NCBI GenBank assembly: GCA_964437755.1
Contig: CAYTIA010000002.1
Coordinates: forward strand, 34,107-98,106
Length of the DNA: 64,000 bases
Direction: 5' to 3'
Source of the DNA: an uncultured Pseudomonadales bacterium
GTDB taxonomy: Bacteria > Patescibacteriota > Microgenomatia > UBA1400 > PJMF01
How positions within the stretch are numbered: position 1 is the stretch's first letter; the number at the start of each line of letters is the position of its first letter. The translations under genes and the position numbers were made by a program. Shown here in pieces: positions 1-64,000 of the stretch. The notes beneath the pieces were generated by a model. The model had not been told where the DNA came from, did not search any database, and was given only the letters and a program-made list of their open reading frames with translations.

Positions 1-351
1 GAATATGTTCAATTTACGATCGTTTTGTTGTAGCATTTGAACAAGACGCTGGAATCATTAGATATTATCACCCCACCGCTATTTCAGGTACAAGAGTACT
101 TCTCCAGATCAGACAAGAGGAAAATTGGTAAAGTGTCGGCTTCTTCAGCCCCCATTTCGTTAGTAAGACCATACAAAATACCCGAAAAATAGAGTTAAAG
201 GCTTATGAATTATCATTAATGAGTTGCTTTCGGGTCAGGTCATTGTCACTTTGTTAGGTTAATATTTAGCTATACATTGAAGCATTAATAACTGTCCTTA
301 GCGTTCTGCGATAATAAATTACCAGGCTTTGCAAGAATAATTCTGTAATCA

Positions 352-379
352 TGCAAGAATATCTTAATCTATTCTTGCA
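352..379. repeat. Perfect 10-bp inverted repeat TGCAAGAATA / TATTCTTGCA with 8-nt spacer, plus a third direct copy at 329-339
   Basis: Read directly: ...tTTGCAAGAATAattctgtaatcaTGCAAGAATAtcttaatcTATTCTTGCAActc. Lies in a 757-bp ORF-poor region. Confidence 0.5.
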
Positions 380-757
380 ACTCAATAAGAAAATTTTAAG
401 TACCGTAATAAAGCGAAGATTAACAACTTGGAATACTTTTCTGCTGTTTTTATTTCGGCTGAGAGGATAATAATTCTTTTCATAGAATCATTAATGCACA
501 CATTAATTATAGGATTGTGATTTTATTGCCATTATTTGCTTGGTCTTTGCTGATGTGATTAAAGTTGGGTGGGGGTAGTTAGTCTAAATATGTGCTTTAA
601 TGACTAAACCTATTGATGTTAACAATGGATAGGTTGTTGACTCTCCCGTTTAGCGGTGAAGCGAGGTTTTGATGAGTGGTTTGGCTCTTATGGAAAATGA
701 GTTAGCTATGAGCAATCATTAGCGTTGTTAACTAATTAATCTTTAACTAACTCCTTC

Positions 758-2845
758 TTAGTTTGAAACTATTCCTAGTACAAGATTGTGTTGATCTAGA
801 TAGCGTTCAATTTCTAGATGATTGTCGTCATCGTGATGGTGCTGGCTTCGAATGTAGTTGGGCTTGGTAGCCTCAATCAAGAACTCTCCCTTCTTCAAGT
901 TATAACTAAAACGCCCGTTTTTGTCGGTTAAGACAGCTACTATTTTCCCCTTAATAACTTTGTTATTCTCTTCACTTGATTCAATGCTTGTTAATCGTAC
1001 TAGAGCATCTTGTACTGGTTGTCCTTTCTCATCTATTACCAAGCCCTTAATATTGGCAAATATCTTGCTCCACAACAAAAGTATCAAGCCGTACAAAACA
1101 TACAAAAAAATTAAGATTTTATTAAGATTTGTAGGCCAAAACACAACTACACAAATTATGACTAGAGTATTGATCAGGGTGGTCCAGTTTTTAAAGATGG
1201 CCACCTTATTTATCCAAATCTGAACCTTTGTTAAAAATGACCACGCTATTTTGGAGTAACCTTTTTTATCTCTTTTATCTTTTGGCACTCTCATTTCTGC
1301 CACTAGGTCATTGTCTGTTGGAATAATCAGTGACAAGTTGTCATTTTGCAATGAGACTTCTGTTAGATCTGCTTTGTAGAAATCTTCTAAAACGACCTTT
1401 TCTTTCCTATCAACTTTTGTGGGGTATTTATAATCCGGATGAGTGATTGCTATTTTATACATTTTGGCTGGCAAGTTAGTGTGAGTGTAAAGTCCAAACC
1501 TATTTGTGACAACTTGCTCATAATACGGGGGAAATCCATCTGGTTCTGATTGACTGATGGCGGTTACCGTAGCAAATGGCACTCCCAATACATCTTCAAC
1601 TCCCTCAAGCGAATAGTAATCTTGATCAAATACCCAACCCTCGTTCTCTTTCCAAGGTACTAGACCTAGTGCTACCCAGATTCTCCAAAGTTGTTTGAAA
1701 GATAGTAGGCCAGCACTACCCACTCTACGCATTAATAATAAAGTTGAGATTACAATTGGCCAGCTAGCAAGTATTAAAACAAGCCAGGGACCAAGAAAGC
1801 TCATCAATTTAGAAAACCAGGGTCTTGATGCGATTTTCCAGATGGGGGTGGGAGTGAGACGCTTTATTACCTCATGTACAATTTCTTTTGGAGGTGTGTA
1901 GGGAATCTCTATCGGAGGTTTTTCTGGAGGTCTTGTTGGCATACCTGGGGCAACCGTTGGCTCTCCTGGTTTTGGAGTTGGCGAGGCCTCGCCAACAGGA
2001 GGAATGATGATTACGGCAGAAGGAATAACAATTTTTACTCCCTCAAGTACGCTAATATGTCTGGCTTGATCGATAATCACAAAATTAAGAGTAATAATGG
2101 TATCTCTGGGTAAAATAGGTAGGGTATAACTCCAGTTTCCCTGAGAATCTATCCAGATCTCTTTGTTAATATCGTCCTGTCCTGGAATCTTAATAGTCAG
2201 CTGAACTAAACTGTTAGCTTCTCCTTTAGCAATTAACTTTGGTTCATTGGCCGAGATCTGAATTGGATCATCGGGAATGGTATTGGTATCTTGAGCTGAG
2301 ATCGAAGTGACAACATCTCCAATCTGGATTAAAACAAATGAAGGGGCTACGGAATCAACAGTAAAGCTCCAAGTGGCTGAACTAGTGGTTAAGCCAACCG
2401 CATCAACAGCCACGATTTTCCAAGTATTATTACCCTGAGGAACATCAAACTTTACATCAAGGTAGTAATAGCCAAGCTCTGAGTTATAACTAAGTTTATA
2501 TTGAGAAAAACTACCACTATTATCTAAATTATCCAAAACAAGCTTGCCGTTTAAATAAAACTGATAATGCGACATCAGCACGTTATCGGTTGATTCTCGC
2601 CACACAAACTGAGGTCGGTTGGTGTTAAGCAACTCTCCATTTTCTGGCGAAATTAGAATTGGTGCTGTTGGAGGAACAATGTCGGGCATGGTGGCACTAA
2701 CGGTTGCTCCGTGAGTGATTGGTGGAGGGAGAGTTTGTGCTTGTGCCGATGGGTGAAAAAATACTGCTCCAAATATAGTCACAATTATCGCTAAAACGAG
2801 TCTAACTGAAGGTGGGCAGGTCAACATTTTCATCAAGTCTATCAT
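758..2845 (-). CDS. Large membrane/surface protein: N-terminal signal peptide, Ig/fibronectin-like region, Pro-rich linker, polytopic TM segments, C-terminal CarboxypepD_reg-like beta-sandwich
   Basis: 695-aa ORF. N-terminal hydrophobic signal (LVLAIIVTIFGAVFF..AQAQT). Pro-rich stretch (PPVGEASPTPKPGEPTVAPGMPTRPPEKPP). Several predicted TM helices. C-terminal LVIDEKGQPVQDALVRL...NGRFSY segment resembles the carboxypeptidase regulatory-like domain. Confidence 0.55.
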   Translation of the reverse strand: MIDLMKMLTCPPSVRLVLAIIVTIFGAVFFHPSAQAQTLPPPITHGATVSATMPDIVPPTAPILISPENGELLNTNRPQFVWRESTDNVLMSHYQFYLNGKLVLDNLDNSGSFSQYKLSYNSELGYYYLDVKFDVPQGNNTWKIVAVDAVGLTTSSATWSFTVDSVAPSFVLIQIGDVVTSISAQDTNTIPDDPIQISANEPKLIAKGEANSLVQLTIKIPGQDDINKEIWIDSQGNWSYTLPILPRDTIITLNFVIIDQARHISVLEGVKIVIPSAVIIIPPVGEASPTPKPGEPTVAPGMPTRPPEKPPIEIPYTPPKEIVHEVIKRLTPTPIWKIASRPWFSKLMSFLGPWLVLILASWPIVISTLLLMRRVGSAGLLSFKQLWRIWVALGLVPWKENEGWVFDQDYYSLEGVEDVLGVPFATVTAISQSEPDGFPPYYEQVVTNRFGLYTHTNLPAKMYKIAITHPDYKYPTKVDRKEKVVLEDFYKADLTEVSLQNDNLSLIIPTDNDLVAEMRVPKDKRDKKGYSKIAWSFLTKVQIWINKVAIFKNWTTLINTLVIICVVVFWPTNLNKILIFLYVLYGLILLLWSKIFANIKGLVIDEKGQPVQDALVRLTSIESSEENNKVIKGKIVAVLTDKNGRFSYNLKKGEFLIEATKPNYIRSQHHHDDDNHLEIERYLDQHNLVLGIVSN

Positions 2846-2904
2846 AACAAAAAAGGCAATGATTAACTCATTGCCTTTTGGATTTAAACGAATTTATATA
2901 CTAC

Positions 2905-3921
2905 CTATTTCTTTAACTCTGGTTCTTGTTTGCTTTGATCTAATTCCATCTGTAACTCTCTCACTTTTTCTTGTTCAAGCTGATACTTCTTTTCTGCATG
3001 GCGCTTGATAGCCATCACGATAGCTGCAATCAGCACACCTCCAAAGAAGATGGAAAGAATAATTCTAACAGGAATGATCCAGAAGCTAGCAGTATCAACA
3101 ATTACTTGACCAGTATCGCCATAACTGGCGGTTAGTTTAGCAGTATAAAGACCGAATCCCCAAATCTTGTCCCATTTGCCGGCAAAATCTCTACTATTTA
3201 AAGGGAAAACGTTTTGAGGCTCAACCTCAATTGAGTCAGATTTTTGACCAAGCATGTTAAAGATATCGATGCTCATGCGGGGTCGAATGTGAATGTCAGA
3301 TTGATTGCGGATAGTGAAAGAGTAGGGCACAGGGCCAAACTCTTGAAATTTATTGAACTTAAACTCTCTGATGTAGGCTTCCTCATTGATTGGTCCATCA
3401 ACAACTACGTAAAACAAAGTACCCACTCTTTGAGTGACTCCAGTACCAGAACCTTCTGCTTGAGTGATATCATCTGGATTAGCTGGTTCATGTAAAACCA
3501 TGGCATATCGTCCTCCTGGCATAGCGTCCTCAGGAATCTCGATTACCACTGCCATCTCTGCTGTTTCTTTTGGAGCAAGAGTATGCTTGTTAGGAACGAT
3601 AGTCATCCAGTGAGCCAAGCTCCAGCGGTTGGTAACACTTTCCTGTACAGGAATTGGGGTTCTGCCGTCTTCCTTGACAATAAAATCTAGAGCGTAAGAA
3701 CGCAGGGTCATGGTTTTATTAGTTGCGTTGCGGATACGAACGGTGGTCTGGATTGTTTCTCCTGGCGCGGCGCGAAGCTGGCCCTCATCACCAGCTCTTG
3801 GTGGCATAACTACCAGTGAAACGGCATCTGCTACATTACTTGTTTGCGCTTTTGCAGGTTTGATTCTGGCAATCGCAATCAACGAAAGTACAATAAAAAA
3901 GGCAAGAAGTGTTTTTTTCAT
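2905..3921 (-). CDS. Cell-surface protein: signal peptide plus C-terminal TM anchor, architecture resembling DUF916/DUF3324 (WxL-locus) surface proteins
   Basis: 338 aa. Signal peptide MKKTLLAFFIVLSLIAIARIKPAKAQ. Single C-terminal TM (IILSIFFGGVLIAAIVMAI) followed by a charged tail. Paralogous in architecture to 5530..6576. Confidence 0.5.
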   Translation of the reverse strand: MKKTLLAFFIVLSLIAIARIKPAKAQTSNVADAVSLVVMPPRAGDEGQLRAAPGETIQTTVRIRNATNKTMTLRSYALDFIVKEDGRTPIPVQESVTNRWSLAHWMTIVPNKHTLAPKETAEMAVVIEIPEDAMPGGRYAMVLHEPANPDDITQAEGSGTGVTQRVGTLFYVVVDGPINEEAYIREFKFNKFQEFGPVPYSFTIRNQSDIHIRPRMSIDIFNMLGQKSDSIEVEPQNVFPLNSRDFAGKWDKIWGFGLYTAKLTASYGDTGQVIVDTASFWIIPVRIILSIFFGGVLIAAIVMAIKRHAEKKYQLEQEKVRELQMELDQSKQEPELKK

Positions 3922-3949
3922 GAGCAGGCTTGTATTTTTTGTTTGTTAA

Positions 3950-5407
3950 TTAAAAAGTAGCTGTAGCTGTATAAGTAATATAGTTGTAGTAGTCACCGGC
4001 GGCGGTTAGGGCATCGGCGATGATTCTGTAACAGGCATAAATACTGTCGCTATTGGTTGGAGTACTTGGCCCAAACACATCAACGGGATCTTGTGCTGAT
4101 TCAAAATCAGCAAAGTGTCTGGCCACGAAAGTTCCGCCAACATTGTATTCAAAAGCAGGATTATCGCTGTCAATGTTTTCGATTGAGTAACCAAAACCAG
4201 TTTCTGTTTCGACGGTCCAATCTTGTTCTACGGTATGAGACATGCTGGCTACATTCGCATCCCATATACACTCAAAAGCATCAACTCCAGCGTTATAAGT
4301 ATCGCCGGCGCAGACTTCACCATTTCTACCAAGTTGATCATTGGCAATGGCAGTAACGACGGCACCGCTTAGAGCATTAGTGGTAACTTTTAGTTCTTGA
4401 GATCCATATTTGAAATCACCGGTGTTAATTTCCCCAAAAGGAACGCTGCTGCCGGTGGTAGTAATATCGGTTGTTTCACCGCATCTGGTTGCTCCGGCGG
4501 TTTCACCAATAATTTCAAAAGTGAGTGAGGGAACAACAGTAGCGCTGACGCGAACTGCTTCAATGGCGCCAATTTTTACAGTAGTTGAGTCAATTACTGC
4601 GTTGTCAGAAGTTCTTACATTGCGAACAACAACCTCATAAGTATCAGCAATACCTGTAATATGACCTGCCGCTGGGGCTGGATTGATGATGGTAGGAATA
4701 CCGATGGTGATGGTTCCACCGGTGCCACCCGTTGTGTAAGGGCAAGTATAAACGTGCCAATAACCCGTGGGAAGAATGCCTCCAGTTTGACCAGCAGAAG
4801 CAGTTGGGGTGCCAAAGGTATGAGAACCAGTTTTTTCGCAGGATACGGTTGGAGAGCCAGTACCAAAATCAAAATAAGCCTGATCAGGGATGCCATCTGC
4901 ACTAGTAGCACTAGTGCCAGTTGCTGGTACCAATACTTGAAAGTAACCTGCTGTAACATCTGTATTTGTGTCAAAAACTACCTCCAGAGCACTTGTTTCA
5001 GCAAGATAAAAAGTTTCATTGGTGGTAGCAATAGCAGAATCAATGGCAATGGTGTTAGTATCAACAACGTCAGCAATGGTTCTTGCTCCTGAAGTAGTAA
5101 AGGTTAGAGAGTCAGTAACTTTTAATGCATCTGTAATTTCTGTGTTGAGATTAACTGTGTAATCAGTAATTGCGGGTGAGTCAATAACTATATCCATAAT
5201 GGTATCTGACCCCGGAGTACCACTAACTCGTCCTCGATAAGAAACCCTTGAATTGCTCATTGTAACTGATACAGAAGTAAGGTTTGCTGCCTGTGGCTTG
5301 TTAAGATAGGCTAGCCAGGTTAATCCTACAACTAATAGAGCAAGTGATACGAGGCGAAAATAGAGGGGTTTGACTTCAGTCATGATGTTGTTAGTTAAAT
5401 AAAACAA
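3950..5407 (-). CDS. Secreted Thr/Gly/Ser-rich surface protein (hypothetical)
   Basis: 485 aa. N-terminal TM/signal (LVSLALLVVGLTWLAY). Very Thr/Gly/Ala/Ser-rich mature region with scattered Cys pairs. No recognisable catalytic motifs. Confidence 0.5.
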   Translation of the reverse strand: MFYLTNNIMTEVKPLYFRLVSLALLVVGLTWLAYLNKPQAANLTSVSVTMSNSRVSYRGRVSGTPGSDTIMDIVIDSPAITDYTVNLNTEITDALKVTDSLTFTTSGARTIADVVDTNTIAIDSAIATTNETFYLAETSALEVVFDTNTDVTAGYFQVLVPATGTSATSADGIPDQAYFDFGTGSPTVSCEKTGSHTFGTPTASAGQTGGILPTGYWHVYTCPYTTGGTGGTITIGIPTIINPAPAAGHITGIADTYEVVVRNVRTSDNAVIDSTTVKIGAIEAVRVSATVVPSLTFEIIGETAGATRCGETTDITTTGSSVPFGEINTGDFKYGSQELKVTTNALSGAVVTAIANDQLGRNGEVCAGDTYNAGVDAFECIWDANVASMSHTVEQDWTVETETGFGYSIENIDSDNPAFEYNVGGTFVARHFADFESAQDPVDVFGPSTPTNSDSIYACYRIIADALTAAGDYYNYITYTATATF

Positions 5408-5529
5408 ACGATAATTTTAAAGCTCTTTTATAAGCTACTTGATAGGGCAATCCAACCCTAAATACACTTAAGTACTACTACGAATATTATTAACAGGATC
5501 TTTTGATAAGTGCAAGAGATAATTTGTAT

Positions 5530-6576
5530 TTACCTTACTCTTTTTACGATCTGCTTCCAACCCCAGTGCATCATCCAGCCCAAACCAACTAAAACCACAA
5601 GTGAAAACGGCAGAGCAATTATGCTTTTGGTTTGGGTCTGTTCACCAACCACAAAATGAGCTTCATAGAGGCCAATCATCAACGGAGGTTTGTAATGAAA
5701 CTGAGTAAAAAGTGTGTCTACTTTTTCTGGATCAAGTAAGCCCTCGGCATCTAACATATCAGAATTTAGTTTGGTACCTCTTACCATTCTTGTGGAGTTG
5801 GCCAAAACAAAATCAGGATAAAAAATGTACTCAACAATGCTTTGTTTGAAAATATTTTTAATGGTGGCGGAACCTTGAATCAGGGTGGCGGTATTGCCGG
5901 TGTTTTCTGCTAAAACATCAAAGCGAATGCCGGTAAAACTGTCAATAAACAGTGGCATGTTGAGATTGGCAATACCGAGTTTTCCCTGATTGGACTCGCT
6001 TTCACCTATGTAGACGATTAAGTTGCTAACGACGGTTCCTGCGACTTGGCTTGAGCTATTATCCTGATTGCTGTCGGCGTTTTCACTAGAAGCTAAACTA
6101 CGAGCATTGACCATTATTGCCAGAGGGTACTCTTTTTCTGATGCTACATCATTAACATCAATTTGTAAGCTGATACTGTGATTTTTTCCTGGTTGTAAAA
6201 CAAATGACTCTCCAAACTGTAAGTCTGGGTTTGCAGTTCGATTAAAGATTTTTCCAGGCTGAAGTACTGGTTGTCCTGTTTTTCCATCAGCCTTAAAGTC
6301 AGTAATGTTGACCGAAATTTCAAGTGGTTCTTTGCCATGGTTTTTAACAACCAAAGTATGCTTGAGTTTTTCTGATGGTTTAACAGCTACATAAGCAACC
6401 GGTGGATGAACTGAGAGCGAAAGTGCAGCACTATTAGGAACAACAACCTCTTCATCTTGGTTTTGATTCGTTGTTTGCTGAGCATTGACTTGAGGAAAAG
6501 ATTGCTGGCTAAAAAGAATAATAAGCCCCACAACAAAAGTTGTAGCGATAGTATTAATAAACTTTCTTTTCTTCAT
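5530..6576 (-). CDS. Cell-surface protein, paralog of 2905..3921 (signal peptide plus C-terminal TM anchor)
   Basis: 348 aa. Signal peptide MKKRKFINTIATTFVVGLIILFS. C-terminal hydrophobic segment LPFSLVVLVGLGWMMHW followed by basic tail KQIVKRVR. Ig-like N-terminal region similar in pattern to 2905..3921. Confidence 0.5.
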   Translation of the reverse strand: MKKRKFINTIATTFVVGLIILFSQQSFPQVNAQQTTNQNQDEEVVVPNSAALSLSVHPPVAYVAVKPSEKLKHTLVVKNHGKEPLEISVNITDFKADGKTGQPVLQPGKIFNRTANPDLQFGESFVLQPGKNHSISLQIDVNDVASEKEYPLAIMVNARSLASSENADSNQDNSSSQVAGTVVSNLIVYIGESESNQGKLGIANLNMPLFIDSFTGIRFDVLAENTGNTATLIQGSATIKNIFKQSIVEYIFYPDFVLANSTRMVRGTKLNSDMLDAEGLLDPEKVDTLFTQFHYKPPLMIGLYEAHFVVGEQTQTKSIIALPFSLVVLVGLGWMMHWGWKQIVKRVR

Positions 6577-6579
6577 ATA

Positions 6580-7380
6580 TTAATAGCCTGGAACGGCAAT
6601 ATAAATAATTCCAGTTTGATATCGACCTGAAGTTTGTGAGGCATCAACCCCAGCCTTATAGGTGATGAGTGCTTGTTCATTTCTAGCGATAACGTCACTA
6701 TTCATTACAACTTGCATTGTTCCTCCTTGACTTGCATCAGCAAATGGGCGAAAACACTCATCATCGCTACTACAGTCCAGGTTACCTGCAGCAGTAAAAT
6801 CATCGCTAACAGTATTTCCTTGAGCGTTATAACCAAAGCCGGCGACAGACTCATTGATCCAGGGTTTGGCTAGATTGACAGCACAGGTGCCCGAGTCGCA
6901 CTCGGTGTCGGGAATCCAGTCAAGTCCTCCGTGATGAGCTAAGCGATGCTGTTCATAAGCATAAACAGTGTATCCGCCAGCACCGCGAGTACTAATGGTT
7001 AAAGTATTTTGAGCACTAGCATGAATTCCTGGTACTAAGTATCCCAATTCCAAATCTGTGTCAGAAATAGAAAAGGCAAAATCTCCAATTTGATAGATAT
7101 ATTGAAAACCGGCTCCAACAAAGTATGTGCTGCCACCGGCTCCATAATCTCCATAAGGGCCAGCGGCGGTTTGTCCTAAAGTGTAGCTTACATTATATAA
7201 GGAGCCTTCTCGTTTTCCTGCTCCCATATTAAAGTTGCCAAACTGAATTACATAAGTTGCGCTTTCAAGGCGCTCGGCTAGTGAGGTTGGAGGTGAGAGT
7301 AGAGCTCCAACTATTAACAATAAGAAAAATGTTAAAAAAATAGTGGCTCGTGACCACTGATGAACTAGCATTCTTCTCAT
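6580..7380 (-). CDS. Secreted Cys-rich protein (hypothetical)
   Basis: ORF 6580..7410. The likely true start is Met at 7380 (MRRMLVHQWSRATIFLTFFLLLIVGALL signal). That start forms an ATGA start/stop overlap with the upstream gene. Gly/Tyr-rich, with several Cys pairs (CDSGTC, CSSDDEC). Confidence 0.5.
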   Translation of the reverse strand: MRRMLVHQWSRATIFLTFFLLLIVGALLSPPTSLAERLESATYVIQFGNFNMGAGKREGSLYNVSYTLGQTAAGPYGDYGAGGSTYFVGAGFQYIYQIGDFAFSISDTDLELGYLVPGIHASAQNTLTISTRGAGGYTVYAYEQHRLAHHGGLDWIPDTECDSGTCAVNLAKPWINESVAGFGYNAQGNTVSDDFTAAGNLDCSSDDECFRPFADASQGGTMQVVMNSDVIARNEQALITYKAGVDASQTSGRYQTGIIYIAVPGY

Positions 7381-8138
7381 TGAGTGTTGCTTTTTTGTTT
7401 TGACAGCCATTCTTTTAGTTTCTCCAGTTCGACTCTAATAAGCATTAACTGCCCTTTTACTGCATCATGGTTTTGCGGAAACTGCATCATTTGGATGGTT
7501 TGATCTAACTTTGGTTGTAAAAATCCAAACAAAAATCCATCAAAATATTTTAGCCAATCCCAAGTGGTGTTTTCTGCATGATTTAGCTCATCTTCCTTTT
7601 GATCCAAAAAAATCTTGTAGCTATGAACCTCATTGTGTTCAATTTCTACCAAAGTTTGTTTTTCTTTGGCTTGCTCATATTGATACTTAGCAAATAAAAA
7701 GAAAACCATTATCAGAGGAATGCTGATTAAATTTGAAAAATCAGCCTTGGAGCTGACTGCTGGATTCAGGGCATAGAAAAATAACAGGGTAAGCAGGGTG
7801 GTGGCGATTGAGGTCCAGCGTTCCATTGTCATCGATACAAAAAATAGATAAACAAATACCAGCGGAAAAAAGATTGAGGATATGCCTCCAGTTGCCCCGA
7901 TCAAGATTAAAAAAGCAAAGGTGACTAGCACCATCTCGTCAACGGCGGTGGTGGGTAAAATTTCCCAGACAGCGGCTTCATTAAGTTTTTTTAAAATGAA
8001 ATAGAGAACAAAACAGGCGCCAAAAGCTTGGAGCGAGTATTGAGCAAGTGAGGGAAATGACAGCCAAAGATAAGCGACCACAATTGAGACCGATAATGCG
8101 AGAGATTGGGCAAGAACTTTTCTAACTTGGTTCGTCAT
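7377..8138 (-). CDS. Polytopic membrane protein (hypothetical)
   Basis: 253 aa with about 5 predicted TM helices and a charged C-terminal tail. First gene of the minus-strand surface-protein operon. Stop TGA overlaps the next start (ATGA). Confidence 0.5.
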   Translation of the reverse strand: MTNQVRKVLAQSLALSVSIVVAYLWLSFPSLAQYSLQAFGACFVLYFILKKLNEAAVWEILPTTAVDEMVLVTFAFLILIGATGGISSIFFPLVFVYLFFVSMTMERWTSIATTLLTLLFFYALNPAVSSKADFSNLISIPLIMVFFLFAKYQYEQAKEKQTLVEIEHNEVHSYKIFLDQKEDELNHAENTTWDWLKYFDGFLFGFLQPKLDQTIQMMQFPQNHDAVKGQLMLIRVELEKLKEWLSKQKSNTQ

Positions 8139-8280
8139 GGGCAGCAGCTGTTGATATAAAAATATAGTAGGATTATATCAACTATAACCTAGTTGAGTTG
8201 TGTAGACAATTGGAGGTCGCTGTTTTTTATAATTACTTGCGTGATACAATCATATACTCGGAGAAATTATTTTTTTATGT

Positions 8281-10923
8281 ATGAAATTAACCCAGAATTC
8301 AACCGAAAGCTCTACCTCAAAAACATTTTATAACCACTCTCAAGTCGAAACCCATTGGCAAAAAATGTGGGAAGATCACAAACTTTTTCAGGATCAAATT
8401 AACCAGTTTGTTGCCAAAGAAAATGCGGGAGAGAAACTAGATCCACTTTATTTACTGTTTGCTTTTGCTTATCCCTCTGGTTCAGGGTTACATGTGGGTC
8501 ACGTTGAAAGTAAAACGGCTCTTGATATCTTGGCTCGCTACAACCGCATGAAGGGTAAAGATGTTTTTTTCCCGGTGGGCTGGGACGCTTTTGGTTTGCC
8601 AGCAGAAAACTATGCTATTAAAACTGGTGTGCCTCCGGTTGAAACAACCAAGCAAGCAATTAACACTTTTCGCTCTCAGGTTAAGCGTCTGGGTATTAGT
8701 TACGACTGGAGCGGTGAAGTAGCTACCTGTCATCCAGAATACTACAAGTTTACTCAATGGCTGTTTTTGGAATTGTTTAAAGCAGGCTTGGCTTACAAGA
8801 AAATGGGAATGGTTAACTGGTGTCCTTCTTGTCAAACGGTTTTGGCAAATGAGCAGGTTGTTGATGGCTTGTGTGAGCGTTGTGATAGCGAAGTTGTGCA
8901 AAAAGAGTTGGAGCAGTGGTACTTTCGGATTACTGACTACAAAGATGAGCTAATCAATGGCTTGGAGCAGTTGGATTGGCCAGAACCAACTAAGCAACAA
9001 CAGCTTCACTGGATTGGTAAAAGCAAAGGGGCGGAGGTTGATTTTATGTTGGCGGATGATAGCGAAAACTCAAACAAAACTCTAACTTGTTTTACTACTC
9101 GCATTGATACTATTTTTGGGGTTAGTTTTTTAGTTATCTCTCCCGAAAAATTCAATCAACTTGAGTTGATTCAGCTTGTGGGTGATGATAAGAAAGTCCA
9201 AGTCAAAGAGTATCTAAAGCAAGCATCTAAAAAAACAGAAGAAGAGCGTCGTATTGGTGAAAAAGATAAGACGGGGGTTAATACTGGCTTGAAGGCAACC
9301 AATCCGGTTAATGGTGAACAGGTGCCATTATTTATTGCTGATTATGTTTTGCCTCATGTGGGTACTGGTGTAGTGATGGGGGTGCCGGCTCATGATGAGC
9401 GTGACTGGGCATTTGCAGTTAAGCAGAGTTTAAAGATAGTGCCAGTAGTTGCACCTAAAAATAATCAAGTGATTATTGAGGGGAAAACCGAGCAGTTTAA
9501 TCATCAACAACCTCAGGTTTGCACTAGTGAGTATGGGATTCTGATTAACTCTGAAGAGTATGACGGCTTGAGTTCAAAGGAAGCTCAACAAAAAATTGTG
9601 GTAGATTTTTCTGGAGTTATGAGACCGACTACTACCTACAAATTACGTGATTGGCTGATCTCGCGCCAGCGTTATTGGGGAGCACCAATCCCGATCATTT
9701 ATGACCCAGATGGTGAGGCTCATCCAATAAATGAAAATAATTTACCCTGGTTGTTGCCTATCGATGTTGATTTCAAGCCAACGGGTGAGTCACCACTGGT
9801 TTCAAGCAAAGAGTTTGCCAAACGAGCTAGTGAGTATGCCCTGCGCGAATATGATGAACTGATTAAGCAAAATCAAGAAAATGGTTGGGCTCAAGATGCT
9901 TCTGATTGGCGCCCAGAGTATGACACAATGGATACTTTTGTCGATTCCTCTTGGTACTATTTACGTTATCTAGATGCGCGCAACCAAGAATTATTTGCAC
10001 AAAAAGACAGACTAAATCATTTTATGCCGGTTGATATGTACTTGATTGGTCCAGAGCATATTGTGTTACATCTGCTTTATTCCCGTTTCTTTACCAAGTT
10101 TTTGCGAGATCATGGCTATCTGGATTTATCCAGTGGTGAACCCTTTACCAAGATGCGTCATCAAGGCATGATCTTAGGTCCAGACCACAAAAAGATGAGT
10201 AAGAGCAAAGGCAATGTGATTAGCCCCGATGTAGTGATCAAGAAGTATGGTGCTGACACCTTGCGAGTATATGAGATGTTTATGGGTCCACTAGAGGCGG
10301 ATAAACCTTGGGATGATAGAGCTGTTCAGGGTGTTGCCAGATTTTTGAACAAAATTTACAAATTGTTTATTTTGACCCTCGAGAGAATTGAACAAAACAA
10401 CGTTCAAAAATCAAATGTCAAGCTGGAGCGCAAACTCCATAGCACCATTAAAAAATTGGGCAATGACATTGAACAACTGAAGTTTAATACTGGTATCGCC
10501 AGTTTGATGGAGATGAGTAATGAGTGGCAAAGCTTAATTGAACAAGAAGAGTCTATTTTTTGTAAAGATGATTTGGAAAGAGTTGCTAAGTTATTAGCTC
10601 CGCTGGCTCCATTTTTGGCAGAGGAGTTGTGGGCTAAACTTGGAAATGAGTTTAGCATTCATCAACAATCTTGGTCAAAGTTTGATGAAAAGCTGGCTCA
10701 GGCGGAGACGGTAACTATTCCAGTACAAGTGAACGGTAAGTTAAGAGGAGAGTTGGAGATGGAAACAGACAAGTTGTCGGAAATGACAGCTCAGGATGTT
10801 CTTGATTTAGCCAAAGAGCTGACTTCAGTAAAAAAATGGCTAGTTGATCAAGATGGTAAACTTCTAAGTAGTCTCAAGAAGGAGATTTATATCCCTGGTA
10901 AAATTGTCAGTTTGGTGGTGTAA
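8281..10923 (+). CDS. leuS: Leucyl-tRNA synthetase
   Basis: 880 aa. Class I HIGH motif (HVGHVES), KMSKS motif (KMSKSKGN), conserved N-terminal WQKMW and anticodon-binding region. A possible alternative start ATG lies 3 nt upstream (ATGATG). Confidence 0.95.
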   Translation: MKLTQNSTESSTSKTFYNHSQVETHWQKMWEDHKLFQDQINQFVAKENAGEKLDPLYLLFAFAYPSGSGLHVGHVESKTALDILARYNRMKGKDVFFPVGWDAFGLPAENYAIKTGVPPVETTKQAINTFRSQVKRLGISYDWSGEVATCHPEYYKFTQWLFLELFKAGLAYKKMGMVNWCPSCQTVLANEQVVDGLCERCDSEVVQKELEQWYFRITDYKDELINGLEQLDWPEPTKQQQLHWIGKSKGAEVDFMLADDSENSNKTLTCFTTRIDTIFGVSFLVISPEKFNQLELIQLVGDDKKVQVKEYLKQASKKTEEERRIGEKDKTGVNTGLKATNPVNGEQVPLFIADYVLPHVGTGVVMGVPAHDERDWAFAVKQSLKIVPVVAPKNNQVIIEGKTEQFNHQQPQVCTSEYGILINSEEYDGLSSKEAQQKIVVDFSGVMRPTTTYKLRDWLISRQRYWGAPIPIIYDPDGEAHPINENNLPWLLPIDVDFKPTGESPLVSSKEFAKRASEYALREYDELIKQNQENGWAQDASDWRPEYDTMDTFVDSSWYYLRYLDARNQELFAQKDRLNHFMPVDMYLIGPEHIVLHLLYSRFFTKFLRDHGYLDLSSGEPFTKMRHQGMILGPDHKKMSKSKGNVISPDVVIKKYGADTLRVYEMFMGPLEADKPWDDRAVQGVARFLNKIYKLFILTLERIEQNNVQKSNVKLERKLHSTIKKLGNDIEQLKFNTGIASLMEMSNEWQSLIEQEESIFCKDDLERVAKLLAPLAPFLAEELWAKLGNEFSIHQQSWSKFDEKLAQAETVTIPVQVNGKLRGELEMETDKLSEMTAQDVLDLAKELTSVKKWLVDQDGKLLSSLKKEIYIPGKIVSLVV

Positions 10924-10940
10924 AATCTAACAAAGATAAA

Positions 10941-11189
10941 ATGCAAAAAACAATGTCAATTACTAGTCAAGGTCAAATAACTATTCCTCTTGAGATTCGT
11001 CAAGCTCTTAATATTACTCAAGCCACAAAAGCTTTAGTGCAGTTAGATGGTGAAAAAATTGTGATAACACCACGACTAAGTTTTGAACAACTTGCTGGTA
11101 GCTTAGCCTCGAATATTAAGTTGTCAGATGACCAATTAAGAAAAGCAAGAAGATCATTTGAAAGTGATTGGGCTAAAGATGAAAAATGA
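10941..11189 (+). CDS. AbrB/MazE (SpoVT-AbrB fold) antitoxin, VapB-like
   Basis: 82 aa. GQITIPLEIRQALNI..DGEKIVITP matches the swapped-hairpin AbrB/MazE DNA-binding motif. 11-nt overlap with the downstream PIN gene. Confidence 0.75.
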   Translation: MQKTMSITSQGQITIPLEIRQALNITQATKALVQLDGEKIVITPRLSFEQLAGSLASNIKLSDDQLRKARRSFESDWAKDEK

Positions 11190-11580
11190 TAATCTTTTTT
11201 TTCTGGATACAAATGTGATTATTCGTTTTTTGGTAAAGGATCACATTGAGCATTTTGAACAAGCCAAAATTTGGTTTAACCAAGCAAAAGAAGGGAAGAT
11301 AAAAATGATAATAGTACCGATAGTGGTGGCTGAATGTTGTTATCTACTTGAATCATTTTATAAAGTTCCTAAAGAATCTATTGCCCAAAAGATGCAAGTT
11401 TTGTTAAGTCAGCGCTGGATCCAAGTTGAGAATAGAAAAGAAATAAATAACCTCTGGCAGCATTATCTTAAAGGATTGCATTTTGTGGATAGTTTTTTAT
11501 TGAGTTCTTCTCTTATTAATCAAGCAAAGGTGCTGAGTTTTGATAAAAAGATTGTAAAACATTGTTTACAGCTGAATTGA
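11179..11580 (+). CDS. vapC: PIN-domain ribonuclease toxin (VapC)
   Basis: ORF track starts at TTG 11158; the likely start is ATG 11179 (MKNDNLFFLDTNVII). The four PIN acidic residues are present (LDTNV, VAEC, FVDSF, SFDKK). Confidence 0.8.
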   Translation: MKNDNLFFLDTNVIIRFLVKDHIEHFEQAKIWFNQAKEGKIKMIIVPIVVAECCYLLESFYKVPKESIAQKMQVLLSQRWIQVENRKEINNLWQHYLKGLHFVDSFLLSSSLINQAKVLSFDKKIVKHCLQLN

Positions 11581-11777
11581 GTAATCTTCCAGGTTTCCAA
11601 ATTATTGTGATATTTTGATATATTTTATTGTTCAATAACTAGAAAATAGTTTAATAAATAGATATTTTTTACTTTGCAAAGCAGGGCAAAAAAATATCAA
11701 AATTTGAACACATTTAGTTAACAAAAATACAAAATGATCAGCCTGCCTAGCTCATCAGCTTCCCGCCGCATAAAAAG

Positions 11778-12182
11778 ATGGATGATCTGGACAAAAAAGT
11801 GGTTGGTGAGCAAGGTGTCTTCCAGATACGGTCTTTTTGCAATTTTGCAAAAAAGTGGGCAAATAACTTAAAACATAGCTTTGTTAAAAAATGGGTGGGT
11901 TTTTGCAAGCAGATAACCAGACTTTTAAAATCATTACTTACTCCCTCACGTTCTAAGATTCATACACACACGGTGGCATTATCGGTAGGAGCATTGATGT
12001 TTGTGGCAGGAACTTATTATGGTATAGCTCATTACTTGATTCCGGCTATTCGCGCTTCTTTTGAGTCTACTCATCAAATGCCCTATGACTCACAGTTACC
12101 AGACGGTAACTCTACCGCTTTTAATCGAGGGACGCTTGGAGAACTGGCTGTAACTAATTTTGGAAAAGCTCGGTTTTTTTGA
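11778..12182 (+). CDS. Hypothetical small membrane protein
   Basis: 134-aa ORF with one hydrophobic segment. No homology recognised. Confidence 0.3.
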   Translation: MDDLDKKVVGEQGVFQIRSFCNFAKKWANNLKHSFVKKWVGFCKQITRLLKSLLTPSRSKIHTHTVALSVGALMFVAGTYYGIAHYLIPAIRASFESTHQMPYDSQLPDGNSTAFNRGTLGELAVTNFGKARFF

Positions 12183-12224
12183 CATAATTTGCTCTCTTTA
12201 TAGAAAAATACTATAATACGCCAT

Positions 12225-13505
12225 ATGAAAACTAAAACTCTTCGCATTCTAACATCAGCCTTTTCTCTATCAGCTTTGGTTTTTGGATACCTAACTTTTT
12301 CAAATAATGATATTGTTAATGTTCATGGCTCAGACAGCTGTCTTTATGACATAACTGGCTATGTTACTCAAACGGGTTCACTTAGAGCTGGCTATGCTAA
12401 CTGCAATGGAAATTCTTGGTGTATTAAATTAGATGGAATTCCGGCAGAGTATAACAACTCTGGTTGTTATGTTGCCGAACTTTATACCGATCCAATTCAA
12501 TCGTGCGGAAACCAAGAAACTCACCTTAGAAAAAGAGTGAGTATTACCAATGGTGGTGAAATTTGTTTTGATAGTGCCGATTGGGGAACAGACTGCCGAG
12601 CTCAACTTGATATTCGCCGAGATATATCGGGTGCTCCTGCTGGAAATGTGAAAACTTATCTAATTGAGTGTGGCCAAAAGCCATCTCCAACACCAACGAG
12701 AACTCCAACCCCGACATTTACACCAACGCCCACTCTAACTCCAACTGCGACTCCTACAAGTACTCCAGGTCCTACCTCAACACCAACACCAACATCTACG
12801 CCTAGACCAACCATTCCAACTCATTATAGTTCATGTGATAGTTTGAGAGTGGTAAGTGGGAATAACTCTCTAGTTCCTGCAAAAATAACTTTTGAAACGA
12901 GAGCCAGTGATTCCGATGGAGATATTCAGTTATATAGATATTATTTTGGAGATGGAAAATCCCTTGAAACTACACAAAATGTTGTAGAACACACATACGA
13001 AGTATCTGGAACCTTTTATGCAAGAGTATTTATTAAGGATTCAAAAGGTAACTGGAAAACAAGTCAGGCTTGTACAACTAATTTAAAGGTTGAGTCAGCT
13101 CCGATTGAAACTCATAAGTCGGGTTGTAGCGATCTTTTTATTCTATCAGGTCAACACAATCAAGCTCCTACAGATGCCACTTTCCAAGTAACTGGTTTTG
13201 ATAACAAAGGAACAATTCAGCGTTACCGATTAGTTTACAGCACTAATGAACAACAAGAGCAAAGCTCAAATTTTTTCACTAAACATTTTTCTCAGCCAGG
13301 CTCGTATGAGATTAGGGCATATATTCAAGACTCTCAAGGAAACTGGAAGGGTGGAGATGGAAGCTGTCGCAAAACTCTTTACGTTAACACCAAGCCAATT
13401 GTGGTCCAACCAAAAACAGGAACTCCACTAATGGTAACACTAGGCAGTATCGGTTCTGGTGTGCTAGGATTAGGCTTAAGAACAATTAAGAAGCGTTGGT
13501 TTTAG
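12225..13505 (+). CDS. Surface protein with Cys-rich N-domain, Pro/Thr linker, two PKD domains and a C-terminal sortase sorting signal (QPKTG plus hydrophobic stretch plus basic tail)
   Basis: Signal peptide. PT-repeat linker (PSPTPTRTPTPTFTPTPTLTPTATPTSTPGPTSTPTPTSTPRPT). Two repeats matching the PKD pattern (YRYYFGDGKS...HTYEVSGTFYARVFIKDSKGNW; RYRLVYSTNEQ..SYEIRAYIQDSQGNW). C-terminus VQPKTGTPLMVTLGSIGSGVLGLGLRTIKKRWF. Sortase gene is immediately downstream. Confidence 0.7.
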   Translation: MKTKTLRILTSAFSLSALVFGYLTFSNNDIVNVHGSDSCLYDITGYVTQTGSLRAGYANCNGNSWCIKLDGIPAEYNNSGCYVAELYTDPIQSCGNQETHLRKRVSITNGGEICFDSADWGTDCRAQLDIRRDISGAPAGNVKTYLIECGQKPSPTPTRTPTPTFTPTPTLTPTATPTSTPGPTSTPTPTSTPRPTIPTHYSSCDSLRVVSGNNSLVPAKITFETRASDSDGDIQLYRYYFGDGKSLETTQNVVEHTYEVSGTFYARVFIKDSKGNWKTSQACTTNLKVESAPIETHKSGCSDLFILSGQHNQAPTDATFQVTGFDNKGTIQRYRLVYSTNEQQEQSSNFFTKHFSQPGSYEIRAYIQDSQGNWKGGDGSCRKTLYVNTKPIVVQPKTGTPLMVTLGSIGSGVLGLGLRTIKKRWF

Positions 13506-13533
13506 TCATTCTTAATGATCCTTCATTAACTCT

Positions 13534-14199
13534 ATGAAAATTGCCTGGCCAAAAGCAAAGAGGCTAATCTCTTTATATTTATTACCGTTTTTAATCTTTC
13601 TTCTTTTTCTAATCTTCATTAGATGGGTTGTAACTACCGTTGTTCCTGTTGCTTTGGTTGAGGTTAAGTATCAATATCATCACACTCTCACCACAGTGTT
13701 TAATGTTCCCGACCTGAAATCGCTAATTATTCCGGATTTTAGCTGGATGACGTGGGAAGGGCATAGCAAGCATCAAGAATATGGAATCAGAATCCCAGCG
13801 ATTTTTTTGGACGAACCCGTTATTTTTAATGTAGACCCCAATGATTCAGGTCAGTATAAACAAGCTCTAAAAGAAGGTATTGCCCATGCCTCAAGTACTT
13901 CATTTCCTGATAATGCTGGACTTGGTTACTATTTTGCTCATTCCTCAATCGGAGAGGTTAATTTAAGAAACAACGCCATTTTTTATCTTTTGGGCAAGTT
14001 GGTAGAAGGTGACAAAATATTTATTTGGCATCATGGCGAGAAGTTCGAGTACGAGGTATATGGGCAACTGATAGTTGAACCAAATGATGTGGAGTTTTTG
14101 TATCAAGAGTATGATGGAGAAAAGATAGTTCTTCAAACTTGTTGGCCCCCTGGTAGTGACAGACAAAGATTGCTAGTTTTTGCTCAAAGAACAAAATAG
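13534..14199 (+). CDS. Sortase family transpeptidase
   Basis: 221 aa. N-terminal TM. Conserved sortase elements: IRIPAIFLDEPV strand, catalytic His region (GIAHASSTSFPDNAGLGYYFAHSS), catalytic Cys in LQTCWP and Arg in DRQRLLVFA. Confidence 0.75.
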   Translation: MKIAWPKAKRLISLYLLPFLIFLLFLIFIRWVVTTVVPVALVEVKYQYHHTLTTVFNVPDLKSLIIPDFSWMTWEGHSKHQEYGIRIPAIFLDEPVIFNVDPNDSGQYKQALKEGIAHASSTSFPDNAGLGYYFAHSSIGEVNLRNNAIFYLLGKLVEGDKIFIWHHGEKFEYEVYGQLIVEPNDVEFLYQEYDGEKIVLQTCWPPGSDRQRLLVFAQRTK

Positions 14200-14245
14200 A
14201 GCATAACAATGGTTTCTTTTCAGTTTCTTTATTTATCTTAGGGTA

Positions 14246-14995
14246 ATGTCCCTAATAGATTCAATTTCCAAACAAAAGAGTACAAATAGTCAAAAATGGC
14301 GAACACTAGTTGCCGTCATATTTTTTTTATGTGGTGTTTGTGCAGTACTGCTAGGATCACATCATTTATCGAGTGTAATTGAAGTCCCAAATTGTATAAA
14401 TTTTGTAGATGAACAACTTGAAGAAAATATAGTTCAAACTAGAAATGAAAACGAAGTTGATCAAATTGTTAATAGCTTTGGAAAAATTCAAGTTGAGATA
14501 CAGGGAGCGGTGAAAAATCCAGGAGCTTATTGGTTAAAGTCTGATACAAGGTTAGGGGAATTAATAGAGGTAGCAGGAGGATTAACAGAAAATGCCGATC
14601 AAGAATATTTTAAAAAACATTTAAATATGTCTCAAAAACTATCTGATGAGCAAAAAATAACCATTCCTACCAAAGAAAGTAAAGAACTAGCTGAGTTGCT
14701 TAGGGATTACTGTGTCAACTTAAAACAGATAGAGGAAAATGTGAAGATTGAAAACGATGCCCAAGACAATCAAAGTGAAACAGAAGAAGCTGGAATAGAA
14801 ACCAGCAGTAATCAAAACTGTATATCCATTAATTATGCTAGTAGCACCGATCTGCAAAAATTAACTGGAGTGGGAGAAAAAACTGCAGAACTAATAATTG
14901 AGAGCAGACCGTACTCAAAAGTGTCTGAGTTGTTAAATGTGAAAGGGATTGGAGAGGCGACACTGGAAAAAATAGAGAAAGAGATTTGTTTATAA
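14246..14995 (+). CDS. comEA: Competence protein ComEA (SLBB domain plus helix-hairpin-helix DNA-binding domain)
   Basis: N-terminal TM. SLBB-like segment (IQVEIQGAVKNPGAYWLKSDTRLGELIEVAGGL). C-terminal tandem HhH (ASSTDLQKLTGVGEKTAELIIESRPYSKVSELLNVKGIGEATLEKI). Confidence 0.8.
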   Translation: MSLIDSISKQKSTNSQKWRTLVAVIFFLCGVCAVLLGSHHLSSVIEVPNCINFVDEQLEENIVQTRNENEVDQIVNSFGKIQVEIQGAVKNPGAYWLKSDTRLGELIEVAGGLTENADQEYFKKHLNMSQKLSDEQKITIPTKESKELAELLRDYCVNLKQIEENVKIENDAQDNQSETEEAGIETSSNQNCISINYASSTDLQKLTGVGEKTAELIIESRPYSKVSELLNVKGIGEATLEKIEKEICL

Positions 14996-15309
14996 AAAAA
15001 GTTATGGGTTGTAATTATAGGTCGAACTAGACAAAGTAAATTGGCATTTGAAGTAAACAAATTAATGCACAGAAGAGGTAAAAAATCAAAAAATATGTTG
15101 TCATTTCTAACAAAACAATATAAACATATAGAAATATAGCGGTAGAAAGATAGACAAACTATTAACGCAGATATCATCTTTAGTATATATAAATATATTA
15201 AGATATGTTTATAGTTAGGCAAAATATACGAGTAATATATCTCTACCGAAGCTAAATAATCAGGTTGTCTAAAATGTACTATTAATTCACTTGTTAACAG
15301 ATTACTCGA

Positions 15310-16527
15310 GTGATTGATAAAATATTATTTAACATTTTTTATAGAATTTTTATTGGAATTATGCGAAATTTCTATAAATTAGCACTCTCACTAGTACCTC
15401 TGCTAATCATTTTTTTGCTCGTTATTTGTCAATGCAATCAAACAATCTTTGCTTTTATCATTATTAAAGCTTCGTTAAATAATTGGTATGACTTTTTTAG
15501 TAGTAAAGCTTTGTCTGTTATCAGCTACTTGACAAGGAGTGGTGAGTCTGCAGTTGGTAGATTGGGAGCTCAAATCGCCATAGGGTCAGTTTTTGGTGTA
15601 CAAATTGGACAAAACAGCTCATTAAGTCTTAAATTAAAAACTATTGGGATGTCACACTTATGGTCAGCTTCAGGTTTGAGTCTTTATTTGTTTATTCAGG
15701 TGATCAACTCTTTTTTGTCCTTGTTTAGCTACGTTTCTTTTAATAAAAAGACGTTTTTATCTATTCTCAGCTTGTTGTTCTTCTGGTGCGTCGGTCCAAA
15801 ATCTGCTTCTTTGCAAAGATCGTTTCTTTCGATTCTATTATTCTTACTTTTTTCTAAATATTTTGGTTTTCAATTATCTAAATTACGTTTATTGGTCTAC
15901 ATTTTAATCATTATTATTTTGCTTCAACCAACACTTATTAATTCTCTTTCCTTGTGGTTTTCTGTAGGAGCTGTTTTTGGAGTGATTTGTCTCAATTCAT
16001 TTTTATCTAGTTTATTTAAAATGGACCAAACCACTTTCTTTTCTAATTCTTCATTTTTGTCAAAAATTCTTTTTCGAATTAAAAAAATGCTACGTGTATT
16101 TTTTAAAAATGTTGTTTTATTTTTATCTTTACAACTGGGAATGCTCCCCTTAATATCTTTAACTTGGGGGGAGATTAGTTTAATGAGTCTTTTACTAAAT
16201 ATTTTAATGGCTGGAGTAGCGCCAAATGTTTTTTATTTAGGCTTGATTTGGTGTGTCTGGATTGTTTTTTACATTCTTTGGCTACGCTCCTTTGCTTTTG
16301 CAAAGGTACTTTCTTCACTATTAATGTTTCCTCTCGAGTGGCTTTTCGAGATATCTGATCAATTTGTACAAATTGATCAGATGGCGTTAAGAATTCCTGA
16401 ATTTTCAACTATAGCAACAATTGCTTGGTACACAGCAATATTCTTAATCAATCAGTTTTTTGTTTATAGGCGAAAAACTGAGATTTCTGCCCAATATACT
16501 TTAAATAATATTTTTTCTTTTTGGTGA
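15310..16527 (+). CDS. comEC: ComEC/Rec2 N-terminal membrane channel portion, ending in an in-frame TGA
   Basis: 405 aa and highly polytopic, matching the ComEC competence/DUF4131 region. Terminates at TGA 16525-16527. The downstream MBL-domain ORF is in the same frame. Confidence 0.7.
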   Translation: MIDKILFNIFYRIFIGIMRNFYKLALSLVPLLIIFLLVICQCNQTIFAFIIIKASLNNWYDFFSSKALSVISYLTRSGESAVGRLGAQIAIGSVFGVQIGQNSSLSLKLKTIGMSHLWSASGLSLYLFIQVINSFLSLFSYVSFNKKTFLSILSLLFFWCVGPKSASLQRSFLSILLFLLFSKYFGFQLSKLRLLVYILIIIILLQPTLINSLSLWFSVGAVFGVICLNSFLSSLFKMDQTTFFSNSSFLSKILFRIKKMLRVFFKNVVLFLSLQLGMLPLISLTWGEISLMSLLLNILMAGVAPNVFYLGLIWCVWIVFYILWLRSFAFAKVLSSLLMFPLEWLFEISDQFVQIDQMALRIPEFSTIATIAWYTAIFLINQFFVYRRKTEISAQYTLNNIFSFW

Positions 16528-16530
16528 ATC

Positions 16531-17448
16531 TTGATGTTCAAACAAGTAATTCTTATATGTACTATATTCACTTTAGGACTATGTATCCAACTTCTTAGGC
16601 TTTGGCCATCAAAAAACTTAGAGTTAGTTTTTTGCGATGTTGGTCAAGGTGATGCGATATTGATCAAGTATGGGTTTTGGCAGATGCTAATTGATACTGG
16701 ACCAAATGATCAAGTACTAGAGTGTCTTCGACAAAATATGTCATTTTGGGATAAAACTCTTGAGGTTATTCTAATTACTCACACTGATGCTGATCACATT
16801 GGCGGATTTGCAAGCGTGCTATCAAATTATCAAACAAACGATATCTTTTTAGCTGACACAGGAACCAGTACAAGCTACAAAAACATGCTTAATGAGCTTC
16901 TTGCTGAGAAGTTTAGATATACTCAGATTAAAACCGCTTTTTTAGGCCAAATGATTGCTTTTTCCCCTGGTGGACAACTGTTATTTTTGGGACCAGACGA
17001 AGGACAGTTGCCACCAATAAATGCCAGCGCAAACAAATTTTCCGAAACCTTATTATCGGACGTAACGCTACTAGAATCTAAGAATAATGATGATCCAAAT
17101 GAACGATCAATTATCTTGTTATTAAAATATATTGATTTTGAGTTTCTGCTAATGGGAGATGCATCTTCTAAAAATGAGTTAGCACTTGTGAAAAGAGGAC
17201 TGATTGAAAAGGTAGAGGGTATAAAAGTGGGGCATCATGGGTCAAATACTAGTACGCACGTTGACTTGATTGAACAATCTCAACCCGAAATAGCCGTGAT
17301 TAGCTGCGGCTACAACAACAAGTTTGGTCACCCTTCTCTTGATGTGATTAAGATATTAAATCAAAATCAAGTAAAAATACTTAGAACTGATGAGCTTGGA
17401 ACAATTAAGCTCATTACCGATGGAACTGCATACTGGATTGTTGATTAA
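16531..17448 (+). CDS. comEC: ComEC C-terminal metallo-beta-lactamase domain, separate ORF in the same frame as the N-terminal part
   Basis: VFCDVGQGDAILIKYGFWQMLIDTGPND and HTDADHIGG metal-binding motifs typical of the ComEC MBL nuclease domain. ATG at 16534 is preceded by GGTGA (SD-like, embedding the TGA). Confidence 0.7.
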   Translation: MMFKQVILICTIFTLGLCIQLLRLWPSKNLELVFCDVGQGDAILIKYGFWQMLIDTGPNDQVLECLRQNMSFWDKTLEVILITHTDADHIGGFASVLSNYQTNDIFLADTGTSTSYKNMLNELLAEKFRYTQIKTAFLGQMIAFSPGGQLLFLGPDEGQLPPINASANKFSETLLSDVTLLESKNNDDPNERSIILLLKYIDFEFLLMGDASSKNELALVKRGLIEKVEGIKVGHHGSNTSTHVDLIEQSQPEIAVISCGYNNKFGHPSLDVIKILNQNQVKILRTDELGTIKLITDGTAYWIVD

Positions 17449-18088
17449 TTAATTATTTTGCGAAGTGAATAATAGCAGAATAAGAAGATGGGCGAGGATT
17501 GAAAAGTTTGTGTTTTAAAAAAACTAATCAATTATTAAAAATTGAGGTTTAAAAAATTCACCGTGAATTAATTTGTACAAAATCCGAAATATTGTTGTCG
17601 CAACTAAAATAATTAATGCGACAAAAATGTTCCACTGGTTGTTAAAGGGCTTAACAAATAATATGACACACAATTTTTTGATTGACAAGTATCAATTATT
17701 TATACTATGTATTTTTAACGAAAAGTGTATTTATATCTAGTTAAAATGTGTTCAATAATAATTATTTTTCTAGGAGTGTTTTAGTCATCGCGCTCTAAAT
17801 ATTCTCTTCTACAAAACTATTATTTTGAATATAGGCGTTCTTCGGTTATTGTTTACTAGCTACTTTCCAGGCTAACAATTATTTTTTGTATCATCGATTT
17901 GATAAATATAATTGTTATTTAGCTTATTGAATAATAACATACCTCTGGTGATGAATGAATGTTGTTAACTTTCATCATCTCAATAGAACAATAAATGTAT
18001 ACAAATTATTCGGGTTTATTTTTGATTTTAGATAAATACAATATATTGTATATTTTAAGAAAATCCATGTGTTAAAATATTAAGATAG

Positions 18089-19390
18089 ATGTTGAAGATT
18101 AAAAAACAAACACTTAAGTCTGGTATGAGGGTGGTTTATGTACCAATGCCGGCGGTTAAATCTATAACAACCCTGTTGTTAGTCAACACTGGTTCAAGGT
18201 ATGAAGAGTCTACTGAACAAGGTTTGGCTCATTTGCTAGAACACCTGGTTTTTAGAGGAACTCAGAAATATCCAGATAGTTTGAGTTTATCAATTGCTCT
18301 AGATGGTATCGGGGCTAGTTCAAATGCATTTACGGCTAAAGAATACACTGGCTTTTATGTAACTGCTGCAAGCCTACATCTGGAGTTTTGTCTAAAAATG
18401 CTCAGAGAGTTGGTGTTTTTCCCTTTGATTAGGTCTGAAGATGTTGAGCAAGAAAGAGCAGTTGTGATTGAGGAAATCAAGATGCATAGAGATTCTCCAG
18501 AGGATTTTATTGCTGATGAATTTGAGCAGATGGTTTATCAGGGTAGTAGTCTTGAGCATCCCATTAGTGGTTCGATTGAGTCGGTAAGTCTTCAAACGGC
18601 AAGTAGTTTACAAAAATTTCTCAATAAATGGTATGGACTGGAGAATCTAACTTTAGTGATCGCTGGAGATAAAAAAGTGCTTGATGAAAACGATCTCTCA
18701 AGCAAAATAGACACTATTTTTAATGATAAAAATCTATTTGGAGAAGACGAAGGTAAAAAAATAGACAAAAGAGCTAATCATCATCATGAAAGAAGACTAG
18801 GGTTTTTTAAAGAAAACTGTTTTTCAACAAAAAAATCTATCAAAAGAAAACGGGATACAGAACAAGCTCATTTAATAATGGGCTGGCCAGCTTTAAAAAG
18901 AGATGATCCACAGCGATATGTATTGACAGTTTTAGCAACAGTTATGGGTGGAAATAGAAGCTCTAGATTGTTTCAAACCATTAGAGAAAAAGCAAATTTA
19001 GCATATTATGTTTTTGCTGATGTTGATCAGTATCAAGATGCGGGATTGTTGGGAGTGAGTGCTGGCTTAAACAGTAAAAAACTAGAGCAGGGAATTGAGT
19101 TAATTAAAAATGAGTTTGATCAGTTGGCAACAAACAAGAAGCCAATTAATCAAGAAGAGCTTGAAAGAGCACAAGCATATTTAACGGGAAGAATCACTCT
19201 GAGTTTAGAAAGTTCTAGGGCGGTGGCACAGCACTATGGGTTGAGTTGGTTGCTTTTAAATAGAATCGATGAGCCCCAAGATGTAATTAAGGGTATAAGA
19301 GGCGTTACTCTTGACCAGCTTCAGAGTCTAGCTCCAAAAATCATCAAACCAGATGAGTTAAGAATTGCTGTAGTAAGCAGAGGTAAGTAG
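18089..19390 (+). CDS. Peptidase M16 (insulinase/pitrilysin family) zinc protease
   Basis: 433 aa. Inverted zinc-binding motif HLLEH with downstream Glu. M16 N- and C-domain pattern. Confidence 0.8.
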   Translation: MLKIKKQTLKSGMRVVYVPMPAVKSITTLLLVNTGSRYEESTEQGLAHLLEHLVFRGTQKYPDSLSLSIALDGIGASSNAFTAKEYTGFYVTAASLHLEFCLKMLRELVFFPLIRSEDVEQERAVVIEEIKMHRDSPEDFIADEFEQMVYQGSSLEHPISGSIESVSLQTASSLQKFLNKWYGLENLTLVIAGDKKVLDENDLSSKIDTIFNDKNLFGEDEGKKIDKRANHHHERRLGFFKENCFSTKKSIKRKRDTEQAHLIMGWPALKRDDPQRYVLTVLATVMGGNRSSRLFQTIREKANLAYYVFADVDQYQDAGLLGVSAGLNSKKLEQGIELIKNEFDQLATNKKPINQEELERAQAYLTGRITLSLESSRAVAQHYGLSWLLLNRIDEPQDVIKGIRGVTLDQLQSLAPKIIKPDELRIAVVSRGK

Positions 19391-19488
19391 AGATATGTAG
19401 GCAATTCGAGCTTTGAGTTTCTTACAACTTGAGTTAGAATCTCCTCATAATTAGAAGAATTATTAATAACTAATTAAGTAAGGAATAT

Positions 19489-19959
19489 ATGAAACCCACT
19501 CGTACCGCAGTCTTAGTTAAACCAGATGGTTTACAAAGAGGATTAATTGGAGAGATTATCACCAGATTTGAAAAAAAAGGTCTAAAGCTAGTTGGCATGA
19601 AGATGACGATCATGAACGACGATATGTTAAATAGATGGTATGCCGAGCATCGAGAAAAAGATTTCTTTTCTGACTTAAAAGAGTTTATGGGTTCTCAACC
19701 AGTAGTAGCCATGGCTTGGGAGGGAATCGATGCTATACCGGTGGTAAGAAAGCTTGTTGGCACAACTTTGGGTAGAGAGGCTGAGGCTGGCTCAATTAGA
19801 GGTGATTTTGGAATGAGCAAGCAGTTTAATTTAATTCATGCTTCTTCTGAAGATGAGGCCGCCGAAAATGAGATAAGTATAGTTTTTGGAGATGATGAGC
19901 TATTTGATTATAGATGGCCAATGGGCGAGCTAGTATATGCAGAACACGAGAGAGATTAA
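19489..19959 (+). CDS. ndk: Nucleoside diphosphate kinase
   Basis: 156 aa. ERTAVLVKPDG-like start (TRTAVLVKPDGLQRGLIGEI). Active-site His region (NLIHASSEDEA). Confidence 0.9.
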   Translation: MKPTRTAVLVKPDGLQRGLIGEIITRFEKKGLKLVGMKMTIMNDDMLNRWYAEHREKDFFSDLKEFMGSQPVVAMAWEGIDAIPVVRKLVGTTLGREAEAGSIRGDFGMSKQFNLIHASSEDEAAENEISIVFGDDELFDYRWPMGELVYAEHERD

Positions 19960-19999
19960 CTGGCTAACTTGTGATAGCTATTGTCATTAAATAATTATG

Positions 20000-20071
20000 T
20001 GCCCCCACCAGGAATCGAACCTGGATCGAAGGTTTAGGAAACCTTTGTTCTATCCGTTGAACTATGGAGGC
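20000..20071 (-). tRNA. tRNA-Arg (anticodon CCT)
   Basis: 72-nt cloverleaf folded by hand. Acceptor GCCTCCA/TGGGGGC, D-stem GTTC/GAAC, anticodon stem AAGGT/ACCTT with loop TTCCTAA, T-stem CCAGG/CCTGG with loop TTCGATT, discriminator A. No encoded CCA. Confidence 0.8.
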
Positions 20072-20123
20072 TATCTTGGTATCTTGATTTTATCATTTTT
20101 ATATTAGACTTGTAGCGAAATAT

Positions 20124-21839
20124 TTATTTAATCGCTGTTTTAATCTCAAGTTCTAACTGTTTGGCTATTTCTTCAGGTAAACCTCTTTCTTTCATCATTT
20201 GAACTTGGCCCAATGCTAATTCAGGTTCTTTAGTTTCTAGAAACACTTTAATTAAACCCAAATGGGATTGAATCAGGCTCGGATCTAACTCTAGAGCTTG
20301 TTTATAAGATGCTTTTGCCTTATCCCATTCTTTTAGATAAGCGTAGGTGTTGGCTAAGTTGTTGTGAATTTCTGGATAACTATTATCAAGTTCAATTGCT
20401 TTTTGATACTCTGCTAAAGCAAGTTGTTCTTGACCTCGATCTGCATAGGTCATGGCTAAGTTGTTATATACTCTTGCGGTTTGATTGAACTGCAAGGTAT
20501 AACGATAAAAGCGAACTGGATCTGCCCAAAGATAATTTTGTCTCCAACTTAAAATAATAAACACGAGCAACACAGCACTTATTGGGTATTTAAAACCGAG
20601 TTGAGATAGTTTAGGAAATGATTTTGTAATTAGCCGAACTAAACCATACACAGTTATCCAGAATCCAACTGAGGGCAAATATAGCCAGTGTTCATAGAGA
20701 ATATCATTAATGGGTATGATTCCAGAGACTGGTATCAGCATTGCTATAAACCAGCCAGAGCCTAACCAAATAAGGGACTGGTGGTATTGCTGGTACTCTT
20801 TCCACCCCAAAAAGATTATGACTATTCCAAGCACAAATATCCCTAAAGTCCAAACAGAAAAAGGAGTAAGAACTAACTGAGTGGTTCTTTCCATATGAAG
20901 TTGAAGGGGAGCAATTAACAGCCTTAGATAAATAAAAATCACTTTAAAAAATGTGGCAAGACGGACTATTAACGAATCTCCATAAGGATGTCCGGGTGGA
21001 TAGGGATTAATTGTTTCCTGGAACTTTAAGGGTCCTGACCTAATCCATAAGTAGCTAATAGCTACAAGAACAGTTAATGCTAGGGTAACAATAGAGCTTG
21101 CATGTTTTCTCACCAATGAAAAGGTATTTATTGTTAGTTGGGGGCGCAAATCCTTATTATTGTGATGTCTCAGCCACCAAAAAATTACTGATATAAAATA
21201 CAGTCCCATTATTGCCAAGCCAATCTCTTTACTTAAGATTGAAAGAAGGTAAAAACCTGTTGCCCCAAAAATCAAGCTATGGGAGCTAAGTTGCATCTTA
21301 AAAGATCCAATTTGAATATCAAGCTCTTTTATTTTTTGTTGCTGAGTCTTAAGTAACTTCAGTAAGCACCACAAGCCCATTAAACCAAATAAAGTAAAAA
21401 GAGAGTCTCCTCTGGAGTTAGCATAGGAAACAGTTTCAGTTTGAATTGGATGAATAACAAACAGCAAAGCGATTAGTAGAGCTGGTTTCTGTTTTATTTT
21501 AAATTGTTTGAGAACCAGAAAAAGAATCATGCCTGCGCCAGCATGAAGTAATAGATTGGTGAGGTGATAGCCAATGGGATTTAAATCCCAAACCTGATAA
21601 TCAATGGCAAACGACAAAGAGGTGAGGGGTCGATAGTAGCTTGATGAGTCACCTGCACCTGACGTTGTGCTTTGGCTAAAGATCTCTTTTAGAGCAAACT
21701 GGCGCACATATTGGTTGCTGTAAATAAATTGTTCATCATCCCAGAAGAGAGGGCTGTTAACAAAAGGAAGGTAAATAAGAATCGCGGCAAAAAAAATGAG
21801 TAGTAAGGCTTTTTTATTTGAGAAGGGGTGGCTTTGCAT
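20124..21839 (-). CDS. Polytopic GT-C-like membrane protein with C-terminal TPR repeats (PMT/TMTC-like; putative glycosyltransferase)
   Basis: 571 aa. More than 10 TM helices in the N-terminal 430 aa. C-terminal TPR repeats (AMTYADRGQEQLALAEYQKAIELDNSYPEIHNNLANTYAYLKEWDKAKASYKQALELDP). Confidence 0.5.
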   Translation of the reverse strand: MQSHPFSNKKALLLIFFAAILIYLPFVNSPLFWDDEQFIYSNQYVRQFALKEIFSQSTTSGAGDSSSYYRPLTSLSFAIDYQVWDLNPIGYHLTNLLLHAGAGMILFLVLKQFKIKQKPALLIALLFVIHPIQTETVSYANSRGDSLFTLFGLMGLWCLLKLLKTQQQKIKELDIQIGSFKMQLSSHSLIFGATGFYLLSILSKEIGLAIMGLYFISVIFWWLRHHNNKDLRPQLTINTFSLVRKHASSIVTLALTVLVAISYLWIRSGPLKFQETINPYPPGHPYGDSLIVRLATFFKVIFIYLRLLIAPLQLHMERTTQLVLTPFSVWTLGIFVLGIVIIFLGWKEYQQYHQSLIWLGSGWFIAMLIPVSGIIPINDILYEHWLYLPSVGFWITVYGLVRLITKSFPKLSQLGFKYPISAVLLVFIILSWRQNYLWADPVRFYRYTLQFNQTARVYNNLAMTYADRGQEQLALAEYQKAIELDNSYPEIHNNLANTYAYLKEWDKAKASYKQALELDPSLIQSHLGLIKVFLETKEPELALGQVQMMKERGLPEEIAKQLELEIKTAIK

Positions 21840-22011
21840 TTGATTCTAATTATAATTATACCCCGCTAGCTTGTTGGGGGGAACTAATCAGAACTGGAGA
21901 GTTATTGCTTGTTATTGAGAAATATTTTATGATTAAAAATACTACAACAATTAGTTCTTTTGACTTTGCCAAATATGGCAAAATTTAAGAGAGTAAGAGG
22001 AATCCATTATT

Positions 22012-22782
22012 ATGAGTCAATCTGAACATCTTTCACAAGAACTTGAAAAAACTTTGGCTAGGGAAAATCTAAAAAAAGCTTTAGAAACACTGTCCCCAGA
22101 GTTAGTAAGCATGGGAGTGTATAGGGTAACTGGTGAGGCCGCTGCTTTTGCAAAAGATCTTGTAAAAGAAGGATTTTTAGAAATTAATCTTGACCCCGAA
22201 ATCAATGACATAGCCTTGATTAAATTGATTTTCTCATATCAAGGCAAAGCGGATAGAGAAATATTTATTAATGGTTGGAAGGACGACAATGGAAGTCATC
22301 TTTCTGGGCCAGCAACAATAGAAATCTTTGTTAGCAGAATAAGGAGGGAGTTAGGAATGGATGCTTCTGAAGACGAAGGTGGTGACGATACTGCAATGGA
22401 TGAACTTCAGGCCTTGGCCGATTCTTTTCGAGAAGAGGATGACGTTCTTCCTCCAGAGTACATCGAAGAAGTAAAAGTTTTTTTAAGAGATGCTGCAGAG
22501 AAATTTAGAGGAACTAGAATGGATGATCAAAGAATCAGTAGGGTGTTAGAAATGATGTCGCAAAAATACCCACTTAAGGGAGCAAAAATTGTACGTCACG
22601 AGGTTAAGATTGCTTATTCTCATCCTGAAAAGATGGTGACGGGGACGTATGAATTTGGAGATCACAAGAATGGAGATAGTTATCAAGTTTGGCTTGAGCG
22701 AGAAGATTACAGTTGGGTTATAGCTTATGCAAAAACCACTCCTCCCTCGGATCATTACGTGGAGGGTACTCAAAGGTCTTAA
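22012..22782 (+). CDS. Hypothetical acidic cytoplasmic protein
   Basis: 256-aa ORF. No recognisable motif. Confidence 0.4.
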   Translation: MSQSEHLSQELEKTLARENLKKALETLSPELVSMGVYRVTGEAAAFAKDLVKEGFLEINLDPEINDIALIKLIFSYQGKADREIFINGWKDDNGSHLSGPATIEIFVSRIRRELGMDASEDEGGDDTAMDELQALADSFREEDDVLPPEYIEEVKVFLRDAAEKFRGTRMDDQRISRVLEMMSQKYPLKGAKIVRHEVKIAYSHPEKMVTGTYEFGDHKNGDSYQVWLEREDYSWVIAYAKTTPPSDHYVEGTQRS

Positions 22783-22795
22783 TAAAACCCACTTG

Positions 22796-22869
22796 TCGGA
22801 GTGACTGGACTCGAACCAGCGACCTCGCGCACCCGAAGCGCGCGCTCTAGCCATCTGAGCTACACTCCG
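22796..22869 (-). tRNA. tRNA-Pro (anticodon CGG)
   Basis: 74 nt. Acceptor CGGAGTG/CACTCCG, D-arm GCTC..GAGC, anticodon stem CGCGC/GCGCG with loop TTCGGGT (G37 typical of Pro), T-loop TTCGAGT, discriminator A. Confidence 0.8.
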
Positions 22870-22908
22870 AAATCTGTGATAATCTTCAAATACAAACTCT
22901 TTACAATC

Positions 22909-24252
22909 TTACTTTAACTCAATTGAGTAAAGATTTTTTGGTGTGTCCGGACTAAAAGAAGTCAAAATAACTAACCTAGTACCATCAGACCAAGGATAAA
23001 CAAAACTTCTATCAAAAGGTCCTGAGTATAGGGTAGTGTTGTTGGTTCCATCATAAGAGATAATTTGAACTTGATCATCTTTAACATATAGTAAATAGTT
23101 TGAGTCTGAGAACCACTGCAAGGTGTTGATGGCAAGCGAGGTGTGATAGGTATTAAAAAGCAAGGCAGTTAAAGCCGAATTTTCTGCTTGCAATCTTGAA
23201 AATGAATCAGGCGATGTAAGCAGTGTTTGAGGGCTCTTTTGATCTAGGTCATTGGCAAGCAGAGCCTTTTTTATAGTTTGCGAATCATTAATTTCTTGTG
23301 CTATTTTAAAGTTTTTGTCTTCCTCTCTGTCGTATACATAAATATTACCTGGCTTTATGGATCTTTCCTCAGGCTGAGTGTTAGTTGATGGAAGAGGAGG
23401 CACAAGTTCGGTTTTTAGAATTGCACTTGCGGTGGCTGTATAAAGTAACTTTTTTTTATCAGGTGAGATATAGGCATTTTTTGCTGATTGACTGACTATC
23501 TCAATTACTTCAATTGGGAACTCGGCCAAATATTGTCTTTCTCTAAGATATATTTCCTCCTCCCACTCAGACAAAATTTGTGATCGGCGGAAGCTAATGT
23601 CTGGCAAACTCTGTAAGTTATTATTTTGGTTAGTGTCGACAATAACCTGTTTCAGTTTTGAGAGAATCATTAGTTGAGAACTATCTGGAGACCAAATAAA
23701 ACTTGCGTTTCCCAGTTCATAAATTGGTACATCAGCTGCTATTTGGCGCGATGTCTTTTGGAAAGGATTAATGTTGTCATTTAAATCAAGAATATAAAGA
23801 CCATTTCTTGTTTCGGCACTGGCGCTGGCTGTGTAATAAACAATTTTACGACCATCAGGTGAAGGCAATAAATTTTCAACTCCTGTAAAAGTTAGGGGAG
23901 TAAGCGAGGGAGCGATTGGAAACAATCGCGCATCTGTCTGGGTTACCAGTCCTTTTTCAAGAATAATAGTTTTTTCCCATGGGGAATAACCATCTTTTCT
24001 TAATAGTACTTGATATTCTCCCGGCTCTAGATAGACTGTGTCGTTGGTGGCTGTTATCAACTCGTCATCAATATAAACTTGAGCCCCTGTTGGAAATGAG
24101 TTGGCGCTCAACAAACCTGATTCAGGTAAAATCTTTTCTCCAGAAAAACGGTAACTTCCTCTGGCATACATGATAGCTAAATACGATCCGCCCAAAATAA
24201 TAAGAGCCGAAAGAAAAGTATAAAGAACTCTAAAAAATGACATTTTATTCAT
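22909..24252 (-). CDS. Membrane-anchored PEGA-domain protein with TolB-like beta-propeller
   Basis: N-terminal TM. PEGA-like segment (PTGAQVYIDDELITATNDTVYLEPGEYQVLLRKDGYSPWEKTIILEKG). Repeated propeller blades (WSPDSSQLMI, YISPDKKKLLY, YSPDGRKIVYY). Confidence 0.5.
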   Translation of the reverse strand: MNKMSFFRVLYTFLSALIILGGSYLAIMYARGSYRFSGEKILPESGLLSANSFPTGAQVYIDDELITATNDTVYLEPGEYQVLLRKDGYSPWEKTIILEKGLVTQTDARLFPIAPSLTPLTFTGVENLLPSPDGRKIVYYTASASAETRNGLYILDLNDNINPFQKTSRQIAADVPIYELGNASFIWSPDSSQLMILSKLKQVIVDTNQNNNLQSLPDISFRRSQILSEWEEEIYLRERQYLAEFPIEVIEIVSQSAKNAYISPDKKKLLYTATASAILKTELVPPLPSTNTQPEERSIKPGNIYVYDREEDKNFKIAQEINDSQTIKKALLANDLDQKSPQTLLTSPDSFSRLQAENSALTALLFNTYHTSLAINTLQWFSDSNYLLYVKDDQVQIISYDGTNNTTLYSGPFDRSFVYPWSDGTRLVILTSFSPDTPKNLYSIELK

Positions 24253-24349
24253 AATGAATCAAATCGGTATATGTGTTTACTGAGCTATTATATACTAGCG
24301 ATTTCATCGGCGGGCTGGAAAAATGAACCTGTTATAGACAGGAAGAGAT

Positions 24350-25525
24350 CTACTGAGTGTCAAAGGTTTGCACATCTACCATTTTATATACTGATGTTGA
24401 TACCTCTTTTATTAAGGAAGCTTGTTTAAGTAAATCTTCTCCAGAAGTCATTACACATAAAATATATGGATTTTTTTGATGATAAATGATTCCACAGTCA
24501 TGTAATTCTTTAAAGAGTGGTTGATTAGATCTATCCACGAATGTCCTCTCACCAAATTTATGAGCTACTTCAACATTTTCAGGGATGCCAGCCTTGAGTC
24601 CCTGATCAAATTTTGTTTTACTCAATAGCTTGAGAGCTTTTTCTGACATTTCATTATTTAGATACGAAGCGTTATAAAGTCTGCGAAAAACACTTGAGTA
24701 ATCTTTTACTTTAATAGTAAAATCAATGTCAGCCTGCTCATCATCTATTAAGCCCATTTTTATTTCGGTTGATTTGATTGCATCCTCACCAATGAATTCT
24801 GCCAATGTTTCTAAGACGGTGTTGTCAGAGTCAACGATAAGTTGTTCAAGCATCTTTTCTACTTCATATTCTTGTCCCTCTATTATTTTTTCAGCAGAAT
24901 TAAACTTTTGGGAGATTACACCTTCATCAAGATTAAGAGATATTTTTTTTGAAAGAATGTTGGGTTCCGCTTCAGCTTTTTTTAAGTACGCAATTAAAAT
25001 TGGAACTTTAAGCAAACTTGCGGGATCATAATTAACATCATCATTTATTGAGAACCACGGCCCGTTGTTTAAATCTCTGTAGTAGATTGAGACATCTTTT
25101 ACATAACCTTGTTGCTGATAATTTTCTATTAGGGTGTTTAGAGTCTTAATAGAGGTTTTTGTTTGGATTGAGCCTGACTGAGAAAATGACTCACACTCTA
25201 GCAAAGGACTTATATATTGGTATCCTTGCTCTCTTAACTCTTTGTGATCTGGAGAACCACTTCTTCTGTCATAAGTAATCCAAAAAATTGAAGAAATTAT
25301 TATTCCAATAATGACTCCAGTGGTTAAAAATAATAATGTTTTAGGAATAGTATTAACAGGTAGTTGATTTATTAGAATGCGATTACGGTCTATCAGTTTA
25401 ATTTGATTGAAGTTAATAAGTGACTGCCATTGACTTATCGAGTTGTTATAATAAAGTATTGTGGCATGTATTAAATGATTGTCAATCAGTCTTGGAGTTT
25501 GTATGAACTTTTTTTCAAAAATCAC
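24350..25525 (-). CDS. Membrane-anchored class-A beta-lactamase-fold serine hydrolase (PBP/beta-lactamase-like)
   Basis: SxxK (ASLLKV), SDN (VDSDNTV) and a KTG-like site (HKFGE) in the right order. N-terminal TM. The annotated start overlaps divergent mreB by about 23 nt, so the true start may use a non-ATG codon downstream. Confidence 0.55.
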   Translation of the reverse strand: MIFEKKFIQTPRLIDNHLIHATILYYNNSISQWQSLINFNQIKLIDRNRILINQLPVNTIPKTLLFLTTGVIIGIIISSIFWITYDRRSGSPDHKELREQGYQYISPLLECESFSQSGSIQTKTSIKTLNTLIENYQQQGYVKDVSIYYRDLNNGPWFSINDDVNYDPASLLKVPILIAYLKKAEAEPNILSKKISLNLDEGVISQKFNSAEKIIEGQEYEVEKMLEQLIVDSDNTVLETLAEFIGEDAIKSTEIKMGLIDDEQADIDFTIKVKDYSSVFRRLYNASYLNNEMSEKALKLLSKTKFDQGLKAGIPENVEVAHKFGERTFVDRSNQPLFKELHDCGIIYHQKNPYILCVMTSGEDLLKQASLIKEVSTSVYKMVDVQTFDTQ

Positions 25526-26546
25526 TCAATCTCTTAATCGTTCAGTTGGAATAGATCTTGGTTCAGGAAACTTACGAATTTGGGCTGAAGGTAGGGGCTT
25601 ATTACTTGATGAACCAAGCTTGGTCGCGGTTGATCAAGCAAACAATAAGGTAGTGGCTGTTGGCAAACGGGCTGACAACATGTTGGGTAGGGTTGATAAA
25701 TCAATCAAGATCTATTCTCCAGCGCTAACTCCCAAGTTTTCCGATGAAAAATTATTAAGAGCAATGTTAAAAATGTTTTTGGCCAAGGTTAGTGACCAAG
25801 TATATTTTTTCAGTCCAACGGTTGTTGTTGCTCTCTCTGACAGTTTTTATCCTTCGATGAAAGAAGTATTATTAAGAGTACTAACTGAGATTGGGGCTGG
25901 AGAAGTGATAATGATTGATCAATCTTTGGCTGCCGTACTCGGTTCAGGAGCACCTCTGTCGGATGCTTTAGGGATATTTGTTTTACAAATGGGGGAGGGT
26001 GTGGTTGAGGCCTCGGCTTTATCACTGGGTAAAGTGGTTGCAACTCAGCAGAGTTATAAAGCCGGAAATAGGTTGATTGATGAACTTATTTATTGGTTTG
26101 CAACTAATCAAAAATTAACAATTAGTCAAACAATAGCAAGGCAGTTTTTAATGACTGTTGGTTCTTTTGCCCCAGACACTAAGCGTTCAATGAATGTGAC
26201 AGGATTGGATGTTAAAACTGGAGAACCATTAGAAAAAATTGTTTTTTCTCATGAATTAGTAGATTTTTTTAATGAATATGGTTTGGAGTATGTAAACTTG
26301 GTAAAAAAGTTATTATCAAATATTTCTCCAGACTTGACAATTGATATTCTTGATAAGGGATTATTATTATCTGGCGGATTGGCCAACATTCACGGTATAG
26401 AAGAATATTTAACAAAAGAGTTGAGAGTGCCAACTTTTGTAGTTGATGATCCCAACTTAGCTGTGATTAAGGGTGTTGGAGAGATCATTGACCATCTTGA
26501 TGAGTTCAAACAGGGCTATGGATATCGGCCAATTGACAGTGATTAA
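25503..26546 (+). CDS. mreB: Rod shape-determining actin homolog MreB
   Basis: Likely start MNFFSKI at 25503. Phosphate-1 motif VGIDLGSGNLRI and C-terminal LLLSGGLANIHGIEEYLTKELRVPTFVVDDPNLAVIKG, typical of MreB. Confidence 0.8.
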   Translation: MNFFSKITQSLNRSVGIDLGSGNLRIWAEGRGLLLDEPSLVAVDQANNKVVAVGKRADNMLGRVDKSIKIYSPALTPKFSDEKLLRAMLKMFLAKVSDQVYFFSPTVVVALSDSFYPSMKEVLLRVLTEIGAGEVIMIDQSLAAVLGSGAPLSDALGIFVLQMGEGVVEASALSLGKVVATQQSYKAGNRLIDELIYWFATNQKLTISQTIARQFLMTVGSFAPDTKRSMNVTGLDVKTGEPLEKIVFSHELVDFFNEYGLEYVNLVKKLLSNISPDLTIDILDKGLLLSGGLANIHGIEEYLTKELRVPTFVVDDPNLAVIKGVGEIIDHLDEFKQGYGYRPIDSD

Positions 26547-28018
26547 GATGATTGGCCCTCTGTTTTGTTTTTTTCAACCCATTTCTTAAACTGATTTCCT
26601 CTATCAGCATAGTCCTTGAAAACTCCGAAGCTAGCAGCCCCCGGAGAGAGTAAGACAACCGAGTTTTTTTTGATATATTTTTTGGAAAAATTCATGGCTT
26701 CTTCCATTGAGTTGACAACTTTTGTTTCAATCTTTTTATTAAGGTGTTGGTTGAGGAGTTCATTTTGAATCTTCTCCTCCAGTCTTTTTCCGTTTTCTGG
26801 GAATAGGCCAACAGCAACAACATTGCAATGAATGATTTTTTCAGCAAGTGCTTGAAAATTTTGGTTACGTTCATGTCCTCCAGCTAAAAGAATGATCTCT
26901 TTCTTATCGAAGCAGGAAAGTGCCGAGATTGTGGCATCTGGCATGGTTGCCATCGAGTCATTTACATACACAACATCATTTATTATCCCAACCCTCTCCA
27001 ATCTGTGAGGCAGGGGAGTAAAGGAACCGATTGCATCTGAAATTTGTGAGATCGAAAGTCCAAATAATCTGCCAATAATAATGGTTGGAGCAATGTTTTG
27101 AAGATTGTGGGTACCTAGGAGTGGAATACTATCTTGATGAATAACTTGTTTTTCAAGCTCATTATGCTTAAAGGTTAAGTAATATGATTTAAGATAAACT
27201 TCTATATCAATATTGTTATTATTTTGTGTTTCTCCAACAATAAATTTTTGCTTAATACCTGGCGAAAGATTGGCAATTTTTGTTGTATTTCTTTTATTTG
27301 GATTAAATAATACATACTGATTAACCTTTTGATACTTTGTGATAGCTTCTTTTGCGTGAACATACTCATCAGTATTTTTGTAGTAATCAAGGTGTTCCGA
27401 AGTTATTTCTTGAACAACCGCTATATCGGGACTAATAGTTAAATGTGAAAGTTGATGAGATGACATCTCAATTACAAATACACCATTGTTTTTAATGTGA
27501 TTTATCTCTTCCAAAGCTGGTTTGCCAATATTCCCCACCAAAACAGACTTGATTTTGTTTGAGCTTAGAGTGTGATTGATGAGACTGGCAGTGGTGCTTT
27601 TCCCTTTGGTGCCTGTTACTCCTATGGTTAAAGGAGTGGGTAAATTTAGCATCTTTGTTTTTGATTTTTGCTTTTCTGTTTCAATAATTTCAAGCAGAAG
27701 CTGTAGATTTGAACTTATCTTGACACCAGCATCAATAGCATTTTTTATTTGGGGAGTGGATAAAGGTATCCCAGGTGTTTTGAAGATAAGTGTGTAAGAA
27801 TTAAGATTTTCAAGGTAGTTTAATCCAAGGTGAGTTATGAGATTGTTATCTGATGAAAATAAATCTGGTAATTCAGGATTTTCGTCAGCAACAGCAATAG
27901 TATTTGAGGGTAGAACTTGACGCAAAAATTTATAGGTTGATTGACCCTCTCTTCCTAAGCCTAAGATAAGTATTTTTTCTTTAACAAGTGAGTTAATTAT
28001 TTCTTGGTTTATCTTCAT
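26543..28018 (-). CDS. murD: UDP-N-acetylmuramoyl-L-alanine--D-glutamate ligase (MurD)
   Basis: N-terminal Rossmann-like ILILGLGREGQS. Mur ligase P-loop GVTGTKGKSTT. Mur ligase middle and C-terminal domains. Confidence 0.75.
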   Translation of the reverse strand: MKINQEIINSLVKEKILILGLGREGQSTYKFLRQVLPSNTIAVADENPELPDLFSSDNNLITHLGLNYLENLNSYTLIFKTPGIPLSTPQIKNAIDAGVKISSNLQLLLEIIETEKQKSKTKMLNLPTPLTIGVTGTKGKSTTASLINHTLSSNKIKSVLVGNIGKPALEEINHIKNNGVFVIEMSSHQLSHLTISPDIAVVQEITSEHLDYYKNTDEYVHAKEAITKYQKVNQYVLFNPNKRNTTKIANLSPGIKQKFIVGETQNNNNIDIEVYLKSYYLTFKHNELEKQVIHQDSIPLLGTHNLQNIAPTIIIGRLFGLSISQISDAIGSFTPLPHRLERVGIINDVVYVNDSMATMPDATISALSCFDKKEIILLAGGHERNQNFQALAEKIIHCNVVAVGLFPENGKRLEEKIQNELLNQHLNKKIETKVVNSMEEAMNFSKKYIKKNSVVLLSPGAASFGVFKDYADRGNQFKKWVEKNKTEGQSS

Positions 28019-28032
28019 ATTTTTTTAATGCT

Positions 28033-29412
28033 TTATGTTGAGAGGATTGTAACTAGTTTTTCATCTAAAAAATGTTTATTGTTCCAATCTTTCATGAGTT
28101 GGCCAGCAGAGTTACCTTCAGGGAGATTTTTTGCAATCTCTTGTAGAACGATGGGTAATTGTTGATTGCTATCAAGGTACTTATGAATTGATAATTTCAG
28201 AGCAGACTGAACCTCAAGATCAGTACCAACACAATCTAAGGGCTTGTTAATTGACGGATCAGCCAAGGCTCGGAAGGTGGGTATAAGAGAATTATCATTA
28301 AATAGATTGTGGCTAAATATTTTGGTGGTTAATAACTCCTTTTCAACAAACGGAAATAACATCAAAAAAACAAAGGCGCACTTTGCACAATGACCACACC
28401 AAGCATCTTGTTTTTGGCCAACGTTGCAACTTCTAAAATCAAGTAAAGAACTATGATATTGAGCAAACTTTGCAGCTATTTGCAACTCATTAAGAGGCCT
28501 TAAAAAGGACAGGTATTCGGCTTGTTTGGCTCTGCTTCCTAAGTATTGATTTGCATACTCTCTAAAACTGGTTTCAAACTCGAAACTTTTTGACCATTGG
28601 TGGTTAATCTCAATGTCTTTATATCTTAAGTTTGGTTGATTGGCAGAGCTTTCATTGGCTAATAGAATTTGCTGATGACCTTCTAGATGAGCCACAAGAG
28701 TAGATAAAAAAGCAAGATAAGCACTAAAAGGAGTGTGCCCATTAAGATAGCCGTGAATATTAAGTTTGAGTAGAGTGGGGCAGATAGTTCTGTGAACCAC
28801 TATCTGTTTTTTAGAGGTACTACTTGAGGCAAGTTTTGATGCTGCTGGTGAGGCTGGTTCAAGTACTAGGGTATGATAAGTTTCACTGGCTTGAGCTATT
28901 AAGTTAAGAGTTAATCCAGAGTCTTTTCCTCCTCCAACTGGAATTAAGTAAGGGGTGTGGTAATGGTCTGGCGCTAGAGGTGTTGGCTGAGCGGTGGGTG
29001 ACTTGGCAGTTGACGATATATTTAAAAAATTGGGTTGGTTAAAATCAATCTGGTTAGTGTAAAAAAACTCACCCAGCCCATGAATAAAAAGGTTGTGCCA
29101 CCAGCTAACTTGGTATTCATCAAGGTAGCCAGATTCAATAATTATTTCTTGAGGACAAGCGGCCTTCCAATAACTGGGCAATTCTGCAAGTCCGAGTTGG
29201 AAAATAAGTGAGTCTAGAAAGCTTTTTGGTATGTTGCTAAGCTGGCTGGGATCAATTCCGGAAACTATAAAAGATGGGGAAAAGATTATGTTGGGTTCAA
29301 GCAGAAAGGTATAGTTAACTTTAAGCTGAATGTTTTTATTAGGATTCAATTCATAATCAAAACTTTGATACCTAAGTGCGGAATGTTTTTGTCGCAGACT
29401 GTCAATTGTCAT
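28033..29412 (-). CDS. PP-loop ATP pyrophosphatase superfamily protein, QueC-like core (SGGKDS-type loop plus C-x10-C-x2-C-x2-C zinc site) with unique about 150-aa N-terminal domain
   Basis: 459 aa. PP-loop VGGGKDSGL at about residue 160. Cys cluster CNVGQKQDAWCGHCAKC near residue 330-345, resembling the QueC zinc site. The N-terminal 150 aa is not recognised. Confidence 0.5.
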   Translation of the reverse strand: MTIDSLRQKHSALRYQSFDYELNPNKNIQLKVNYTFLLEPNIIFSPSFIVSGIDPSQLSNIPKSFLDSLIFQLGLAELPSYWKAACPQEIIIESGYLDEYQVSWWHNLFIHGLGEFFYTNQIDFNQPNFLNISSTAKSPTAQPTPLAPDHYHTPYLIPVGGGKDSGLTLNLIAQASETYHTLVLEPASPAASKLASSSTSKKQIVVHRTICPTLLKLNIHGYLNGHTPFSAYLAFLSTLVAHLEGHQQILLANESSANQPNLRYKDIEINHQWSKSFEFETSFREYANQYLGSRAKQAEYLSFLRPLNELQIAAKFAQYHSSLLDFRSCNVGQKQDAWCGHCAKCAFVFLMLFPFVEKELLTTKIFSHNLFNDNSLIPTFRALADPSINKPLDCVGTDLEVQSALKLSIHKYLDSNQQLPIVLQEIAKNLPEGNSAGQLMKDWNNKHFLDEKLVTILST

Positions 29413-29763
29413 ATAACTCTATTATAATCTCTTTGAATAGTTCTGAAAGTAATATTGGTATAACTAAGAGATCTATCATTTATGAATAAAATAGATATTT
29501 AGTCAAGAAAAAATGTATACAAAAATGGTGAAAAATAATTTAGTGGTGAAAGGAAGAAAAGCAATTTTGTTCAAATTGGTAGCTGTAATGTTTGTCTAAT
29601 ATTCGGCAACAATGATAATATAGGTTGTGAAATAGAAAAAGAACGAAGGTTTAATATTAATTTTTTATTATAAATAAATTGCATTTTTAAGTTGTTTCTA
29701 TTCTAAACAAAAAATTACATAACTAATAAGTATAGATTGTATTAAAATTATCTTTTTTTAGGT

Positions 29764-30558
29764 ATGAGTAAAGTAGAAATAGAGCATGGAATAGTGAGTA
29801 TTTTTGGTTTGAGTCTCTTTAGCAGTAGTAAGAGAGAGCTGCTAGGTATTTTGCAAACTCACTTGACTAAGCAAAATGAGCCACTTTTTATCTTTACTCC
29901 CAATGCTGAGCAAATAGTCTTATCTTTAGAAAACCCAAACTTTAGACGGAACTTACAACAAGCAGATATACTTATTCCTGACGGATTTAGCTTGGTAATA
30001 GCTTCCTTTTTACTTTCTCTTTTGGGAAAATCTAGTAAAATTAGTCAAAAAATTGCTGGAGTTGATTTGGCACAAAATCTGATAAAAATAACTGAACAAA
30101 ATAATCAGGATATTTTGATTTTGGGAGGGAAAGACTATCAGTTATTACTAGATTCTAGTAGCCAAGTAAATAAATCTTTCAATCTCTGGAAACTAGACAA
30201 AAATCTTTATTGGACTCCAGCATACGGCGATTTTTCAAATTCGTCTAAGGAAGAACGAGCAACCCTTGTCAACAATATTAAAAATCTTAAACCAGCAGTA
30301 GTAATGGTGGCTTTGGGAGCGCCAAATCAAGAAAAGTGGAGCCTGGACAATCAACAACTACTTTCTGAATCTGGGGTAAAATTAGTGATGGTGGTGGGAG
30401 GAGCCTTCGATATCATCTTTGGAAGATTGAGAAGAGCCCCAAAAATTATGAGGGTATTTGGACTGGAATGGTTATTCAGACTGATTCAAGAACCATGGAG
30501 GTGGAAAAGACAACTGGGACTACTAAAGTTTTGGTATTATCTAGTTCTCAAGAGATAG
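29764..30558 (+). CDS. WecG/TagA/CpsF family (GT26) glycosyltransferase
   Basis: 264 aa. FTPNAEQIV...ADILIPDGFSLVIAS and C-terminal VMVALGAPNQEKW...VGGAFD match GT26 conserved blocks. Confidence 0.7.
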   Translation: MSKVEIEHGIVSIFGLSLFSSSKRELLGILQTHLTKQNEPLFIFTPNAEQIVLSLENPNFRRNLQQADILIPDGFSLVIASFLLSLLGKSSKISQKIAGVDLAQNLIKITEQNNQDILILGGKDYQLLLDSSSQVNKSFNLWKLDKNLYWTPAYGDFSNSSKEERATLVNNIKNLKPAVVMVALGAPNQEKWSLDNQQLLSESGVKLVMVVGGAFDIIFGRLRRAPKIMRVFGLEWLFRLIQEPWRWKRQLGLLKFWYYLVLKR

Positions 30559-30585
30559 TGTTGCTTGCTCTTACAAGAGAGTTGA

Positions 30586-30873
30586 CTACTCAATTTCGCT
30601 AGGATCGATTCCCAAGAGCCACAAAACAGATTCTTTTTTATATCTTCTGTCTCCTCGAGAGTTAATGCGAATAGCTGGAAGTTTTCCTCTTTTTCCCCAT
30701 CGTTTTATTGTAAGAGGGGATACTCTTAGTAAATCAGCAACTTCTCTGACTGTTAATAAGTCCGGTAGGTTGCTTAAATCGAGCTTGGCCGCATCCTTAG
30801 CACGACCTGTTTGACGGTCATCAGCATTAGAGCTTGTTTCTTGGCTAGTTGTAGTTGTCAAAGTGTCGGGCAT
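30586..30873 (-). CDS. Small excisionase/MerR-type helix-turn-helix DNA-binding protein
   Basis: 95 aa. LLTVREVADLLRVSPLTIKRWGKRGKLPAIRI matches the excisionase-family HTH (helix_turn_helix_17). Confidence 0.6.
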   Translation of the reverse strand: MPDTLTTTTSQETSSNADDRQTGRAKDAAKLDLSNLPDLLTVREVADLLRVSPLTIKRWGKRGKLPAIRINSRGDRRYKKESVLWLLGIDPSEIE

Positions 30874-31301
30874 GAGATGGATCCTTTCAAATAGTAATAA
30901 TTAGGAAATATGATTTATACAAATTAAAGATTGCTAACAATATCAAAGGTTTTCAATCTCTATACATAAAGTAGCAGAATAACCTAAACTAGGTCAATAG
31001 GTAATTTCACATATATGTAAAAAAAGTGAAATATAGTCAGATAAATGGGAATAAACTCAGCGCAGGGCAGAGCCAAAATTAGTGTTATTGAGAAGGCCTT
31101 ATTTATAAGTTTGGGTAATGTTTGTTCTTCCATAATTAGCTAACCATTTGGAGATAAGTTATCCACATAAATATCTTATAGTGTGTTAAGCAGGATCCCA
31201 TAATATTACAGCTGAATAAGGTGTGGAAAAAATAGCTACTTTAAAAAATAACAATAATTAAAGTGCAATAGCATGTGCTTCCACTTGAAACAACATTCTG
31301 A

Positions 31302-32846
31302 GTGGATGATAATTTCTCTATGATGAATACAGAGTCTATCAATAGGCATGATCATGAGGCATTATTTAATCACAGAGAGATGTTGCGCAAAATACAAGCT
31401 GAACTTGTTTTGTTGACTGGTGAACCAGAGATAAGAAAAATTCCTCTTTCATTACAAGCTTTAACCAACGTTTTTCTTGAAGTTTTTAAAATAGATGGTG
31501 TGGTTGGGTTAGTAAGAAAATTAGCCCCTTATCTCGAGGCAACTGAAGCTAATCAGAGTTTAGTTGATAGGCTTAGAACTATGCAAGAAAATGGAGGTTC
31601 TCCTTGGGGGATATATTCAGTGCTTAATCTTTTGGGAATTCCCAGGGAAGATGAAAATAAACTTGCTGCCATAAGATACTCGTTGTTTATGGTTATTGAA
31701 GAAAATGTTTCGGCAGAGTTAATTGGCCAAGGTTTTTTTAAGAGCATGATGAATGGTTTTCCTTGGGAAAATGAAGATTTTATTTATTTTGATCCCAGAA
31801 TGGATCCAGTAAAAAAATACCTGCTTTCAAATCGAATTAAATCTTTACCAACCGTAACTAGCCAAGAAGACTCTTTCTTAGTGAACAGTTGCGAAATTCC
31901 TGCTGTGATCAATTTGGGGGAAATAAGCTATGGTGAAAATCATAGTCCTATTTTTTCTCAAGAGCAAAAAGATTTTCTGTATAATCAAATCTCTTTTAGA
32001 CCATTCATAATAGTGAGGGTAACAACTGGGGGGAATCCTGAAAAAACAATGGTATTAATGATAGCTAATCATCAATATTTAGATGGGGTTCCCGCTGGAC
32101 ACATGTTTGCTCAAACCCTACAGTTTATTAGTGATCAACTGGGGCAAAAAATCAAGCCCGCAACATTATTAGAAAGTGACCTTATTCTTGGAGATCAAGT
32201 TGAGAGGGCGACTTTAAAAAACCCTGATCAATATTTGGTTAACTCTCTGCAATTACCTGACGAGCTTGTTGCTGAGATTAACCATCTTTATTCTGAGATA
32301 TCTCAAACAGAGTGTGTGGTTTCTTATAATGACTTCTTTCAGTTATTGATGTTGGCAACTTATGGAGTAAATGGGACAACTGTTAAGGGAGGAGTTTTAG
32401 GATTTCGTCTTGACCCTTTTAAACAACTTGATCATTATGATGTTGGAGATGCATCAAAATTGTTAGAGGCCTTACTGGCTAATGATATGAAGGCAATAGC
32501 TCCCTATCTTGTAGATTACAAAGGTCAAAGAAGACTATCTTTGTATAGAGCTGAAGCTAGTAATATGGCGATCTTGGGTAAGTTGAGTAAGTTACCAGCT
32601 GCGCTAGCGGTTAGATTAAATGAGGTTGCACGATTGTTGGGAATAGATAAAGGTATTAGTGGTCAAATAATGACATCAATTATCCCTGACAAAATTGGGG
32701 CAATACATCTATCTGGTTTTGGTGGTCCGGCCGTTACTCCTTTTCAGGACTGTGGATTTACTGCTAGCATTAAACTCAGCGCTGATAGAAGATCTGCTAA
32801 GAGTATTGTGATTAGAGAAAAAATGAGAAAAAAGAAAAAGAAATAA
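31302..32846 (+). CDS. Hypothetical protein with C-terminal poly-Lys tail
   Basis: 514-aa ORF. No motif recognised. Ends REKMRKKKKK. Confidence 0.45.
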   Translation: MDDNFSMMNTESINRHDHEALFNHREMLRKIQAELVLLTGEPEIRKIPLSLQALTNVFLEVFKIDGVVGLVRKLAPYLEATEANQSLVDRLRTMQENGGSPWGIYSVLNLLGIPREDENKLAAIRYSLFMVIEENVSAELIGQGFFKSMMNGFPWENEDFIYFDPRMDPVKKYLLSNRIKSLPTVTSQEDSFLVNSCEIPAVINLGEISYGENHSPIFSQEQKDFLYNQISFRPFIIVRVTTGGNPEKTMVLMIANHQYLDGVPAGHMFAQTLQFISDQLGQKIKPATLLESDLILGDQVERATLKNPDQYLVNSLQLPDELVAEINHLYSEISQTECVVSYNDFFQLLMLATYGVNGTTVKGGVLGFRLDPFKQLDHYDVGDASKLLEALLANDMKAIAPYLVDYKGQRRLSLYRAEASNMAILGKLSKLPAALAVRLNEVARLLGIDKGISGQIMTSIIPDKIGAIHLSGFGGPAVTPFQDCGFTASIKLSADRRSAKSIVIREKMRKKKKK

Positions 32847-32855
32847 TTTACTCTT

Positions 32856-33416
32856 ATGAATCCAGGAACAATAGCTGCAACAAAAAACATCAACGGTCAA
32901 GAAATTGTCTTTCGATATCCCACGCTAAGTGATGCTGTGGCATTGATGGAGTATATCAACACTCTCTCAACTGAAAGAACTTTTATTCGTTTTCAAGGTG
33001 AACAAATATCTTTAGAAGAAGAGGAACAGTATTTAAAGAGTCTGCTTAAAGCAATGAAGGAGAAAAATGGTGGTGCGATTTTGGCTTGGCACGAAAATAC
33101 TCTAGTAGGGATGATTGGTTTAAGACCTCAAGAAAAAATAGAAAAACATGTTTTAGATTTTGGACTATCAGTAAAAAAAGAATATCGAGATCAAGGAATA
33201 GGAAAAGCTTTGATTCAAGTGATGTTGGATCAAGTCCGTCTTCACTTAACACATATCAGCATTGTCACTTTATCAGTTCAGGCTGATAATCTAAGAGCAG
33301 TTCATCTTTATCAAAAACTGGGTTTTATTGAGTATGGAAGGCTTCCAAAGGGAATATGTCGAAATAACGAATTTGAAGATAAAATATTAATGTATTTGCG
33401 ACTTTTTCATGAATAA
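32856..33416 (+). CDS. GNAT family N-acetyltransferase
   Basis: 186 aa. Acetyl-CoA motif RDQGIGKALIQ. Shared C-terminal block LHLYQKLGFIEYGRLPKG with the next gene. Confidence 0.7.
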   Translation: MNPGTIAATKNINGQEIVFRYPTLSDAVALMEYINTLSTERTFIRFQGEQISLEEEEQYLKSLLKAMKEKNGGAILAWHENTLVGMIGLRPQEKIEKHVLDFGLSVKKEYRDQGIGKALIQVMLDQVRLHLTHISIVTLSVQADNLRAVHLYQKLGFIEYGRLPKGICRNNEFEDKILMYLRLFHE

Positions 33417-33990
33417 TAACATCAAAAACTCACTGCCGCAGTTTATTTATCAAAAGCAGATCAATGGAAAAGATTTTTTATTTCGTTTTCCTGAACAAGG
33501 CGATACACTTCAAATGGTTGAGTACTCCAATGAGTTTAATGCTGAGAGCGAGTTTACCTTATTTCCAGAAGAAAGAATTAATTCTACAGATGCTCAGGTG
33601 TATTTAGCTAGAATCATTGGCAAGATTGAGCGACATGAATCAATATATCTTTTTGTTTTTTGCAAAAATGTTGACAAATTGAGGCTTGCGGGGAGAATTA
33701 ACATCAATCTTGAGCCAGGATTACAACAACATCTGGGTGAACTGGGGATTAGCATTCGAGAAGAGTATCGAAATATCGGTTTGGGGACGACATTAATCGA
33801 GCTGGCGATTGAAGTTGCTAAACGGTGGCTTTCTGGATTAGAAATAATTCAATTAACTACTTTTTCTACAAACCAGAGGGCGCTTCATCTCTATCAAAAA
33901 TTAGGTTTTAAAGAGTTTGGCCGGCTACCCAAAGGAGTAAAAAGAAGTGATCAGTATCAGGATTTTGTGTATATGTGGAGGGAGATTTAA
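33409..33990 (+). CDS. GNAT family N-acetyltransferase, tandem paralog
   Basis: 193 aa. RNIGLGTTLIE and LHLYQKLGFKEFGRLPKG. 8-nt overlap with upstream GNAT. Confidence 0.7.
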   Translation: MNNNIKNSLPQFIYQKQINGKDFLFRFPEQGDTLQMVEYSNEFNAESEFTLFPEERINSTDAQVYLARIIGKIERHESIYLFVFCKNVDKLRLAGRININLEPGLQQHLGELGISIREEYRNIGLGTTLIELAIEVAKRWLSGLEIIQLTTFSTNQRALHLYQKLGFKEFGRLPKGVKRSDQYQDFVYMWREI

Positions 33991-33994
33991 AGAG

Positions 33995-35641
33995 ATGTCT
34001 GTAGAGGAACCCAAATCAAGTCAAGGTCCAAGATTTAGTCGAAGAGAAGCTTTAAAAATTCTATTCCCAGTTGCTGTATCGGCAGTTGCTCATCAGATAA
34101 ACCCCAATAAAACAAAAGAGAGACAGCAGGAAATGACGAATGAGGAATTTATTGATTTTCATACTGAACAATTAAAAAGGATTTACAACATAGAAATATG
34201 TTTTTCTGCAAATGTAAGCATTTCACTAAGGAAGGCTAATCTAGAGGCAGCTCTATTTGCTGTAAGTAGATATCCCCCAATCTTTATTAATACAATAATG
34301 GCGCATTATGAAGCTGATAAATCCAGTTCAAATGAGGCATTTTTCTTTAGACCCGAGAAAGAACATGGAAGAACTAATGCTCTAAGAATTCAAATTAATA
34401 GCGATGAAGAATTTCCGTATGAAAAAGCAGCTGCGGTTGCATATCCATTAAGTGAAGCGCGCAATCTTTTCAGATCTATTTTACCTCAGATTTTTTTTCC
34501 AACAGCTTTTTATCATGAGCTTGCCCATAATATTCATGACTCAATTTGTTGGCTAAATTTCGTCTCACAAAAGCCTGAAGAAATGCCAGTAGAAACTTTT
34601 GGAACCAAACTTGCGGAGAAATTTGGAGTTGGTGGTAAACCAGCACCATTTATTTTGTTTCGCCCAGAGGGTTTTGCTTCAATGTATGCAGCAACCAATA
34701 ATCAAGAGAATTTTGCAGAAACGATGTCATATCTTATTGGTTATCCTCATCTTGCTATTCAAGAAGTAATCAATAATCCCAGATCTGAGTTAGCTATAAA
34801 GTTAATAGCAGTTGCCGATATTTTATATGTTTTTTCTGGGGGATTAATGGATGCACAGTACTGGAGAGATTCAATGACTAACAACGTTAATTTTGAGTAT
34901 TGGCTGGAAAAGAAAAAAACGACAGGAAAAGAGTATCTTGGAAGTGATAATAGGTTTTATTACTATACAAAATTTCCAAGTCAAGGGAATGAGGGTGAGA
35001 TGGAATCAGTATTGGTATATACAGAAGATCATCAAAAGGATGAGGCGGATATTCAGATAAGCGATTATGAAGCATATAAATCTGGAGATAGAGTAAGAAT
35101 TGCTAACAGAGAGATAAATTTGAGTATCAGTGAGGCTGGTGCGAATATTCAGGGAAAATCTCATACATATATGAGACATCTAGTTGAGGATGAAACTATC
35201 TATTTGGGAATGATTCCCTATGATTATCCAGATCGGATGAAAATGGTGTTTTCTACTATTGATATCACAGAAGAAGTTGAGATATTCGTTAGTCGAGATG
35301 GTACTCTGATGATAAGAAGAATTAAAAGCTATCCAACAAAGAATTTCCCATTGTTCAAAGATTTTCCAAAGGGACTGAGTGGCACAACCAGTCAGATTGT
35401 TGGTGGCTCAATCTTAGCAAATGCTGCCTTGCTGATCGATGAAAAAATTGATCGCCAGTTAAGGAAAAAAAGCACGCGTCGCAATTTTTTAAAGAATGTT
35501 GTTATGTCAGCCTTTGTTGTCGGAACTACTCTGGCAAGCGTGGGTTTAAGTAAGTTTCTTAATAATGCTGCAAAAACAGTCACGCCAACTATTGAAACTT
35601 ATGATAAGCTTCATAAAAAATTTTGGTCATATTTAGAATAA
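33995..35641 (+). CDS. Putative membrane-anchored zinc metallopeptidase (HExxH)
   Basis: Likely start ATG 33995 after a GGAGGGAG SD. HELAH motif (FYHELAHNIHD). C-terminal TM (VVMSAFVVGTTLASVGL). Confidence 0.45.
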   Translation: MSVEEPKSSQGPRFSRREALKILFPVAVSAVAHQINPNKTKERQQEMTNEEFIDFHTEQLKRIYNIEICFSANVSISLRKANLEAALFAVSRYPPIFINTIMAHYEADKSSSNEAFFFRPEKEHGRTNALRIQINSDEEFPYEKAAAVAYPLSEARNLFRSILPQIFFPTAFYHELAHNIHDSICWLNFVSQKPEEMPVETFGTKLAEKFGVGGKPAPFILFRPEGFASMYAATNNQENFAETMSYLIGYPHLAIQEVINNPRSELAIKLIAVADILYVFSGGLMDAQYWRDSMTNNVNFEYWLEKKKTTGKEYLGSDNRFYYYTKFPSQGNEGEMESVLVYTEDHQKDEADIQISDYEAYKSGDRVRIANREINLSISEAGANIQGKSHTYMRHLVEDETIYLGMIPYDYPDRMKMVFSTIDITEEVEIFVSRDGTLMIRRIKSYPTKNFPLFKDFPKGLSGTTSQIVGGSILANAALLIDEKIDRQLRKKSTRRNFLKNVVMSAFVVGTTLASVGLSKFLNNAAKTVTPTIETYDKLHKKFWSYLE

Positions 35642-35710
35642 AACTGTCGTCATTCAAAAAGAATCAATTTATTATAATCTGATCATCTACAAAACTATAA
35701 ATGTTTATTT

Positions 35711-36556
35711 ATGAAAGAGCTATCTCCAAAAAAAACTGAAAAAGAGTTAGAACAAAAAACAAACTCTTTTTTCAAAAAATTTAATCTTCCTCAAAACAAA
35801 ATGAAACAAGGATTTTATAAACTTTTTTTAATGTTTTGGAAAGTTTTTTATTTTGTAACCATTGGGCTGATTTTGGCAAAGGCAGTGCTGGCAACTTATG
35901 ACTTAGTGAGTGTAGTTGGTATAAAAATTTGGCCGTCAGCTTATGATCCTGTGGCAAGATTCGTAGCTAACATGAACTGGGAGACTAATACCGTTCATTT
36001 GGATGCCACAATGTCAAAAGCCTTTGAGGATAAGATTGAAAAGTATATATGGAGAATTGATGACGGTACTTCTTTGGTTGGGCGAGAAAAACTTGATCAT
36101 ACCTTTAGTGATCCTGGTTTGTATTATATTCAACTTTCGATCATTGACCAAAACCAACAAAGTGATGTGGCTACTTGCCAAATAATGATTCCTCCGCTCG
36201 AAGTTGAAAAGGTTTCAACTGGCGAACGATTGGAAACAAGAGGTGGAGATTCTATGGTAGAGGAGGCTAGCTACATTTGGGCACCAGTTGGTACTTTTTA
36301 CAACTTTTCAAAGCTTCCTGATTACAAGCAATCATACTCAGATTTAAGATCTCGCTATGTTGATTCTGGCTGCGGTCTTTCTAGTAGTGGTTACAATATT
36401 AGCGATTTATCTAGTAATGTATCTTATCAGGCTAGACAGATGCAAAGAATAATTGCCTCATTTGCTTTATATGTAGCTGGAGCAATAGTTTCTACTGGCG
36501 TTTATTTCTTGGTTAAAAAAAGTCTGATTAATGAGTTAGAGAAGATTGATAGCTAG
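35711..36556 (+). CDS. Membrane protein with PKD-like extracellular domain
   Basis: 281 aa. N- and C-terminal TM helices. YIWRIDDGTSLVGREKLDHTFSDPGLYYIQLSIIDQNQQ resembles the PKD pattern. Confidence 0.45.
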   Translation: MKELSPKKTEKELEQKTNSFFKKFNLPQNKMKQGFYKLFLMFWKVFYFVTIGLILAKAVLATYDLVSVVGIKIWPSAYDPVARFVANMNWETNTVHLDATMSKAFEDKIEKYIWRIDDGTSLVGREKLDHTFSDPGLYYIQLSIIDQNQQSDVATCQIMIPPLEVEKVSTGERLETRGGDSMVEEASYIWAPVGTFYNFSKLPDYKQSYSDLRSRYVDSGCGLSSSGYNISDLSSNVSYQARQMQRIIASFALYVAGAIVSTGVYFLVKKSLINELEKIDS

Positions 36557-36591
36557 ACTTTTTGTAAATAGTTGGTAACATTGGAGCTACA

Positions 36592-36617
36592 AAAACCACC
36601 CCTTATGGGGTGGTTTT
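36592..36617. terminator. Bidirectional intrinsic terminator between convergent genes
   Basis: AAAAACCACCCC-TTAT-GGGGTGGTTTT: GC stem flanked by an A-tract and a T-tract. Confidence 0.7.
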
Positions 36618-36647
36618 AATTTCAGTTTTCTGAACTTGAAATAAATC

Positions 36648-37082
36648 TTATTTCATTTCAACTACACAACCTGCCTCTTCCAAAACTTTCTTGGCGTTCT
36701 CGGCATCTTCTTTGTTGGCTGCTTCTAAAACTTTTTGAGGAGCACTTTCAACAAATTGTTTGGCTTCACCCAAACCTAATTCTGGTTTTAATTGGCGAAC
36801 AGCCTTAATAGCACCAATCTTGTTTGAACCACCTTCTTTAAGGATAACGTCAAACTCTGTTTGCTCTTCAACTGGAGCTCCAGCGACTGCGCCAGGAGCT
36901 GCGGCCATCATAGCAGGTGCGGCTGCACTGACACCAAACTCGTCTTCTAGAGCCTTTACAAGCTCAGAAACTTCCATTAGTGAAAGTTCTTTAACTGCGT
37001 CTACAACTTTTTGTACTTTTGCAGAAAGCTTTGACTCGGCTTTTGCTTCAGTGTTGGCTTCTTTTGTTTTTTCGTCTGCCAC
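36648..37082 (-). CDS. rplL: 50S ribosomal protein L7/L12
   Basis: [21 protein letters not shown]...[21 protein letters not shown]...[13 protein letters not shown]. About 27-aa N-terminal extension. Confidence 0.95.
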
Positions 37083-37129
37083 TGTGTACCTCCTTGGTAA
37101 TTTATTAGTTTTTAATTGATAATTACTTA

Positions 37130-37648
37130 TTAGTTTGTTTTATCAGCTATTGCTTTAAGTGCATAAACCAAATTTCTTGGACCAGCATTGAGTACGTTAA
37201 CCAATCCATAAGCTGGGCCTTGTAAACGCTGGATTAACATAACCATTAACTCGTCTTTTCCTGGTAGTTTGCTTAACTGCTCAACCTCTTGCTTGCTTAA
37301 TACCTTGATCTTGCCATCTTCTAAAATAACTCCTTGTTTAATTTCAAGTTTTTCAGATTCTTCATTAAACTCAAATAATTTTTTTAAGGCAGAAACGGCA
37401 TCTTCGTAAGAAATAACCAATGCGTTCATCCCAGTGAGCGACTCTTTAAGGGCATCTTCACCAACTGAAAGATTAATCAAGGTATTTTTAGTGACGAACA
37501 TTTCACCATTTCCTTGTTTAATCATGGCTCTAAGCTTAACTTGTTCTGAAGCGCTGGTTCCAGAGTAATCAACGATAGCAACAGATTTCGCCTGAGCTAG
37601 TTTTTCTTTAATAATCTCAATCTGCTGTTGATTGTATTGACTTGGCAT
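37130..37648 (-). CDS. rplJ: 50S ribosomal protein L10
   Basis: ORF track gives 37130..37723. The likely start is Met at 37648 ([17 protein letters not shown]). [17 protein letters not shown] matches L10. Confidence 0.9.
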
Positions 37649-37890
37649 AATGAATAAAACAATTAATACTATTTTTTGGTTTACAAAGGGTTGAGGAAGA
37701 GGTGAGAGGAAGTATTTTGTCAAAAATACTATCTAAAGAACCAATTCCCTCGGCGCGATTTTTAATTCTTGATTAAATTTTTATTTAATCAAAACCCACG
37801 CTGTCTTTGGAAACAGAAAGCAATTATACGTGATGTGAAAGAAAAATGCAAACGGCTGTTTTACATCTACTTTTTTGATATTATTATTGG

Positions 37891-39867
37891 ATGAAGAATA
37901 ACAAAATTAAGATAGTGACTTATCTGTTTTTTATATTGGTTTTGTTTTTAATTTTCCCTTCAAATACTTTTGCCAAATCTTACAAAATTGACAGAGTAAA
38001 GATTGAGGCAGAGTTAAGCCAAGATGGCTCGATGAGAGTTAAAGAAACTCGAACCTATGATTTTGACGGAAGTTATACTTTTGCATATCTAACTCTGAAT
38101 CGTTATCTCAACTTAGTCAAAAACCCAGGTAGAACAGAACCTTACAAATTGTCAGATTTTACGATTTGTGAAGACAGTGATTGTTATCAGTTGGTTGATG
38201 CCAACTCAGGAGAATCGTACAAAAATGACAAGAGTTTTTATATCCGTGAAGACAAAGAAGAGTATTACATAAAATGGTTTTATCGAGCCAACAATCAGAA
38301 AAAATCTTTTACCCTGAGCTATTTTGTAGAGAATGCTATTACTCAGCATAAAGATGTTGATGAGTTGTATTGGCAGTTTATTGGCGATGATTGGGAGATT
38401 CCGCATCATCAAATTGAGGCGGTGCTTAAGCTTAACTTTATCGATTCCAATGATGCTGATTTTGGCAATCAACTAAAAGCTTGGTTACATGGGCAAACTG
38501 GAGGAATGGTAAGTATTGGCAATGCCAACACTATAATTTTTGAGATTGACCGATTAAATGCAGGCAATTTTTTTGAGGGAAGAGTTTTGTTTCCTTACCA
38601 AACTTTTGCTAATACAGCTACTGGAACTTTGAATAGAGATAAAATTCTAGAGCAAGAAAAAGGCTTTATTCGTCAAACGCAGATGATGGAGTATGCATTT
38701 TTGGGATTATCAGCCTTGTTGGCTGTTTTTAATGTGGGATTACTCTATTTTATTTTTTGCGAAATCTCAAATTATGCAAGGTATGGTTTTGGTAAGCGTT
38801 TGCCAAAGATAAAAGTAGGGGTGTGGGAGCCTCCAAGCGATTTAAATCCAGCGCAAGTGATGCAGCTGATATCGGGAAGTAAACATCTTGGTCCATCGGC
38901 TTTTACCTCATTAGTTTTGTCGTTGGTTCAAGCAAAAAAAGCCAAGATTATCAGAAGTGATCAGAAAGAAGGCTTTTTGTTTAAAAAATATCGATATGGC
39001 TTGCAGAAGGTGAGTGACGAGTATCAACTTAAGGCGTACAACAACCTAGACAGAATCCAAGTTAAGGTATTTAATTTTATCTTTGAAAGAGCTGGCAAAG
39101 GAAAGAAAACTGTTTGGTTTAATGAGTTAACTAGTTATTGTCGGTTGCACAGCGTTGTCGCTCAAGCATTTTTTAAGGGTTTGTCTGAATCTGCTCAACA
39201 AATTAATTTAAATCAGGGTTATTTTGACCAAGAAGCATTTGATAAACTGAGTAATAAAAAATGGTGGATCTTTGCCATCTCGATGGTTGGTAGTTTTATT
39301 TTGGCTGGAATAATTATCACAAAAACTCAATCAAGCTCCCAGTTTGATGCTATTCATTCAGTTAATGCGATAGTAAGCTATTTTTTATTTGGGTTAAGTG
39401 TTGTGGTATTGAGTATTACCAGTACGAAAGTTTTAAAACGAACTGAGAAAGGAGCTCAAGAAGCTGCTAACTGGAAGGCGTTTAAAAAACACTTAAAGCA
39501 TTATAAAAAAACAAAGGAATACTCAATTGACTCGATAATCATTTGGGAAAAGTATTTGGTTTACGGAACATTGTTGGGTGTTTCAATGAAGGCTCTTTCG
39601 CAAATGCCGGTGAAATTTGATCAACTAGACAAGAGCACTGCTCATACTTTTTCATATTGGGGTGTAAGCAATAATTTTGGAGCGAGAGGCCTTAGCTCGA
39701 TTGATCTCTCGTCAATCTCATCTAGTTTGACTGAAGTTAGCCAAGCGATAAATTCTTTATCATCTGTAAGTAGTTCAAGTTATGGTGCTAGCGGAATGGG
39801 TTCTTCTGGAGGTTCTTCTGGAGGTGGTGGTGGAGGCGGCGGTGGTGGCGGTGGTGGAGCTGGATAG
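37891..39867 (+). CDS. DUF2207-like membrane protein with C-terminal poly-Gly tail
   Basis: 658 aa. Signal peptide, large extracytoplasmic domain, TM helices around residues 260-290 and 450-500. Terminal SGGSSGGGGGGGGGGGGGAG. Confidence 0.45.
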   Translation: MKNNKIKIVTYLFFILVLFLIFPSNTFAKSYKIDRVKIEAELSQDGSMRVKETRTYDFDGSYTFAYLTLNRYLNLVKNPGRTEPYKLSDFTICEDSDCYQLVDANSGESYKNDKSFYIREDKEEYYIKWFYRANNQKKSFTLSYFVENAITQHKDVDELYWQFIGDDWEIPHHQIEAVLKLNFIDSNDADFGNQLKAWLHGQTGGMVSIGNANTIIFEIDRLNAGNFFEGRVLFPYQTFANTATGTLNRDKILEQEKGFIRQTQMMEYAFLGLSALLAVFNVGLLYFIFCEISNYARYGFGKRLPKIKVGVWEPPSDLNPAQVMQLISGSKHLGPSAFTSLVLSLVQAKKAKIIRSDQKEGFLFKKYRYGLQKVSDEYQLKAYNNLDRIQVKVFNFIFERAGKGKKTVWFNELTSYCRLHSVVAQAFFKGLSESAQQINLNQGYFDQEAFDKLSNKKWWIFAISMVGSFILAGIIITKTQSSSQFDAIHSVNAIVSYFLFGLSVVVLSITSTKVLKRTEKGAQEAANWKAFKKHLKHYKKTKEYSIDSIIIWEKYLVYGTLLGVSMKALSQMPVKFDQLDKSTAHTFSYWGVSNNFGARGLSSIDLSSISSSLTEVSQAINSLSSVSSSSYGASGMGSSGGSSGGGGGGGGGGGGGAG

Positions 39868-39897
39868 AGAGATTATATTTTTTGTATATAAATACTA

Positions 39898-40839
39898 ATG
39901 ATTGCAGAAAGAGTTTTAGAAACTAAACCTAAAGAATTTCAAGAATTTCTTGATGAGCATAAAGAAGAAGTTGATGCTATTTTGGAGTCCTTGCTGCCTA
40001 AGGGTGAAGTTTTTCGCCATCCCCATTATGAATTAAAAACTTTGAACGACTATCTTTTTTGGATTAATATGGTAAAGGTTAGGATGTTTTTTCAAGAGAG
40101 TTATTCACCAGAAAGTGTAGAGGACATAGATTCTTTAATGTCATTTTTTTCTCAAGCTCATGTAATCGCAATGACTGGGAAACAGAAGCCCAAAAGAGTA
40201 GAGAGAAAAAGAGCTTCTTATAATGGCATGTCTCCAGTAGATGGAGTATCCCCAGGAAAATATCGCGATGATAGAAAAGATCGGGCAGTATTTTTTAGTG
40301 GAGTAGATTTATTAACGAAGCAAGAAATAATAAACTGGTTGCAGTCTGTTGGTTTGTCCATTAATCAATCTCAGAGAGTATCCAAAGATTTTCTTCCAAC
40401 GTTACTTTCAGGGCAAACAATAGTTTATCCCAAATCTTCTTCAATACCGCGCCTATTGTCTGAGGTTTGTTCCTCTTTAGGATTGCTTGAAATAGGATTA
40501 CTTGCTTCAGAAGAACAAAAGGTCAAGGTAATTGGATCTGTAATTCAATTTTGGGCTTCTGCTCATCCTTTCCCTATAGTAAATCATTCTTTGATTATGA
40601 ATTTTGTGAATTTTCTATTAAAGAAAAACAATCTATCGCCGGTTCCTTCTACTCAGCCGTTGTGGCCGATAGCTGTTTGTATGCAAGACAATTTTCTAGA
40701 GTACTTTTGGCGCTATTATCAGCAATACAACCTTGACTCTGAAATCTGGAAAAAACCGTACGACCCAAAGATTCACGGTGAAAAAGATGATTTGGATAAT
40801 ATTTTATTACCTGTTGAGTTACCGCGGTTGGATCTTTAA
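39898..40839 (+). CDS. Hypothetical protein
   Basis: 313-aa ORF. No motif recognised. Confidence 0.4.
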   Translation: MIAERVLETKPKEFQEFLDEHKEEVDAILESLLPKGEVFRHPHYELKTLNDYLFWINMVKVRMFFQESYSPESVEDIDSLMSFFSQAHVIAMTGKQKPKRVERKRASYNGMSPVDGVSPGKYRDDRKDRAVFFSGVDLLTKQEIINWLQSVGLSINQSQRVSKDFLPTLLSGQTIVYPKSSSIPRLLSEVCSSLGLLEIGLLASEEQKVKVIGSVIQFWASAHPFPIVNHSLIMNFVNFLLKKNNLSPVPSTQPLWPIAVCMQDNFLEYFWRYYQQYNLDSEIWKKPYDPKIHGEKDDLDNILLPVELPRLDL

Positions 40840-40864
40840 TTCTTAAGATTGTTTAGGCGCTACT

Positions 40865-41932
40865 TTAGCCGAAATCTTCTTCGTCTTCAAAAGGATCAGC
40901 TTGTATAAATATTCCGCACTCATCAATTTTTCCATAAGGTAGATTACCCACTCCACCTTTTAGCTTAATAGTAGCTTCTTGTCTTTCTGGCTCAGGAACT
41001 GGGCGTAAGAGAAGAGCTCCTACTCGCCCAATTTGATCATATGCTGTTGATATAACAGCCCTTGTATTACGATCGCTACAGACTTGATGAAAATCATCGT
41101 TAGCTAGAATCGAGTAGTCTAAAAGTAATGTGCCATCGTCAGAGTAAAGGGTGCACTCCCCAACTAAAGCATCTCGATAATCAACTCTAACATCATCTGG
41201 AGTAAGTTGGTAGAGTTCGACTCTTTTACTCAAAGCAACGAGATAATTATGTAATTGTTTTTCTTCTTCAGGTTCCAAATTGGTTAATTGTGACTCAAGA
41301 GTATTTAAATTTTCAACTACCTTTCTAAATTCATTCATAATTTTTAAGCGATTCTCCTGAATTTCTGCTAATACTCTTTGCAGGGTTACTAGTCGAGTTT
41401 GTGCTTCATCCACCTCAATTTCAAGCTGTGGTACCTCTAATAAAAGTTTTTCTACTTTACTTCTAACTGAGTCAATTATTAAACTCATTTGCTCTAGGCT
41501 TAAATCAACAAATCTGGGTTGTCTTTCTTCTCCTCTAATAATTTTTCCAAGCACAATACTAATTGGGTTATTTTCTAAAATCTCATTTTTTTCTGCTTCT
41601 GGATGTGTTTTGAGATATTCTTGGCGAAGTTCTCTTTCAGTATCATATAGAGCTAACAGTAACCCGGGAGTTACTGGAACTTCGTGGTCAAACAGATTTA
41701 GTTTGGCAAGAACCGGCTGCAAACGCTCCAGGTGTTGAGTTGAATCTCTAATTCTGTATTGCTTTGATCCAATATCTTTTGAAATCTGTTCAGCAAGACG
41801 ACTTGCCTGAACAGTTGCTTCATCAAATCTAGCGATCCGCTGCAACATTTCTACAGCAGTATCAAAAAGCTCCTTGGCTTCAACAGCCAGTAATTCTGGG
41901 TTTTGAACATTAGCTTCAGAACTCATAAGCAA
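40865..41932 (-). CDS. Hypothetical coiled-coil protein
   Basis: 355 aa, heptad-rich central region, acidic C-terminus. Downstream of the DUF4349-like gene in the same orientation. Confidence 0.4.
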   Translation of the reverse strand: MLMSSEANVQNPELLAVEAKELFDTAVEMLQRIARFDEATVQASRLAEQISKDIGSKQYRIRDSTQHLERLQPVLAKLNLFDHEVPVTPGLLLALYDTERELRQEYLKTHPEAEKNEILENNPISIVLGKIIRGEERQPRFVDLSLEQMSLIIDSVRSKVEKLLLEVPQLEIEVDEAQTRLVTLQRVLAEIQENRLKIMNEFRKVVENLNTLESQLTNLEPEEEKQLHNYLVALSKRVELYQLTPDDVRVDYRDALVGECTLYSDDGTLLLDYSILANDDFHQVCSDRNTRAVISTAYDQIGRVGALLLRPVPEPERQEATIKLKGGVGNLPYGKIDECGIFIQADPFEDEEDFG

Positions 41933-41949
41933 TATCCTTTAGAATCTCG

Positions 41950-42906
41950 TTAATATTGACTCTGTTTTTTTCTTTTTCTAGCAACTAACACAATTCCCAG
42001 CACTGCTAGCCAAATTGGACTGTAAACTACTGCCCAGATGCCTAGTTCGGCTAAACCTCTACCAGTTAATACGAGTGATCTAACTGCTTGTCTAAAGACA
42101 ACTTTGGCACTCCAGCTTTCAGCAGGGGCGTAAGGAAGAGCCATCTCATCGGTGGCCAGATAAACCGAAACCAAGCTATAGTCAGCGCTTTCGGCAAGAT
42201 AACGACGAGTACCTTCAAGAGAATCAATCTGAGTTTGCAAGTTGAGTAACTCACGCTGAACCTCAAGCATATCACTAACTGTAAAGGCGCTACCAAGCAT
42301 CTCCTCAAACTTTCTTTTGGTTGTATTGAGAACACGAAGCCTTTCTTCAATATTTGTGTACTGCTCAGTGATATCTCTGCCTGATACATTTTCAGAAACA
42401 ACCTTAACTCCGAGGTTTCTAACGGCTGCTAAAAAATTATCAAGTTTTTCACTTTGAACTCTTACGGAAATGTAGCCAGAAGCTCCCTCTTCAGGTCGAC
42501 TAATGTTTTGATTGACCATGAAGCCTTGGTGATTAACGGCTAGCTTATTAATTTGATCTAGAACTGAACCAACATCATCAACTTTTAATGACAGGGAAGT
42601 ATCGGTAATTACTTTTCTATCAGCGCTATCATAACCTGATCCGATTGATTCTTCTGACGAACTAAAATTATCAAGAAATGTTCTTGAACTGCTGGCGGGA
42701 GCTGGCATTTGAGCTGCCATGTCATAGCTAACCATCTCGTTTTGATAAACTGAATATTTTGATTGACCAACAAAAGGAGCTGAAGCTCTAGACCTTGCTA
42801 GTAAAAAAATTATCACCACTATCAAGGCTGTGGCTAATTTATTTTGTTTAATCCAGGAAAAAATGGATGGTTTTGGCATAGTTATGAAGTGGTCAATAAA
42901 AACCAT
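41950..42906 (-). CDS. DUF4349-like membrane protein (N-terminal TM, coiled coil, C-terminal TM)
   Basis: 318 aa. N-terminal TM (LATALIVVIIFLLA). Central coiled coil. C-terminal TM (GIWAVVYSPIWLAVLGIVLVARKRKK). Confidence 0.4.
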   Translation of the reverse strand: MVFIDHFITMPKPSIFSWIKQNKLATALIVVIIFLLARSRASAPFVGQSKYSVYQNEMVSYDMAAQMPAPASSSRTFLDNFSSSEESIGSGYDSADRKVITDTSLSLKVDDVGSVLDQINKLAVNHQGFMVNQNISRPEEGASGYISVRVQSEKLDNFLAAVRNLGVKVVSENVSGRDITEQYTNIEERLRVLNTTKRKFEEMLGSAFTVSDMLEVQRELLNLQTQIDSLEGTRRYLAESADYSLVSVYLATDEMALPYAPAESWSAKVVFRQAVRSLVLTGRGLAELGIWAVVYSPIWLAVLGIVLVARKRKKQSQY

Positions 42907-42947
42907 GATTAATACTTAAAAAAAGTATAACACTTTTTTAAGTTGCG

Positions 42948-43070
42948 TGTTATAATTTTGCCACCAATGCAGCAATACTTAATAACTACTACCACTACTG
43001 CCATCTCCTGACGGAGGGTGTGGTGTTGGTGCTTATTAATACTCACAACCTCCAAACAGGAGGTTTTTTT
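42948..43070 (+). promoter_or_regulatory. thrS leader: extended -10 promoter, Thr-codon leader ORF, alternative antiterminator/terminator hairpins
   Basis: TGTTATAAT extended -10 at 42948-42956. Leader ORF 42967-43011. Hairpin CTCC-tgac-GGAG 43005-43016. GGAGGgTGTG (43013-43022) can pair with CACAaCCTCC (43044-43053). Terminator AACCTCC-aaaca-GGAGGTTTTTTT 43047-43070. Confidence 0.55.
42967..43011 (+). CDS. Candidate leader peptide MQQYLITTTTTAIS (five consecutive Thr codons)
   Basis: atg cag caa tac tta ata ACT ACT ACC ACT ACT gcc atc tcc tga, read directly from the sequence. It sits 128 nt upstream of thrS. Confidence 0.45.
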   Translation: MQQYLITTTTTAIS

Positions 43071-43138
43071 GTAGCTTATTGGCGAAACTTACTCCTGCGA
43101 AAATCCAAATTATCAATTAAAATTACTTAGAACAACAT

Positions 43139-44977
43139 ATGTCAAAAAACCCAAACCCAAATTTATCAAGCAACGAACAACAACTCTTGGCTTTACGTCA
43201 CAGCGCCGAACACGTACTTACCTACGCCATGCAGAGACTCTATGGTCAAGACAGAGTTATTATGGCAATGGGGCCAGCTACTGCCGATGGTTTTTACTTT
43301 GATTTTGATACTCCGGAAGATTTTATTGTTAATGAGCAAATGCTGGGCAAGATTGAGAAAGAGATGAAACAGTTAATCAAGGCAAATTTATCTCTGATTC
43401 AAATTAAAGTCACTTTGCCAGTGGCTCGATCGGTTTTTATTAACAATCCTTATAAGCAAGAGTGGCTTGATGGCATTGAAAGTGAAGGGGAGCAAGTTAG
43501 TTTATATCTAATGGGAACCAAAGAACAGTTAGAGAATGATCAAGCATTGTTCCAGAAAGCCCAGGATGGAGAGATCTTAGATCCTTCTATTCTGCAATCA
43601 TTTGTTGATCTGTGCAAGGGTCCTCATGTGGACTCTACAGGTGAAATAAAAGCTTTTAAGTTACTCTCAATTGCCGGTGCCTATTGGCATGGAGATGAAA
43701 AAAACAAGATGCTCACTCGTATTTATGGTACGGCTTTTAATACTCAAGAGGAACTAGATCATTATCTGTGGCAAATAGAAGAAGCTAAAAAGAGAGATCA
43801 CAAAAAAATTGGTCAGAAGCTTGGCTTGTTTATGTTTGATGAGGAGTTTGGGCAAGGCTTGCCTTTGTATAAGCCAAAAGGTGCAATGTTGCGCAAACTT
43901 ATTATGGATTTTGCTTTTGAAACATATCTCAAGCGAGGTTACCAACCAGTTTCTACGCCACATATTGCCAGGCGAGGCTTATGGGAAACTTCTGGACACT
44001 GGTTTTTTTATCGCGACTCGATTTATTCTCCAATGGAGGTCGATGGTGAGCAGTATTTGCTCAAACCAATGAACTGTCCTGGTCATGTGAAGATTTATAA
44101 CAATGATCTTCATAGTTATCGCGACTTGCCAGTTCGATTGGCAGAGATGGGCACTGTCTATCGATATGAAAAATCTGGAGAGTTAAATGGAATCTTGCGT
44201 CCACGTGGATTTACACAAGATGATGCACACATAATTTGTACCCCAGATCAGCTTCCGGCCGAACTATTAGAGGTAATCGATTTAACCAAGTTTATTTATT
44301 CGAGGTTTGGTTTTAATGATCCAGTAATCAGTTTGTCTGTTCGTGATCCAGAAAATAAATCTAAGTATATGGGGGATGATGATAGTTGGTCATTAGCCGA
44401 AAAAGCACTTGAGGAGGCCTTAATTGAAAAACAGTTGCCTTATCAAAGAATTGAGGGTGAAGCGGCTTTTTATGGTCCCAAGATAGATTTTATGTTTGAG
44501 GATGCTTTGGGTCGCAAGCAACAGCTTACCACCATCCAGGTTGATTTTAATCTGCCGGAGAAATTTGAAATGTACTACATCAACGAAAAAGGCGAAAAAC
44601 AACAGCCATTTATGTTACACAGAGCCTTATTGGGTTCTCTAGAAAGATTTATGGGAGTGTTGATTGAGCACACGGCTGGCAATTTTCCTTTCTGGTTGTC
44701 ACCAGTACAGGTAAAAGTATTGCCGATTACCGATGAGCAGATTGAATACGCTAATTCAGTAGTTGATCAGTTAAGAAAAGAAAATATTAGGGTTGAGGTT
44801 GATGATCGCAGTGCCACTTTGGGTGGCAAGATTCGTGATGCTGAAAGCGAGAGAGTTCCAGTGATGTTAATAGTTGGTGCTAGAGAAGCAGAAAGAGGTG
44901 AGGTGAGCATAAGGGAGAGAGATAAGAAGGAGCAGAGAGTAGTGAGGGTGGAGCTGTTATTGAAAGATATAGTGTAA
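43139..44977 (+). CDS. thrS: Threonyl-tRNA synthetase (lacks N-terminal TGS domain)
   Basis: 612 aa. Editing-domain HxxxH (LRHSAEHVLTYA). Class II motifs, FRDSIYSPMEVDGEQYLLKPMNCPGH, HRALLGSLERFMGVLIEHTAGNFPFWLSP. Anticodon-binding domain. Confidence 0.95.
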   Translation: MSKNPNPNLSSNEQQLLALRHSAEHVLTYAMQRLYGQDRVIMAMGPATADGFYFDFDTPEDFIVNEQMLGKIEKEMKQLIKANLSLIQIKVTLPVARSVFINNPYKQEWLDGIESEGEQVSLYLMGTKEQLENDQALFQKAQDGEILDPSILQSFVDLCKGPHVDSTGEIKAFKLLSIAGAYWHGDEKNKMLTRIYGTAFNTQEELDHYLWQIEEAKKRDHKKIGQKLGLFMFDEEFGQGLPLYKPKGAMLRKLIMDFAFETYLKRGYQPVSTPHIARRGLWETSGHWFFYRDSIYSPMEVDGEQYLLKPMNCPGHVKIYNNDLHSYRDLPVRLAEMGTVYRYEKSGELNGILRPRGFTQDDAHIICTPDQLPAELLEVIDLTKFIYSRFGFNDPVISLSVRDPENKSKYMGDDDSWSLAEKALEEALIEKQLPYQRIEGEAAFYGPKIDFMFEDALGRKQQLTTIQVDFNLPEKFEMYYINEKGEKQQPFMLHRALLGSLERFMGVLIEHTAGNFPFWLSPVQVKVLPITDEQIEYANSVVDQLRKENIRVEVDDRSATLGGKIRDAESERVPVMLIVGAREAERGEVSIRERDKKEQRVVRVELLLKDIV

Positions 44978-45046
44978 AAATCTTGAAAAGCTAATCAGCA
45001 TCTTTTATTATGATTAAAGTATTATTATTACTAATTAAGAACAAAC

Positions 45047-45565
45047 ATGACAGAAACAAAACAACAAGATATGGTTTTTAATGCAGAGTTAGAAAAAGTT
45101 CCTGAAAGAGAAGTGTTAATTGATATGCTACTATTAGATGAAGAGGATAGGCATAAAGAAGGAACTGTCGACGAATCTAGAGAAAAAGATCGCTCAGATT
45201 GGACTCAATCAATCGATCAAGGGGAGGTGCCTATTAAAAGTGAGTCACTGATGAGTGAAAAAGCTCAACAGTATCTAAAATGGATTAATAATGAAAAGCT
45301 CGGAGCGTCTAGATTTATTGATTTGCACTATGAATTAAAAGAAAAAGAGTATTTAAAAGGTGATGAGTTAGAGGTTGTTAAAAAAGCACTTTCTCAAGCA
45401 AGAGCGGATTACTGGATAACAAGGCTTGTTCCAAATCGCATAGGTGATTGGACTCTTGCAGATGTTATTGGTCGTTTAGAGGATGAGTATAAAAGTGGAC
45501 TATTATCAGAGACTGATGTGAAAAGAGCAGCTTTTGAAATAAAGAAACATTTAGAAAAGAGCTAA
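45047..45565 (+). CDS. Hypothetical protein
   Basis: 172-aa ORF, acidic, no motif. Confidence 0.4.
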   Translation: MTETKQQDMVFNAELEKVPEREVLIDMLLLDEEDRHKEGTVDESREKDRSDWTQSIDQGEVPIKSESLMSEKAQQYLKWINNEKLGASRFIDLHYELKEKEYLKGDELEVVKKALSQARADYWITRLVPNRIGDWTLADVIGRLEDEYKSGLLSETDVKRAAFEIKKHLEKS

Positions 45566-45584
45566 TTTTTAAACACTAAACAAC

Positions 45585-46253
45585 ATGTCTGAAAAAACAC
45601 CAATTTCAGAACTGACCCATCCACTAGAAGCTCTCTCGAAAGAGAGACTTAGAGCAATATATGAGGTTATGTTGCACAAGTCTCTTGAACATAGAGCAAT
45701 TAGTAATGAAGCTGCTGGGGCTACTAGCAAAGGTTTTCAAGAATCTCTTGAAGAGTGGGAAGGGGAAGATTATCCTCCCATTTCTGATTTTGTGGTATCA
45801 CATTCGGTTTTGAAGAAAAAACAGCCTGATTATGCTAGGCCACAATTGATTGTAAGCAGATATGAAGGAGATCCAGAAGCAGCTACTGGCTTAGGAAGTA
45901 ATGCATTTTATGAACTTGAATCTCAAAAGGATATAACGATTCAACTGCATGTTGAACGCAGGGTTCAGAAGGGTTTGCTGCCAGATGTTAGTATAAATGT
46001 AGTTCTTTATGAACCAGATTTATCAAGAGGTGGCGGGATGGTTTCTAAAACAAGGCTCAACATACACATTGAGCAAGAAGGAACATTATCAAATGAGTCA
46101 GAAGAGATCTTGGTGAGAAATATGGATGCTAATAGGATAGTAGTTTTCAACTCAGATGGAGAGGTGGCAAATGATGATCAAGATATTGACACCCAAGAGG
46201 TTAACAAGACAGTGGATCAATGCTTAGCTCTTGTTGAAAAAGTTCTAAAATAA
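45585..46253 (+). CDS. Hypothetical protein
   Basis: 222-aa ORF, no motif. Confidence 0.4.
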   Translation: MSEKTPISELTHPLEALSKERLRAIYEVMLHKSLEHRAISNEAAGATSKGFQESLEEWEGEDYPPISDFVVSHSVLKKKQPDYARPQLIVSRYEGDPEAATGLGSNAFYELESQKDITIQLHVERRVQKGLLPDVSINVVLYEPDLSRGGGMVSKTRLNIHIEQEGTLSNESEEILVRNMDANRIVVFNSDGEVANDDQDIDTQEVNKTVDQCLALVEKVLK

Positions 46254-46292
46254 TAAGTGGGTGGTATTTAAAAATTTTGCTTCAATTCTTTT

Positions 46293-47840
46293 TTAAGCTC
46301 CTTTTGTATTTAGAGCATCCACATTTATTAATTTTAACAAATGCTCTCTCATTGCTTTTGTTCCTTTTTGAAGAGGATGTTCACCAGTATCAAGTAAACT
46401 TATCTCCTTGATTAAATCATTAAAGTATTCTACTTTTTGTTTTAATAATTCAACTGCTTGTTCAGCTTTTGTTGCAAAAAGGGGAATGACTGCTTGGTAT
46501 GCTTCTAAAGCTTGTTGATCTGCTGTTATAGAATGAATTTCATGAAGTAATAAAGCTAGGCGAATTACATCAGGCTGATCATCCTCTTTCTCAAGCAATT
46601 GTCCAACATCTTTAGATATTTCTTCTAATCTACTAGCTGTTTTAGGCTCAAGATCAAGAGTGGAGAATCTGTCGGGATGAGCTAAGCGTTTTAGTTTTGA
46701 TTGCCATTTACGTCCTCCCCATAATTCTTGAGGATTTGCTTCGATCTTTCCAGATTCAAAAGTTGTATTATGAATTTGTTTCCCCTTGTAAAATGATCCT
46801 AACTCATCTGCTCCAGGGAAAGATGATCTCTTGATATCAAATAGTCTATAAATGCATTGTAAAGTGGAAAATAACTCTGTTGATTCTCTCTGTATTTCAA
46901 GAGGAATTTCACTCATTATAATTGCAGTTGCTTTTGTGATATCTTCTATAGCTGTTTGCAAAATTCTTAACTTTTTGAGTGGATCTGTTTCTGCATTAGC
47001 TCTTTCAATAATGTCGTTAATCGAAAATTGCTTTTTTTCTGGTGGATCTTGTGTTGAGTAGGGATCGGGTATCTCAGCTGTTTGATCGGGTTCAAGAGTT
47101 GATTGGTGAAGTTTTTCTTGAGACTCTGCTGTACTAAAGACTACATACTCTTCCATCTTTCCTGTTTTAATTAGTTCGGCGACCATAGCCTTATTTAGAC
47201 CATAAAGTAGCTGGTGAATTGTTTGCCAATCTGCCTTAGTAGCTGTATCATAAGTTTGTAATGCCTCGGCGTCAGCCACCCATGGCTCTTGGATCATTCG
47301 ATTAAGACCAAGTAATGAATGTTTTATTTTGGGCCAAAGTCTTCTAGCGCGGGTGTTTATTGGTCCACCCTCACAGCCATCACGAAAAGTTTGAGAAATC
47401 TCTGCCTCTTCTCCATATGTCACCCGAAATCTAATTTGTTTAGGGCCTCCTTTTTCATTAAGATTTGCTCTTAGACCATCACCCAACGTTGTTGATAGGC
47501 TGTCAATTACCCCAGCTCTTTGTTCTGTTATTGGAGAAACTCTTTCTAAAGCGAATTCTAATGCATTTGATTCTTTAGTTTGATGATCTACAAGTTGTAA
47601 ACATCTAATCAGTCTGAATTTTGCATCAGGGGTGATTCTTGCTGCTTGTGCATCCATGGGTGAAAAAAATAACAAGCTGTTTGGGAATGCTCCCTTGCCC
47701 GGATACAAAAATTTTGCCAAATTTGCTGCTTGTTGTGCTAACGTTACGACCTCATTTCTAAATTCAGCTTCTACTAGAACTTCATTTTCAAATTGTTTAA
47801 GTAAGTCTGGACGTGAATTTGCTTCTGGGGGGTTTGTCAT
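46293..47840 (-). CDS. Hypothetical protein
   Basis: 515-aa ORF. No signal peptide. Predicted mostly helical. No motif. Confidence 0.45.
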   Translation of the reverse strand: MTNPPEANSRPDLLKQFENEVLVEAEFRNEVVTLAQQAANLAKFLYPGKGAFPNSLLFFSPMDAQAARITPDAKFRLIRCLQLVDHQTKESNALEFALERVSPITEQRAGVIDSLSTTLGDGLRANLNEKGGPKQIRFRVTYGEEAEISQTFRDGCEGGPINTRARRLWPKIKHSLLGLNRMIQEPWVADAEALQTYDTATKADWQTIHQLLYGLNKAMVAELIKTGKMEEYVVFSTAESQEKLHQSTLEPDQTAEIPDPYSTQDPPEKKQFSINDIIERANAETDPLKKLRILQTAIEDITKATAIIMSEIPLEIQRESTELFSTLQCIYRLFDIKRSSFPGADELGSFYKGKQIHNTTFESGKIEANPQELWGGRKWQSKLKRLAHPDRFSTLDLEPKTASRLEEISKDVGQLLEKEDDQPDVIRLALLLHEIHSITADQQALEAYQAVIPLFATKAEQAVELLKQKVEYFNDLIKEISLLDTGEHPLQKGTKAMREHLLKLINVDALNTKGA

Positions 47841-47920
47841 AAATTTTTTACTGTCATTTAATATTTATCTTAATAATGTTAACATTTTAATTAGCAAAAG
47901 TTAATCGTATATATGTTTTA

Positions 47921-48148
47921 ATGATTAAGATAACCACAAAAAAACTTTTAAGTGAGATCACGCTGTTTTTAATTGATCAACTTGAAAAAAATGAGATATC
48001 TATAGGTAGAGTTAAGAAAATATCTCGACAGATTTTGGCTGTTTTTCCAGATGAAAAGTGTGATAAAGATGAATTTCCAGTTGAGGTATTATCGCAGTTA
48101 ATAGAAATACCTGAAATTGATACCTTTTTTCAACAAAAGAAATGGTAG
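47921..48148 (+). CDS. Hypothetical small protein, translationally coupled to giant gene
   Basis: 75 aa. Stop overlaps start of 48142 ORF (ATGGTAG). Confidence 0.35.
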   Translation: MIKITTKKLLSEITLFLIDQLEKNEISIGRVKKISRQILAVFPDEKCDKDEFPVEVLSQLIEIPEIDTFFQQKKW

Positions 48149-51100
48149 CAGAAACGCCTCATCAAGAAGTAAACGCAGCCCAATCAAGGGAAGGAGAGTT
48201 TAGATTACGCGATTTATTAAGTGTTTTAAAAAGAGTAGCAGGACAAGAACCTCGGGTGGTACTTGCAACTTTTGTTAATATTGATGAATTTTTACCAACT
48301 GAGCAACAAAAGCAGCTAGTTAGTGAATTGCGTTGGGATCTTGGTGAAAAGAGAAAAACATATCGAAAATTTAAAGAGGCAGGAGTGAATCCTGAAAAGG
48401 CTCTGGATTTAATTGAATATCTTCAGAATGAGATACAGTTTTGCTCAGAGAAAGAGGAAGGTGAAGATAAGTCATGTGCGGGAGAAAAGATCTGTAAAAA
48501 TTACCGATATGAAGAAGGAGATTTTAGATATATTTGTAAATTGATTTCTCTTTCTGATGATCCAATTCAGCTTGTGATAGATATGGGGGAATTATTAGAT
48601 TTTAATGGTTATTATTCCTATCCATCAAGATTTATTTATCATCTTGCAGAATATGCAGAATCATTTTATCAAGCTCAACTTTCTCCACATTATCCTGAGG
48701 TTATTTCTTTAATAGGGGAGTTTTCAGGTGAGTCAGTTAAGATTAATTTCTCCGATTCTTCTTTTCGGTTCAACGAACAAGCTCAAAGAGACGAAAGACA
48801 ATTGAATAGAGTATATAGAGCAGTTCAAGATCCAGTGATTGTATTATCTAACATGGATCAGGTTGAGTTTAAGGGATTGTCCAATGGAGAAAATGTAAGG
48901 AGAGCAAAAGAGCTGTGGAATGAAATGTCTCAAGGAAAGAGTTTAAGGATAGAGTATATTCCAGAGTTATTAACCCTAGCTAATGATACTCAGCTTGCAA
49001 TTGGTTTTAAAGAAATGCTTGCTTACGATGGTCGATTAATGACGAAGATATACGAACAAGAACCTCAACAATTTGCTATTGCCATTGCGCGATTAAAAAA
49101 ACTCAAAGATGAAGTGCCTGAATTATGGGATCTACTTAAGTCTGGCTTTGATATTTCATGGTCATTTGACTATCCTCGTATGTATGGTTCAGATCCTCTT
49201 GATGTTTCGCAAATAGCTCAGCGTAGATACTCGTTTCAAGAAATATTGGCTAGTCAAAAACTAGTAACAAATGCACAGATTGTAGCTAGATATGATGATG
49301 AAAAATTAGAGGCAAGATCTTCCTTTGACGATATTTCTGATTATAAAAGGTATCGTTATACTTCCGATCCAGAAACTCTTGAGAAGAGTTATATTGCAGC
49401 TTATTCACTTGGACAGATATTTCAAAGATCGCGTTTTTCTGACATAAATAGGTACTATTTATGGCAAAACATAACTGAAACTGGCTGTCTAGATCATTTA
49501 TCAATTGAACAACTCAATCAGTTATTTACCCCTTTTGCTCAACTCATAGCAACAAAAGACTCTTCTTTTGTGGATGTTTTAGCTAAGATGGAGCCAAAGC
49601 TTTCTGATGTTATTGGATTAAGTCCCTCATTGGTTGAAGCTAAGGACCGTTTGGAGAAATTGTTATCAGATGAGATGCGGCTAATTGTGTCTGATAAGTC
49701 TTTTATGGATACTGTTTTTGGTGGAGAAATCTCTGGAGCAAGAGACTGGGAATTGATTCTTTCCAATTTGGATCAATATTATCAGCTCTTTCAAAAAAAA
49801 GATGAATTAGAGGCAAAAATTCATCTGTTAGAACACCCCGAATCAGGAGGGTATAGAGTTTCTGTCACTAGAGATTTGCAATTACTATTTTTAGTTTTAG
49901 AAATACCAGATTCGGTTTTAATCGAAATGTCAGAAGAGTCTGCCTCTTTACATCTAACGGTGAATTCAGATGCTGTAAGAAGATATATCTCTTACAGACT
50001 TCTCACTGATGCTGAAAAACAACAACTGCTTGATGGTGTTGGCAGTCAAAAGTATCAAAATGCAATCAAAAGTATTTACGATACAAGACTAAGCCTTACT
50101 GATCTAAGAAAATATATTATGCTTGATTCTGAAAAAAAAGACAAAGTTTGGGAGATGGTAACTCAGTTAGAAGCGGAATTGCACATTAGTGTGGCAAATT
50201 TTAGTGATACTAATGATCTTATCGGATTTCCTCTTGGGTTTTTATGTGAGTTGGTATCAAGCGACTCACTTTATGTGACTTTTGAGAATTTTATCTCTCA
50301 TGTTTTAGATGAACAAGACGATTCGATTGATTCTAATGGCAGACTTAAATGTTTTAGAATATGTGCAATTTTGTTAGCTAATCATCAACAAGATTTAGAA
50401 TTTAATTTTAATGAATATATTACACCACAGGGAGTACCTACTTCAAAGTTATTACTTGAGTTAGCTAATTCCAATCTTACAAATTTACACTGGGTGAGAC
50501 CATATATAACTGATCAATCCTTGCAGGAGATGGAGGAAGACGATCGAAACTTCTGGAAATTTTGGATTACTTTTAATGATGATACAAATTTCCAAAGATA
50601 TCTGCTTGAAAATAAATCAAGATTTGCTGAGTGGATTCAGGATGGAGTGGCGACACACGCTTTTATCTTGGAATTAGCTAGAAACAATCTTGCCGGAATC
50701 GGAACGATTCAAAAACTAATTGAACCAGCTTTATTAAAGATGTCGAAAGATGAAACAGACTTTTGGTCTTTTTGGAAAACATCTTCAGCTGTTGAGAGGA
50801 GGGTGATTACTTCGAATAATGAGCGCTTTTCCCAGCTAGTTGTTGAAGGCGTTCCTACTGCAGTTTTCTATGAATTGGTTGCTAAAGAAAGTCCAGAACA
50901 TTTCATGGAAAACTATGACATCAATGATCTTGCCTCTGACTTAGATCAGAGAACTAGATTTAGAGAAATTGTTTTACAAGCTTTTATTGATAAACATACT
51001 CAGAATCCATATTTTCAAATGGTTTATCGTTTATTAAAAGGAGAGATTGCCGACAGGGGTGTAATAAGTGAATCAATTAAAGAGATGTTTAATCAGGGCT

Positions 51101-53061
51101 ATGGCATGGAGGTTGATGAAGAGTTTGTCACAACTCTTGATCAGTATATAGAAAATTCTCAAGAAGAAAAATACAATCCTATCATTCCAGATAGAGAGGC
51201 CTTTTGGAATGAAAATATACGAATATATTTAGCAGTAAGGAAACTCAAATGGACAATTAATGGATTTGAAAGATTTAGGAGTCTCGTCCAAAATTCTGCT
51301 GTTAATCAAATTTTAAGTGATGAAGGAAATATTGTTCGTTTGCAACAAATATCACCAAAAATTGGGTTAAATGCTAATAATATTTTTTATGTGAATAGTA
51401 CCTCGTTGTTATGGTTGTACGAGAATTCTTCAGTTGAACCTTGTGTTGGATTTTTTAGAAGAATTCTTAATGAGAAGCCAACAAGTTTGAATAGTTGCGC
51501 CTTAACCTTTAGTCAGATTTCTGAAGGAAAAAGAGCTTTACTTTTTACAGATCCTTTATACCAAGAAAGGTTATTTGAAGCGATGGGAGAGTTTAAGAAT
51601 GTCGTTCCATCTTTAATTGACGGCTATGTTTTAGAAGACGATTTAAATGAAAGAGTTGCTTTTAGAGAAAAAATTAACGAGTTTAGAAGACGAGTTCATC
51701 GGAACCTACCGATTTTAGACCTTGTAAAGAATTATGAAGATAGAAGAACTATTGCTGACATGATTGCTCTTACCTTTCCTGGAACAAATCAAGGTGGTAT
51801 CTTGTCACAGATTGAGATGGCAGGCGATAGGTGTGATGATCTTAAGGAACTAACTATCAGGGATGAAGGTTATGTTGGTCAAATCTTTTCTAGAGAGAAG
51901 ATGGTTATTTTGAGGGAGGCTAATCAGCCAATTGACGAGGGAATAATCAATTTATTAAGATCAGTATTTTCTCTTCCCCAAGAAAGACCACAAAATCAGG
52001 ACAAAGAGGCTCAACTAGCATCTAAAGGTTGGTCAAGGCTAATCAAAGAAGCTGGTTCAACTAAAAGTGAAGTATTTTTAGCTACAGCTATGAGCGAGGC
52101 TATTGCCTGTGTACGAGTGGCCATGGGTGAAAAAGTTGAACAGTTCTATGAAATGATCTCAAGGGATCTTTCTCAGGTACAAAGTAAAGCAGAGTTGTTA
52201 ACAAAAGCTAAAGAGTTGTTTGGTATTTATTATAAGGATAATGCAACTGAGGCAATTGATCAGTTCTTGACTCAAAATTCAGATATTGAGCAGCGACTTT
52301 TAGGACAGCTATCACCAAAAAGAATTCAAGCATTAGAAAAAAACATCGGTTCTTCGAGAACAATAAGTGAAGCTAAAAGACAAGAATTTTTGCAGATTAT
52401 AATCAATTTAAAAGATCCTCAAACTCCTGAAGTAAAAAGAAAAGCATTGGCTGGATTGTTAGCATTTTTATCAGAGAGGGGTTTGTTTGCTGGTAGCCAG
52501 GGTTTGCGTAAAAAAGTAGATAATGAGTTGGCCAAGTTGGTTTTAGTAGATAAAGAGGGAGAGGATGCAGTAGATGAATCATTGTTACTAAGAGGTTTTG
52601 CTACAAAAAATGCAGCTTCCTTTTTTGCTAAAACTACAGCTGGTATTTGTACAGCTCAAGACTTTGGTTTATATCATCGACCAGATCATTTTCATATAAA
52701 TCTAATTAATCAAGAAGATGTTGTGGTGGGAAATATTCAAGGGTATTTGGTCGAAGATTTTGAGGGCGAAAGAGCCGTAATATTTAGAGGTTTTAACCCT
52801 TCATCCAGCATTGTTAGTTCAACTAATGCTGCGGTTATTTGTGATCAAATGGTAAGTATTGTGAGGCAGCTTGCCGCAGACAATGGAATAAAACACGTTT
52901 TAATACCCCAGCAAAATAATTGGCATCCACTAACCAATCGAGTTGGTGAGGGAATAGTTGAATATTTTGCCTCTCGTTTTTATAAAGAAGAAAATAAAGT
53001 TGATTTTCAATTTAATATTACTGAAACGCAGGAAGTGAATACTTTTTATAAGATGGCCTAG
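48142..53061 (+). CDS. Giant hypothetical protein (1639 aa) with internal tandem repeats
   Basis: Uninterrupted 4.9-kb ORF, no signal peptide or TM. At least two about 70-aa tandem repeats (GVPTSKLLLELANSN..EEDDRNFWKFWITF..NKSRFAEWIQD and GVATHAFILELARNN..KDETDFWSFWKTS..NNERFSQLVVE), with a third partial copy. C-terminal about 130 aa with conserved-looking Cys/His/Asp positions (GICTAQDFG..HRPDHFH..). Confidence 0.6.
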   Translation: MVAETPHQEVNAAQSREGEFRLRDLLSVLKRVAGQEPRVVLATFVNIDEFLPTEQQKQLVSELRWDLGEKRKTYRKFKEAGVNPEKALDLIEYLQNEIQFCSEKEEGEDKSCAGEKICKNYRYEEGDFRYICKLISLSDDPIQLVIDMGELLDFNGYYSYPSRFIYHLAEYAESFYQAQLSPHYPEVISLIGEFSGESVKINFSDSSFRFNEQAQRDERQLNRVYRAVQDPVIVLSNMDQVEFKGLSNGENVRRAKELWNEMSQGKSLRIEYIPELLTLANDTQLAIGFKEMLAYDGRLMTKIYEQEPQQFAIAIARLKKLKDEVPELWDLLKSGFDISWSFDYPRMYGSDPLDVSQIAQRRYSFQEILASQKLVTNAQIVARYDDEKLEARSSFDDISDYKRYRYTSDPETLEKSYIAAYSLGQIFQRSRFSDINRYYLWQNITETGCLDHLSIEQLNQLFTPFAQLIATKDSSFVDVLAKMEPKLSDVIGLSPSLVEAKDRLEKLLSDEMRLIVSDKSFMDTVFGGEISGARDWELILSNLDQYYQLFQKKDELEAKIHLLEHPESGGYRVSVTRDLQLLFLVLEIPDSVLIEMSEESASLHLTVNSDAVRRYISYRLLTDAEKQQLLDGVGSQKYQNAIKSIYDTRLSLTDLRKYIMLDSEKKDKVWEMVTQLEAELHISVANFSDTNDLIGFPLGFLCELVSSDSLYVTFENFISHVLDEQDDSIDSNGRLKCFRICAILLANHQQDLEFNFNEYITPQGVPTSKLLLELANSNLTNLHWVRPYITDQSLQEMEEDDRNFWKFWITFNDDTNFQRYLLENKSRFAEWIQDGVATHAFILELARNNLAGIGTIQKLIEPALLKMSKDETDFWSFWKTSSAVERRVITSNNERFSQLVVEGVPTAVFYELVAKESPEHFMENYDINDLASDLDQRTRFREIVLQAFIDKHTQNPYFQMVYRLLKGEIADRGVISESIKEMFNQGYGMEVDEEFVTTLDQYIENSQEEKYNPIIPDREAFWNENIRIYLAVRKLKWTINGFERFRSLVQNSAVNQILSDEGNIVRLQQISPKIGLNANNIFYVNSTSLLWLYENSSVEPCVGFFRRILNEKPTSLNSCALTFSQISEGKRALLFTDPLYQERLFEAMGEFKNVVPSLIDGYVLEDDLNERVAFREKINEFRRRVHRNLPILDLVKNYEDRRTIADMIALTFPGTNQGGILSQIEMAGDRCDDLKELTIRDEGYVGQIFSREKMVILREANQPIDEGIINLLRSVFSLPQERPQNQDKEAQLASKGWSRLIKEAGSTKSEVFLATAMSEAIACVRVAMGEKVEQFYEMISRDLSQVQSKAELLTKAKELFGIYYKDNATEAIDQFLTQNSDIEQRLLGQLSPKRIQALEKNIGSSRTISEAKRQEFLQIIINLKDPQTPEVKRKALAGLLAFLSERGLFAGSQGLRKKVDNELAKLVLVDKEGEDAVDESLLLRGFATKNAASFFAKTTAGICTAQDFGLYHRPDHFHINLINQEDVVVGNIQGYLVEDFEGERAVIFRGFNPSSSIVSSTNAAVICDQMVSIVRQLAADNGIKHVLIPQQNNWHPLTNRVGEGIVEYFASRFYKEENKVDFQFNITETQEVNTFYKMA

Positions 53062-53128
53062 AGATAAACATATTTCTAATTGGTTATAGAACACGCATAT
53101 TGATAGCACTTTCAAACTAGTTAGCAAA

Positions 53129-53332
53129 ATGAAAATCTATATGAAAAAAGCATTACCAACTCAAGTATATAGAATCTTGATGACTATATTAAATAGGCTT
53201 GAAAAAGGAGAAATTGATCTACCTGAGGCTTCTAAACAAGCAAAGATAATCAAAAGGGTTCTTAATGAGATAGATAGTAATGGTCAACAAAAAGCTTTAG
53301 ATTTATTAAATCAACTATCAAAAGAATTATGA
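53129..53332 (+). CDS. Hypothetical small protein
   Basis: 67 aa. Stop overlaps next start (ATGA). Confidence 0.3.
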   Translation: MKIYMKKALPTQVYRILMTILNRLEKGEIDLPEASKQAKIIKRVLNEIDSNGQQKALDLLNQLSKEL

Positions 53333-54048
53333 GCCAAGAAGAGTTGTTGACGATTTTGGCTACCCCACAAGCTGAAAAAAGCAATGGAACGACTTCTGCT
53401 TTAGAAATATATCATCAGTTAAAACAAGTAGAAAAACAGGTTCTTCTTGATCCAAGAATGTCAAGTGAAGTATTGATTGCTTTCACAAGGATTGTCCATA
53501 ATCTTCCTAACTTTGATTTTTCAAGGAACGATGAGTTTGAAATAAGTGAGCCGATAATTATCAATGGTGTATCCATGAGTTTAAGTTTGTTAATCAAAAC
53601 TGATCCAGACAAATTAGACAGATGTTTAACCGCGAGACTCAGTTTTAATTTATCAGATAACGATAACCCCTTTTCATCACCAATGATTGATAAACCAATG
53701 GGAATCTTAGACTCTGGAGAGCTCTGTTGTAGAGAGATAAGATTTAACTCAAAAAAATCAACAACACTAGTTGAAGGAGTTTCAAGATCGAGGTCAGTTG
53801 AAATAACGAGAGGTTTACCAACTCAACTTTTTCTTTTGGCTCATTTTTTAACAAGAGCATTGATAGCAAAAAGTAAATTTTCAGGAAAAATTTTGGCAAT
53901 TATTGAAGATGCCGCCGTAGATCAAAAAACTAGAACTTCTTCTGGTTGGTCTGGTCGTAGGGCTACCGAAATAGGTTTTAAAAAAAGTAGGTTCCACCAA
54001 CTTTTGTTGAGGAGCTCTCATCCTTGTTATACTTATCAGTATCAATGA
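53329..54048 (+). CDS. Hypothetical protein
   Basis: 239-aa ORF, no motif. Confidence 0.4.
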   Translation: MSQEELLTILATPQAEKSNGTTSALEIYHQLKQVEKQVLLDPRMSSEVLIAFTRIVHNLPNFDFSRNDEFEISEPIIINGVSMSLSLLIKTDPDKLDRCLTARLSFNLSDNDNPFSSPMIDKPMGILDSGELCCREIRFNSKKSTTLVEGVSRSRSVEITRGLPTQLFLLAHFLTRALIAKSKFSGKILAIIEDAAVDQKTRTSSGWSGRRATEIGFKKSRFHQLLLRSSHPCYTYQYQ

Positions 54049-54068
54049 AAACTGTATTTTGAACAATT

Positions 54069-55223
54069 ATGACTAAAGAAGATCGTAATGAAAGATTGGG
54101 AATTGGGGAAAGACTTAATTCACTTATAAAACAACTAAGAGCTCTTCTTGATCAGGGTAGGGGGTCAGAGGTGTTAGATATTTTGGCAGAAGTTGTACCT
54201 GATGAAGAACCCGTTGGCGAAGAAAATGCTGATGACGCAGAACTCGATCTTTTTCCAGGTGATGAGATCTTTTGGAATCCTGAGCTAAGATCAGTTGAAT
54301 CTCAAAAAATGATTCCCAGATCAGAAGATGATCAAGAAGCTCAGCAGCATCAAGAACAACAGGGGAGTATCTTGAAGAGTAAAGAGGAAATAGCTGAAAA
54401 AATATCTCCAGCAGACTGTGTTGAAAAAGCAACAATGTATTGCAGGTTGGTTGATAATGCTCACTTACCTAAAGAATTAATGAAACTGGTTATAGATCGT
54501 TTGGTGCTTTGGAAATTAATTGACCTCAATGATATTTCTGATAATATTTTTGAAAATTATCATCAATTTAGTGGTTTTATAAAAAATGTGCAAAGAGTAA
54601 GAATCGCTCAGCATAATAGTGAATTTATCAATGCTTTTAATAATGACCCATGGAATGGAGAGCCAATTGAGGCAGAATACACAGATGACGAGCTCGGAAA
54701 ATGGCCGTATCTCCATTTAGAAGCAATTAAAAAAAGTCTGGGAGATTCTTCGAAGTTTATTTTTAGAGTACAAAAGAATTTTTTTACAATGGTGCTTACA
54801 GAGCAAGATGATGGCTCAAGACAAATTGTAAGGCTAGCATCTTCCCAGAGGTCACAAGATCAGGTTCAAAATGATGTTTTAAATATGCCAGATATAATTC
54901 CAAAAACCGAAATAATTGCAGTTGGAAATAATGAGTATGTTATGTTAATTGAATGGATAAATGGAAAGACTCCGCAGACAGAGGCAGAAAAATTGAGGTG
55001 CTATCAAGCAGCGGAGGCTCTTTTAGTAGTGCCAATTGGAGAAGAAAATTTATATGACTTAAACTCAGGAAATTTTCTTATTGTGAATAATGATGGAGTC
55101 GAAAAAATTTACTATGTTGATAGAGATATACCAGCGAGTATTGTAAAAAATGGATTAGACCCAGATGGAGTTGAGTCAAGAAGAAATCAGTTTGAACGAT
55201 CAAAGAATGAGAAAGTTCGCTAA
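54069..55223 (+). CDS. Protein with C-terminal protein-kinase-like (APH/Kdo/RIO-type) fold domain and acidic N-terminal region
   Basis: 384 aa. C-terminal region has hinge-like VMLIEWINGKT, catalytic-loop-like DLNSGNFLIVNNDG (compare DLHPGNILV) and metal-binding-like YYVDRD (compare IDFG/IDWE). Confidence 0.4.
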   Translation: MTKEDRNERLGIGERLNSLIKQLRALLDQGRGSEVLDILAEVVPDEEPVGEENADDAELDLFPGDEIFWNPELRSVESQKMIPRSEDDQEAQQHQEQQGSILKSKEEIAEKISPADCVEKATMYCRLVDNAHLPKELMKLVIDRLVLWKLIDLNDISDNIFENYHQFSGFIKNVQRVRIAQHNSEFINAFNNDPWNGEPIEAEYTDDELGKWPYLHLEAIKKSLGDSSKFIFRVQKNFFTMVLTEQDDGSRQIVRLASSQRSQDQVQNDVLNMPDIIPKTEIIAVGNNEYVMLIEWINGKTPQTEAEKLRCYQAAEALLVVPIGEENLYDLNSGNFLIVNNDGVEKIYYVDRDIPASIVKNGLDPDGVESRRNQFERSKNEKVR

Positions 55224-55260
55224 CAACAATTTTCTCTATATTTAGTCAACTCCAAATCTT

Positions 55261-56058
55261 TTACTCTTCCCACTCAACTTTAACTCCGGGACTCATGGAG
55301 GCGGCAATAATCACCTTAACGAGTCTTCCCTTAAAAGCTTTAAATAAAGCCTGTAAGTTTTCAACTAAATGAGCTGTTTCCATATCTGTTTTACCAATGG
55401 ATACATGCATGAGTGGAGCTTTTCTTTCGGTTTTAAGCATCATGCTACCTGCTTGAAGCTCTTTTTGTCTTTGTTCCGGATTGGTAGTAAGGGTACCGCT
55501 TTTTGGATTTGGCATTAGGCCTTTTGGACCCAAAACTGGAGCAAACTTGGTTAATTTAGCCATGAACTGAGGGGTAGAGATCAAGACATCAAAGTCGATG
55601 TTATTGTTCTCTATCTTTTTTAAAGTTTCTTCTGAGGCAATCTCAACCACTTTTGACTGTCCGGTGGAATGGGGTAGAGAGATTTCTTTACTAATACCAA
55701 TTTCTCTAACTGTAAGGTGAGCAGAAATAGTACCGACAAATTTAGAATATGAAAGTTTCTTAACTAATTCCACAGCTGACTCTGCATCATAGCTTTTTGT
55801 TCGATCTACTTTTGAGCGAACTGCCTGATATTTTTTACTTCTGTGTTTTATTTTTTTTAAAGTTGGTGTCTTTTTTACTTCCTCTTGATTTGATTCAACC
55901 ACTGTTTCAGCACCATCTGCCACTTGCGTAACTTCTTTTACTACTTTCTCTTCAGCTTTTGGTTTTTCAGCTTTGGTTTTTTTTGCAACTTTTTTAGTTT
56001 TCTCTTTTTTTTCTTCTGTCATTTTTGTAGACATATCAACTGGTTTTTTTGATCCCAT
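55261..56058 (-). CDS. rplA: 50S ribosomal protein L1 with about 65-aa Lys/Glu-rich N-terminal extension
   Basis: FDVLISTPQFMAKLTKFAPVLGPKGLMPNPKSGTLT and LPHSTGQSKVV match L1. N-terminus MGSKKPVDMSTKMTEEKKEKTKKVAKKTKAEKPKAEEK. Confidence 0.9.
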   Translation of the reverse strand: MGSKKPVDMSTKMTEEKKEKTKKVAKKTKAEKPKAEEKVVKEVTQVADGAETVVESNQEEVKKTPTLKKIKHRSKKYQAVRSKVDRTKSYDAESAVELVKKLSYSKFVGTISAHLTVREIGISKEISLPHSTGQSKVVEIASEETLKKIENNNIDFDVLISTPQFMAKLTKFAPVLGPKGLMPNPKSGTLTTNPEQRQKELQAGSMMLKTERKAPLMHVSIGKTDMETAHLVENLQALFKAFKGRLVKVIIAASMSPGVKVEWEE

Positions 56059-56196
56059 AAAAAAATCTCCTTAAGATAATTATTTTGTAATAGTAATATT
56101 TATTTATATAATTTTGTTCTCGTAACGCATCCGCTCTTGAGGAAACAGACGCTGGAACATTTTTTTCTTTAGTTAGAAGATAATTTCTTTTGTCTT

Positions 56197-56619
56197 CTAT
56201 ACAATCTTCACACCCATACTTTTAGCTGAACCCATAACGGTTTTAATTGCAGCATCAATATCTGTGGTATTAAGATCTGGCAATTTAGTTTCAGCTATTT
56301 GCTTGACCTGATCCATGGTTAGCTCACCGATAATATTAGTTTTTGGTTCTTTACTACCTTGTTTTTTGCCAATGACTTTGAGAATCATGGCTGAAACTGG
56401 AGGTAACTTAAGTTCAAAAGTAAAAGATCGATCTTGATAAACGGTAATTTCTGCAGGAATAATCTCGCCACGCTTATCGGCTGTTTTATCATTGTACTGC
56501 TTGATGAAGTCCATCATGTTGATACCAGCTTGACCCAAAATAGGTCCAACTGGCGGAGCGGGCGTGGCTGCTCCTGCAGGTAAATTTAATTTAAGAACAT
56601 TAAGTATTTTTTTTGCCAT
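56197..56619 (-). CDS. rplK: 50S ribosomal protein L11
   Basis: PAGAATPAPPVGPILGQAGINMMDFIKQYN...TFELKLPPVSAMILK matches L11. Confidence 0.95.
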   Translation of the reverse strand: MAKKILNVLKLNLPAGAATPAPPVGPILGQAGINMMDFIKQYNDKTADKRGEIIPAEITVYQDRSFTFELKLPPVSAMILKVIGKKQGSKEPKTNIIGELTMDQVKQIAETKLPDLNTTDIDAAIKTVMGSAKSMGVKIV

Positions 56620-56682
56620 AATTCTTTCTAAGTTGGTTATTCTATCATAATTTAATTAAATGACGGTCAAATATACTAGAAA

Positions 56683-57369
56683 CTAGATTTTTTCAACTTG
56701 TAAAAAATCAAGCTCAACTGGGGTTTCTCTTCCAAAAATATTAATTAATACAGTTACTTGAGCCTTGTTCTCATCTATCTTTTGAACTGTGCCCAAGAAC
56801 TCGTTAAATGGACCATCGGTAATTTTAACTGCCTCACCCTCGGTGTACTCAGCTTTGTATTGAGGAGTTGCTTGTTGAGCATACTTAGTGATGGCATCAA
56901 CCTCATATGCTGGAATTGGGCTAGGACGGCTACTAGCACCGACAAAACCCGTTACTCCTTGAGTAGTACGAACTGCTAACCAAGCATCATCTTCCATAAT
57001 CATATTGACCAACATGTATCCTGGAAAAACCTTTTCGGTGATGGTTTTTCTTTGACCTTTACGAATCTGAATTTTTTCTCTGGTTGGAATTAAAACCTTA
57101 ATAATTTTGTCGGTAAGATTTAGGGTAGTGGCGCGTTGTTTTAGAGTTTCAGCTACTTTGTTTTCTCTACCCGAATAGGTGTGAACTACATACCAATGAG
57201 CTTTGTCATTATCCTCATCGGCAATACGAACCAAATTTGGATCGTTGACTTCAACCTCCTGGACATCAGGAACTTTTGGAGTATTGGTGTTATCTGTGTT
57301 TCCCAGTTGCTCGGGGACTTCTTCTGGCTGTTTATCTTGAGTTGTTTGTGTAGTTTGATCTGTCATCAC
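56683..57369 (-). CDS. nusG: Transcription termination/antitermination factor NusG (with about 55-aa N-terminal low-complexity extension)
   Basis: WYVVHTYSGRENKV NGN domain and C-terminal KOW (GEAVKITDGPFNEFLGTVQKID). Confidence 0.9.
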   Translation of the reverse strand: MMTDQTTQTTQDKQPEEVPEQLGNTDNTNTPKVPDVQEVEVNDPNLVRIADEDNDKAHWYVVHTYSGRENKVAETLKQRATTLNLTDKIIKVLIPTREKIQIRKGQRKTITEKVFPGYMLVNMIMEDDAWLAVRTTQGVTGFVGASSRPSPIPAYEVDAITKYAQQATPQYKAEYTEGEAVKITDGPFNEFLGTVQKIDENKAQVTVLINIFGRETPVELDFLQVEKI

Positions 57370-57389
57370 ATTGATTTTAACTGTTAATA

Positions 57390-57581
57390 CTAATTGACCA
57401 GTGCCAGCATTATTTGTTGGAGTAGATAATCAACTCCGCCAATATAGGTTGCTGTAACGATACTAATTACAATTACCAATACAGTTTGATTAATTGTTTG
57501 TATCTTACTTGGCCAACTTACTTTCTTGAGTTCGATAATAACCTGCTTGATGTACTTTTTGATGAATTTCATATAAATCAA
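57390..57581 (-). CDS. secE: Preprotein translocase subunit SecE
   Basis: 63 aa. ELKKVSWPSKIQTINQTVLVIVISIV: conserved WP motif followed by a single TM. Confidence 0.8.
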   Translation of the reverse strand: MIYMKFIKKYIKQVIIELKKVSWPSKIQTINQTVLVIVISIVTATYIGGVDYLLQQIMLALVN

Positions 57582-57693
57582 TTTATTCGTCAGCTGATAA
57601 GAGGCTTTCTCGAAGGGATAATTTTAACACAAAACAAAAAATAATTAACTATGAGTTTTGATAATGAAAAAATAGCTAAAATGATGACTAAGA

Positions 57694-58374
57694 TTACTCA
57701 ATTGTTTTAGTTTTCTCTAACTTAATCTCACCTCGTTGATTTCTCTCTAGGTTGGAAAAATCAGGTCGGGGTGTATTAACTTTTTTAATAGTGTTTGAGT
57801 TATTTTTTGATGAACTTGAGCCTAACATACTGATAACAGTAATTAATACTACCAGGCCTATCAATCCAATACCGATGTACAGCATAATTTTTGAATCTTT
57901 TCCGCCCATGTTATCAAAAATATTAAATGAGTCATTAAGTTTAGATAGAGGAGTTGTCGGATTAAGTGGATCATAATCTAAACTTGAACCAGTGCCGTCA
58001 GTTGTTTCTGGAGATGATGGTTCTTCGATAACAGGATCATAACCTTTTTGTGATGGATCTTGAGAGGCATCATACCCGGAAGCCATGCCGCCACATGTTT
58101 CATCTTGAGGGTTGGCAGCTAATCTACATCTGCCCTGATAACAAAAATGATTAGCTTGGCAGTTTCTATTGCTAGCACATGCTTGATTACAACCAACAAC
58201 TTGATAGCTTGCTTGAGAAGCCAAGTTTTGAGTTTGGAGTGAAGCCTGGGAAGTAACTACTAAGGCAGACATAAACACGATCATGGCAAAGGCTCCATAA
58301 ACTGCACTTACGGGAATTTCTAGTTTTTGAGCAACTTGAGAAAAAAGATTGTTTTTTTTGGTTGGCGTGTTCAT
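57694..58374 (-). CDS. Small membrane-anchored Cys-rich secreted protein (hypothetical)
   Basis: ORF 57694..58458. Likely start Met at 58374 (MNTPTKK...). Signal/TM, six-Cys module (CNQACASNRNCQANHFCYQGRCRL..CGG), second TM, short tail. Confidence 0.4.
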   Translation of the reverse strand: MNTPTKKNNLFSQVAQKLEIPVSAVYGAFAMIVFMSALVVTSQASLQTQNLASQASYQVVGCNQACASNRNCQANHFCYQGRCRLAANPQDETCGGMASGYDASQDPSQKGYDPVIEEPSSPETTDGTGSSLDYDPLNPTTPLSKLNDSFNIFDNMGGKDSKIMLYIGIGLIGLVVLITVISMLGSSSSKNNSNTIKKVNTPRPDFSNLERNQRGEIKLEKTKTIE

Positions 58375-58564
58375 AGGAAAGTAGATGAAGTAAATAAATA
58401 ATTCAACAGATGCGACTAATAAATAGAATACTCGATTTACCCCTGAATAGTCAAGCACTGAGGGTGGTCAATAATCTATTCTGGTCATAGTAATAATATT
58501 ATTTGTTGTATTCATCTTTTAAATAAGTAGTTTATTTCGTATAATTATGATAGTTCTTTAACAG

Positions 58565-58700
58565 TCAAGTGTGGGGGATAACTAAATTTTCCTGAACAGT
58601 TCTCGAAAGGGTTGATGGGTTGTCTGGTCACTCCGTGGAGTTACTAGCGCCCTACCCACCTTCCATTTTGCGGGAACATTGTTGTCTCCCACACTTGGTG
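58565..58700 (+). ncRNA. Candidate structured RNA element upstream of the tRNA-Thr pair (function unknown)
   Basis: Locally GC-rich. Outer stem GTGTGGGGGA (58569-78) with TCTCCCACAC (58684-93). Nested stem GTTCTCG with CGGGAAC. Internal hairpin CACTCC-gtg-GGAGT. A TATAAT-like box at 58540-45. Confidence 0.3.
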
Positions 58701-58775
58701 GCTAAGGTATTTAGAGTGAGTTACTTATTACGGGTGTTTATCTGTGGTAGAATTCCCATTTGGCTTGGCCTTGGT

Positions 58776-58847
58776 GCCGAAGTAGCTCAGGGGTAGAGCA
58801 CCATCTTGGTAAGATGGTGGCCATGGGTTCGAATCCCATCTTCGGCT
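58776..58847 (+). tRNA. tRNA-Thr (anticodon GGT)
   Basis: Acceptor GCCGAAG/CTTCGGC, D-arm GCTC..GAGC, anticodon stem CCATC/GATGG with loop TTGGTAA, T-loop TTCGAAT, discriminator T. Confidence 0.8.
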
Positions 58848-58883
58848 CAGAAAAAAATGAAATAACTGGCTTTGGAAATTAAA

Positions 58884-58957
58884 GCCAACGTAGCTCAGCT
58901 GGCTAGAGCAGCGGTTTTGTAAACCGCAGGTCGTGAGTTCGAGTCTCACCGTTGGCT
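58884..58957 (+). tRNA. tRNA-Thr (anticodon TGT)
   Basis: Acceptor GCCAACG/CGTTGGC, D-arm GCTC AGCTGGCTA GAGC, anticodon stem GCGGT/ACCGC with loop TTTGTAA, short variable loop, T-loop TTCGAGT, discriminator T. Confidence 0.8.
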
Positions 58958-59039
58958 CATGAAATTTAACAAGAGGGATGGCTGGTTTTGTGTTATAATC
59001 CCATCCTCTCAAGAAAACAAGAAAATATAAAGGAAGAAT

Positions 59040-59243
59040 ATGGCATCAAAGAAAAAAGGTCCAAGACAAACAGTTGGCTTAGTATGTTCTGTTTGCAAAA
59101 AATTTAATTATGTAACTGAGTACAACAAAAATAATGAGGTACTCAAAAAACAAAAAGATGGAGAGGGAACCTTCCCCATTATGAAGTTTTGCCCAAAGTG
59201 CAACAAGCAAACTGAGCACAAGATGGCTAAAAAACTCAAGTAG
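59040..59243 (+). CDS. rpmG: 50S ribosomal protein L33
   Basis: 67 aa. Zinc ribbon CSVCKK...CPKCNKQTEH. Lys-rich. Confidence 0.85.
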   Translation: MASKKKGPRQTVGLVCSVCKKFNYVTEYNKNNEVLKKQKDGEGTFPIMKFCPKCNKQTEHKMAKKLK

Positions 59244-60661
59244 TTGAGTTTTTTCTGGCTGGTTTTATTTTTTTTTATCTCTTCAACCGTTTTGATAATA
59301 TTATTCGCTCCCTGAGTGAACAGAGCATTGATGTTCAGTGCTGACTTCATGGCTTGTTCAATCCAAGAACTTTTTTGATTATCTTTGGATTTAAGAGATT
59401 CAAGTTGTTTGATGATGTTGTTGGTATTTGCAACCTTTGCCACATCTAATTTGGTAAATATTTTTCTGATGTTGTGTTCCCACTCACCCCACTCTTTGAG
59501 TGTTAATAAAAAACTTCCGCTAGCAATCGCATCGTATGCCATATCTCCAGACGGCTTACTAATAAAACCATCTGCCCAGGGAAAACCAAGATGTATTAAT
59601 AGCTCATTAGCATCAACTATTTGTGGATGATAAATAACGCTCAATTTTTCATTCTTAATTGAGAGAGATGATTTTTGATTGTTGCTAAGTTGTAATAGAT
59701 CTCCGTAAGCTGAAAAGTTAGCTGGATCGTTAGCAACGATTTTGTTGAGTTCAATCTCATGCGATTTAGCCAACTCAATCACCATTTGGTAAATATCTTG
59801 ATGGGTTCCAGCATATACTAATAGTTGATAGGGAGAGGGATTTTTATGCAGTTCTGGCAACAGTTTTTGTAATAACTGCTTAATTTCATTTTTATTGGTT
59901 CCTAATCCACCTGTGGTTATGCATAATTTTAATGGACCATCTTGCCAGATTTGTTTGTTTTGTGCAGAATGTACAATTCTTGGATCAATGGGCGGTCCAG
60001 TCACAATTACTTTACTTTGATCAATTTTTTTGTTCAATAACCTTGCTTTTTCCATAAATTCAAGCTTTGTATTGTTGTCAAAAACTAGAAAAGTCATGTT
60101 TTTTCGCTCAGCTTCGTTCAGGTAATCTTCGCGCACGTGTGGATCGGTGACCATTTGTACAACTTGTTTTCCTTTAGCAGCTAAGATGTTACCTGAGGCA
60201 ATATGGAGAGATAAAATTGGTTGAGAAACGTTTTTGGTAAGTTCGAGTAGGGGCGGAGTAATACTAGCTAAGATTGGAAGTTTGTTGCGTGCAAAACGAT
60301 CAGCAAAATCCTTAAGCATTTTGAGCAAGGGAGTTCTGGCAAGGATTTTTCCAATCATCTCTGTAAAATACACCGAGGATCTATCCTTTAAATTAATATA
60401 GTTGGTTGGATCAACAATCCAGGCTTTTTTTGGATCAATGTTTGTCTGCCAAGCTTCAACCGCCACAGCCAAGGCCATTGAGTAGTGAGCTCTTGAAAAA
60501 ACTACATCTTGAGTAGAGTCAATCTCGGGAAATTGATGATATCCTTTGAGATCTTCAACGTAAGTAGCCGAAACGGTTACTATTGGTAACTTTGTTTTCT
60601 CAAGTAATTGTTTGTCTTTTTTTAGGGTGTGTTTAAGTGATGGGTCAAGAAGTAAAGTCAT
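59108..60661 (-). CDS. GT-B fold glycosyltransferase (MGDG synthase/UgtP/MurG-like, GT28-type)
   Basis: 517 aa. N-terminal SRAHYSMALAVAVE (compare GHxxxAxAI of the MGDG synthase N-domain). C-terminal GFPWADGFISKPSGDMAYDAIASGSFLL typical of the GT-B donor-binding domain. The last about 45 codons run antisense through rpmG. Confidence 0.5.
   Translation of the reverse strand: MTLLLDPSLKHTLKKDKQLLEKTKLPIVTVSATYVEDLKGYHQFPEIDSTQDVVFSRAHYSMALAVAVEAWQTNIDPKKAWIVDPTNYINLKDRSSVYFTEMIGKILARTPLLKMLKDFADRFARNKLPILASITPPLLELTKNVSQPILSLHIASGNILAAKGKQVVQMVTDPHVREDYLNEAERKNMTFLVFDNNTKLEFMEKARLLNKKIDQSKVIVTGPPIDPRIVHSAQNKQIWQDGPLKLCITTGGLGTNKNEIKQLLQKLLPELHKNPSPYQLLVYAGTHQDIYQMVIELAKSHEIELNKIVANDPANFSAYGDLLQLSNNQKSSLSIKNEKLSVIYHPQIVDANELLIHLGFPWADGFISKPSGDMAYDAIASGSFLLTLKEWGEWEHNIRKIFTKLDVAKVANTNNIIKQLESLKSKDNQKSSWIEQAMKSALNINALFTQGANNIIKTVEEIKKNKTSQKKLNYLSFLAILCSVCLLHFGQNFIMGKVPSPSFCFLSTSLFLLYSVT
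59233..59254 (+). terminator. Intrinsic terminator overlapping the rpmG stop codon
   Basis: AAAAAACTCAA-gtag-TTGAGTTTTTTC. The rpmG TAG sits in the loop. Confidence 0.55.
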
Positions 60662-60798
60662 GTGTTGGCTAATGATTAATAGTAAAAGATGAATATAAGT
60701 CTAAACTAGAGAAGATAAAAATACAATTATTCGAAAATATTTTTATATCTTGAATTGAGAGATTTTCAAGATAGTTATGATAGAATAAACGTTTGAAA

Positions 60799-60870
60799 AG
60801 GGCGGTGATGTTAATGGTAGCATGGAGGTCTCCAAAACCTCTCGTGAGGGTTCAAATCCTTCCCGCCCTG
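60799..60870 (+). tRNA. tRNA-Trp (anticodon CCA)
   Basis: Acceptor AGGGCGG/CCGCCCT, D-arm ATGT..GCAT, anticodon stem GAGGT/ACCTC with loop CTCCAAA, T-loop TTCAAAT, discriminator G. Confidence 0.75.
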
Positions 60871-61132
60871 CAAAGCTTTTTCTATCTTAAGTTTACTTTT
60901 TTTAATACAAACTTTCTTCATAATCTGGATTATTTGTACTTGAGATCACCATCATGGTATTATTGATTAGCATTAATAATAAATGGAGTATGATCCAAAC
61001 CAGGATAGACAAGAAAACATTGATAGACAAAACTCAACAGAATTTCAAATTAAAACCGACACTAAAGGTCAGCTTTTTAAAAAATAGTTTATTAAATAAT
61101 TAAACTGGTGTCGTTTTTAGTATAATTTTTCT

Positions 61133-61885
61133 ATGACAGAACAAGAAGCTCATGCAGATACAGTAACCCTTAATGAACAAGCTCAGAATAGATTGGCAGC
61201 TTTGAAGTTGGTTTATCCAGAAAAAAATTTTCAATTAATTGATGGTACTGGTGGAAGTGATGGAATGATTTTCGTTGAAGAAGGAAAGCCAGACGTGGTT
61301 TATAAAGTTACTCAAGGATGGCGCTTACTTTATGGTGAGGCCGAAGCCAGAGCTCTTTATTTAATGGCTCAACAAGGTATTGCTCCAACCTTTGTTGAAT
61401 ATATTCCCGCAGATTCAAGACAAGATACATATTATGACCGTTATCCTGACTCAAGGGGTCAAGATGAACATAGTTTAAAACCATTTTTAGAGTATTACTT
61501 TGGTGATGATTTTATGATGAGAACAGAATTTCAAGCCCAGGGACTAGAGCATAGCATTTTGGTTATGGGAAGAGTAAATTTTCAACAAGAAGAAAGTATT
61601 AATATTGATATAAAAGAAAAGATCCAGGAAATGCTTAGATTGGCCAAAGAGGTAATAGCGCTCAAACTTAGTTTGAATGATACTGAGCTTCAATTTGATT
61701 ATCCAACTAGACGTTACTTATTTTTAGATTGCGGAGGAGTTAAAGTCGCAAAAAAGGTGGATACGAAATATATATTAGAGACACTTTTATGGATTGCTGA
61801 TCACATAGCCGGTAATGTGGCTGAAAAAAATGAATTGGAAAAAATAGCTTTTCGGGTAGTTGAAGGTTCGGTACAACTAATGTAA
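61133..61885 (+). CDS. Hypothetical protein, possible kinase-like fold
   Basis: 250 aa. Gly-rich DGTGGSDGMIF then VYKV, later LNDTELQFD and FLDCGG. Loosely reminiscent of the APH/PKL loop order. Weak. Confidence 0.35.
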   Translation: MTEQEAHADTVTLNEQAQNRLAALKLVYPEKNFQLIDGTGGSDGMIFVEEGKPDVVYKVTQGWRLLYGEAEARALYLMAQQGIAPTFVEYIPADSRQDTYYDRYPDSRGQDEHSLKPFLEYYFGDDFMMRTEFQAQGLEHSILVMGRVNFQQEESINIDIKEKIQEMLRLAKEVIALKLSLNDTELQFDYPTRRYLFLDCGGVKVAKKVDTKYILETLLWIADHIAGNVAEKNELEKIAFRVVEGSVQLM

Positions 61886-61893
61886 TTAGTTAT

Positions 61894-62139
61894 ATGACGC
61901 CAGAACAATTAAGAGAGATATGTAATAAGCTTGGCCCTGGTATCGATCTTGCAGTTGTATTATCGGATCGAGTAGTAATGCATGCAAGACCAGATCAGAT
62001 GACTAAGATTATGGAGGTAGCAATAGCAGCTGGTCCAGAAGTAGCCGCAGAATTGCAATATTATTTAGAGACTGCGGCTCAAGATGCCGATGTATGGAAG
62101 TCAGCTAGAATAGGTGAGGTTTGGGAAGAAAATAGATAG
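61894..62139 (+). CDS. Hypothetical small protein
   Basis: 81-aa ORF, no motif. Confidence 0.3.
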   Translation: MTPEQLREICNKLGPGIDLAVVLSDRVVMHARPDQMTKIMEVAIAAGPEVAAELQYYLETAAQDADVWKSARIGEVWEENR

Positions 62140-62162
62140 GTTCTAACGTCTTTTACTAGATC

Positions 62163-62963
62163 ATGCAAATAATTATTCTATTTCACAATATGCTAAAAAA
62201 TAAGACTTTTATCAAAATTTCAACATTATTAAGTTTTTTAGTGATGATATTAATTAATGCCTTGGCCAATATTCTGCCAATCAACAGCATCACAACGGGA
62301 GAAATATCTGACGCCTATCCCAATCTATTTGCTCCAGCTGGAATTACTTTTTCAATTTGGGGTTTGATCTATTTTTCACTGGCAGTTTATGTGTTTTATC
62401 AATTTTTACCAAAAAGTAAAAAAATTGTAACTTTAATTAATAAAATAAATATTTATTTTATTTTATCTTCTATAGCCAATACTGCTTGGATATTTCTTTG
62501 GCATTACCAAATGATTGGTTTCTCAGTGTTTTTGATGCTGGTGATTTTATACTCCCTAATAAAAATCTCTTCCTTAACAAATCAAGGTGATTTAAGTAAA
62601 AAAGACAAATTGTATACAAAGATTCCCTTTGGTCTTTATTTTGGTTGGATTACTATTGCTACCATTGCCAACATCACCACTTTCTTAGTGAGCATCGGTT
62701 GGCAGAACTTTATTCTTTCTGATCAAGTATGGACAATGATTATTTTATTGGTTGGAATGGTGATTGCATCGATAACAACAATTAAAGAAAGAAATTTATT
62801 TTATGGTTTGGTGCCAATTTGGGCATATTTCGGAATTTATCTAAAACATACTTCAGCCTCTTACTTTAACAATAATTATCCAAGCGTAGTGGTAATAGTC
62901 ATTATTTGCATTGCGATTTTTATTGGAGTAGACGGATATTTATTGGCGAAGAAGAGTATTTAG
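62163..62963 (+). CDS. Polytopic membrane protein (possibly TspO/MBR-like)
   Basis: 266 aa, about 7 TM helices. N-terminal GEISDAYPNLFAPAGITFSIWGLIYFSLAVY resembles the TspO/MBR-related membrane family. Low certainty. Confidence 0.35.
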   Translation: MQIIILFHNMLKNKTFIKISTLLSFLVMILINALANILPINSITTGEISDAYPNLFAPAGITFSIWGLIYFSLAVYVFYQFLPKSKKIVTLINKINIYFILSSIANTAWIFLWHYQMIGFSVFLMLVILYSLIKISSLTNQGDLSKKDKLYTKIPFGLYFGWITIATIANITTFLVSIGWQNFILSDQVWTMIILLVGMVIASITTIKERNLFYGLVPIWAYFGIYLKHTSASYFNNNYPSVVVIVIICIAIFIGVDGYLLAKKSI

Positions 62964-63056
62964 TTGCTGGATGTGGGTTATTAAATTAATTAGAATTTTT
63001 TTTAACAATCCTTACATTTTATTAATAAGCCTTAATTTTTTTAAAAGAATTATATT

Positions 63057-64000
63057 ATGGGTTCAGAAACCTGCGGAAGCAATTCGTTTAGAAAATCTGC
63101 AAGTATAAGAGTCATTACTGGGCAAACGCCCGATCCATTTGACTCTCTTGCTTATAATAGTTCGGGTAGTAGATATGTTTCTCCAGAATCAAATCACACT
63201 CATGAAGCAGGAAAAGAAAAAGATTTGATAATTATTGACACAGAAAGTTTAAAAGCACAACTATTTTTATCTATTTTTCGAGTTTTTGAAAAAAAATTTG
63301 TTTTTAGTCCAACATTATTTACAGATGGAGAGAGAAAGGTTCTTGATGAGCTGGGAGTTGAGATGTTAAGGTATGATAAAAATCATTTTGTTGTTATTAG
63401 TTTTGGGGATTTAAATTTAGTAGAAATATTAAAGCAAGTAAAAGATGTACATTTTAGAATTAAGCTCAAAAATGGTTTTGAAAACAAGCTTCCCTTTTCA
63501 ATAAATATGGGCGGTGAGGAAGAGAGAGTCTGGCAACTAGCTCAAGAATTAGCTAGAAAACTCTCGAGTGAGATTCGTTCAATGTCTCCAGATGAACTAG
63601 AAGCTCAAATTAAAAAATTTGTCCTTAGTCATGAGTTAGAACACATGAGACATCACCTCTCTTGTTCAAAAGGAGTATCTATAGAGGAAGTATATAAATA
63701 CCTGAGAAGTCTTGAATTGGGTTTAGCTACAAAAAGAGAAGAATTGAGCGACAGTGAAGAGCTAGATATCTTGGATCAAAAGATTGGTGAATTAAAATTA
63801 CTAGTAGTAAGGTTAAGTGTTTATAGCGAAGCATTGTCAATTTTATCTGAATTTTCCTATCACGTAACAGAAGCAAATTATAAATTACAAGTATTGCCAA
63901 TTTTATTTCGTATTTTGAGGTTTTTTTGTTCTTTTAAAGAAAAAAACAGCGGAGAAATATTTACCTCTCTTTTAAATTACGATTTTGAAGATCAACCAAT
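63057..64000 (+). CDS. Hypothetical protein, 5' partial (runs off window)
   Basis: Open frame from ATG 63057 to the window end with no stop (more than 310 codons, hand-translated). Not in the supplied ORF track, presumably because it is incomplete. Confidence 0.45.
   Translation, partial: MGSETCGSNSFRKSASIRVITGQTPDPFDSLAYNSSGSRYVSPESNHTHEAGKEKDLIIIDTESLKAQLFLSIFRVFEKKFVFSPTLFTDGERKVLDELGVEMLRYDKNHFVVISFGDLNLVEILKQVKDVHFRIKLKNGFENKLPFSINMGGEEERVWQLAQELARKLSSEIRSMSPDELEAQIKKFVLSHELEHMRHHLSCSKGVSIEEVYKYLRSLELGLATKREELSDSEELDILDQKIGELKLLVVRLSVYSEALSILSEFSYHVTEANYKLQVLPILFRILRFFCSFKEKNSGEIFTSLLNYDFEDQP

Follow-up and report, generated by a model that had tools for sequence, protein, structure and literature searches.

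We report a cassette of six minus-strand genes, g5 to g0, within a stretch of 64,000 nucleotides (the window) which probably represents a divergent form, of Microgenomatia type, of the Pam pilus of CPR bacteria. This pilus has been described as a thin filament on the cell surface that membrane-anchored chaperones are thought to assemble without an outer-membrane machine, and PamA homologs were reported in Microgenomatia in the same work (10.64898/2026.03.03.709456). Most likely, the cassette encodes a shaft pilin and a tip-like pilin, a pair of anchored chaperone-like proteins and a pair of accessory membrane proteins. Its secreted proteins show no similarity to WxL domains, their C-terminal domain being that of Pam pilins; therefore, the locus is regarded as a Pam-type pilus operon. 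The kind is already known, having been described very recently, and our locus adds a member to it. The Pam model itself stems from a single preprint (10.64898/2026.03.03.709456), and the likeness to PamA-E, PamR and PamT of Candidatus Mycosynbacter amalyticus was judged from published descriptions and NCBIfam models.

In the direction of transcription, the cassette begins with g5 (7377-8138, 253 aa), a polytopic membrane protein according to the ORF list and hydropathy. It is followed by g4 (6580-7410, 276 aa, or 266 aa with a start at the second Met at 7380), a candidate PamT-like minor or tip pilin, g3 (5530-6576, 348 aa), an anchored chaperone-like protein, and g2 (3950-5383, 477 aa), the candidate for the major pilin. 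The second anchored chaperone-like protein, g1 (2905-3921, 338 aa), is of a WxLIP/PapD-like type, and g0 (758-2845, 695 aa) is a multi-domain membrane protein. For g2 the reading frame extends upstream to a TTG at 5407, which would give 485 aa; the ATG at 5383 is more likely the start, because a 100% identical database protein (P0001) begins there. The intergenic distances are -34 nt (g5/g4), 3 nt (g4/g3), 146 nt (g3/g2), 28 nt (g2/g1) and 59 nt (g1/g0). An earlier note on this DNA had proposed a five-gene operon, g5 to g1, with junctions of the ATGA type or of 2-30 nt. Its five ORFs are all present where it had placed them and are genuine genes rather than chance ORFs, as homologs of each are numerous and dozens of genomes keep the set in synteny. 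However, the conserved unit consists of six genes including g0, the g3/g2 gap of 146 nt lies outside the proposed range, and the g5/g4 junction becomes an ATGA overlap only if g4 starts at 7380.

Two putative signals of transcription were located on the minus strand. A consensus scan gave a promoter-like site (TTGTCT-17-TATAGT, 8181-8209) in the divergent intergenic region between leuS and g5, about 45 nt upstream of g5, which is weak evidence since the number of such sites in this region does not exceed the shuffled expectation. The scan also gave an intrinsic-terminator-like hairpin in the g1/g0 gap (2851-2879), with a 12-bp stem followed by a U-tract. This hairpin is kept with compensatory stem changes in the related loci L001-L003, L005-L007 and L010 and is not evident in loci more distant than these.

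Of 79 related loci from Patescibacteria, 47 have exactly the order leuS / g5 g4 g3 g2 g1 g0, and the remainder are, with few exceptions, truncated at contig ends. The gene g5 is the first of the cassette in 61 of the 79 loci, while g0 is present in 69 and invariably the last. The co-occurrence across genomes that the earlier note had put forward as a check is thus strict, and this synteny of six genes points to one machine. Among the database matches, homologs of the cassette belong exclusively to Patescibacteria of the Microgenomatia type; the label 'TM6' of a single homolog is wrong. The CPR origin suspected earlier, together with a role at the surface or in host attachment, was rated plausible.

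The secreted proteins g2 and g4 have a C-terminal domain of approximately 160 aa in common (hhalign E=1.3e-24). The g4 protein of the window matches the NCBIfam models NF058579 (PamT, E=3.9e-5) and NF058581 (Pam_pilin_C, E=3.3e-4). In its family, 31 of 33 members match Pam_pilin_C (best 1e-8) and 20 of 33 match PamT (best 1.2e-10). Within the g2 family, 22 of 35 members match NF058581, the "Pam pilus system pilin subunit" (best 7.6e-8), and the relatives span the whole model (positions 2-148); the g2 protein of the window itself gave no match to this model at E<=0.1. These matches are significant, yet all lie under the curated cut-offs of NCBI, with about 29-35 bits at best against 55, and far under the cut-off of 240 in the case of PamT.

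The g2 protein consists of a signal peptide (1-32), a beta-sandwich N-terminal region (about 36-273), a highly conserved linker strand with alternating hydrophobic pattern (275-289) and the C-terminal Pam-pilin domain (about 296-477), whose last residue is an invariant Phe. The AF2 model (pLDDT 89.8) is all-beta apart from two short helices in the N-terminal sandwich region, and this architecture matches the published description of PamA. Conservation peaks at the C-terminal strand, the linker, one further strand of the C-domain and the N-terminal strand of the mature protein; the C-terminal strand is strictly conserved, carrying a Gly at -14 and ending in an aromatic residue. In Pam pilins the donated linker and its binding site are the most conserved parts, and two pairs of Cys are present in PamA and three in PamB (10.64898/2026.03.03.709456). 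Six Cys residues of g2 are invariant across the alignment of 35 sequences. In g4, an N-terminal segment precedes the Pam pilin C-terminal domain, and the signal peptide shows an AxA site by inspection. It contains only four Cys, two of them invariant, so that its former description as Cys-rich was generous; that of g2 as Thr-rich is apt (16% Thr in the mature protein). With 1466 clusters at 50% identity, g2 belongs to a large family. We consider g2 a candidate for the major (shaft) pilin and g4 a candidate for a PamT-like tip or minor subunit. No homology to Pap/Fim pilins was seen at the sequence level for either protein.

The anchored proteins g1 and g3 are full-length paralogs as proposed before, a relation that emerges at the profile level (hhalign E=2.3e-33 over 271 columns), direct BLASTP giving E=3e-4 over 60 aa. 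In g1, a signal peptide is followed by domain 1 (36-174), domain 2 (182-282), a TM helix from residue 285 and a charged cytoplasmic tail. The AF2 model (pLDDT 83.5) comprises two beta-sandwich domains and the TM helix, which is the architecture described for PamC/PamD. The layout of g3 is similar, with a signal peptide, two Ig-like domains, a C-terminal TM helix at 318-336 and a short basic tail, and it evolves faster than g1 (mean conservation 0.40 vs 0.56). Both are homologous to Firmicutes WxLIP, that is DUF916/DUF3324 proteins, a kinship for which the earlier note had suggested profile searches. Pfam PF06030 (WxLIP_PGBD) is matched by 24 of 35 members of the g1 family (best E=4.8e-9). With an alignment of genuine WxLIPs encoded at plasmid loci as the reference, hhalign gave E=3e-11 for g1 over 243 columns covering both domains and E=2.2e-9 for g3, whereas negative controls remained above 0.005. 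This kinship of WxLIP with Pam chaperones is absent from the main text of the Pam preprint (Troman et al. 2026, 10.64898/2026.03.03.709456). The best PDB matches of the g1 model in Foldseek are WxLIP structures of E. faecium (9i1y_A, 2.2e-13; 9i25_C, 5.4e-13), followed by RbmA, CfaA, DraB, Caf1M, FimC and SafB; as modelled, g1 thus resembles chaperones of the PapD/FimC/CfaA type in fold.

The accessory membrane proteins are g5 and g0. For g5, hydropathy indicates about 4-5 TM segments and a helical, charged, cytoplasmic C-terminal tail. It has no Pfam family and no PDB relative, and its 49 homologs, all of 225-350 aa, have neither a Pfam domain nor an informative name; g5 is an orphan family. 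One homolog carries the JGI label 'FtsW', which no Pfam match backs. The g0 protein is composed of a signal peptide, two Big_13 Ig-like domains, a Pro-rich linker, a TM segment, an SdrD_B-like sandwich, two further TM segments and a C-terminal CarboxypepD_reg domain. Pfam detects Big_13 in 26 of 26 and CarboxypepD_reg in 23 of 26 family members, and g0 also has PDB profile matches. It is a candidate for a base, anchor or adhesin.

If the cryo-EM and AlphaFold results for Ca. Mycosynbacter amalyticus are taken as a guide, assembly might proceed as follows. The incomplete Ig-like C-domain of an exported pilin would be capped on the outside of the cytoplasmic membrane by a strand of an anchored chaperone, for which the last strand of domain 1 of g1 is a candidate (G167-x-L169-x-Y171..V174; conserved, alternating-hydrophobic and preceded by a flexible loop). 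The conserved linker strand of the following pilin, residues 275-289 of g2, would then take the place of this strand. A thin linear filament with g4 at its tip may result, growing from the base without usher, ATPase or sortase and probably tethered by one of the anchored paralogs or by g0. Such a filament would probably serve to reach a host cell and to attach to it.

The earlier note had seen here a resemblance to Firmicutes WxL loci which build peptidoglycan-associated complexes. The kinship of the anchors with WxLIP bears this out, while the secreted partners do not: neither the window proteins nor the 35 and 33 members of the g2 and g4 families have a Pfam WxL match, the hhalign values against real WxL domains (E=0.31 for the g2 C-domain, E=0.056 for the g4 family) equal those of negative controls, and no WxL chain is among the best 50-60 fold matches listed. 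A Pam pilus fits better than such a complex, as g2 and g4 carry the Pam pilin C-terminal domain. It is unlikely that g1 and g3 merely hold g2 and g4 at the surface by strand insertion, without polymerisation, although their homology to WxLIP is genuine, WxLIP has been proposed to bind its partner by insertion of a beta-hairpin strand (9i25 is a crystal structure of WxLIP with a long WxL protein), the gene content is similar, with one or two anchored proteins and two secreted ones (one small, one large), and filament formation by g2 is a prediction. Besides the domain of g2 and g4, the conserved inter-domain linker strand of g2, which fits a self-polymerising subunit, and the lack of an LPXTG protein or sortase, present in many of the WxL loci compared, argue against it.

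Polymerising Pam-like pilins could also be combined with another function of g1 and g3, namely as tethers or terminators (PamR/RbmA-like) or wall-binding anchors, with strand exchange occurring on its own or under catalysis by g0 or g5. In favour of this, RbmA ranks fourth among the fold matches of g1 (E=1.3e-10), PamR has the same overall layout, in which two Ig/FnIII domains precede a C-terminal TM helix (10.64898/2026.03.03.709456), the cassette has no separate PamR, and g0 and g5 are strictly conserved. Nevertheless, we hold this to be quite improbable: the chaperones CfaA, DraB, Caf1M, FimC, SafB and CupB2 of chaperone-usher systems match g1 across both domains (E 1e-8 to 1e-10), the last strand of domain 1 with its flexible loop resembles a G1 donor strand, and two paralogs fit the PamC/PamD pair. 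That the genes form an unrelated Ig-domain adhesin or S-layer-type cluster, similar to Pam and WxLIP proteins through the common beta-sandwich fold only, is very improbable in view of Pam-model E-values down to 1e-8 to 1e-10 in most family members at full-length model coverage, the WxLIP value of 3e-11 against controls above 0.005, the common architecture of signal peptide, two domains and TM helix, and the six-gene synteny.

Compared with known systems, the Pam-type cassette shares only generic fold similarity, and no sequence similarity, with TasA and TasA-like fibres, the Sulfolobus 0406 filament and the archaic Csu pilus, from which it differs in operon content and helper proteins. The chaperone-usher pili of Gram-negative bacteria (Pap/Fim, CFA/I, Caf1, Dr/Afa, Saf) have in common with it the two-domain Ig-like chaperone fold of g1, a conserved C-terminal pilin strand and, as we infer, donor-strand complementation and exchange. 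Unlike these, the system has no outer membrane and no usher (none of the six proteins has a Pfam match to the usher family), its chaperones are membrane-anchored rather than soluble, its pilins possess a sizeable additional region at the N-terminus, and the donor strand of Pam is an inter-domain linker instead of an N-terminal extension. With Firmicutes WxL clusters (PMC10599100; PDB 9i1y, 9i25) it shares a monoderm-type envelope, one or two anchored proteins accompanied by two secreted beta-rich proteins (one small, one large), and a proposed partner binding by strand insertion; WxLIP, consisting of PF06030 (DUF916), DUF3324 and a C-terminal TM helix, is homologous to g1 and g3 over both domains. 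In contrast, no WxL domain is detectable in the secreted partners of the cassette, no LPXTG signal is found in the six proteins and there is no sortase, and descriptions of WxL complexes speak of surface assemblies associated with peptidoglycan rather than of filaments, with WxLIP interpreted as a holder of surface proteins and not as a polymerisation chaperone (Hassan et al. 2023, PMC10599100).

The closest counterpart is the Pam operon of Ca. Mycosynbacter amalyticus (Saccharimonadia). There, PamA, PamB and PamE stand in place of one large pilin, and a PamR tether is present which is not separately recognisable in our cassette. The cassette adds g5 and g0, both strictly conserved, and is linked to leuS, the Pam operon to ATP-synthase genes; sequence similarity stays under the NCBI curated cut-offs, and for the Microgenomatia branch the filament is a predicted one. 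Both are CPR-restricted single operons without usher, ATPase or sortase. They encode Sec-exported two-part pilins with paired Cys, in which a conserved linker joins a beta-sandwich N-terminal region to a C-terminal Ig-like domain that NF058581 can detect. Each also has a smaller PamT-like subunit and two chaperone-like proteins that combine a signal peptide and a pair of Ig-like domains with a TM helix at the C-terminus.

The cassette consists of six consecutive genes on the minus strand, named here g5 to g0 in the order of their transcription. It begins with the polytopic membrane protein g5 (7377-8138, 253 aa) and the PamT-like g4 (6580-7410, 276 aa), continues with the anchored chaperone-like g3 (5530-6576, 348 aa), the shaft pilin candidate g2 (3950-5407) and the g3 paralog g1 (2905-3921, 338 aa), and after g1 ends with the membrane protein g0 (758-2845, 695 aa). 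The earlier note had listed the first five minus-strand ORFs, and its coordinates were reproduced exactly. Read from a TTG codon g2 has 485 aa; more probably translation begins at the ATG at 5383 and yields 477 aa, as in a database protein of 100% identity. The junctions from g5 to g0 measure -34, 3, 146, 28 and 59 nt; the first becomes an ATGA overlap when g4 is read from its second Met, and the 146-nt gap precedes the shaft pilin gene g2. All five exported proteins show, on reading of the sequence, a hydrophobic N-terminus closing with an AxA-type site, from which mature sizes were computed, and at the C-termini of g1 and g3 a basic or charged tail comes after a hydrophobic helix. The GC content of the region is 38-42%, and the window overall resembles a small CPR genome.

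A promoter-like site, weakly supported, is located upstream of g5. In the gap between g1 and g0, positions 2851-2879 of the minus strand can form an intrinsic-terminator-like hairpin with a 12-bp stem and a following U-tract. Compensatory changes in this stem were found among close relatives (GGCAATGA/TCATTGCC, GGTAATGG/CCATTACC, GGTCACGGC/GCCGTGACC), and the hairpin is not evident in distant loci. In this subclade the main transcript probably comprises the first five genes, and g0 would be expressed by read-through or on its own. Downstream of g0, window positions 1-757 contain no ORF in any frame. An RNA gene in these 757 nt was rejected, since no Rfam match at E<=1, no tRNA and no tmRNA was detected; the stretch looks more like a regulatory region with repeated boxes. 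It holds four ATTATTGCA(A/T)-type boxes at a spacing of about 21 nt, and in several loci an AT-rich promoter-like stretch follows such boxes. The closest relative, L001 of our synteny survey, matches over 450 nt at 73%, and about 55-130 nt (especially around 304-430) are 75-84% identical in six further loci (L002, L004, L006, L010, L033, L050), the proteins of which are much more divergent than this shared segment. The box array is probably an operator/promoter array of the next gene, beyond the window edge.

For the synteny survey, one genome per species was scanned, which yielded 80 loci; ORFs were called in all of them and compared with the six window proteins and the leucyl-tRNA synthetase LeuRS. 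The pilin was found in 79 loci and was accompanied by g1 in 73, g3 in 71, g4 in 76, g5 in 61, g0 in 69 and leuS in 56 of these. The gene order leuS(-) / g5 g4 g3 g2 g1 g0(+) is invariant and complete in 47 loci, and nearly all remaining loci carry the same gene string, cut at a contig end; three loci contain a further g1-like ORF or have a g1-like protein at the position of g3. The conserved unit therefore comprises six genes, including the 695-aa g0. The operon proposed in the earlier note is borne out by strict co-occurrence in other genomes, and its gene number of five has to be raised by one.

Database searches delivered more than 556 homologs of g2 and 157 of g1, and those with informative names are nearly all from Patescibacteria, Woesebacteria or Pacebacteria. 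At E<=1e-3 the pilin family amounts to about 1,466 clusters at 50% identity. When named homologs and loci are taken together, apart from a few single odd source labels (Pacearchaeota, Vitreimonas), the sources are overwhelmingly Patescibacteria, Woesebacteria, Pacebacteria and Microgenomates, and the cassette is confined to Microgenomatia-type CPR. Occurrence outside the CPR, as suggested by record titles such as 'TM6' and 'Pseudomonadales', was rejected as a labelling problem. The flanking genes of L048, titled 'candidate division TM6 bacterium GW2011_GWF2_28_16', are syntenic with those of Pacebacteria-type loci at 65-87% identity, and the locus has a local GC content of 36%; the 'Vitreimonas'-titled L021 was viewed for cassette order and LeuRS identity only. 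Many Patescibacteria MAG records bear the title 'uncultured Pseudomonadales bacterium', apparently by mislabelling. Taxonomy should not be read from record titles.

The pilus known as Pam was described in Ca. Mycosynbacter amalyticus, a cultured parasitic member of the Saccharimonadia, where cryo-EM of its filaments identified the pilins PamA and PamB, both highly abundant in that organism; the pam operon also encodes PamE, the single-domain tip pilin PamT, the RbmA-like tether PamR (WP_260763282), and PamC (WP_260763277) and PamD (WP_260763284), two PapD/FimC-like chaperones that carry a signal peptide and end in a TM helix (10.64898/2026.03.03.709456). In first family scans, g4 weakly matched the NCBIfam models 'CPR-type pilus protein PamT' and 'Pam pilus system pilin subunit'. 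At the family level, Pam_pilin_C (NF058581) is matched by 22 of 35 g2-family members (best 7.6e-8) and by 31 of 33 g4-family members (best 1e-8; window g4 3.3e-4), and PamT by 20 of the 33 (best 1.2e-10), with g4 residues 26-153 corresponding to PamT model positions 5-127 (E=3.9e-5). Shorter pilin relatives from an exhaustive search span positions 2-148 of the 148 in Pam_pilin_C. The curated NCBIfam cut-offs are 55 bits for Pam_pilin_C and 240 bits for the PamT equivalog; our scores stay below them, at 17.7-29 bits for Pam_pilin_C among the matches listed and 23 bits for g4 against PamT, and the best family E-values (1e-8, 1.2e-10) likewise represent scores under the cut-offs. By these scores, the Microgenomatia pilins are a divergent branch outside the curated Pam family boundary. 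Profile-profile comparison of the families from syntenic loci revealed one domain common to g2 310-475 and g4 116-274 (99.6% probability, E=1.3e-24).

The AF2 model of g2 (pLDDT 89.8) is all-beta. The predicted N-region (36-273) includes two short helices, the linker zone forms a strand at 287-293, and the C-domain covers about 296-477, a layout that agrees with PamA as described in the preprint. The most conserved 15-residue windows of g2 are the C-terminal strand 463-477, the linker 275-289, the C-domain strand 340-354 and the mature N-terminal strand; the linker, EAVRVSATVVPSLTF, ranks second and has an alternating pattern. In Pam pilins, the donated linker and its binding site are the most conserved parts (10.64898/2026.03.03.709456). 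Six Cys of g2 are invariant across the 35-sequence alignment, and g4 has two invariant and two further Cys. As read from the sequences, Gly stands at -14 and the last residue is aromatic in both proteins, which we take to resemble the conserved C-termini of chaperone-usher subunits. Eight pilins of about 395-410 aa (P0358, P0361, P0362, P0364, P0370, P0373, P0376, P0379) lack the first ~110-130 positions of the g2-family profile, a size difference that parallels large PamA and small PamB in the preprint. Two relatives, P0335 (800 aa) and P0246 (688 aa), have large N-terminal additions, and in P0335 the Pam-type C-domain is preceded by a fused FISUMP (Fibrobacter succinogenes major paralogous) domain; these two may be specialised adhesive or tip subunits.

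The two anchored proteins g1 and g3 are barely alike by BLASTP; profile alignment over 271 columns (hhalign E=2.3e-33) makes them clear full-length paralogs. In the AF2 model of g1 (pLDDT 83.5), two beta-sandwich domains (36-174 and 182-282) are followed by a long TM helix. Its best PDB matches are the crystal structures 9i1y (E=2e-13) and 9i25 (E=5e-13) of the WxL-interacting protein (WxLIP) from E. faecium, then RbmA (E=1.3e-10) and the chaperone-usher chaperones CfaA, DraB, Caf1M, FimC, SafB and CupB2. Pfam PF06030 (WxLIP_PGBD, DUF916) is matched by 24 of 35 g1-family members (best 4.8e-9), with window g1 itself at a weak 19.2 bits, below the gathering threshold of 27.3; the Pfam DUF3324 model itself gave no match. 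For direct comparison we compiled ten real WxL loci from plasmids of Enterococcus, Lactococcus, Lactiplantibacillus, Latilactobacillus and Vagococcus, from which 9 WxLIPs and 18 WxL domains were aligned. With the real WxLIPs, the g1 family aligned over 243 columns covering both domains (hhalign E=3e-11) and g3 at E=2.2e-9, with non-significant controls. The profile comparisons of g1 and g3 and the predicted structure of g1 show their homology to WxLIP, and the earlier suggestion that the two anchors are DUF916/DUF3324 relatives holds. In the last strand of g1 domain 1, which follows a low-confidence loop of the model, G167-x-L169-x-Y171 and G176 are invariant and V174 nearly so; by analogy, this strand would lie at the place of the donor G1 strand of PapD-like chaperones.

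The same note had raised the possibility that the secreted proteins are WxL proteins, and this was not borne out. Motifs of the pilin C-domain (VPFGEL, L.V.T..GY.V.A and a terminal AAG.Y...I.Y.A) resemble a WxL domain with Tyr for Trp, and real plasmid WxL proteins do include ITYNL and IDYNI variants. Against the 18 real WxL domains, hhalign gave E=0.31 for the C-domain of g2 and 0.056 for g4, at the level of the controls (0.26-0.64). Neither g2, g4 nor any of their 35 and 33 family members matched Pfam WxL, and no WxL chain is among the fold matches listed; this assignment was rejected. The anchored protein is the only component demonstrably common to WxL clusters and the cassette.

The remaining two proteins are less easily placed. 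In g0, a signal peptide, two Big_13 Ig-like domains, a Pro-rich linker, a TM segment, an SdrD_B-like sandwich, two TM segments and a CarboxypepD_reg domain follow each other, with Big_13 present in 26/26 and the C-terminal CarboxypepD_reg in 23/26 family members. A 'tail fibre-like protein' is reported to be co-localised with pam operons (10.64898/2026.03.03.709456); that it corresponds to g0 may be guessed. For g5 we found no Pfam family and no PDB relative, apart from a weak and probably compositional match to KwaA (E=0.05); its 49 homologs of 225-350 aa have neither a Pfam domain nor an informative name. A DHp-like or sensor-kinase remnant had been considered for g5 from its sequence pattern, and nothing was found in support. 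Elsewhere in the window there is no extra paralog of any cassette gene, including equivalents of PamB, PamE or PamR, and no third g1/g3 paralog that could act as a PamR-like tether. As g1 matches RbmA, g1 or g3 might therefore fill the PamR role, or g0 might do so. No ATP-synthase genes adjoin the locus in the window. Directly after leuS, two overlapping small plus-strand ORFs of 82 aa and 140 aa (10941-11580) resemble, by eye, an AbrB/MazE-type antitoxin and a PIN-type toxin; a lone MazE-like antitoxin has been noted near the M. amalyticus pam operon (10.64898/2026.03.03.709456).

The cassette hence combines two exported subunits sharing a Pam-type C-domain with two anchored WxLIP-like two-domain proteins in six strictly linked genes, and contains no usher, ATPase or sortase. 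The locus probably encodes a Pam-type pilus. Following the Pam and chaperone-usher paradigms, we infer that the anchored proteins would cap the incomplete C-domain of freshly exported subunits at the membrane surface and that the next g2 subunit would then take over each of them with its linker strand. A thin linear filament would result, growing from its base, with g4 inferred at the tip and one of the paralogs g1/g3, or g0, as its tether; it could serve to reach a host cell and attach to it. The main rival, a WxL-like surface complex that does not polymerise, would likewise employ the WxLIP-type anchors. It would have to do so with secreted partners that match Pam_pilin_C and are indistinguishable from controls in the WxL comparison, and we consider it improbable.

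An attached life on other cells is assumed for most CPR/Patescibacteria, and the means of contact are known for a few cultured Saccharibacteria only. A compact, strictly conserved Pam-like cassette is shown here to be widespread in Microgenomatia-type genomes. It would extend a pilus known from one cultured organism to a large uncultured group, with a minimal parts list of a shaft pilin, a tip-like pilin, a pair of anchored chaperone-like proteins and two membrane proteins. The Pam system itself is already known from the 2026 preprint and the NCBIfam models, and PamA homologs in Microgenomatia were flagged there by a language-model search (10.64898/2026.03.03.709456). What appears to be new is the homology of Pam-type chaperones with WxLIP, a link which was apparently not made in the preprint, because its main text contains no mention of WxL, DUF916 or DUF3324 (10.64898/2026.03.03.709456). 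The homology of g1 and g3 to WxLIP joins two literatures, those of Pam and WxL. More tentatively, and less likely than not, Pam chaperones and WxLIP could form one ancient family, and Pam pili and WxL clusters two branches of one usher-less strand-complementation system of monoderm-type bacteria. WxL proteins would then have WxLIP as their PapD-like chaperone or assembly factor, and the Microgenomatia cassette would be a distinct minimal form with g5 and g0 as new dedicated components, e.g. an assembly platform or base anchor. Predictions follow for genetically tractable Enterococcus, Listeria and Lactobacillus, with WxLIP as a donor-strand chaperone; conversely, the Pam 'chaperones' might act as surface holders.

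Among known systems, chaperone-usher pili have an outer-membrane usher (PF00577-type) beside chaperone and pilins, whereas none is encoded here: no usher family was matched by any of the six proteins at E<=1, whether in Pfam or in NCBIfam, and an usher-type pilus was rejected on this basis. To our knowledge, CPR cells have no outer membrane. A sortase-type pilus was likewise rejected, as neither an LPXTG sorting signal nor a pilus-specific sortase occurs in the locus. WxL clusters share the WxLIP component with g1/g3; to their WxL-domain proteins, at least two (one small, one large), neither g2 nor g4 showed a match. In Firmicutes, the clusters compiled here often lie beside a lytic polysaccharide monooxygenase (Enterococcus plasmid loci L081 and L090), a class A sortase (L085) and small LPXTG proteins, whereas the CPR cassette has no lytic polysaccharide monooxygenase, sortase or LPXTG protein. 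With the Pam pilus the cassette shares the pilin C-domain (NF058581), the predicted two-part pilin and a small PamT-like subunit made up mainly of that C-domain. With PamC/PamD as described in the preprint, g1 and g3 share a signal peptide, two beta domains and a TM helix. From the pam operon the Microgenomatia cassette differs by its reduced, minimal set of subunits, by two additional conserved membrane proteins and by its linkage to leuS.

What the first reader, a model, noticed from the sequence alone, without database searches (positions are those of the whole stretch)
12225..14199. Sortase with adjacent PKD-domain substrate bearing a non-canonical QPKTG sorting signal, next to competence genes
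The 426-aa protein has a Cys-rich N-domain, a long PT-repeat linker, two PKD domains and a C-terminus (VQPKTG-TPLMVTLGSIGSGVLGLGL-RTIKKRWF) with the tripartite motif/hydrophobic/basic layout of a cell-wall sorting signal. Position 1 of the motif is Gln rather than Leu. The next gene is a sortase with intact His/Cys/Arg catalytic residues. comEA and comEC follow, so the substrate may belong to the DNA-uptake or surface machinery.
Basis: partly seen in the sequence, partly recalled or inferred. Interest (0 to 1): 0.5.

Follow-up and report, generated by a model that had tools for sequence, protein, structure and literature searches.

The report
Dedicated sortase with Gln-first sorting signal
An uncultured ultra-small (CPR/Microgenomates) bacterium carries a two-gene cassette, a surface protein ending in an unusual QPxTG anchoring signal followed by its own sortase; the pairing and the Gln held in every related genome sampled, pointing to an undescribed sortase specificity, while the neighbouring DNA-uptake genes are there by coincidence.

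Summary
ORF 12225-13505 encodes a secreted protein: Cys-rich head, PT linker, two PKD-type domains, then QPKTG, a 19-residue hydrophobic stretch and RTIKKRWF. ORF 13534-14199 is a sortase whose His136/Cys203/Arg212 are invariant in 92 homologs.

The Gln is not an oddity of this gene. All 111 non-redundant family members (down to 33% identity) have QPxTG. No other xPxTG occurs in their tails.

Starting independently from the sortase, 41 of 41 orthologous loci with upstream sequence have this PKD protein upstream on the same strand. In 37 of them the gap is about 210 nt or less. Flanking genes differ from locus to locus.

A second CPR sortase clade lacks the PKD partner. Five of its 36 loci sit beside DUF11 proteins with canonical LPxTG. 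Position 1 therefore tracks sortase phylogeny.

The enzyme is nearest class C in sequence and fold, but reaches no curated class threshold. It has no C-terminal anchor, and its substrate is not pilin-like.

comEA/comEC adjoin only in the two 91-92% identical relatives (0 of 41 other species), so the competence link is unsupported.

Best reading: a dedicated, Gln-specific wall-anchoring system displaying a head-swapping adhesin-like protein. No such motif appears in the searched literature. All of this is bioinformatic inference.

The parts
12225..13505 (+). Substrate gene (426 aa): signal peptide, Cys-rich head, PT linker, two PKD-type domains, QPKTG sorting signal
   Evidence: ORF. PKD hits. 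AF2 model. About 111 non-redundant homologs, all CPR where a source names the organism.
12330..12674 (+). Cys-rich head domain (about residues 36-150), fold and function unknown. It is a rare variant within the family.
   Evidence: No Pfam family and no PDB relative. AF2 confidence is low. Within the family it is shared only with P0001. It also occurs on proteins that lack the sorting signal: P0047, P0048, P0050.
12675..12818 (+). Pro/Thr-rich linker (about residues 151-198)
   Evidence: Sequence. Predicted disordered, pLDDT about 50-60.
12819..13394 (+). Two tandem PKD-type beta-sandwich stalk domains, each bracketed by conserved Cys (C204/C283 and C301/C381)
   Evidence: pLDDT of 95 or more. 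Nearly invariant Cys columns. Foldseek matches tandem Ig/FN3/PKD arrays, and no CnaA/CnaB pilins appear in the top 50.
13389..13430 (+). Extended recognition motif T-K-P-I-V-V-Q-P-K-T-G-T-P-L. Family consensus T-x-P-[LI]-T-x-Q-P-x-T-G-T-P-T. Core QPKTG is 13407-13421, and the predicted scissile bond is between Thr398 and Gly399.
   Evidence: Position-wise conservation. QPxTG in 111 of 111 members. Gln codons CAA 25 / CAG 17. The cleavage site is inferred by analogy with LPXT|G.
13422..13502 (+). Hydrophobic segment (TPLMVTLGSIGSGVLGLGL) and basic tail (RTIKKRWF) of the sorting signal
   Evidence: Sequence. Predicted helix 402-425. A Gly inside this segment, 17 residues C-terminal to the Gln (residue 412), is 96% conserved.
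13534..14199 (+). Dedicated sortase (221 aa): N-terminal membrane anchor and an extracellular catalytic domain from about residue 82 to 221. H136 is nt 13939-13941, C203 is 14140-14142, R212 is 14167-14169.
   Evidence: Pfam and NCBIfam. Invariant H136, C203 and R212 in 92 sequences. hhalign puts H136 on SrtA H120 and C203 on C184. phmmer against class C aligns TC and Arg. AF2 pLDDT 84.2. Foldseek top hits are class C sortases.
14246..17448 (+). comEA (14246-14995) and the split comEC (15310-16527, 16531-17448). Listed only as neighbours that are not part of the system.
   Evidence: Domain hits. The adjacency is kept only in L001 and L010, in 0 of 41 other species, and in none of L002-L009.

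Best explanation
This is a two-gene cassette specific to Microgenomates-type CPR bacteria. It encodes a secreted surface protein and the sortase dedicated to it.

Proposed mechanism:
1. The protein is exported by Sec.
2. It is held in the membrane by its C-terminal hydrophobic segment and basic tail.
3. The co-transcribed, N-terminally anchored sortase recognises the extended signal T-x-P-[LI]-T-x-Q-P-x-T-G.
4. Cys203 attacks the Thr-Gly bond, forming an acyl-enzyme.
5. The protein is transferred to an amine of the peptidoglycan precursor.
6. The result is a wall-anchored stalk of two disulfide-braced PKD domains, a PT linker, and a variable Cys-rich head that probably binds a ligand or a host surface.

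The Gln at position 1, in place of Leu, would keep this substrate separate from the second CPR sortase system, which sits beside LPxTG/DUF11 proteins.

Shown here: gene pair, domains, catalytic residues, fold, motif invariance, conserved adjacency, and co-variation of motif with sortase clade.

Inferred: cleavage at T|G, specificity for Gln, peptidoglycan as acceptor, and the adhesin role of the head.
For: 1. Signal invariance. QPxTG is present in 111 of 111 non-redundant homologs. Membership was defined by PKD homology, down to 33% identity. No other xPxTG occurs in their tails, and the x position varies freely. Both Gln codons are used, so selection acts on the amino acid.

2. Conserved pairing. 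Starting from the substrate, six independent loci have the sortase immediately downstream with unrelated flanks. Starting from the sortase in GTDB genomes, 41 of 41 orthologous loci with upstream sequence have the PKD/QPxTG protein upstream on the same strand. In 37 of 41 the gap is about 210 nt or less, and some genes may overlap.

3. Specificity co-variation. Sortase scores are bimodal: 174 bits or more against 138 bits or less. None of the 36 low-scoring loci has the PKD partner. Five of them sit beside DUF11 proteins with LPKTG, LPETG or LPPTG. An NJ tree puts the PKD-paired Q-type sortases (plus L074) and the LPxTG-adjacent ones on opposite sides of the split, with one QPDTG locus (L082) at the base of the other side. 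One genome (JACREN01) has both sortase types (L022 and L085).

4. A competent enzyme. H136, C203 and R212 are invariant in 92 sequences. They align to the SrtA and class C catalytic residues. The model is a confident sortase fold, with core rmsd about 2.4 A to class C.

5. Topology. The sortase has an N-terminal basic then hydrophobic anchor. The substrate has a hydrophobic segment and a basic tail.

6. A wall is plausible. MurD-type ligase, MreB and a PBP-like protein are encoded in the same window.

7. One signal-bearing ORF per locus across 189 kb.
Against: - There is no biochemical evidence. Cleavage, Gln specificity and the acceptor are all inferred.
- I could not scan a whole genome, so the claim of a single substrate rests on local context only. 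L074 shows a small non-PKD QPQTG protein beside a Q-clade sortase. L082 has a QPDTG tail beside a sortase at the base of the other clade. The motif therefore has at least occasional other carriers.
- The sortase is nearest to pilus-polymerising class C enzymes.
- No obvious Gln-binding residue was identified. The Q-clade-specific positions (E94, I116, G131, Y133, S138, I198) are only candidates.
- The tree is NJ, midpoint-rooted, without support values or an outgroup.
- Only the best 80 of 570 or more GTDB loci were examined.
Confidence: 0.72

Rival explanations
1. The sortase is a class C-like polymerase. It joins copies of the PKD protein head-to-tail through a conserved lysine into a CPR-specific covalent fibre or pilus, rather than simply anchoring monomers to the wall.
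For: - Nearest sequence and fold relatives are pilus-specific class C sortases.
- The sortase gene lies next to its substrate, as in pilus islands.
- A conserved P-[DNE]-F segment (residues 67-69) lies about where the class C lid sits, in a low-confidence region of the model.
- K328, in the 'YDNKG' loop of the second PKD domain, is at least 90% conserved.
Against: - All 92 family members score about 60-65 bits against the 160-bit class C cut-off.
- There is no C-terminal membrane anchor; the protein ends two residues after the last strand.
- There is no DP[FWY] lid motif.
- The stalk matches PKD/FN3/Ig arrays, and no CnaA/CnaB pilins appear in the top 50.
- I saw no YPK pilin motif in the listed sequences.
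- Each PKD domain carries a conserved Cys near its start and end, which suggests disulfide bracing rather than the isopeptide bonds of pilins.
- K328 sits in the membrane-proximal domain, a poor position for head-to-tail extension.
- Each locus has a single substrate gene, with no tip or base pilins.
Confidence: 0.12
2. The QPxTG protein and its sortase belong functionally to the competence (ComEA/ComEC) DNA-uptake machinery encoded just downstream.
For: All are on the same strand, with comEA starting 47 nt after the sortase stop. The arrangement is kept in the two closest relatives, L001 and L010.
Against: - Those two relatives are 91-92% identical, so shared synteny there carries little weight.
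- In 41 other species' loci and in L002-L009, comEA/comEC are not within about 7-10 kb of the pair.
- The flanks there are unrelated housekeeping genes: MnmA, Ddl/Mur ligase, GyrA, SIMPL and others.
Confidence: 0.03
3. The QPxTG tail is just a membrane anchor that is never cleaved. Alternatively, it is cleaved by the other (LPxTG-type) CPR sortase, and the adjacent sortase acts on different proteins.
For: No biochemical data exist. One genome carries both sortase types. Sortases with relaxed position-1 specificity are known (general knowledge).
Against: - A plain anchor would not keep Q, P, T and G invariant in 111 of 111 sequences while the x position and the flanks vary.
- The strict 41 of 41 adjacency and the co-variation of motif with sortase clade are hard to explain if the adjacent enzyme is not the processing enzyme.
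Confidence: 0.06

Closest known systems
Class B sortase with IsdC (S. aureus and B. anthracis isd locus; motif NPQTN / (N/S/P)PXTG)
   Same: A sortase encoded next to the substrate it serves. The substrate carries a polar, amide-type residue in place of Leu at position 1, which keeps it apart from the housekeeping LPXTG pathway (PMC8225981).
   Different: - The enzyme here is not class B. No class B model hit at E of 0.1 or less, and no class B structure is in the Foldseek top 50.
- Position 1 is Gln, not Asn, Ser or Pro.
- The substrate is a PKD-stalk protein, not a NEAT haem binder.
- The host is a CPR bacterium.
Class C (pilus-assembly) sortases, e.g. GBS SrtC1 (4g1j, 3tbe) and A. oris SrtC1 (2xwg)
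   Same: Best sequence match (phmmer E 5e-8), best NCBIfam match and best fold match (Foldseek E about 1e-13, core rmsd about 2.4 A over about 141 columns). Arg lies at Cys+9. The gene is adjacent to its substrate.
   Different: - 61 bits against the 160-bit class cut-off, and the same shortfall for all 92 homologs.
- No C-terminal TM anchor.
- No DP[FWY] lid motif.
- A 4-5 residue insertion after the catalytic His.
- The substrate is not pilin-like and its motif starts with Gln.
Class GN ('marine') sortase TIGR03784 with its single adjacent target (own knowledge of the NCBIfam/TIGRFAMs description)
   Same: The same logic: one sortase and one dedicated neighbouring target with a non-canonical motif.
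   Different: Only 20 bits against a 158-bit cut-off. The lineage (Proteobacteria), the target family and the motif are all different.
Class E sortases (LAXTG)
   Same: A precedent for a whole sortase clade that has shifted one position of the pentapeptide (PMC8225981; PMC5148588 appears in the listing but was not read).
   Different: The shift there is at position 2 (Ala), and the enzymes are housekeeping with many substrates. Here the class E model scores 23 bits against 160.
Second CPR sortase clade paired with DUF11 LPxTG proteins (L053, L063, L067, L069, L070)
   Same: Same phyla, the same catalytic signature (AHS...QTCWPPG...R), and 33-48% identity to the window's sortase.
   Different: - No PKD partner in 0 of 36 loci.
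- Where there is an adjacent substrate, it has canonical LPxTG and a DUF11 domain.
- It differs from the Q clade at E94, I116, G131, Y133, S138 and I198.

Membership tests
Sortase superfamily (PF04203 / TIGR01076) | Profile score above the curated threshold | tested here: met
   PF04203 68.7 bits against 26.6. TIGR01076 49.8 against 39.35.
Sortase superfamily (PF04203 / TIGR01076) | His-Cys-Arg catalytic triad | tested here: met
   H136, C203 and R212 are invariant in 92 sequences. C203 and R212 align with the class C TC and Arg. The spatial geometry of the triad could not be inspected.
Sortase superfamily (PF04203 / TIGR01076) | Sortase beta-barrel fold | tested here: met
   AF2 pLDDT 84.2. 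Foldseek gave 139 PDB hits at E of 0.001 or less, and all of the top 50 are sortases.
Class C sortase (NF033745) | Score at or above the curated class cut-off (160 bits) | tested here: not met
   61.4 bits. The best E-value among all 92 homologs is 4e-18, about 65 bits.
Class C sortase (NF033745) | C-terminal transmembrane anchor | tested here: not met
   The protein ends at residue 221, two residues after the last beta-strand (211-219). The only long helix is N-terminal, residues 5-55.
Class C sortase (NF033745) | Lid with a DP[F/W/Y] motif covering the active site | tested here: inconclusive
   There is no DP[FWY]. A conserved P67-[DNE]-F69 lies at roughly the lid position, in a segment with pLDDT 56-70.
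Class C sortase (NF033745) | Substrates are pilins (CnaA/CnaB folds, pilin-motif Lys) | tested here: not met
   The stalk consists of PKD-type domains. The Foldseek top 50 has no pilins. I saw no YPK motif in the listed sequences. Conserved Cys residues bracket each domain.
Class B sortase | Class B profile or fold match | tested here: not met
   No class B model hit at E of 0.1 or less. No class B structure is in the Foldseek top 50.
Class E / D / F / GN sortases | Score at or above the curated class cut-offs | tested here: not met
   Class D 38.8 against 165. Class E 23 against 160. Class GN 20.2 against 158. Class F did not hit the window protein.
LPXTG-type cell-wall sorting signal | Tripartite layout: pentapeptide, about 15-20 hydrophobic residues, then a basic tail at the very C-terminus | tested here: met
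   QPKTG, 19 hydrophobic residues, then RTIKKRWF. Across the family, 25-47 residues (median 29) follow the TG.
LPXTG-type cell-wall sorting signal | Leu at position 1 | tested here: not met
   Gln in 111 of 111 family members. The review's table of class motifs lists L or N/S/P at this position, never Q.
LPXTG-type cell-wall sorting signal | Cleavage between Thr and Gly, and amide linkage to peptidoglycan | not testable with these tools
   This needs enzyme assays or mass spectrometry.
PKD domain proteins (PF18911 / PF00801) | Profile score above threshold | tested here: met
   PF18911 49.7 bits against 27. PF00801 48.8 against 23.5, with two stretches.

The most novel reading that the evidence does not exclude
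The Q-type enzymes form a new sortase class, widespread in Microgenomates. They would have a natural, strict specificity for Gln at position 1 that is orthogonal to LPXTG sortases. Their single client would be a head-swapping, wall-anchored adhesin that these host-dependent ultra-small bacteria use to attach to partner cells or substrates. A bolder variant is that the class C-like enzyme polymerises the PKD protein into a covalent fibre unlike any known Gram-positive pilus.
Probability: 0.5. Interest if true: 0.65.

Novelty: new variant of a known kind. Interest (0 to 1): 0.48.

Why it matters
Sortases and LPXTG-type signals are textbook. A sortase clade whose client always starts its motif with Gln appears in none of the papers I could search and not in the review's list of class motifs.

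Three consequences would follow if this holds:
- **CPR biology.** It would identify a conserved, covalently wall-anchored surface protein of Microgenomates. Its variable head is a natural candidate for host or substrate attachment, which remains a central unknown for these uncultured bacteria. A sortase family is already reported as near-ubiquitous in Microgenomates (PMC6744442), but without a named substrate or motif in the passage read.
- **Specificity.** The co-existence of a Q-type and an L-type sortase system in one phylum, and in at least one genome, gives a natural experiment on how position-1 specificity is encoded.
- **Protein engineering.** A naturally LPXTG-orthogonal sortase would be useful for dual-label sortase-mediated ligation.

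It also corrects the tempting inference that the pair belongs to the competence machinery.

Tried and rejected
- **Exact look-up of the window's sortase.** Not on record, so the source genome could not be recovered.
- **Tail-only profile search.** This was meant to find QPxTG signals on other protein families. It was rejected twice on parameters, then returned nothing scorable.
- **Generic regex finders for the motif.** These were noisy: they missed L019, L033 and L034, and mis-called the upstream TKPLT[SA] as the motif. I replaced them with inspection by eye and a direct count on homology-defined members.
- **HMMER's pairwise alignment to class C.** It put the class C catalytic His on E141. 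I rejected this in favour of H136, which is invariant and which aligns to SrtA H120 in a profile comparison.
- **Head domain.** No Pfam family, no PDB sequence relative, and a low-confidence AF2 model. Its function remains unknown.
- **PADLOC defence models.** No hit for the pair or for the upstream ORF.
- **Promoter and terminator scan.** Counts were not above the shuffled expectation. It was informative only in showing no terminator between the two genes.
- **Literature.** Searches for QPXTG, QPKTG and similar strings gave four unrelated papers. The CPR sortase papers that were opened mention a sortase but give no motif or substrate in the passages read.
- **Competence link.** Considered and rejected on synteny.
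Class E is rejected. A CPR-specific clade is supported.
Full report
**1. The observation**

They are 28 nt apart, with no terminator-like hairpin between them.

The first protein has these parts:
- a basic then hydrophobic N-terminus;
- a Cys-rich region, about residues 36-150;
- a Pro/Thr-rich linker;
- PKD-domain hits above threshold (PF18911 49.7 bits, PF00801 48.8 bits);
- a C-terminus reading ...TKPIVV-QPKTG-TPLMVTLGSIGSGVLGLGL-RTIKKRWF.

AlphaFold2, run with a 50-sequence alignment, gives two beta-sandwich domains at residues ~200-390 (pLDDT 95 or more) and a terminal helix at 402-425. The head is poorly modelled.

The second protein is a sortase (PF04203 68.7 bits; TIGR01076 49.8 bits against a cut-off of 39.35). 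comEA and a ComEC split into two ORFs follow it.

The QPKTG protein is the only true sorting-signal ORF in the 64-kb window. The one other hit to the loose pattern is not a signal.

**2. Is the Gln real or a one-off?**

A homology search with the substrate returned 46 CPR proteins with intact C-termini. Where a source names them, they are Pacebacteria, Woesebacteria or 'Patescibacteria'. They share the C-terminal half, and every one ends in QPxTG. More distant PKD proteins in the same search carry LPKTG or LPETG.

An exhaustive phmmer search of 1.84 billion representatives, using residues 199-426, added 31 further single-stretch, near-full-length members. These reach down to 33% identity and include 'headless' forms of about 260 aa. 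All have QPxTG.

Membership was defined by homology of the PKD region, not by the motif. On that basis, 111 of 111 non-redundant members have QPxTG in the last 70 residues. No other xPxTG occurs there.

- The x position is free: S 32, K 23, E 23, D 14, A 8, N 5, Q 4, T 1, G 1.
- Both Gln codons are used (CAA 25, CAG 17), so the constraint is on the amino acid.
- The conserved signal is longer than five residues: T-x-P-[LI]-T-x-Q-P-x-T-G-T-P-T, plus a 96%-conserved Gly inside the hydrophobic segment.
- The downstream T-P relaxes in the most distant members.

**3. Is the sortase adjacency meaningful?**

*Starting from the substrate.* Six independent loci (L001, L002, L003/4, L005/6, L007, L009) all have a sortase immediately downstream. 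Their flanks are unrelated: MnmA, Ddl/Mur ligase, GyrA, a Na/H exchanger and others.

*Starting from the sortase.* A scan of GTDB species genomes found 570 or more related loci, and the best 79 were kept. tblastn scores are bimodal: 43 loci score 174 bits or more, and 36 score 138 bits or less.
- Of the 43 high scorers, 41 have upstream sequence.
- All 41 have the PKD-family protein upstream on the same strand, with QPxTG.
- Three apparent exceptions were filter artefacts, resolved by eye.
- In 37 of the 41 the gap to the sortase is about 210 nt or less; some genes may overlap.
- None of the 36 low scorers has the PKD partner.

Across 189 kb of window plus the first nine loci there is exactly one signal-bearing ORF per locus.

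**4. Motif and enzyme co-vary**

Five of the 36 low-scoring CPR sortases sit next to DUF11-domain proteins, most about 200 aa, that end in LPKTG, LPETG or LPPTG.

A midpoint-rooted NJ tree of the catalytic domains splits into two groups. One holds the window's enzyme, all the PKD-paired ones and L074, which is paired with a small non-PKD QPQTG protein. The other holds all the LPxTG-adjacent ones. L082, which has a QPDTG tail at a contig edge, lies at the base of the second group.

One genome (JACREN01) contributes one sortase of each type (L022 and L085).

The two clades share the catalytic signature (AHS, QTCWPPG, Arg). They differ consistently at only six positions: E94, I116, G131, Y133, S138 and I198. 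Several of these flank the catalytic His and Cys strands. They are candidate specificity determinants, no more than that.

**5. Is the enzyme competent, and what class is it?**

H136, C203 and R212 are invariant in 92 homologs.

HMMER's pairwise alignments to class C structures align C203 and R212 (Cys+9) correctly, but put the class C 'TGH' His on E141. A profile-sequence comparison with S. aureus SrtA places H136 on His120 and C203 on Cys184, with a 4-residue insertion after the His. Because H136 is invariant and E141 is not, I take H136 as catalytic.

The AF2 model is confident (pLDDT 84.2). All of the Foldseek top 50 PDB hits are sortases. Class C comes first (E about 1e-13, core rmsd 2.3-2.5 A over about 141 columns), then D, E and A. 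Class B is absent.

No curated class model is satisfied, however. Class C scores 61 bits against a 160-bit cut-off, and all 92 homologs fall similarly short. Three further class C features fail or are unclear:
- There is a single N-terminal anchor and no C-terminal one.
- There is no DP[FWY] lid motif. A conserved P-[DNE]-F at 67-69 lies at about the lid position in a low-confidence segment. I could not inspect the coordinates, so this is left as inconclusive.
- The substrate's stalk matches generic Ig/FN3/PKD arrays, with no CnaA/CnaB pilins in the top 50. Each domain is bracketed by conserved Cys residues.

So the enzyme resembles class C but is not a member by any test I could apply.

**6. 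The competence link**

comEA/comEC follow the pair only in L001 and L010, which are 91-92% identical to the window. In the 41 other species' loci and in L002-L009 they are not within the 7-10 kb fetched. The adjacency is lineage-specific synteny, not a functional linkage.

**7. Mechanism proposed**

The steps are Sec export, retention by the hydrophobic and basic tail, recognition of the extended QPxTG signal by the co-transcribed sortase, and thioacyl formation at Thr398 by Cys203. The intermediate is then resolved by an amine of the wall precursor.

The window encodes a MurD-type ligase, MreB and a PBP-like protein. CPR bacteria are reported to make peptidoglycan (PMC7143001). The product would be a wall-anchored stalk carrying a variable head.

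The heads are modular:
- about 61 of ~80 fall in one cluster (the YTNLCGTG...VWYSGDC type);
- 14 fall in a second cluster;
- the window's head is shared only with its 92% relative within the family, and it also occurs on proteins that lack the signal.

No head type has a Pfam or PDB relative. That pattern fits a diversifying binding module, but this is inference.

The Gln would insulate this client from the LPxTG/DUF11 system.

*Shown:* anatomy, catalytic residues, fold, invariance, adjacency and co-variation.

*Inferred:* the scissile bond, Gln specificity, the acceptor and an adhesin role.

**8. Comparison with what is known**

A review's class table lists LPXTG (classes A, C, F), (N/S/P)PXTG (B), LPXTA (D) and LAXTG (E). 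Gln is not listed (PMC8225981).

Full-text searches for QPXTG and its variants found nothing relevant.

A sortase family is known to be near-ubiquitous in Microgenomates (PMC6744442), but the passage read does not name a substrate or motif.

- The closest functional analogue is SrtB-IsdC: a dedicated sortase next to its client, with an amide residue at position 1.
- The closest structural relatives are class C enzymes.
- The closest in logic is the one-sortase, one-target 'GN' system (own knowledge).

I rate this a new variant of a known kind.

**9. Limits**

- Everything here is bioinformatic.
- I could not scan a whole genome for other QPxTG proteins. The tail-only profile search failed. L074 and L082 show that the motif is not strictly confined to the PKD family.
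- Only the best 80 of 570 or more GTDB loci were seen.
- The tree has no support values or outgroup.

Noticed in passing
window 15310-16527 and 16531-17448: ComEC is encoded as two back-to-back ORFs separated by a single stop codon: the Competence membrane domain, then the MBL nuclease domain. The 92% relative L001 shows the same split (13189-14373 and 14450-15379). It therefore looks like a genuine split gene rather than a sequencing error.
   Followed up: partly
window 10941-11189 and 11158-11580: A MazE-type antitoxin and a PIN-domain toxin pair, with the two ORFs overlapping by 32 nt, lie directly downstream of leuS.
   Followed up: no
L001 1953-9945, compared with window 11580-12225: The close relative carries about 8 kb between the PIN gene and the PKD gene that the window lacks. 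The extra genes are AbiEii, a 1775-aa alpha-2-macroglobulin-like protein with an inserted Hint/intein domain, and a Memo-family protein. The window instead has a 134-aa membrane ORF (11778-12182) with no family match.
   Followed up: no
window 48142-53061 (+); also 31302-32846, 33947-35641, 46293-47840, 59108-60661, 28033-29412 and 3950-5407: A 1639-aa ORF and several ORFs of about 460-560 aa have no Pfam match at E of 1e-5 or less. This is uncharacterised, CPR-typical coding space.
   Followed up: no
L053 6048-6812 (-), L063 7542-8189 (-) and 5913-6632 (-), L067 4650-6281 (+), L069 5992-6633 (-), L070 6107-6724 (-): A second CPR sortase clade sits beside DUF11-domain proteins, most about 200 aa. 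Five of the six end in canonical LPxTG and one in TPATG. The two translated here (L053, L070) share an N-terminal 'VRC.QQYGG..C' motif. This may be a separate, possibly pilin-like, sortase system in Microgenomates.
   Followed up: partly
L074 259-645 and L082 1-210: Two QPxTG tails occur on proteins outside the PKD family. One is a 123-aa low-complexity protein (QPQTG) beside a Q-clade sortase. The other is a fragment at a contig edge (QPDTG) beside a sortase at the base of the other clade. The motif therefore has occasional other carriers.
   Followed up: partly
record titles of L010-L088: Many GTDB records holding these Microgenomates-type loci are titled 'uncultured Pseudomonadales' or 'uncultured Gammaproteobacteria', and one 'Vitreimonas sp.'. 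These titles look taxonomically wrong for genomes with this gene content.
   Followed up: no
window 758-2845 (-): A 695-aa protein with Big_13 and CarboxypepD_reg domains. It is probably another surface protein, and it has no sorting signal.
   Followed up: no
P0223-P0365: The stalk domains are 25-38% identical to the repeats of giant multi-PKD proteins of about 420-4700 aa (most over 1000 aa), which match in 4-36 separate stretches. The two-domain stalk may derive from such repeat arrays.
   Followed up: no

Follow-up and report, generated by a model that had tools for sequence, protein, structure and literature searches.

The comEC locus of the window, the 64,000-nucleotide stretch of contig CAYTIA010000002.1 analysed here, raises the question of whether we are looking at one gene broken or recoded at an in-frame stop codon, or at two genes. 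The first-pass annotation had described comEC as split by a single TGA exactly between its membrane channel and its metallo-beta-lactamase (MBL) domain. It considered recent pseudogenisation, programmed readthrough and a functional two-polypeptide ComEC, of which it favoured the last. Our analysis strongly supports this last reading: with a probability of about 0.88, the junction is the normal boundary between the two genes of a two-subunit ComEC.

The stop codon and the genetic code

The channel ORF (15310-16527) and the MBL ORF (16531-17448) were confirmed in the sequence to share one reading frame, with the TGA at 16525-16527 as their sole separator (positions 16519-16536 read TTT TGG TGA ATC TTG ATG). 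Both ORFs, comEA upstream of them and all elements in between lie on the forward strand. Homologues and three of four gene callers favoured ATG 15361, with the conserved protein start MR[IN]F, as the channel start over GTG 15310, which would give a 405-aa protein. For the nuclease, ATG 16534 with its conserved MFKQ was chosen rather than TTG 16531. The refined genes run from ATG 15361 to the TGA (388 aa) and from ATG 16534 to 17448 (304 aa), six bases apart.

As the sequence is metagenome-assembled, an assembly or sequencing error could have created a false stop. However, the junction DNA was 100% identical across three separately assembled samples in ENA. A second species-level relative with 85% DNA identity, represented by six further samples (L089-L094), has the TGA at the same codon between diverged flanking codons (ACT GGT GGA TGA GTT TCG ATG versus TCT TTT TGG TGA ATC TTG ATG in the window). 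Moreover, the two genes are separate in all relatives. The stop is thus real at the DNA level, as had been proposed, and an error is exceedingly improbable.

The standard genetic code assumed for the window was likewise borne out. The 47 long ORFs, which comprise 18,404 codons and cover 86% of the window, contain no in-frame TGA, as against 1,283 out of frame, and they end with TAA (32), TAG (12) or TGA (3). A tRNA-Trp with the anticodon CCA is encoded at 60799-60871. An alternative code with UGA read as Trp or Gly (table 4 or 25) was rejected because of the absence of in-frame TGA.

The boundary in related genomes

We compared the junction in 71 loci, mostly from Patescibacteria of the Microgenomates group, whose members are ultra-small bacteria; being seeded with motifs from this clade's nuclease, the survey cannot give the true frequency of the two-gene layout across all Patescibacteria. 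The Competence and MBL domains were found in separate ORFs in 71/71 loci. The boundary held across the whole range of relatives examined, whose identity fell from 85% in DNA to about 30% in protein. The form of the junction varied widely. The channel stop codon is TAA in 28 loci, TGA in 26 and TAG in 17; the frame offsets are distributed 15/29/27, 15 being in frame; and 18 loci have an ATGA overlap. Relatives with about 50% protein identity have a TAA one codon later (TGG AGC TAA TTG ATG in L005, L095 and L097) or a TAA followed by a 76-nt spacer in another frame (L004). In L098 the TAA is followed by 21 nt, and in L006 the two genes overlap by 8 nt. Two loci found by a channel-based search each had a downstream MBL gene with a TM anchor, overlapping by 8 nt, and the three relatives found with a fused query were all of the split type.

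No genuine Competence-MBL fusion was found among the Patescibacterial loci surveyed. An apparent 596-aa fused ComEC among split Shapirobacteria-like relatives (L052), which might have indicated a re-fusion, turned out to be an artefact of an N-run spanning the junction.

To call the gene interrupted by one in-frame TGA is therefore misleading, as the junction is a gene boundary of long standing. The stop codon truly terminates the channel gene. That it is a TGA, and that it shares a frame with the second gene, is incidental, given the TAA or TAG stops, other frames, overlaps and spacers of relatives. Indeed, a shared frame does not exceed chance, with a prior of one in three against 15 of 71 related loci. 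The two-gene layout is inherited, throughout the sampled Patescibacteria of the Microgenomates group.

Both genes have evolved under purifying selection, with dN/dS values of 0.27-0.35 (channel) and 0.14-0.16 (nuclease). Comparisons of the window with L004 or L005 are near synonymous saturation (dS 1.1-1.4), and the values from the L004-L005 pair (dS 0.5-0.65) are the more reliable ones. The dN/dS values bear on the possibility that a recent nonsense mutation to TGA broke a continuous comEC and left a young pseudogene. Such an event would account for two ORFs in one frame with just a stop and two codons between them, and real decay of comEC is known in the group: in L095 an IS element, with HTH_Tnp and rve genes, sits inside the Competence domain of the channel gene. 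However, all relatives examined have the boundary, with differing stop codons and frames, no truly fused copy occurs among the Patescibacterial loci, and the nuclease gene has its own conserved start. Furthermore, both halves have dN/dS well below 1, with no frameshifts, extra stops or other lesions. The separate genes in relatives refute recent pseudogenisation as a general explanation, and for the window it is almost certainly wrong.

Programmed readthrough or recoding of the UGA as Gly, Trp or Sec would yield a ComEC in one chain, whether this were the main product or a minor isoform under regulation, and such a fusion would look like canonical ComEC. In many bacteria no stop codon is leakier than UGA, and the ORFs are in frame here as well as in L089, L005 and L098. 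Against this, the codon count and the tRNA-Trp described above indicate that TGA is not decoded as sense, in-frame junctions are fewer than the one-third expected by chance, and 45 of the 71 junctions have TAA or TAG. The search for a readthrough context found no stable RNA structure or hairpin 3' of the UGA (minimum free energy -3.4 kcal/mol; 195 of 200 shuffled sequences fold at least as well). The mixture of stop codons and frame offsets in relatives refutes programmed readthrough as a general explanation, and we regard it as very unlikely in the window, where a trace of unprogrammed UGA leak may occur in this particular strain.

The proposal that GGTGA (16523-16527), overlapping the stop 6 nt before ATG 16534, could serve as a Shine-Dalgarno element is plausible for the window itself, and L005 and L097 have GGAG at the equivalent position. 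However, the element is not conserved in the family, since only 12 of 70 loci have a Shine-Dalgarno core ahead of the nuclease start. Any translational coupling must therefore rely mainly on close spacing or overlap.

A channel protein and a nuclease protein

The channel gene (15361-16527) encodes the Competence domain only. It matched Pfam Competence (PF03772) with an E-value of 1.2e-20 and 74.5 bits against a cut-off of 23, and it scored 35.6 bits with NCBIfam TIGR00360, whose cut-off is 36.5. The AF2 model (pLDDT 90.8) is all-helical to residue 270, with no beta-strand before residue 271, and its last two helices (350-378 and 381-387) correspond to TM10 and a short helix. The Pfam search gave no match to the OB fold (DUF4131, PF13567) in the channel. 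The profile aligns to residues 233-427 of the full-length ComEC 30bt_A, and just 77 aa precede the segment aligned to residue 233. Some relatives have kept the OB fold (45.5 bits in L060, and also P0273). Homologues were collected by exhaustive profile search; a word-indexed search with the channel alone gave five matches, probably due to its hydrophobic, low-complexity sequence. Among the 150 best cluster representatives, 135 had no MBL domain, and the first one bearing it appeared at rank 47.

The nuclease gene (16534-17448) encodes an N-terminal TM helix followed by an MBL-fold nuclease domain. Its ORF matched Pfam Lactamase_B (PF00753, E 1.6e-09) and positions 418-663 of the 663 positions of NCBIfam TIGR00361 ComEC_Rec2 (E 2e-29). 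Neither ORF reaches the 190-bit cut-off of TIGR00361, which describes the one-chain ComEC/Rec2 (18.2 bits for the channel and 102.1 bits for the nuclease). The ComEC chains 9ic4_A and 30bt_A were the best solved structures by sequence. The AF2 model (pLDDT 93) consists of a helix at residues 2-22 and the MBL fold, its closest solved fold being the MBL domain of ComEC 9ic4 (E 3e-23, TM-score 0.84). The metal-binding motif HTDADH at residues 83-88 (16780-16797) follows the HxDxDH pattern also present in solved ComEC structures as HPDADH. Across 80 stand-alone nuclease partners, the catalytic residues H83, D87, H88, H234, H235 and H266 are invariant, as are the HTDADH, HHG and GHP motifs. All of the 120 best nuclease homologues are stand-alone proteins of 237-358 aa. 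Best hits separate split-type from fused-type nucleases perfectly, a separation that is confounded with taxonomy.

MBL-fold proteins are functionally diverse, and the second gene could thus encode a general secreted or membrane hydrolase, functionally unrelated to its neighbour, rather than a ComEC subunit. In keeping with this idea, four of the 71 loci have an unrelated gene between the pair and one has the reversed order, and stand-alone relatives in MAGs of Firmicutes have no Competence gene on the same strand within 5 kb. On the other hand, the product of the second gene has its best family match in the C-terminal part of the equivalog TIGR00361 (ComEC/Rec2), and among solved structures ComEC nuclease domains come first by sequence as well as by fold. 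The helix at residues 2-22 aligns with the one that comes before the MBL domain in full-length ComEC (TM11). Moreover, the gene adjoins the channel gene in about 65 of the 71 loci, often with a 4-nt overlap. We consider unrelated neighbours very unlikely.

The structure models also correct the position of the split. It had been placed exactly at the boundary of the channel and MBL domains, but it lies one TM helix earlier, between TM11 and the short cytoplasmic helix that follows TM10, which maps to the boundary of CH1 and TM11 in the cryo-EM topology of PMC13539106. The second gene therefore encodes TM11 together with the nuclease, which, as modelled, keeps a membrane anchor of its own.

A predicted two-subunit machinery and known ComEC systems

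A DNA-uptake role of the pair is predicted from its genomic context. Directly upstream of the channel gene lies comEA (14246-14995), encoding a membrane-anchored DNA receptor with SLBB (Pfam E 2e-11) and helix-hairpin-helix (HHH_3, E 3e-15) domains, and it occupies the same position in relatives. The order sortase-comEA-channel-MBL-M16 peptidase-NDK is shared with L004, L005, L089 and L098. The 365-nt spacer between comEA and the channel gene (14996-15360) is conserved in length and, when aligned with these four loci, contains conserved sequence blocks although dS of the flanking genes exceeds 1. It is probably the promoter/operator of a two-gene operon. At 15294-15323, TTAACA-18-TAAAAT and its TG motif resemble a promoter, but sites of this kind are no more frequent in the region than expected by chance. 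A search of the spacer for a conserved RNA element gave no Rfam match at E<=1, and its RNAalifold consensus fold was weak (-4.3 kcal/mol).

From these elements we propose how the two proteins might work together. Both genes would be co-transcribed from a promoter in the conserved spacer, and ribosomes terminating on gene 1 would restart 6 nt downstream at ATG 16534. Gene 1 encodes the ssDNA channel, comprising the Competence domain through TM10 and the short cytoplasmic helix without an OB fold, and gene 2 the strand-degrading MBL-fold nuclease, held in the membrane by its N-terminal helix equivalent to TM11. The two membrane proteins may assemble non-covalently, with the nuclease sitting over the outer mouth of the channel. 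There it could receive ComEA-bound dsDNA and degrade one strand while the other passes through. We infer the co-transcription, the production of both proteins, their complex and its stoichiometry.

It is a tentative generalisation that the Microgenomates, and possibly most Patescibacteria, have a two-subunit ComEC consisting of a channel with or without an OB fold and a separate nuclease anchored by TM11. If true, many ComEC proteins described in the literature as Competence-only or as having lost the MBL domain would have their nuclease supplied in trans. Neither a covalent link nor the OB fold would then be needed to couple strand degradation to translocation. It is even conceivable that separate genes are the ancestral state and that canonical ComEC arose by gene fusion. 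Surveys scoring domain loss per protein may under-count nucleases encoded next door. In recent cryo-EM and biochemical studies ComEC is taken to be a single chain, and a large clade with the nuclease cut off exactly before TM11, here also without the OB fold, offers a natural test of which connections are needed. In genome annotation, the junction should not be flagged as a pseudogene, frameshift or recoding event, and the gene behind it, labelled "MBL fold metallo-hydrolase", should be named as that of the ComEC nuclease subunit.

The practical interest is modest, as earlier work already reported that CPR bacteria lack the fusion: ComEC without an MBL fusion forms the family fam000603 (Meheust et al., 2019), of which the channel described here, a Competence-only ComEC in a CPR genome, is evidently a member. 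The passage on this family mentions neither a separately encoded, membrane-anchored MBL partner downstream nor a split site relative to the ComEC structure. Pimentel and Zhang (2018) defined the "C" and "DC" domain profiles, for example in Helicobacter pylori ComEC, which has no OB or MBL domain. In their survey, loss or gain of the MBL domain was scored for each protein on its own, whereas here the "lost" domain is encoded next door; the words "separate", "split", "adjacent" and "two genes" are absent from their text. Our literature search, with coverage short of all journals, returned no explicit description of a ComEC whose MBL partner is separate. Neither the conserved nuclease gene next to the channel nor the exact site of the split appears to have been described. 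In Saccharibacteria, another CPR lineage, transformation has been shown to depend on ComEC.

In its Competence-only composition and short N-terminus, the channel resembles the H. pylori type of ComEC, for which a 2026 structure paper reports a single N-terminal TM helix. Degraded comEC loci, as in Piscirickettsia salmonis, where comEC is reported to be interrupted by transposable elements, or in L095, also consist of more than one ORF, but there the insertion elements lie within the channel domain, whereas the boundary in the window is clean, conserved and located between structural units. With canonical ComEC/Rec2 (Neomoorella carbonis, PDB 30bt; Bacillus subtilis), the pair shares the Competence channel, the comEA neighbour and the HxDxDH MBL nuclease preceded by a TM helix, and the channel model matches the canonical topology from the two small beta-strands flanking NS6/NS7 through TM10 and CH1. 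Canonical ComEC, however, carries the OB fold (DUF4131), the Competence domain and the MBL domain in one chain, whereas here TM11 and the nuclease form a polypeptide of their own. This channel lacks the OB fold as well as two of the three N-terminal TM helices, and its first 77 aa stand in for about 232 aa of 30bt_A. In fused ComEC, cryo-EM and biochemical work has found that the OB fold binds DNA, positions the flexibly linked nuclease and enhances its activity. The absence of this positioning element from the channel counts against the two-subunit reading.

The channel-nuclease junction and the genetic code

The channel gene, encoding a Competence domain (Pfam PF03772, E 1.2e-20), runs on the plus strand from GTG 15310 or ATG 15361 to the TGA at 16525-16527. 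It is followed on the same strand by the nuclease gene (TTG 16531 or ATG 16534 to 17448), which encodes a metallo-beta-lactamase (MBL) domain (Lactamase_B PF00753, E 1.6e-09) and corresponds to positions 418-663 of the 663-position NCBIfam ComEC/Rec2 equivalog TIGR00361 (E 2e-29). The ORF scan of the window placed both in one reading frame, and the junction (16513-16542) reads TCT TTT TGG TGA ATC TTG ATG TTC AAA CAA. The first-pass annotation, which had described comEC as two same-frame ORFs, Competence then MBL, separated by a TGA, was accurate since the sequence, the ORFs and the Pfam and NCBIfam matches agree. The starts it had chosen lie 17 codons (channel) and 1 codon (nuclease) too far upstream because homologues and most gene callers begin at ATG 15361 (MR[IN]F...) and ATG 16534 (MFKQ...).

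The window has a GC content of 36.5%, and 86% of it is covered by 47 non-shadow ORFs of at least 150 codons, ending in TAA (32), TAG (12) or TGA (3). Their 18,404 codons contain no in-frame TGA, while the other two frames hold 1,283, and the tRNA-Trp gene (60799-60871) carries the anticodon CCA. The genome uses the standard code, as had been claimed, and an alternative genetic code is ruled out by the codon count and the tRNA. Several large ORFs of the window have no Pfam match at E<=1e-4, located at 2905-8177 (five consecutive minus-strand genes) and 46293-55223; one of them, at 48121-53061, is 1,646 aa long.

Pfam identified comEA (HHH_3, SLBB) upstream of the channel gene and a sortase upstream of comEA. 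The order of PKD-domain surface protein, sortase, comEA, channel, nuclease, M16 peptidase and NDK (12225-19959) is retained in relatives with about 50% protein identity (L004, L089, L098). The comEA-comEC spacer (14996-15360) is unusually long at 365 nt in a window that is 86% coding, and measures 351-463 nt in relatives, where several blocks are conserved although the coding DNA is near synonymous saturation (among them TTGTCAtT...ATATAAAC, TATTGCATAGAT, an AT-rich inverted repeat TATATATAgATAT-N4-ATATgTTTATAG, ACCGAA and CAAAATGTAC). The spacer had no Rfam match and a weak consensus RNA fold; it is probably a promoter/operator.

Stop codon turnover and distribution of the two-gene layout

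The nuclease protein is identical on contigs of three separately assembled ENA samples; these contigs match the window at 100% DNA identity, junction included. A close relative recovered from six further runs (85% DNA, 81% channel protein and 90% nuclease protein identity) reads ACT GGT GGA TGA GTT TCG ATG, with TGA at the same codon and five of the six neighbouring codons different. An assembly error creating the stop is excluded by the three identical samples and the TGA at the same codon in this relative.

In more distant relatives (L005, L095 and L097; protein identity about 50% for the channel, 74% for the nuclease), the junction TGG AGC TAA TTG ATG places a TAA one codon later than the TGA of the window, with the length unchanged. 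In L004 this TAA is followed by a 76-nt spacer, which shifts the nuclease gene into another frame; Microgenomates bacterium 39_7 (L098) has a TAA and 21 nt before the nuclease gene; and in L006 the two genes overlap by 8 nt in different frames. The stop thus shifted position and changed identity among these relatives, and the genes were never fused. The comparison with related genomes, proposed to see whether comEC is fused or split at the same point, found it split in all relatives compared. True comEC decay does occur within the group and contrasts with the window: in L095 (642-2997; JGI 3300026311 Ga0209723_1002029; 71% nuclease identity), an IS element (HTH_Tnp and rve genes) lies inside the channel gene, and the downstream nuclease gene is intact.

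Using the nuclease alignment, we scanned a single genome for each GTDB species, which yielded 80 loci, and scored every plus-strand ORF of these with our own Competence and MBL profiles. Most of the named loci belong to Microgenomates-group Patescibacteria (Pace-, Beckwith-, Levy-, Shapiro-, Woese-, Gottesman-, Roizman- and Curtissbacteria); several records titled 'uncultured Pseudomonadales/Gammaproteobacteria' seem to carry placeholder labels. With the earlier loci and the window included, the two domains lie in different ORFs at 71 loci. Frame offsets of 0, 1 and 2 occur at 15, 29 and 27 of these, and the channel gene ends in TAA, TGA or TAG at 28, 26 and 17. Programmed readthrough of a conserved stop, one of the explanations first offered, is excluded by this variety of frames and stop codons and by the lack of RNA structure 3' of the UGA. 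Low-level accidental leak could nevertheless occur in this in-frame strain.

The junction spans -74 to +158 nt at most of the 71 loci, with a 4-nt ATGA overlap at 18; one locus has the reversed gene order, and four have about 850-1,000 nt between the genes. The pair is not always one operon, since on inspection an unrelated gene fills the gap in two of the four widely spaced loci: at L060 (4278-4907) on the opposite strand, superoxide dismutase-like by eye, and at L021 (4208-4921) a 237-aa ORF on the same strand.

Two Actinobacteria (L084, L086) were the only source of genuine Competence-MBL fusions in the survey. Within the clade, one GTDB representative genome (L052, 2410-4197) seemed to encode a fused ComEC of 596 aa, which was rejected because a run of N bridges its junction; its nearest relatives (80% identity) are split. 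All 120 best nuclease homologues stand alone (237-358 aa) and have no Competence domain. An exhaustive profile search with the channel gave, among the best 150 representatives of 50%-identity clusters, 135 without an MBL domain, the first with one at rank 47. At both loci reached from the channel side, a TM-anchored MBL gene overlaps the channel gene end by 8 nt, and one of the two channels has DUF4131. Best matches of the nucleases always fell within the same type, split or fused, a pattern confounded with taxonomy. Firmicutes MAGs (L068, L069, L077, L078, L082, L088; Lachnospiraceae, Oscillospiraceae, Eubacteriales) encode N-terminally extended ComEC-like MBL proteins of 316-424 aa, and no Competence-domain ORF lies within 5 kb on that strand; the nuclease may be encoded apart from the channel also outside Patescibacteria.

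Position of the boundary and constraint on both proteins

The nuclease model (pLDDT 93) has a helix at residues 2-22 followed by the MBL fold, and among solved structures it is closest to the ComEC beta-lactamase-like domain of Moorella glycerini (9ic4; E 3e-23, TM 0.84). In sequence, residues 11 onward align to residue 516 onward of the full-length Neomoorella carbonis ComEC (30bt_A), the helix before the MBL domain. These ComEC-specific sequence and fold matches, together with the persistent adjacency, make an unrelated neighbouring hydrolase unlikely.

The channel model (pLDDT 90.8) is all helices to residue 270, followed by short strands (271-273 and 342-344) on either side of two helices, then one long (350-378) and one short terminal helix (381-387). 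A cryo-EM paper (PMC13539106, 2026) counts 11 TM helices in ComEC, of which three precede the OB fold. Two short strands flank NS6/NS7 in the segment from TM9 to TM10, TM10 is linked to TM11 through a short cytoplasmic helix (CH1), and a flexible linker carries the periplasmic MBL domain. By analogy, we infer from the models that the gene boundary falls in the cytoplasmic loop between CH1 and TM11, and the second gene would therefore encode TM11 plus the nuclease; a basic YRRK after the last helix of the first protein is consistent with a cytoplasmic end. The split had been placed exactly at the channel/MBL boundary; it does lie between structural units, but TM11 would go with the nuclease.

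Both genes are under selection, with Nei-Gojobori dN/dS of 0.27-0.35 in the channel gene and 0.14-0.16 in the nuclease gene; the unsaturated pair L004-L005 gave 0.27 (dS 0.65) and 0.14 (dS 0.53). H83, D87, H88, N189, H234, H235 and H266 are invariant in 80 stand-alone nucleases, and the HTDADH motif resembles HPDADH of solved ComEC structures. Recent nonsense pseudogenisation, another of the initial readings, is excluded by the low dN/dS, the invariant catalytic residues, the identical junction in three samples and the conserved boundary in relatives, all of which carry separate genes. Cys34 (16633-16635) and Cys64 (16723-16725) are also invariant in the 80 stand-alone partners but not conserved in solved single-chain ComECs, where position 34 is Ile; from sequence, a disulfide in the extracytoplasmic domain is possible. 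In the more distant relative L006 (5506-6801), about 150 aa rich in Ser, Thr, Pro and Ala are inserted in the nuclease partner, after the conserved MFK start and before the membrane helix; they would form a cytoplasmic extension, presumably disordered.

A probable two-polypeptide ComEC and its comparison with known systems

The feature is real and ordinary for the lineage, a gene boundary rather than an interruption. The locus has two conserved, intact genes under selection: one encodes a channel domain, the other a nuclease that brings its own membrane anchor and has an intact active site; comEA is adjacent. The functional two-polypeptide ComEC preferred in the first-pass annotation is strongly supported by conservation in relatives, and the locus is best classed as a variant of ComEC in two polypeptides. 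The genes are probably co-transcribed: the spacer between them is 6 nt long and gave no promoter-like or terminator-like site. Translation of the second gene may proceed by re-initiation or close-range initiation. The GGTGA proposed as a Shine-Dalgarno sequence may help here, but an SD core precedes the nuclease start at only 12 of 70 loci (0-9 in control windows), and genes that lie close together or overlap are the more widespread pattern. Both membrane proteins would assemble non-covalently, and at the mouth of the channel the nuclease may degrade one strand of the DNA that ComEA delivers, as single-chain ComEC does.

The unfused state of ComEC in CPR bacteria was already known (Meheust et al. 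2019). Pimentel & Zhang (2018) sorted ComECs as C, DC, CL or DCL and inferred domain gains and losses; the words 'separate', 'split', 'adjacent' and 'two genes' are absent from their text. In NCBI annotation, one relative of the nuclease is called 'DNA internalization-like competence protein ComEC/Rec2', and other relatives are listed as 'MBL fold metallo-hydrolase'. No account of where the split lies, or of a neighbouring nuclease gene that is conserved, was found in the literature searched, which was incomplete in coverage; the two-gene operon, its extent and its mapping onto the structure seem to be new detail.

An OB fold is missing from the channel protein: PF13567 gave no match, and only 77 aa, with no strands, precede the region aligned to residue 233 of 30bt_A. 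DUF4131 is kept in some relatives. In N. carbonis ComEC, by contrast, the OB fold positions the nuclease.

Follow-up and report, generated by a model that had tools for sequence, protein, structure and literature searches.

The D-glutamate at position 2 of the peptidoglycan stem peptide can be supplied by the racemase MurI acting with canonical MurD, and it is likewise supplied by the MurL/MurD2 system, which was reported by Feng et al. (2017) and is drawn on here as presented in two reviews by the laboratory that discovered it (PMC8788868; PMC5808125). MurI is a cofactor-independent racemase with two cysteines that works reversibly on free glutamate before ligation, whereas MurL works on the ligated product, at the cost of ATP, and is unidirectional (PMC8788868). 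X. oryzae lacks a glutamate racemase, and its MurL (XOO_1319) converts the ligation product to the D-Glu form, using one ATP, releasing AMP and proceeding from L to D only; orthologues from Micromonospora and Salinispora have also been assayed (PMC8788868; PMC5808125). Adenylation of the carboxylate by MurL is a step put forward by the discoverers, and the same reviews describe MurL as having no recognisable domains and as confined to a few genera, cyanobacteria having orthologues of 'low similarity' (PMC8788868; PMC5808125). With regard to the ligase, Glu197 and Arg358, the counterparts of E. coli Asp182 and Lys348, set the L-Glu specificity of MurD2, and the double mutant is converted to D-Glu; mutation of the X. 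oryzae Pro433 and Phe435 positions left specificity unchanged, and E. coli MurD carrying K319T, a product of random mutagenesis, accepts L-Glu (PMC8788868). A search of the literature beyond these 2018 and 2021 reviews found nothing on a MurL structure, on a PP-loop description of MurL or on MurL in CPR bacteria.

The gene considered here lies in a window of 64,000 nucleotides, by which is meant the whole stretch of DNA that was analysed. An earlier note on this DNA had drawn attention to a 459-aa ORF with a PP-loop, and both are present, the loop reading GGGKDS at residues 160-165; the coordinates of this and the associated features are collected in Table 1. The sole NCBIfam match of the encoded protein is NF041275 (MurL_Xanthmoales, UDP-N-acetyl-alpha-D-muramoyl-L-alanyl-L-glutamate epimerase), with E=4e-68 over residues 72-407. 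Precomputed Pfam annotation of the exact window protein assigns both PF26299 (MurL_N) and PF26298 (MurL_epimerase_C), and it is only as precomputed annotation that these families were seen, a local Pfam-A scan of the protein having returned no match. The N-terminal domain, which had been taken for novel and unrecognised, is thus a curated Pfam family. It had also been credited with making the protein twice the size of QueC; residues ~1-138 do contribute to the difference, and so does a C-terminal helical extension of ~100 aa (residues ~361-459).

The score of the window protein against NF041275 is 229.9 bits, which does not reach the equivalog cutoff of 700 bits, and eight diverse relatives all score 220-270 bits, likewise below 700; the model is clade-specific, and a score below its cutoff rules out a 'Xanthomonadales equivalog', not family membership. 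Judged by these scores, the window protein and its relatives form a large sister clade, distant from the Xanthomonadales type, for which function is predicted. UniRef gives the name MurL to a Gottesmanbacteria homologue with 48% identity to the window protein, several relatives are already called MurL by JGI and NCBI, and many NCBI entries for homologues still read 'hypothetical protein'. A bridging homologue search starting from a high-GC locus (L009) recovered only uncultured Binatia, Acidobacteria and similar lineages and reached no assayed MurL, and placement in the family rests on the MurL models rather than on direct alignment to an experimentally tested MurL. By the evidence of those models the flagged gene is a MurL orthologue, belonging to a system already described and named in databases rather than encoding a new enzyme. 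The family is a large one: an exhaustive profile search at E<=1e-30 gives 1,614 clusters at 50% identity, and at least 593 MurL matches were confirmed when one genome per species was scanned.

Table 1. Coordinates, in the 64,000-nucleotide window, of murL, its domains and motifs, and the adjoining features
Feature	Coordinates	Strand	Remarks
murL ORF	28033..29412	-	ATG start, 459 aa; NCBIfam NF041275, Pfam PF26299 and PF26298, AF2 model
MurL_N domain, residues 1-138	28999..29412	-	Pfam PF26299
QueC-like PP-loop ATPase core, residues ~150-360	28333..28965	-	
PP-loop GGGKDS, residues 160-165, predicted ATP pyrophosphate-binding loop	28918..28935	-	
Cys4 cluster C329-x9-C339-x2-C342-x2-C345, QueC-type, probably zinc	28378..28428	-	metal identity presumptive
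Cys394 in K-P-[FL]-[ED]-C-V-G-T motif, candidate catalytic residue	28231..28233	-	81/81 conservation
murD (MurD2 type)	26543..28018	-	TIGR01087 murD, 333 bits; alignment to E. coli MurD
murL-murD spacer, 14 nt, AGCATTAAAAAAAT	28019..28032	-	
Divergent intergenic region murL/GT26, 351 nt, AT-rich, presumed promoter region	29413..29763		
WecG/TagA/CpsF (GT26) glycosyltransferase, diverges from murL	29764..30558	+	

Conservation was assessed over a sample of 81 MurL sequences from many phyla. Within the PP-loop, G162 and D164 are invariant (81/81), and K163 and S165 are kept in 77 and 76 of the 81 sequences, respectively. The four cysteines C329, C339, C342 and C345 are invariant throughout the sample, as are a fifth cysteine, C394, in the motif KP[FL][ED]CVGT, together with P391. 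The same holds for R208, H226, H271, K275 and K344 and, within the N-terminal domain and its SYWK and GLGEFFY motifs, for F44, F71, G74, E77, Y81, K83, G112 and N120; R305 is conserved in all sequences but one (80/81). With a family of this size and motif residues conserved to this degree, a chance explanation of the motifs is excluded. Cys394 sits within the C-terminal extension, a part of the protein that QueC does not have.

The structural reading given in the earlier note is correct. An AlphaFold2 model of MurL from 57 homologues is of very high confidence, with a pLDDT of 95.7 and a pTM of 0.94. When the sequence profile was compared with all PDB chains, no solved MurL was found, all matches being PP-loop proteins that align at the motif, where the MurL loop corresponds to SGGKDS of TtuA and SGGQDS of QueC. 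The nearest solved folds are QueC, NAD synthetase, the nitrile synthetase ArtA and N-acetyl-sugar amidotransferase, and the top structural matches are QueC (PDB 3bl5) and CBASS Cap9 (PDB 9nto), at only 14-17% identity. The window MurL has in common with QueC both the PP-loop fold and the C-terminal Cys4 zinc motif: E. coli QueC carries C188-x8-C197-GH-C200-AA-C203 at a distance of 179 residues past the PP-loop, and MurL carries C329-x9-C339-GH-C342-AK-C345 (CGHCAKC versus CGHCAAC in QueC) at a distance of 169 residues. The likeness of this cluster to the QueC zinc site had been recognised in the earlier note, and it holds, with the first spacing corrected from C-x10 to C-x9; by analogy with QueC, the site would bind structural zinc. 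When the MurL profile was compared by hhalign with just one QueC sequence, that of E. coli, the alignment spanned 32 columns, at the PP-loop only, with a probability of 4%, and the window protein has no QueC family match in Pfam or NCBIfam. Because the profile alignment covers the PP-loop only, the relationship rests on structure and motif and not on sequence homology, and MurL is not a member of the QueC family. Relative to QueC and Cap9 it adds the 138-aa N-terminal domain, the ~100-aa C-terminal extension and the fifth invariant cysteine, and it differs from them in its substrate, a UDP-MurNAc dipeptide, and in its outcome, which is stereoinversion and hydrolysis rather than formation of an amide or nitrile. 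QueC-type enzymes adenylate a carboxylate, and a QueC-like fold thus gives a plausible rationale for the published ATP-to-AMP stoichiometry of MurL.

The partner ligase lies directly downstream of murL on the same strand, as had been reported, at a distance of 14 nt rather than 15, and since no terminator-like site was found in the spacer between murL and murD, the two genes are likely to be co-transcribed. Alignment to E. coli MurD places Glu208 of the window MurD at E. coli Asp182 (Glu197 in X. oryzae MurD2), Arg384 at Lys348 (Arg358), Phe464 at Leu416 (Phe435), Ala462 at Ala414, a position at which X. oryzae MurD2 differs in having Pro433, and Met356 (26951-26953) at Lys319, for which the review does not give the X. 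oryzae residue. Both published determinants of L-Glu specificity, Glu208 and Arg384, are therefore present in the window MurD, and the equivalent of Lys319 is absent. The pattern is general among the relatives: the Glu plus Arg signature occurs in 70 of the 73 scoreable MurL-linked MurDs (loci L003-L082), and the Lys319 position in these proteins is occupied by Leu, Ile, Met or Gln, with Lys in none of the 73. Canonical MurDs with solved structures, from five species, have Lys319 in 5/5 and Asp182 with Lys348 in 4/5. Loss of Lys319 as a natural signature of MurD2 was not listed in the searchable literature, and the combination Glu182/non-Lys319/Arg348 offers a practical three-residue signature for separating MurD2 from MurD in annotation. 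Judged by these residues, the window MurD bears the signature of an L-Glu-specific MurD2, and such a ligase would create the need for an epimerase, not an amidase.

Gene order in relatives was followed in 80 loci fetched among the MurL matches listed in the one-genome-per-species scan, which by record title span Patescibacteria, TM6, Bacteroidales, Clostridia, Acidobacteria, Rokubacteria, Proteobacteria and Actinomycetota. These taxon names need caution, as several records (L003, L004, L014 and L033, for example) are MAGs titled 'uncultured Pseudomonadales' or 'Enterobacteriaceae', titles that are probably mislabelled; the loci under doubtful titles hold the closest MurL relatives of the window (48-54% identity), some of them with CPR-like gene order. 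A same-strand murD is found downstream of murL in 76 of the 80 loci, mostly overlapping it or a few dozen bases away, and one of the four loci that have no downstream murD ends 94 nt past murL. In six of those 76 loci murL and murD are a single ORF of 774-934 aa, and about 30 of the best 150 MurL representatives from the exhaustive profile search are fusions. The eight fusions examined (including P0186, P0158, P0127 and P0121) involve MurD-type ligases at either end, a PF01225 ligase and MurB: P0186 (791 aa) is a MurL-MurB fusion, and P0158 (932 aa) joins MurL to a ligase whose N-terminal domain, PF01225, is typical of MurC/E/F. Directly upstream of murL, mraY is present in 20 of the 80 loci (among them L008, L016, L020, L022, L025, L027, L028, L039, L042, L045, L047 and L048), giving the order mraY-murL-murD, and an ftsW homologue is also present in 16 loci, in most of them downstream of murD. 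With mraY upstream and an ftsW homologue nearby, murL is placed inside the classical dcw order, inserted at the position of murD. Conservation of the murD linkage in relatives, a check set beforehand, is thus amply observed, and the linkage and the fusions support a functional tie of the flagged gene to murD and not to queuosine. The earlier suggestion that the substrate is a cell-wall precursor is supported as well.

The wider neighbourhood of the pair is less uniform. The GT26 glycosyltransferase described in the earlier note does diverge from the intergenic region shared with murL and is of the WecG/TagA type; an Rfam scan of this 351-nt region found no match to a structured RNA family, and a promoter scan was uninformative in DNA so rich in AT. 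A WecG homologue is upstream and divergent in only 6 of the 80 murL loci, and a convergent mreB accompanies it in five of the six; these five, which include the closed TM6 genome CP011212.1, match the window layout of a divergent wecG, murL-murD and a convergent mreB. Other closed genomes with the murL-murD pair are CP011210.1 (Beckwithbacteria), CP179889.1 (Nealsonbacteria) and OY969803.1. In the window, mreB (25479-26546, +) and murD share 4 nt at their 3' ends. The 5' end of mreB overlaps by 47 nt the 5' end of a divergent ORF (24350-25525, -) for a 391-aa protein resembling class-A beta-lactamases and PBPs (Pfam Beta-lactamase2, residues 146-360), and because of this overlap the listed TTG start of mreB probably lies too far upstream. 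Beyond the GT26 gene there is a MerR/HTH_17 gene (30586-30873), followed by a possible small operon (31302-35641, +) that starts with a 514-aa ORF with no Pfam match; two GNAT acetyltransferase genes in tandem (32856-33416 and 33409-33990) come next, and then a gene for a 564-aa protein that weakly resembles zinc metallopeptidases. Two pairs of ribosomal protein genes that usually adjoin each other, rplK-rplA (L11, L1; 55261-56619, -) and rplJ-rplL (L10, L7/L12; 36648-37723, -), are ~17.5 kb apart, with ThrRS and a 1,639-aa ORF among the genes in between. L1 is encoded by an ORF of 265 aa, with its Pfam match limited to residues 145-245. The 1,639-aa ORF (48142-53061, +) is the largest gene of the window and has no Pfam match at E<=1e-3. 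The ORFs of the 64-kb window that were scanned with Pfam include no murI and no D-amino-acid (class-IV) aminotransferase, nor do they include any queD, queE, queF, tgt, CD-NTase or TGT-like gene.

The explanation that best accommodates these observations, and one that is very probably correct, is that the window pair encodes the alternative MurD2/MurL route to peptidoglycan D-glutamate. MurD2 would ligate L-Glu, not D-Glu, onto UDP-MurNAc-L-Ala, and the PP-loop core of MurL would adenylate the alpha-carboxylate of the terminal Glu, with ATP giving acyl-AMP and PPi. The activated C-alpha proton of this Glu would be taken off and then returned on the opposite face, and the base may be one of the invariant residues, for example Cys394, His226, His271 or Lys275. 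Experimental support for both activities, for the stoichiometry and for the unidirectionality comes only from the X. oryzae, Micromonospora and Salinispora orthologues; the present analysis contributes family membership, the MurD2 residues, the near-universal linkage and the fusions, the QueC-like fold and the conservation of the PP-loop and cysteines, and on this combined basis we infer the same MurL/MurD2 activity in this clade as in the assayed orthologues. Like X. oryzae MurL (XOO_1319) and MurD2 (XOO_1320), the window pair consists of a gene for a MurD-like ligase beside one for an enzyme of ~450 aa, and the parallels extend to the significant homology to the MurL model, to both Pfam MurL domains, to the Glu/Arg pair in the window MurD and to a PP-loop fold that fits AMP-forming chemistry. 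The differences are that the window MurL belongs to a distant sister clade (230 bits versus the 700-bit cutoff), known here from sequence, that the window order is murL then murD, that the window MurD has Ala at the Pro433 position, and that the host is a low-GC (~36%) bacterium which, judged by its nearest named homologues, probably belongs to the Microgenomates group of Patescibacteria (CPR). Weighing against the explanation are the distance from the Xanthomonadales model, the Ala at the Pro433 position and the active MurI of at least one CPR bacterium.

Among the alternatives, the one that survives best, although it is improbable, is that the protein is a true member of the MurL family that has drifted in function, so as to act at another position of the stem peptide, on another nucleotide-sugar peptide, or in salvage or proof-reading beside a canonical MurI. 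A distance that leaves only ~230 bits to the Xanthomonadales model would leave room for such drift, as would the occurrence of MurL fused to MurB and to a ligase whose N-terminal domain is of the MurC/E/F type, and an active MurI is reported for at least one CPR bacterium (doi 10.1111/1462-2920.16621, cited as reference 104 of PMC11974145). It is difficult, however, to reconcile drift with partners that have the MurD2 determinants in 70 of 73 cases and that all lack Lys319, with a murL that fills the slot beside murD in dcw clusters, or with putative catalytic residues that are invariant over all phyla sampled. The proposal of the earlier note was amidation of a wall precursor, whereby a PP-loop enzyme would adenylate a wall-precursor carboxylate and pass it to ammonia or an amine, yielding for example iso-glutamine, as in QueC, NAD synthetase and asparagine synthetase. 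The amidation of peptidoglycan Glu that is known is carried out by MurT/GatD on lipid II and is unrelated to MurL. The murD linkage on which the proposal drew is real and the nearest solved folds are indeed amidating or nitrile-forming PP-loop enzymes, but neither the adjoining genes of the window nor the eight fusion proteins examined include a glutaminase or amidotransferase partner, the L-Glu signature of the partner MurD calls for an epimerase, and in the characterised members of the MurL family the product is an epimer rather than an amide and AMP is released (PMC8788868; PMC5808125), all of which makes amidation very unlikely. Hardly credible at all is a QueC paralogue engaged in 7-deazaguanine chemistry, whether for a queuosine or archaeosine precursor or in a Cap9-like CBASS defence role, given that the top structural matches to QueC and Cap9 and the nearly identical zinc motif are set against an identity of 14-17% only, a profile alignment confined to the PP-loop, N- and C-terminal domains absent from QueC, Pfam-scanned window ORFs that include no que, tgt, CD-NTase or TGT-like genes, and linkage and fusions that are overwhelmingly to Mur enzymes.

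With the assignment to the MurD2/MurL route, an apparent orphan 'QueC-like' gene becomes a matter of routine annotation as murL plus murD2, and the organism is predicted to build its stem peptide by ligation of L-Glu first and epimerisation second. The pathway looks far wider than the 'few genera' of the reviews, with its 1,614 clusters and at least 593 matches, and this breadth bears on proposals that make MurD2/MurL a narrow-spectrum antibiotic target. A more ambitious reading, offered tentatively and with somewhat less than an even chance of being right as a whole, is that MurL/MurD2 is a major source, perhaps even the only one, of peptidoglycan D-Glu in large uncultured lineages, namely Patescibacteria/CPR including this organism, TM6, many Bacteroidales, Acidobacteria, Clostridia and cyanobacteria, and that the mechanism employs a QueC-derived PP-loop adenylation core and a Cys4 metal site, with Cys394 serving either as the base in the stereoinversion or as a thioester nucleophile. 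As a mechanistic lead, the QueC-type core, the Cys4 site and the fifth invariant cysteine provide concrete residues to mutate.
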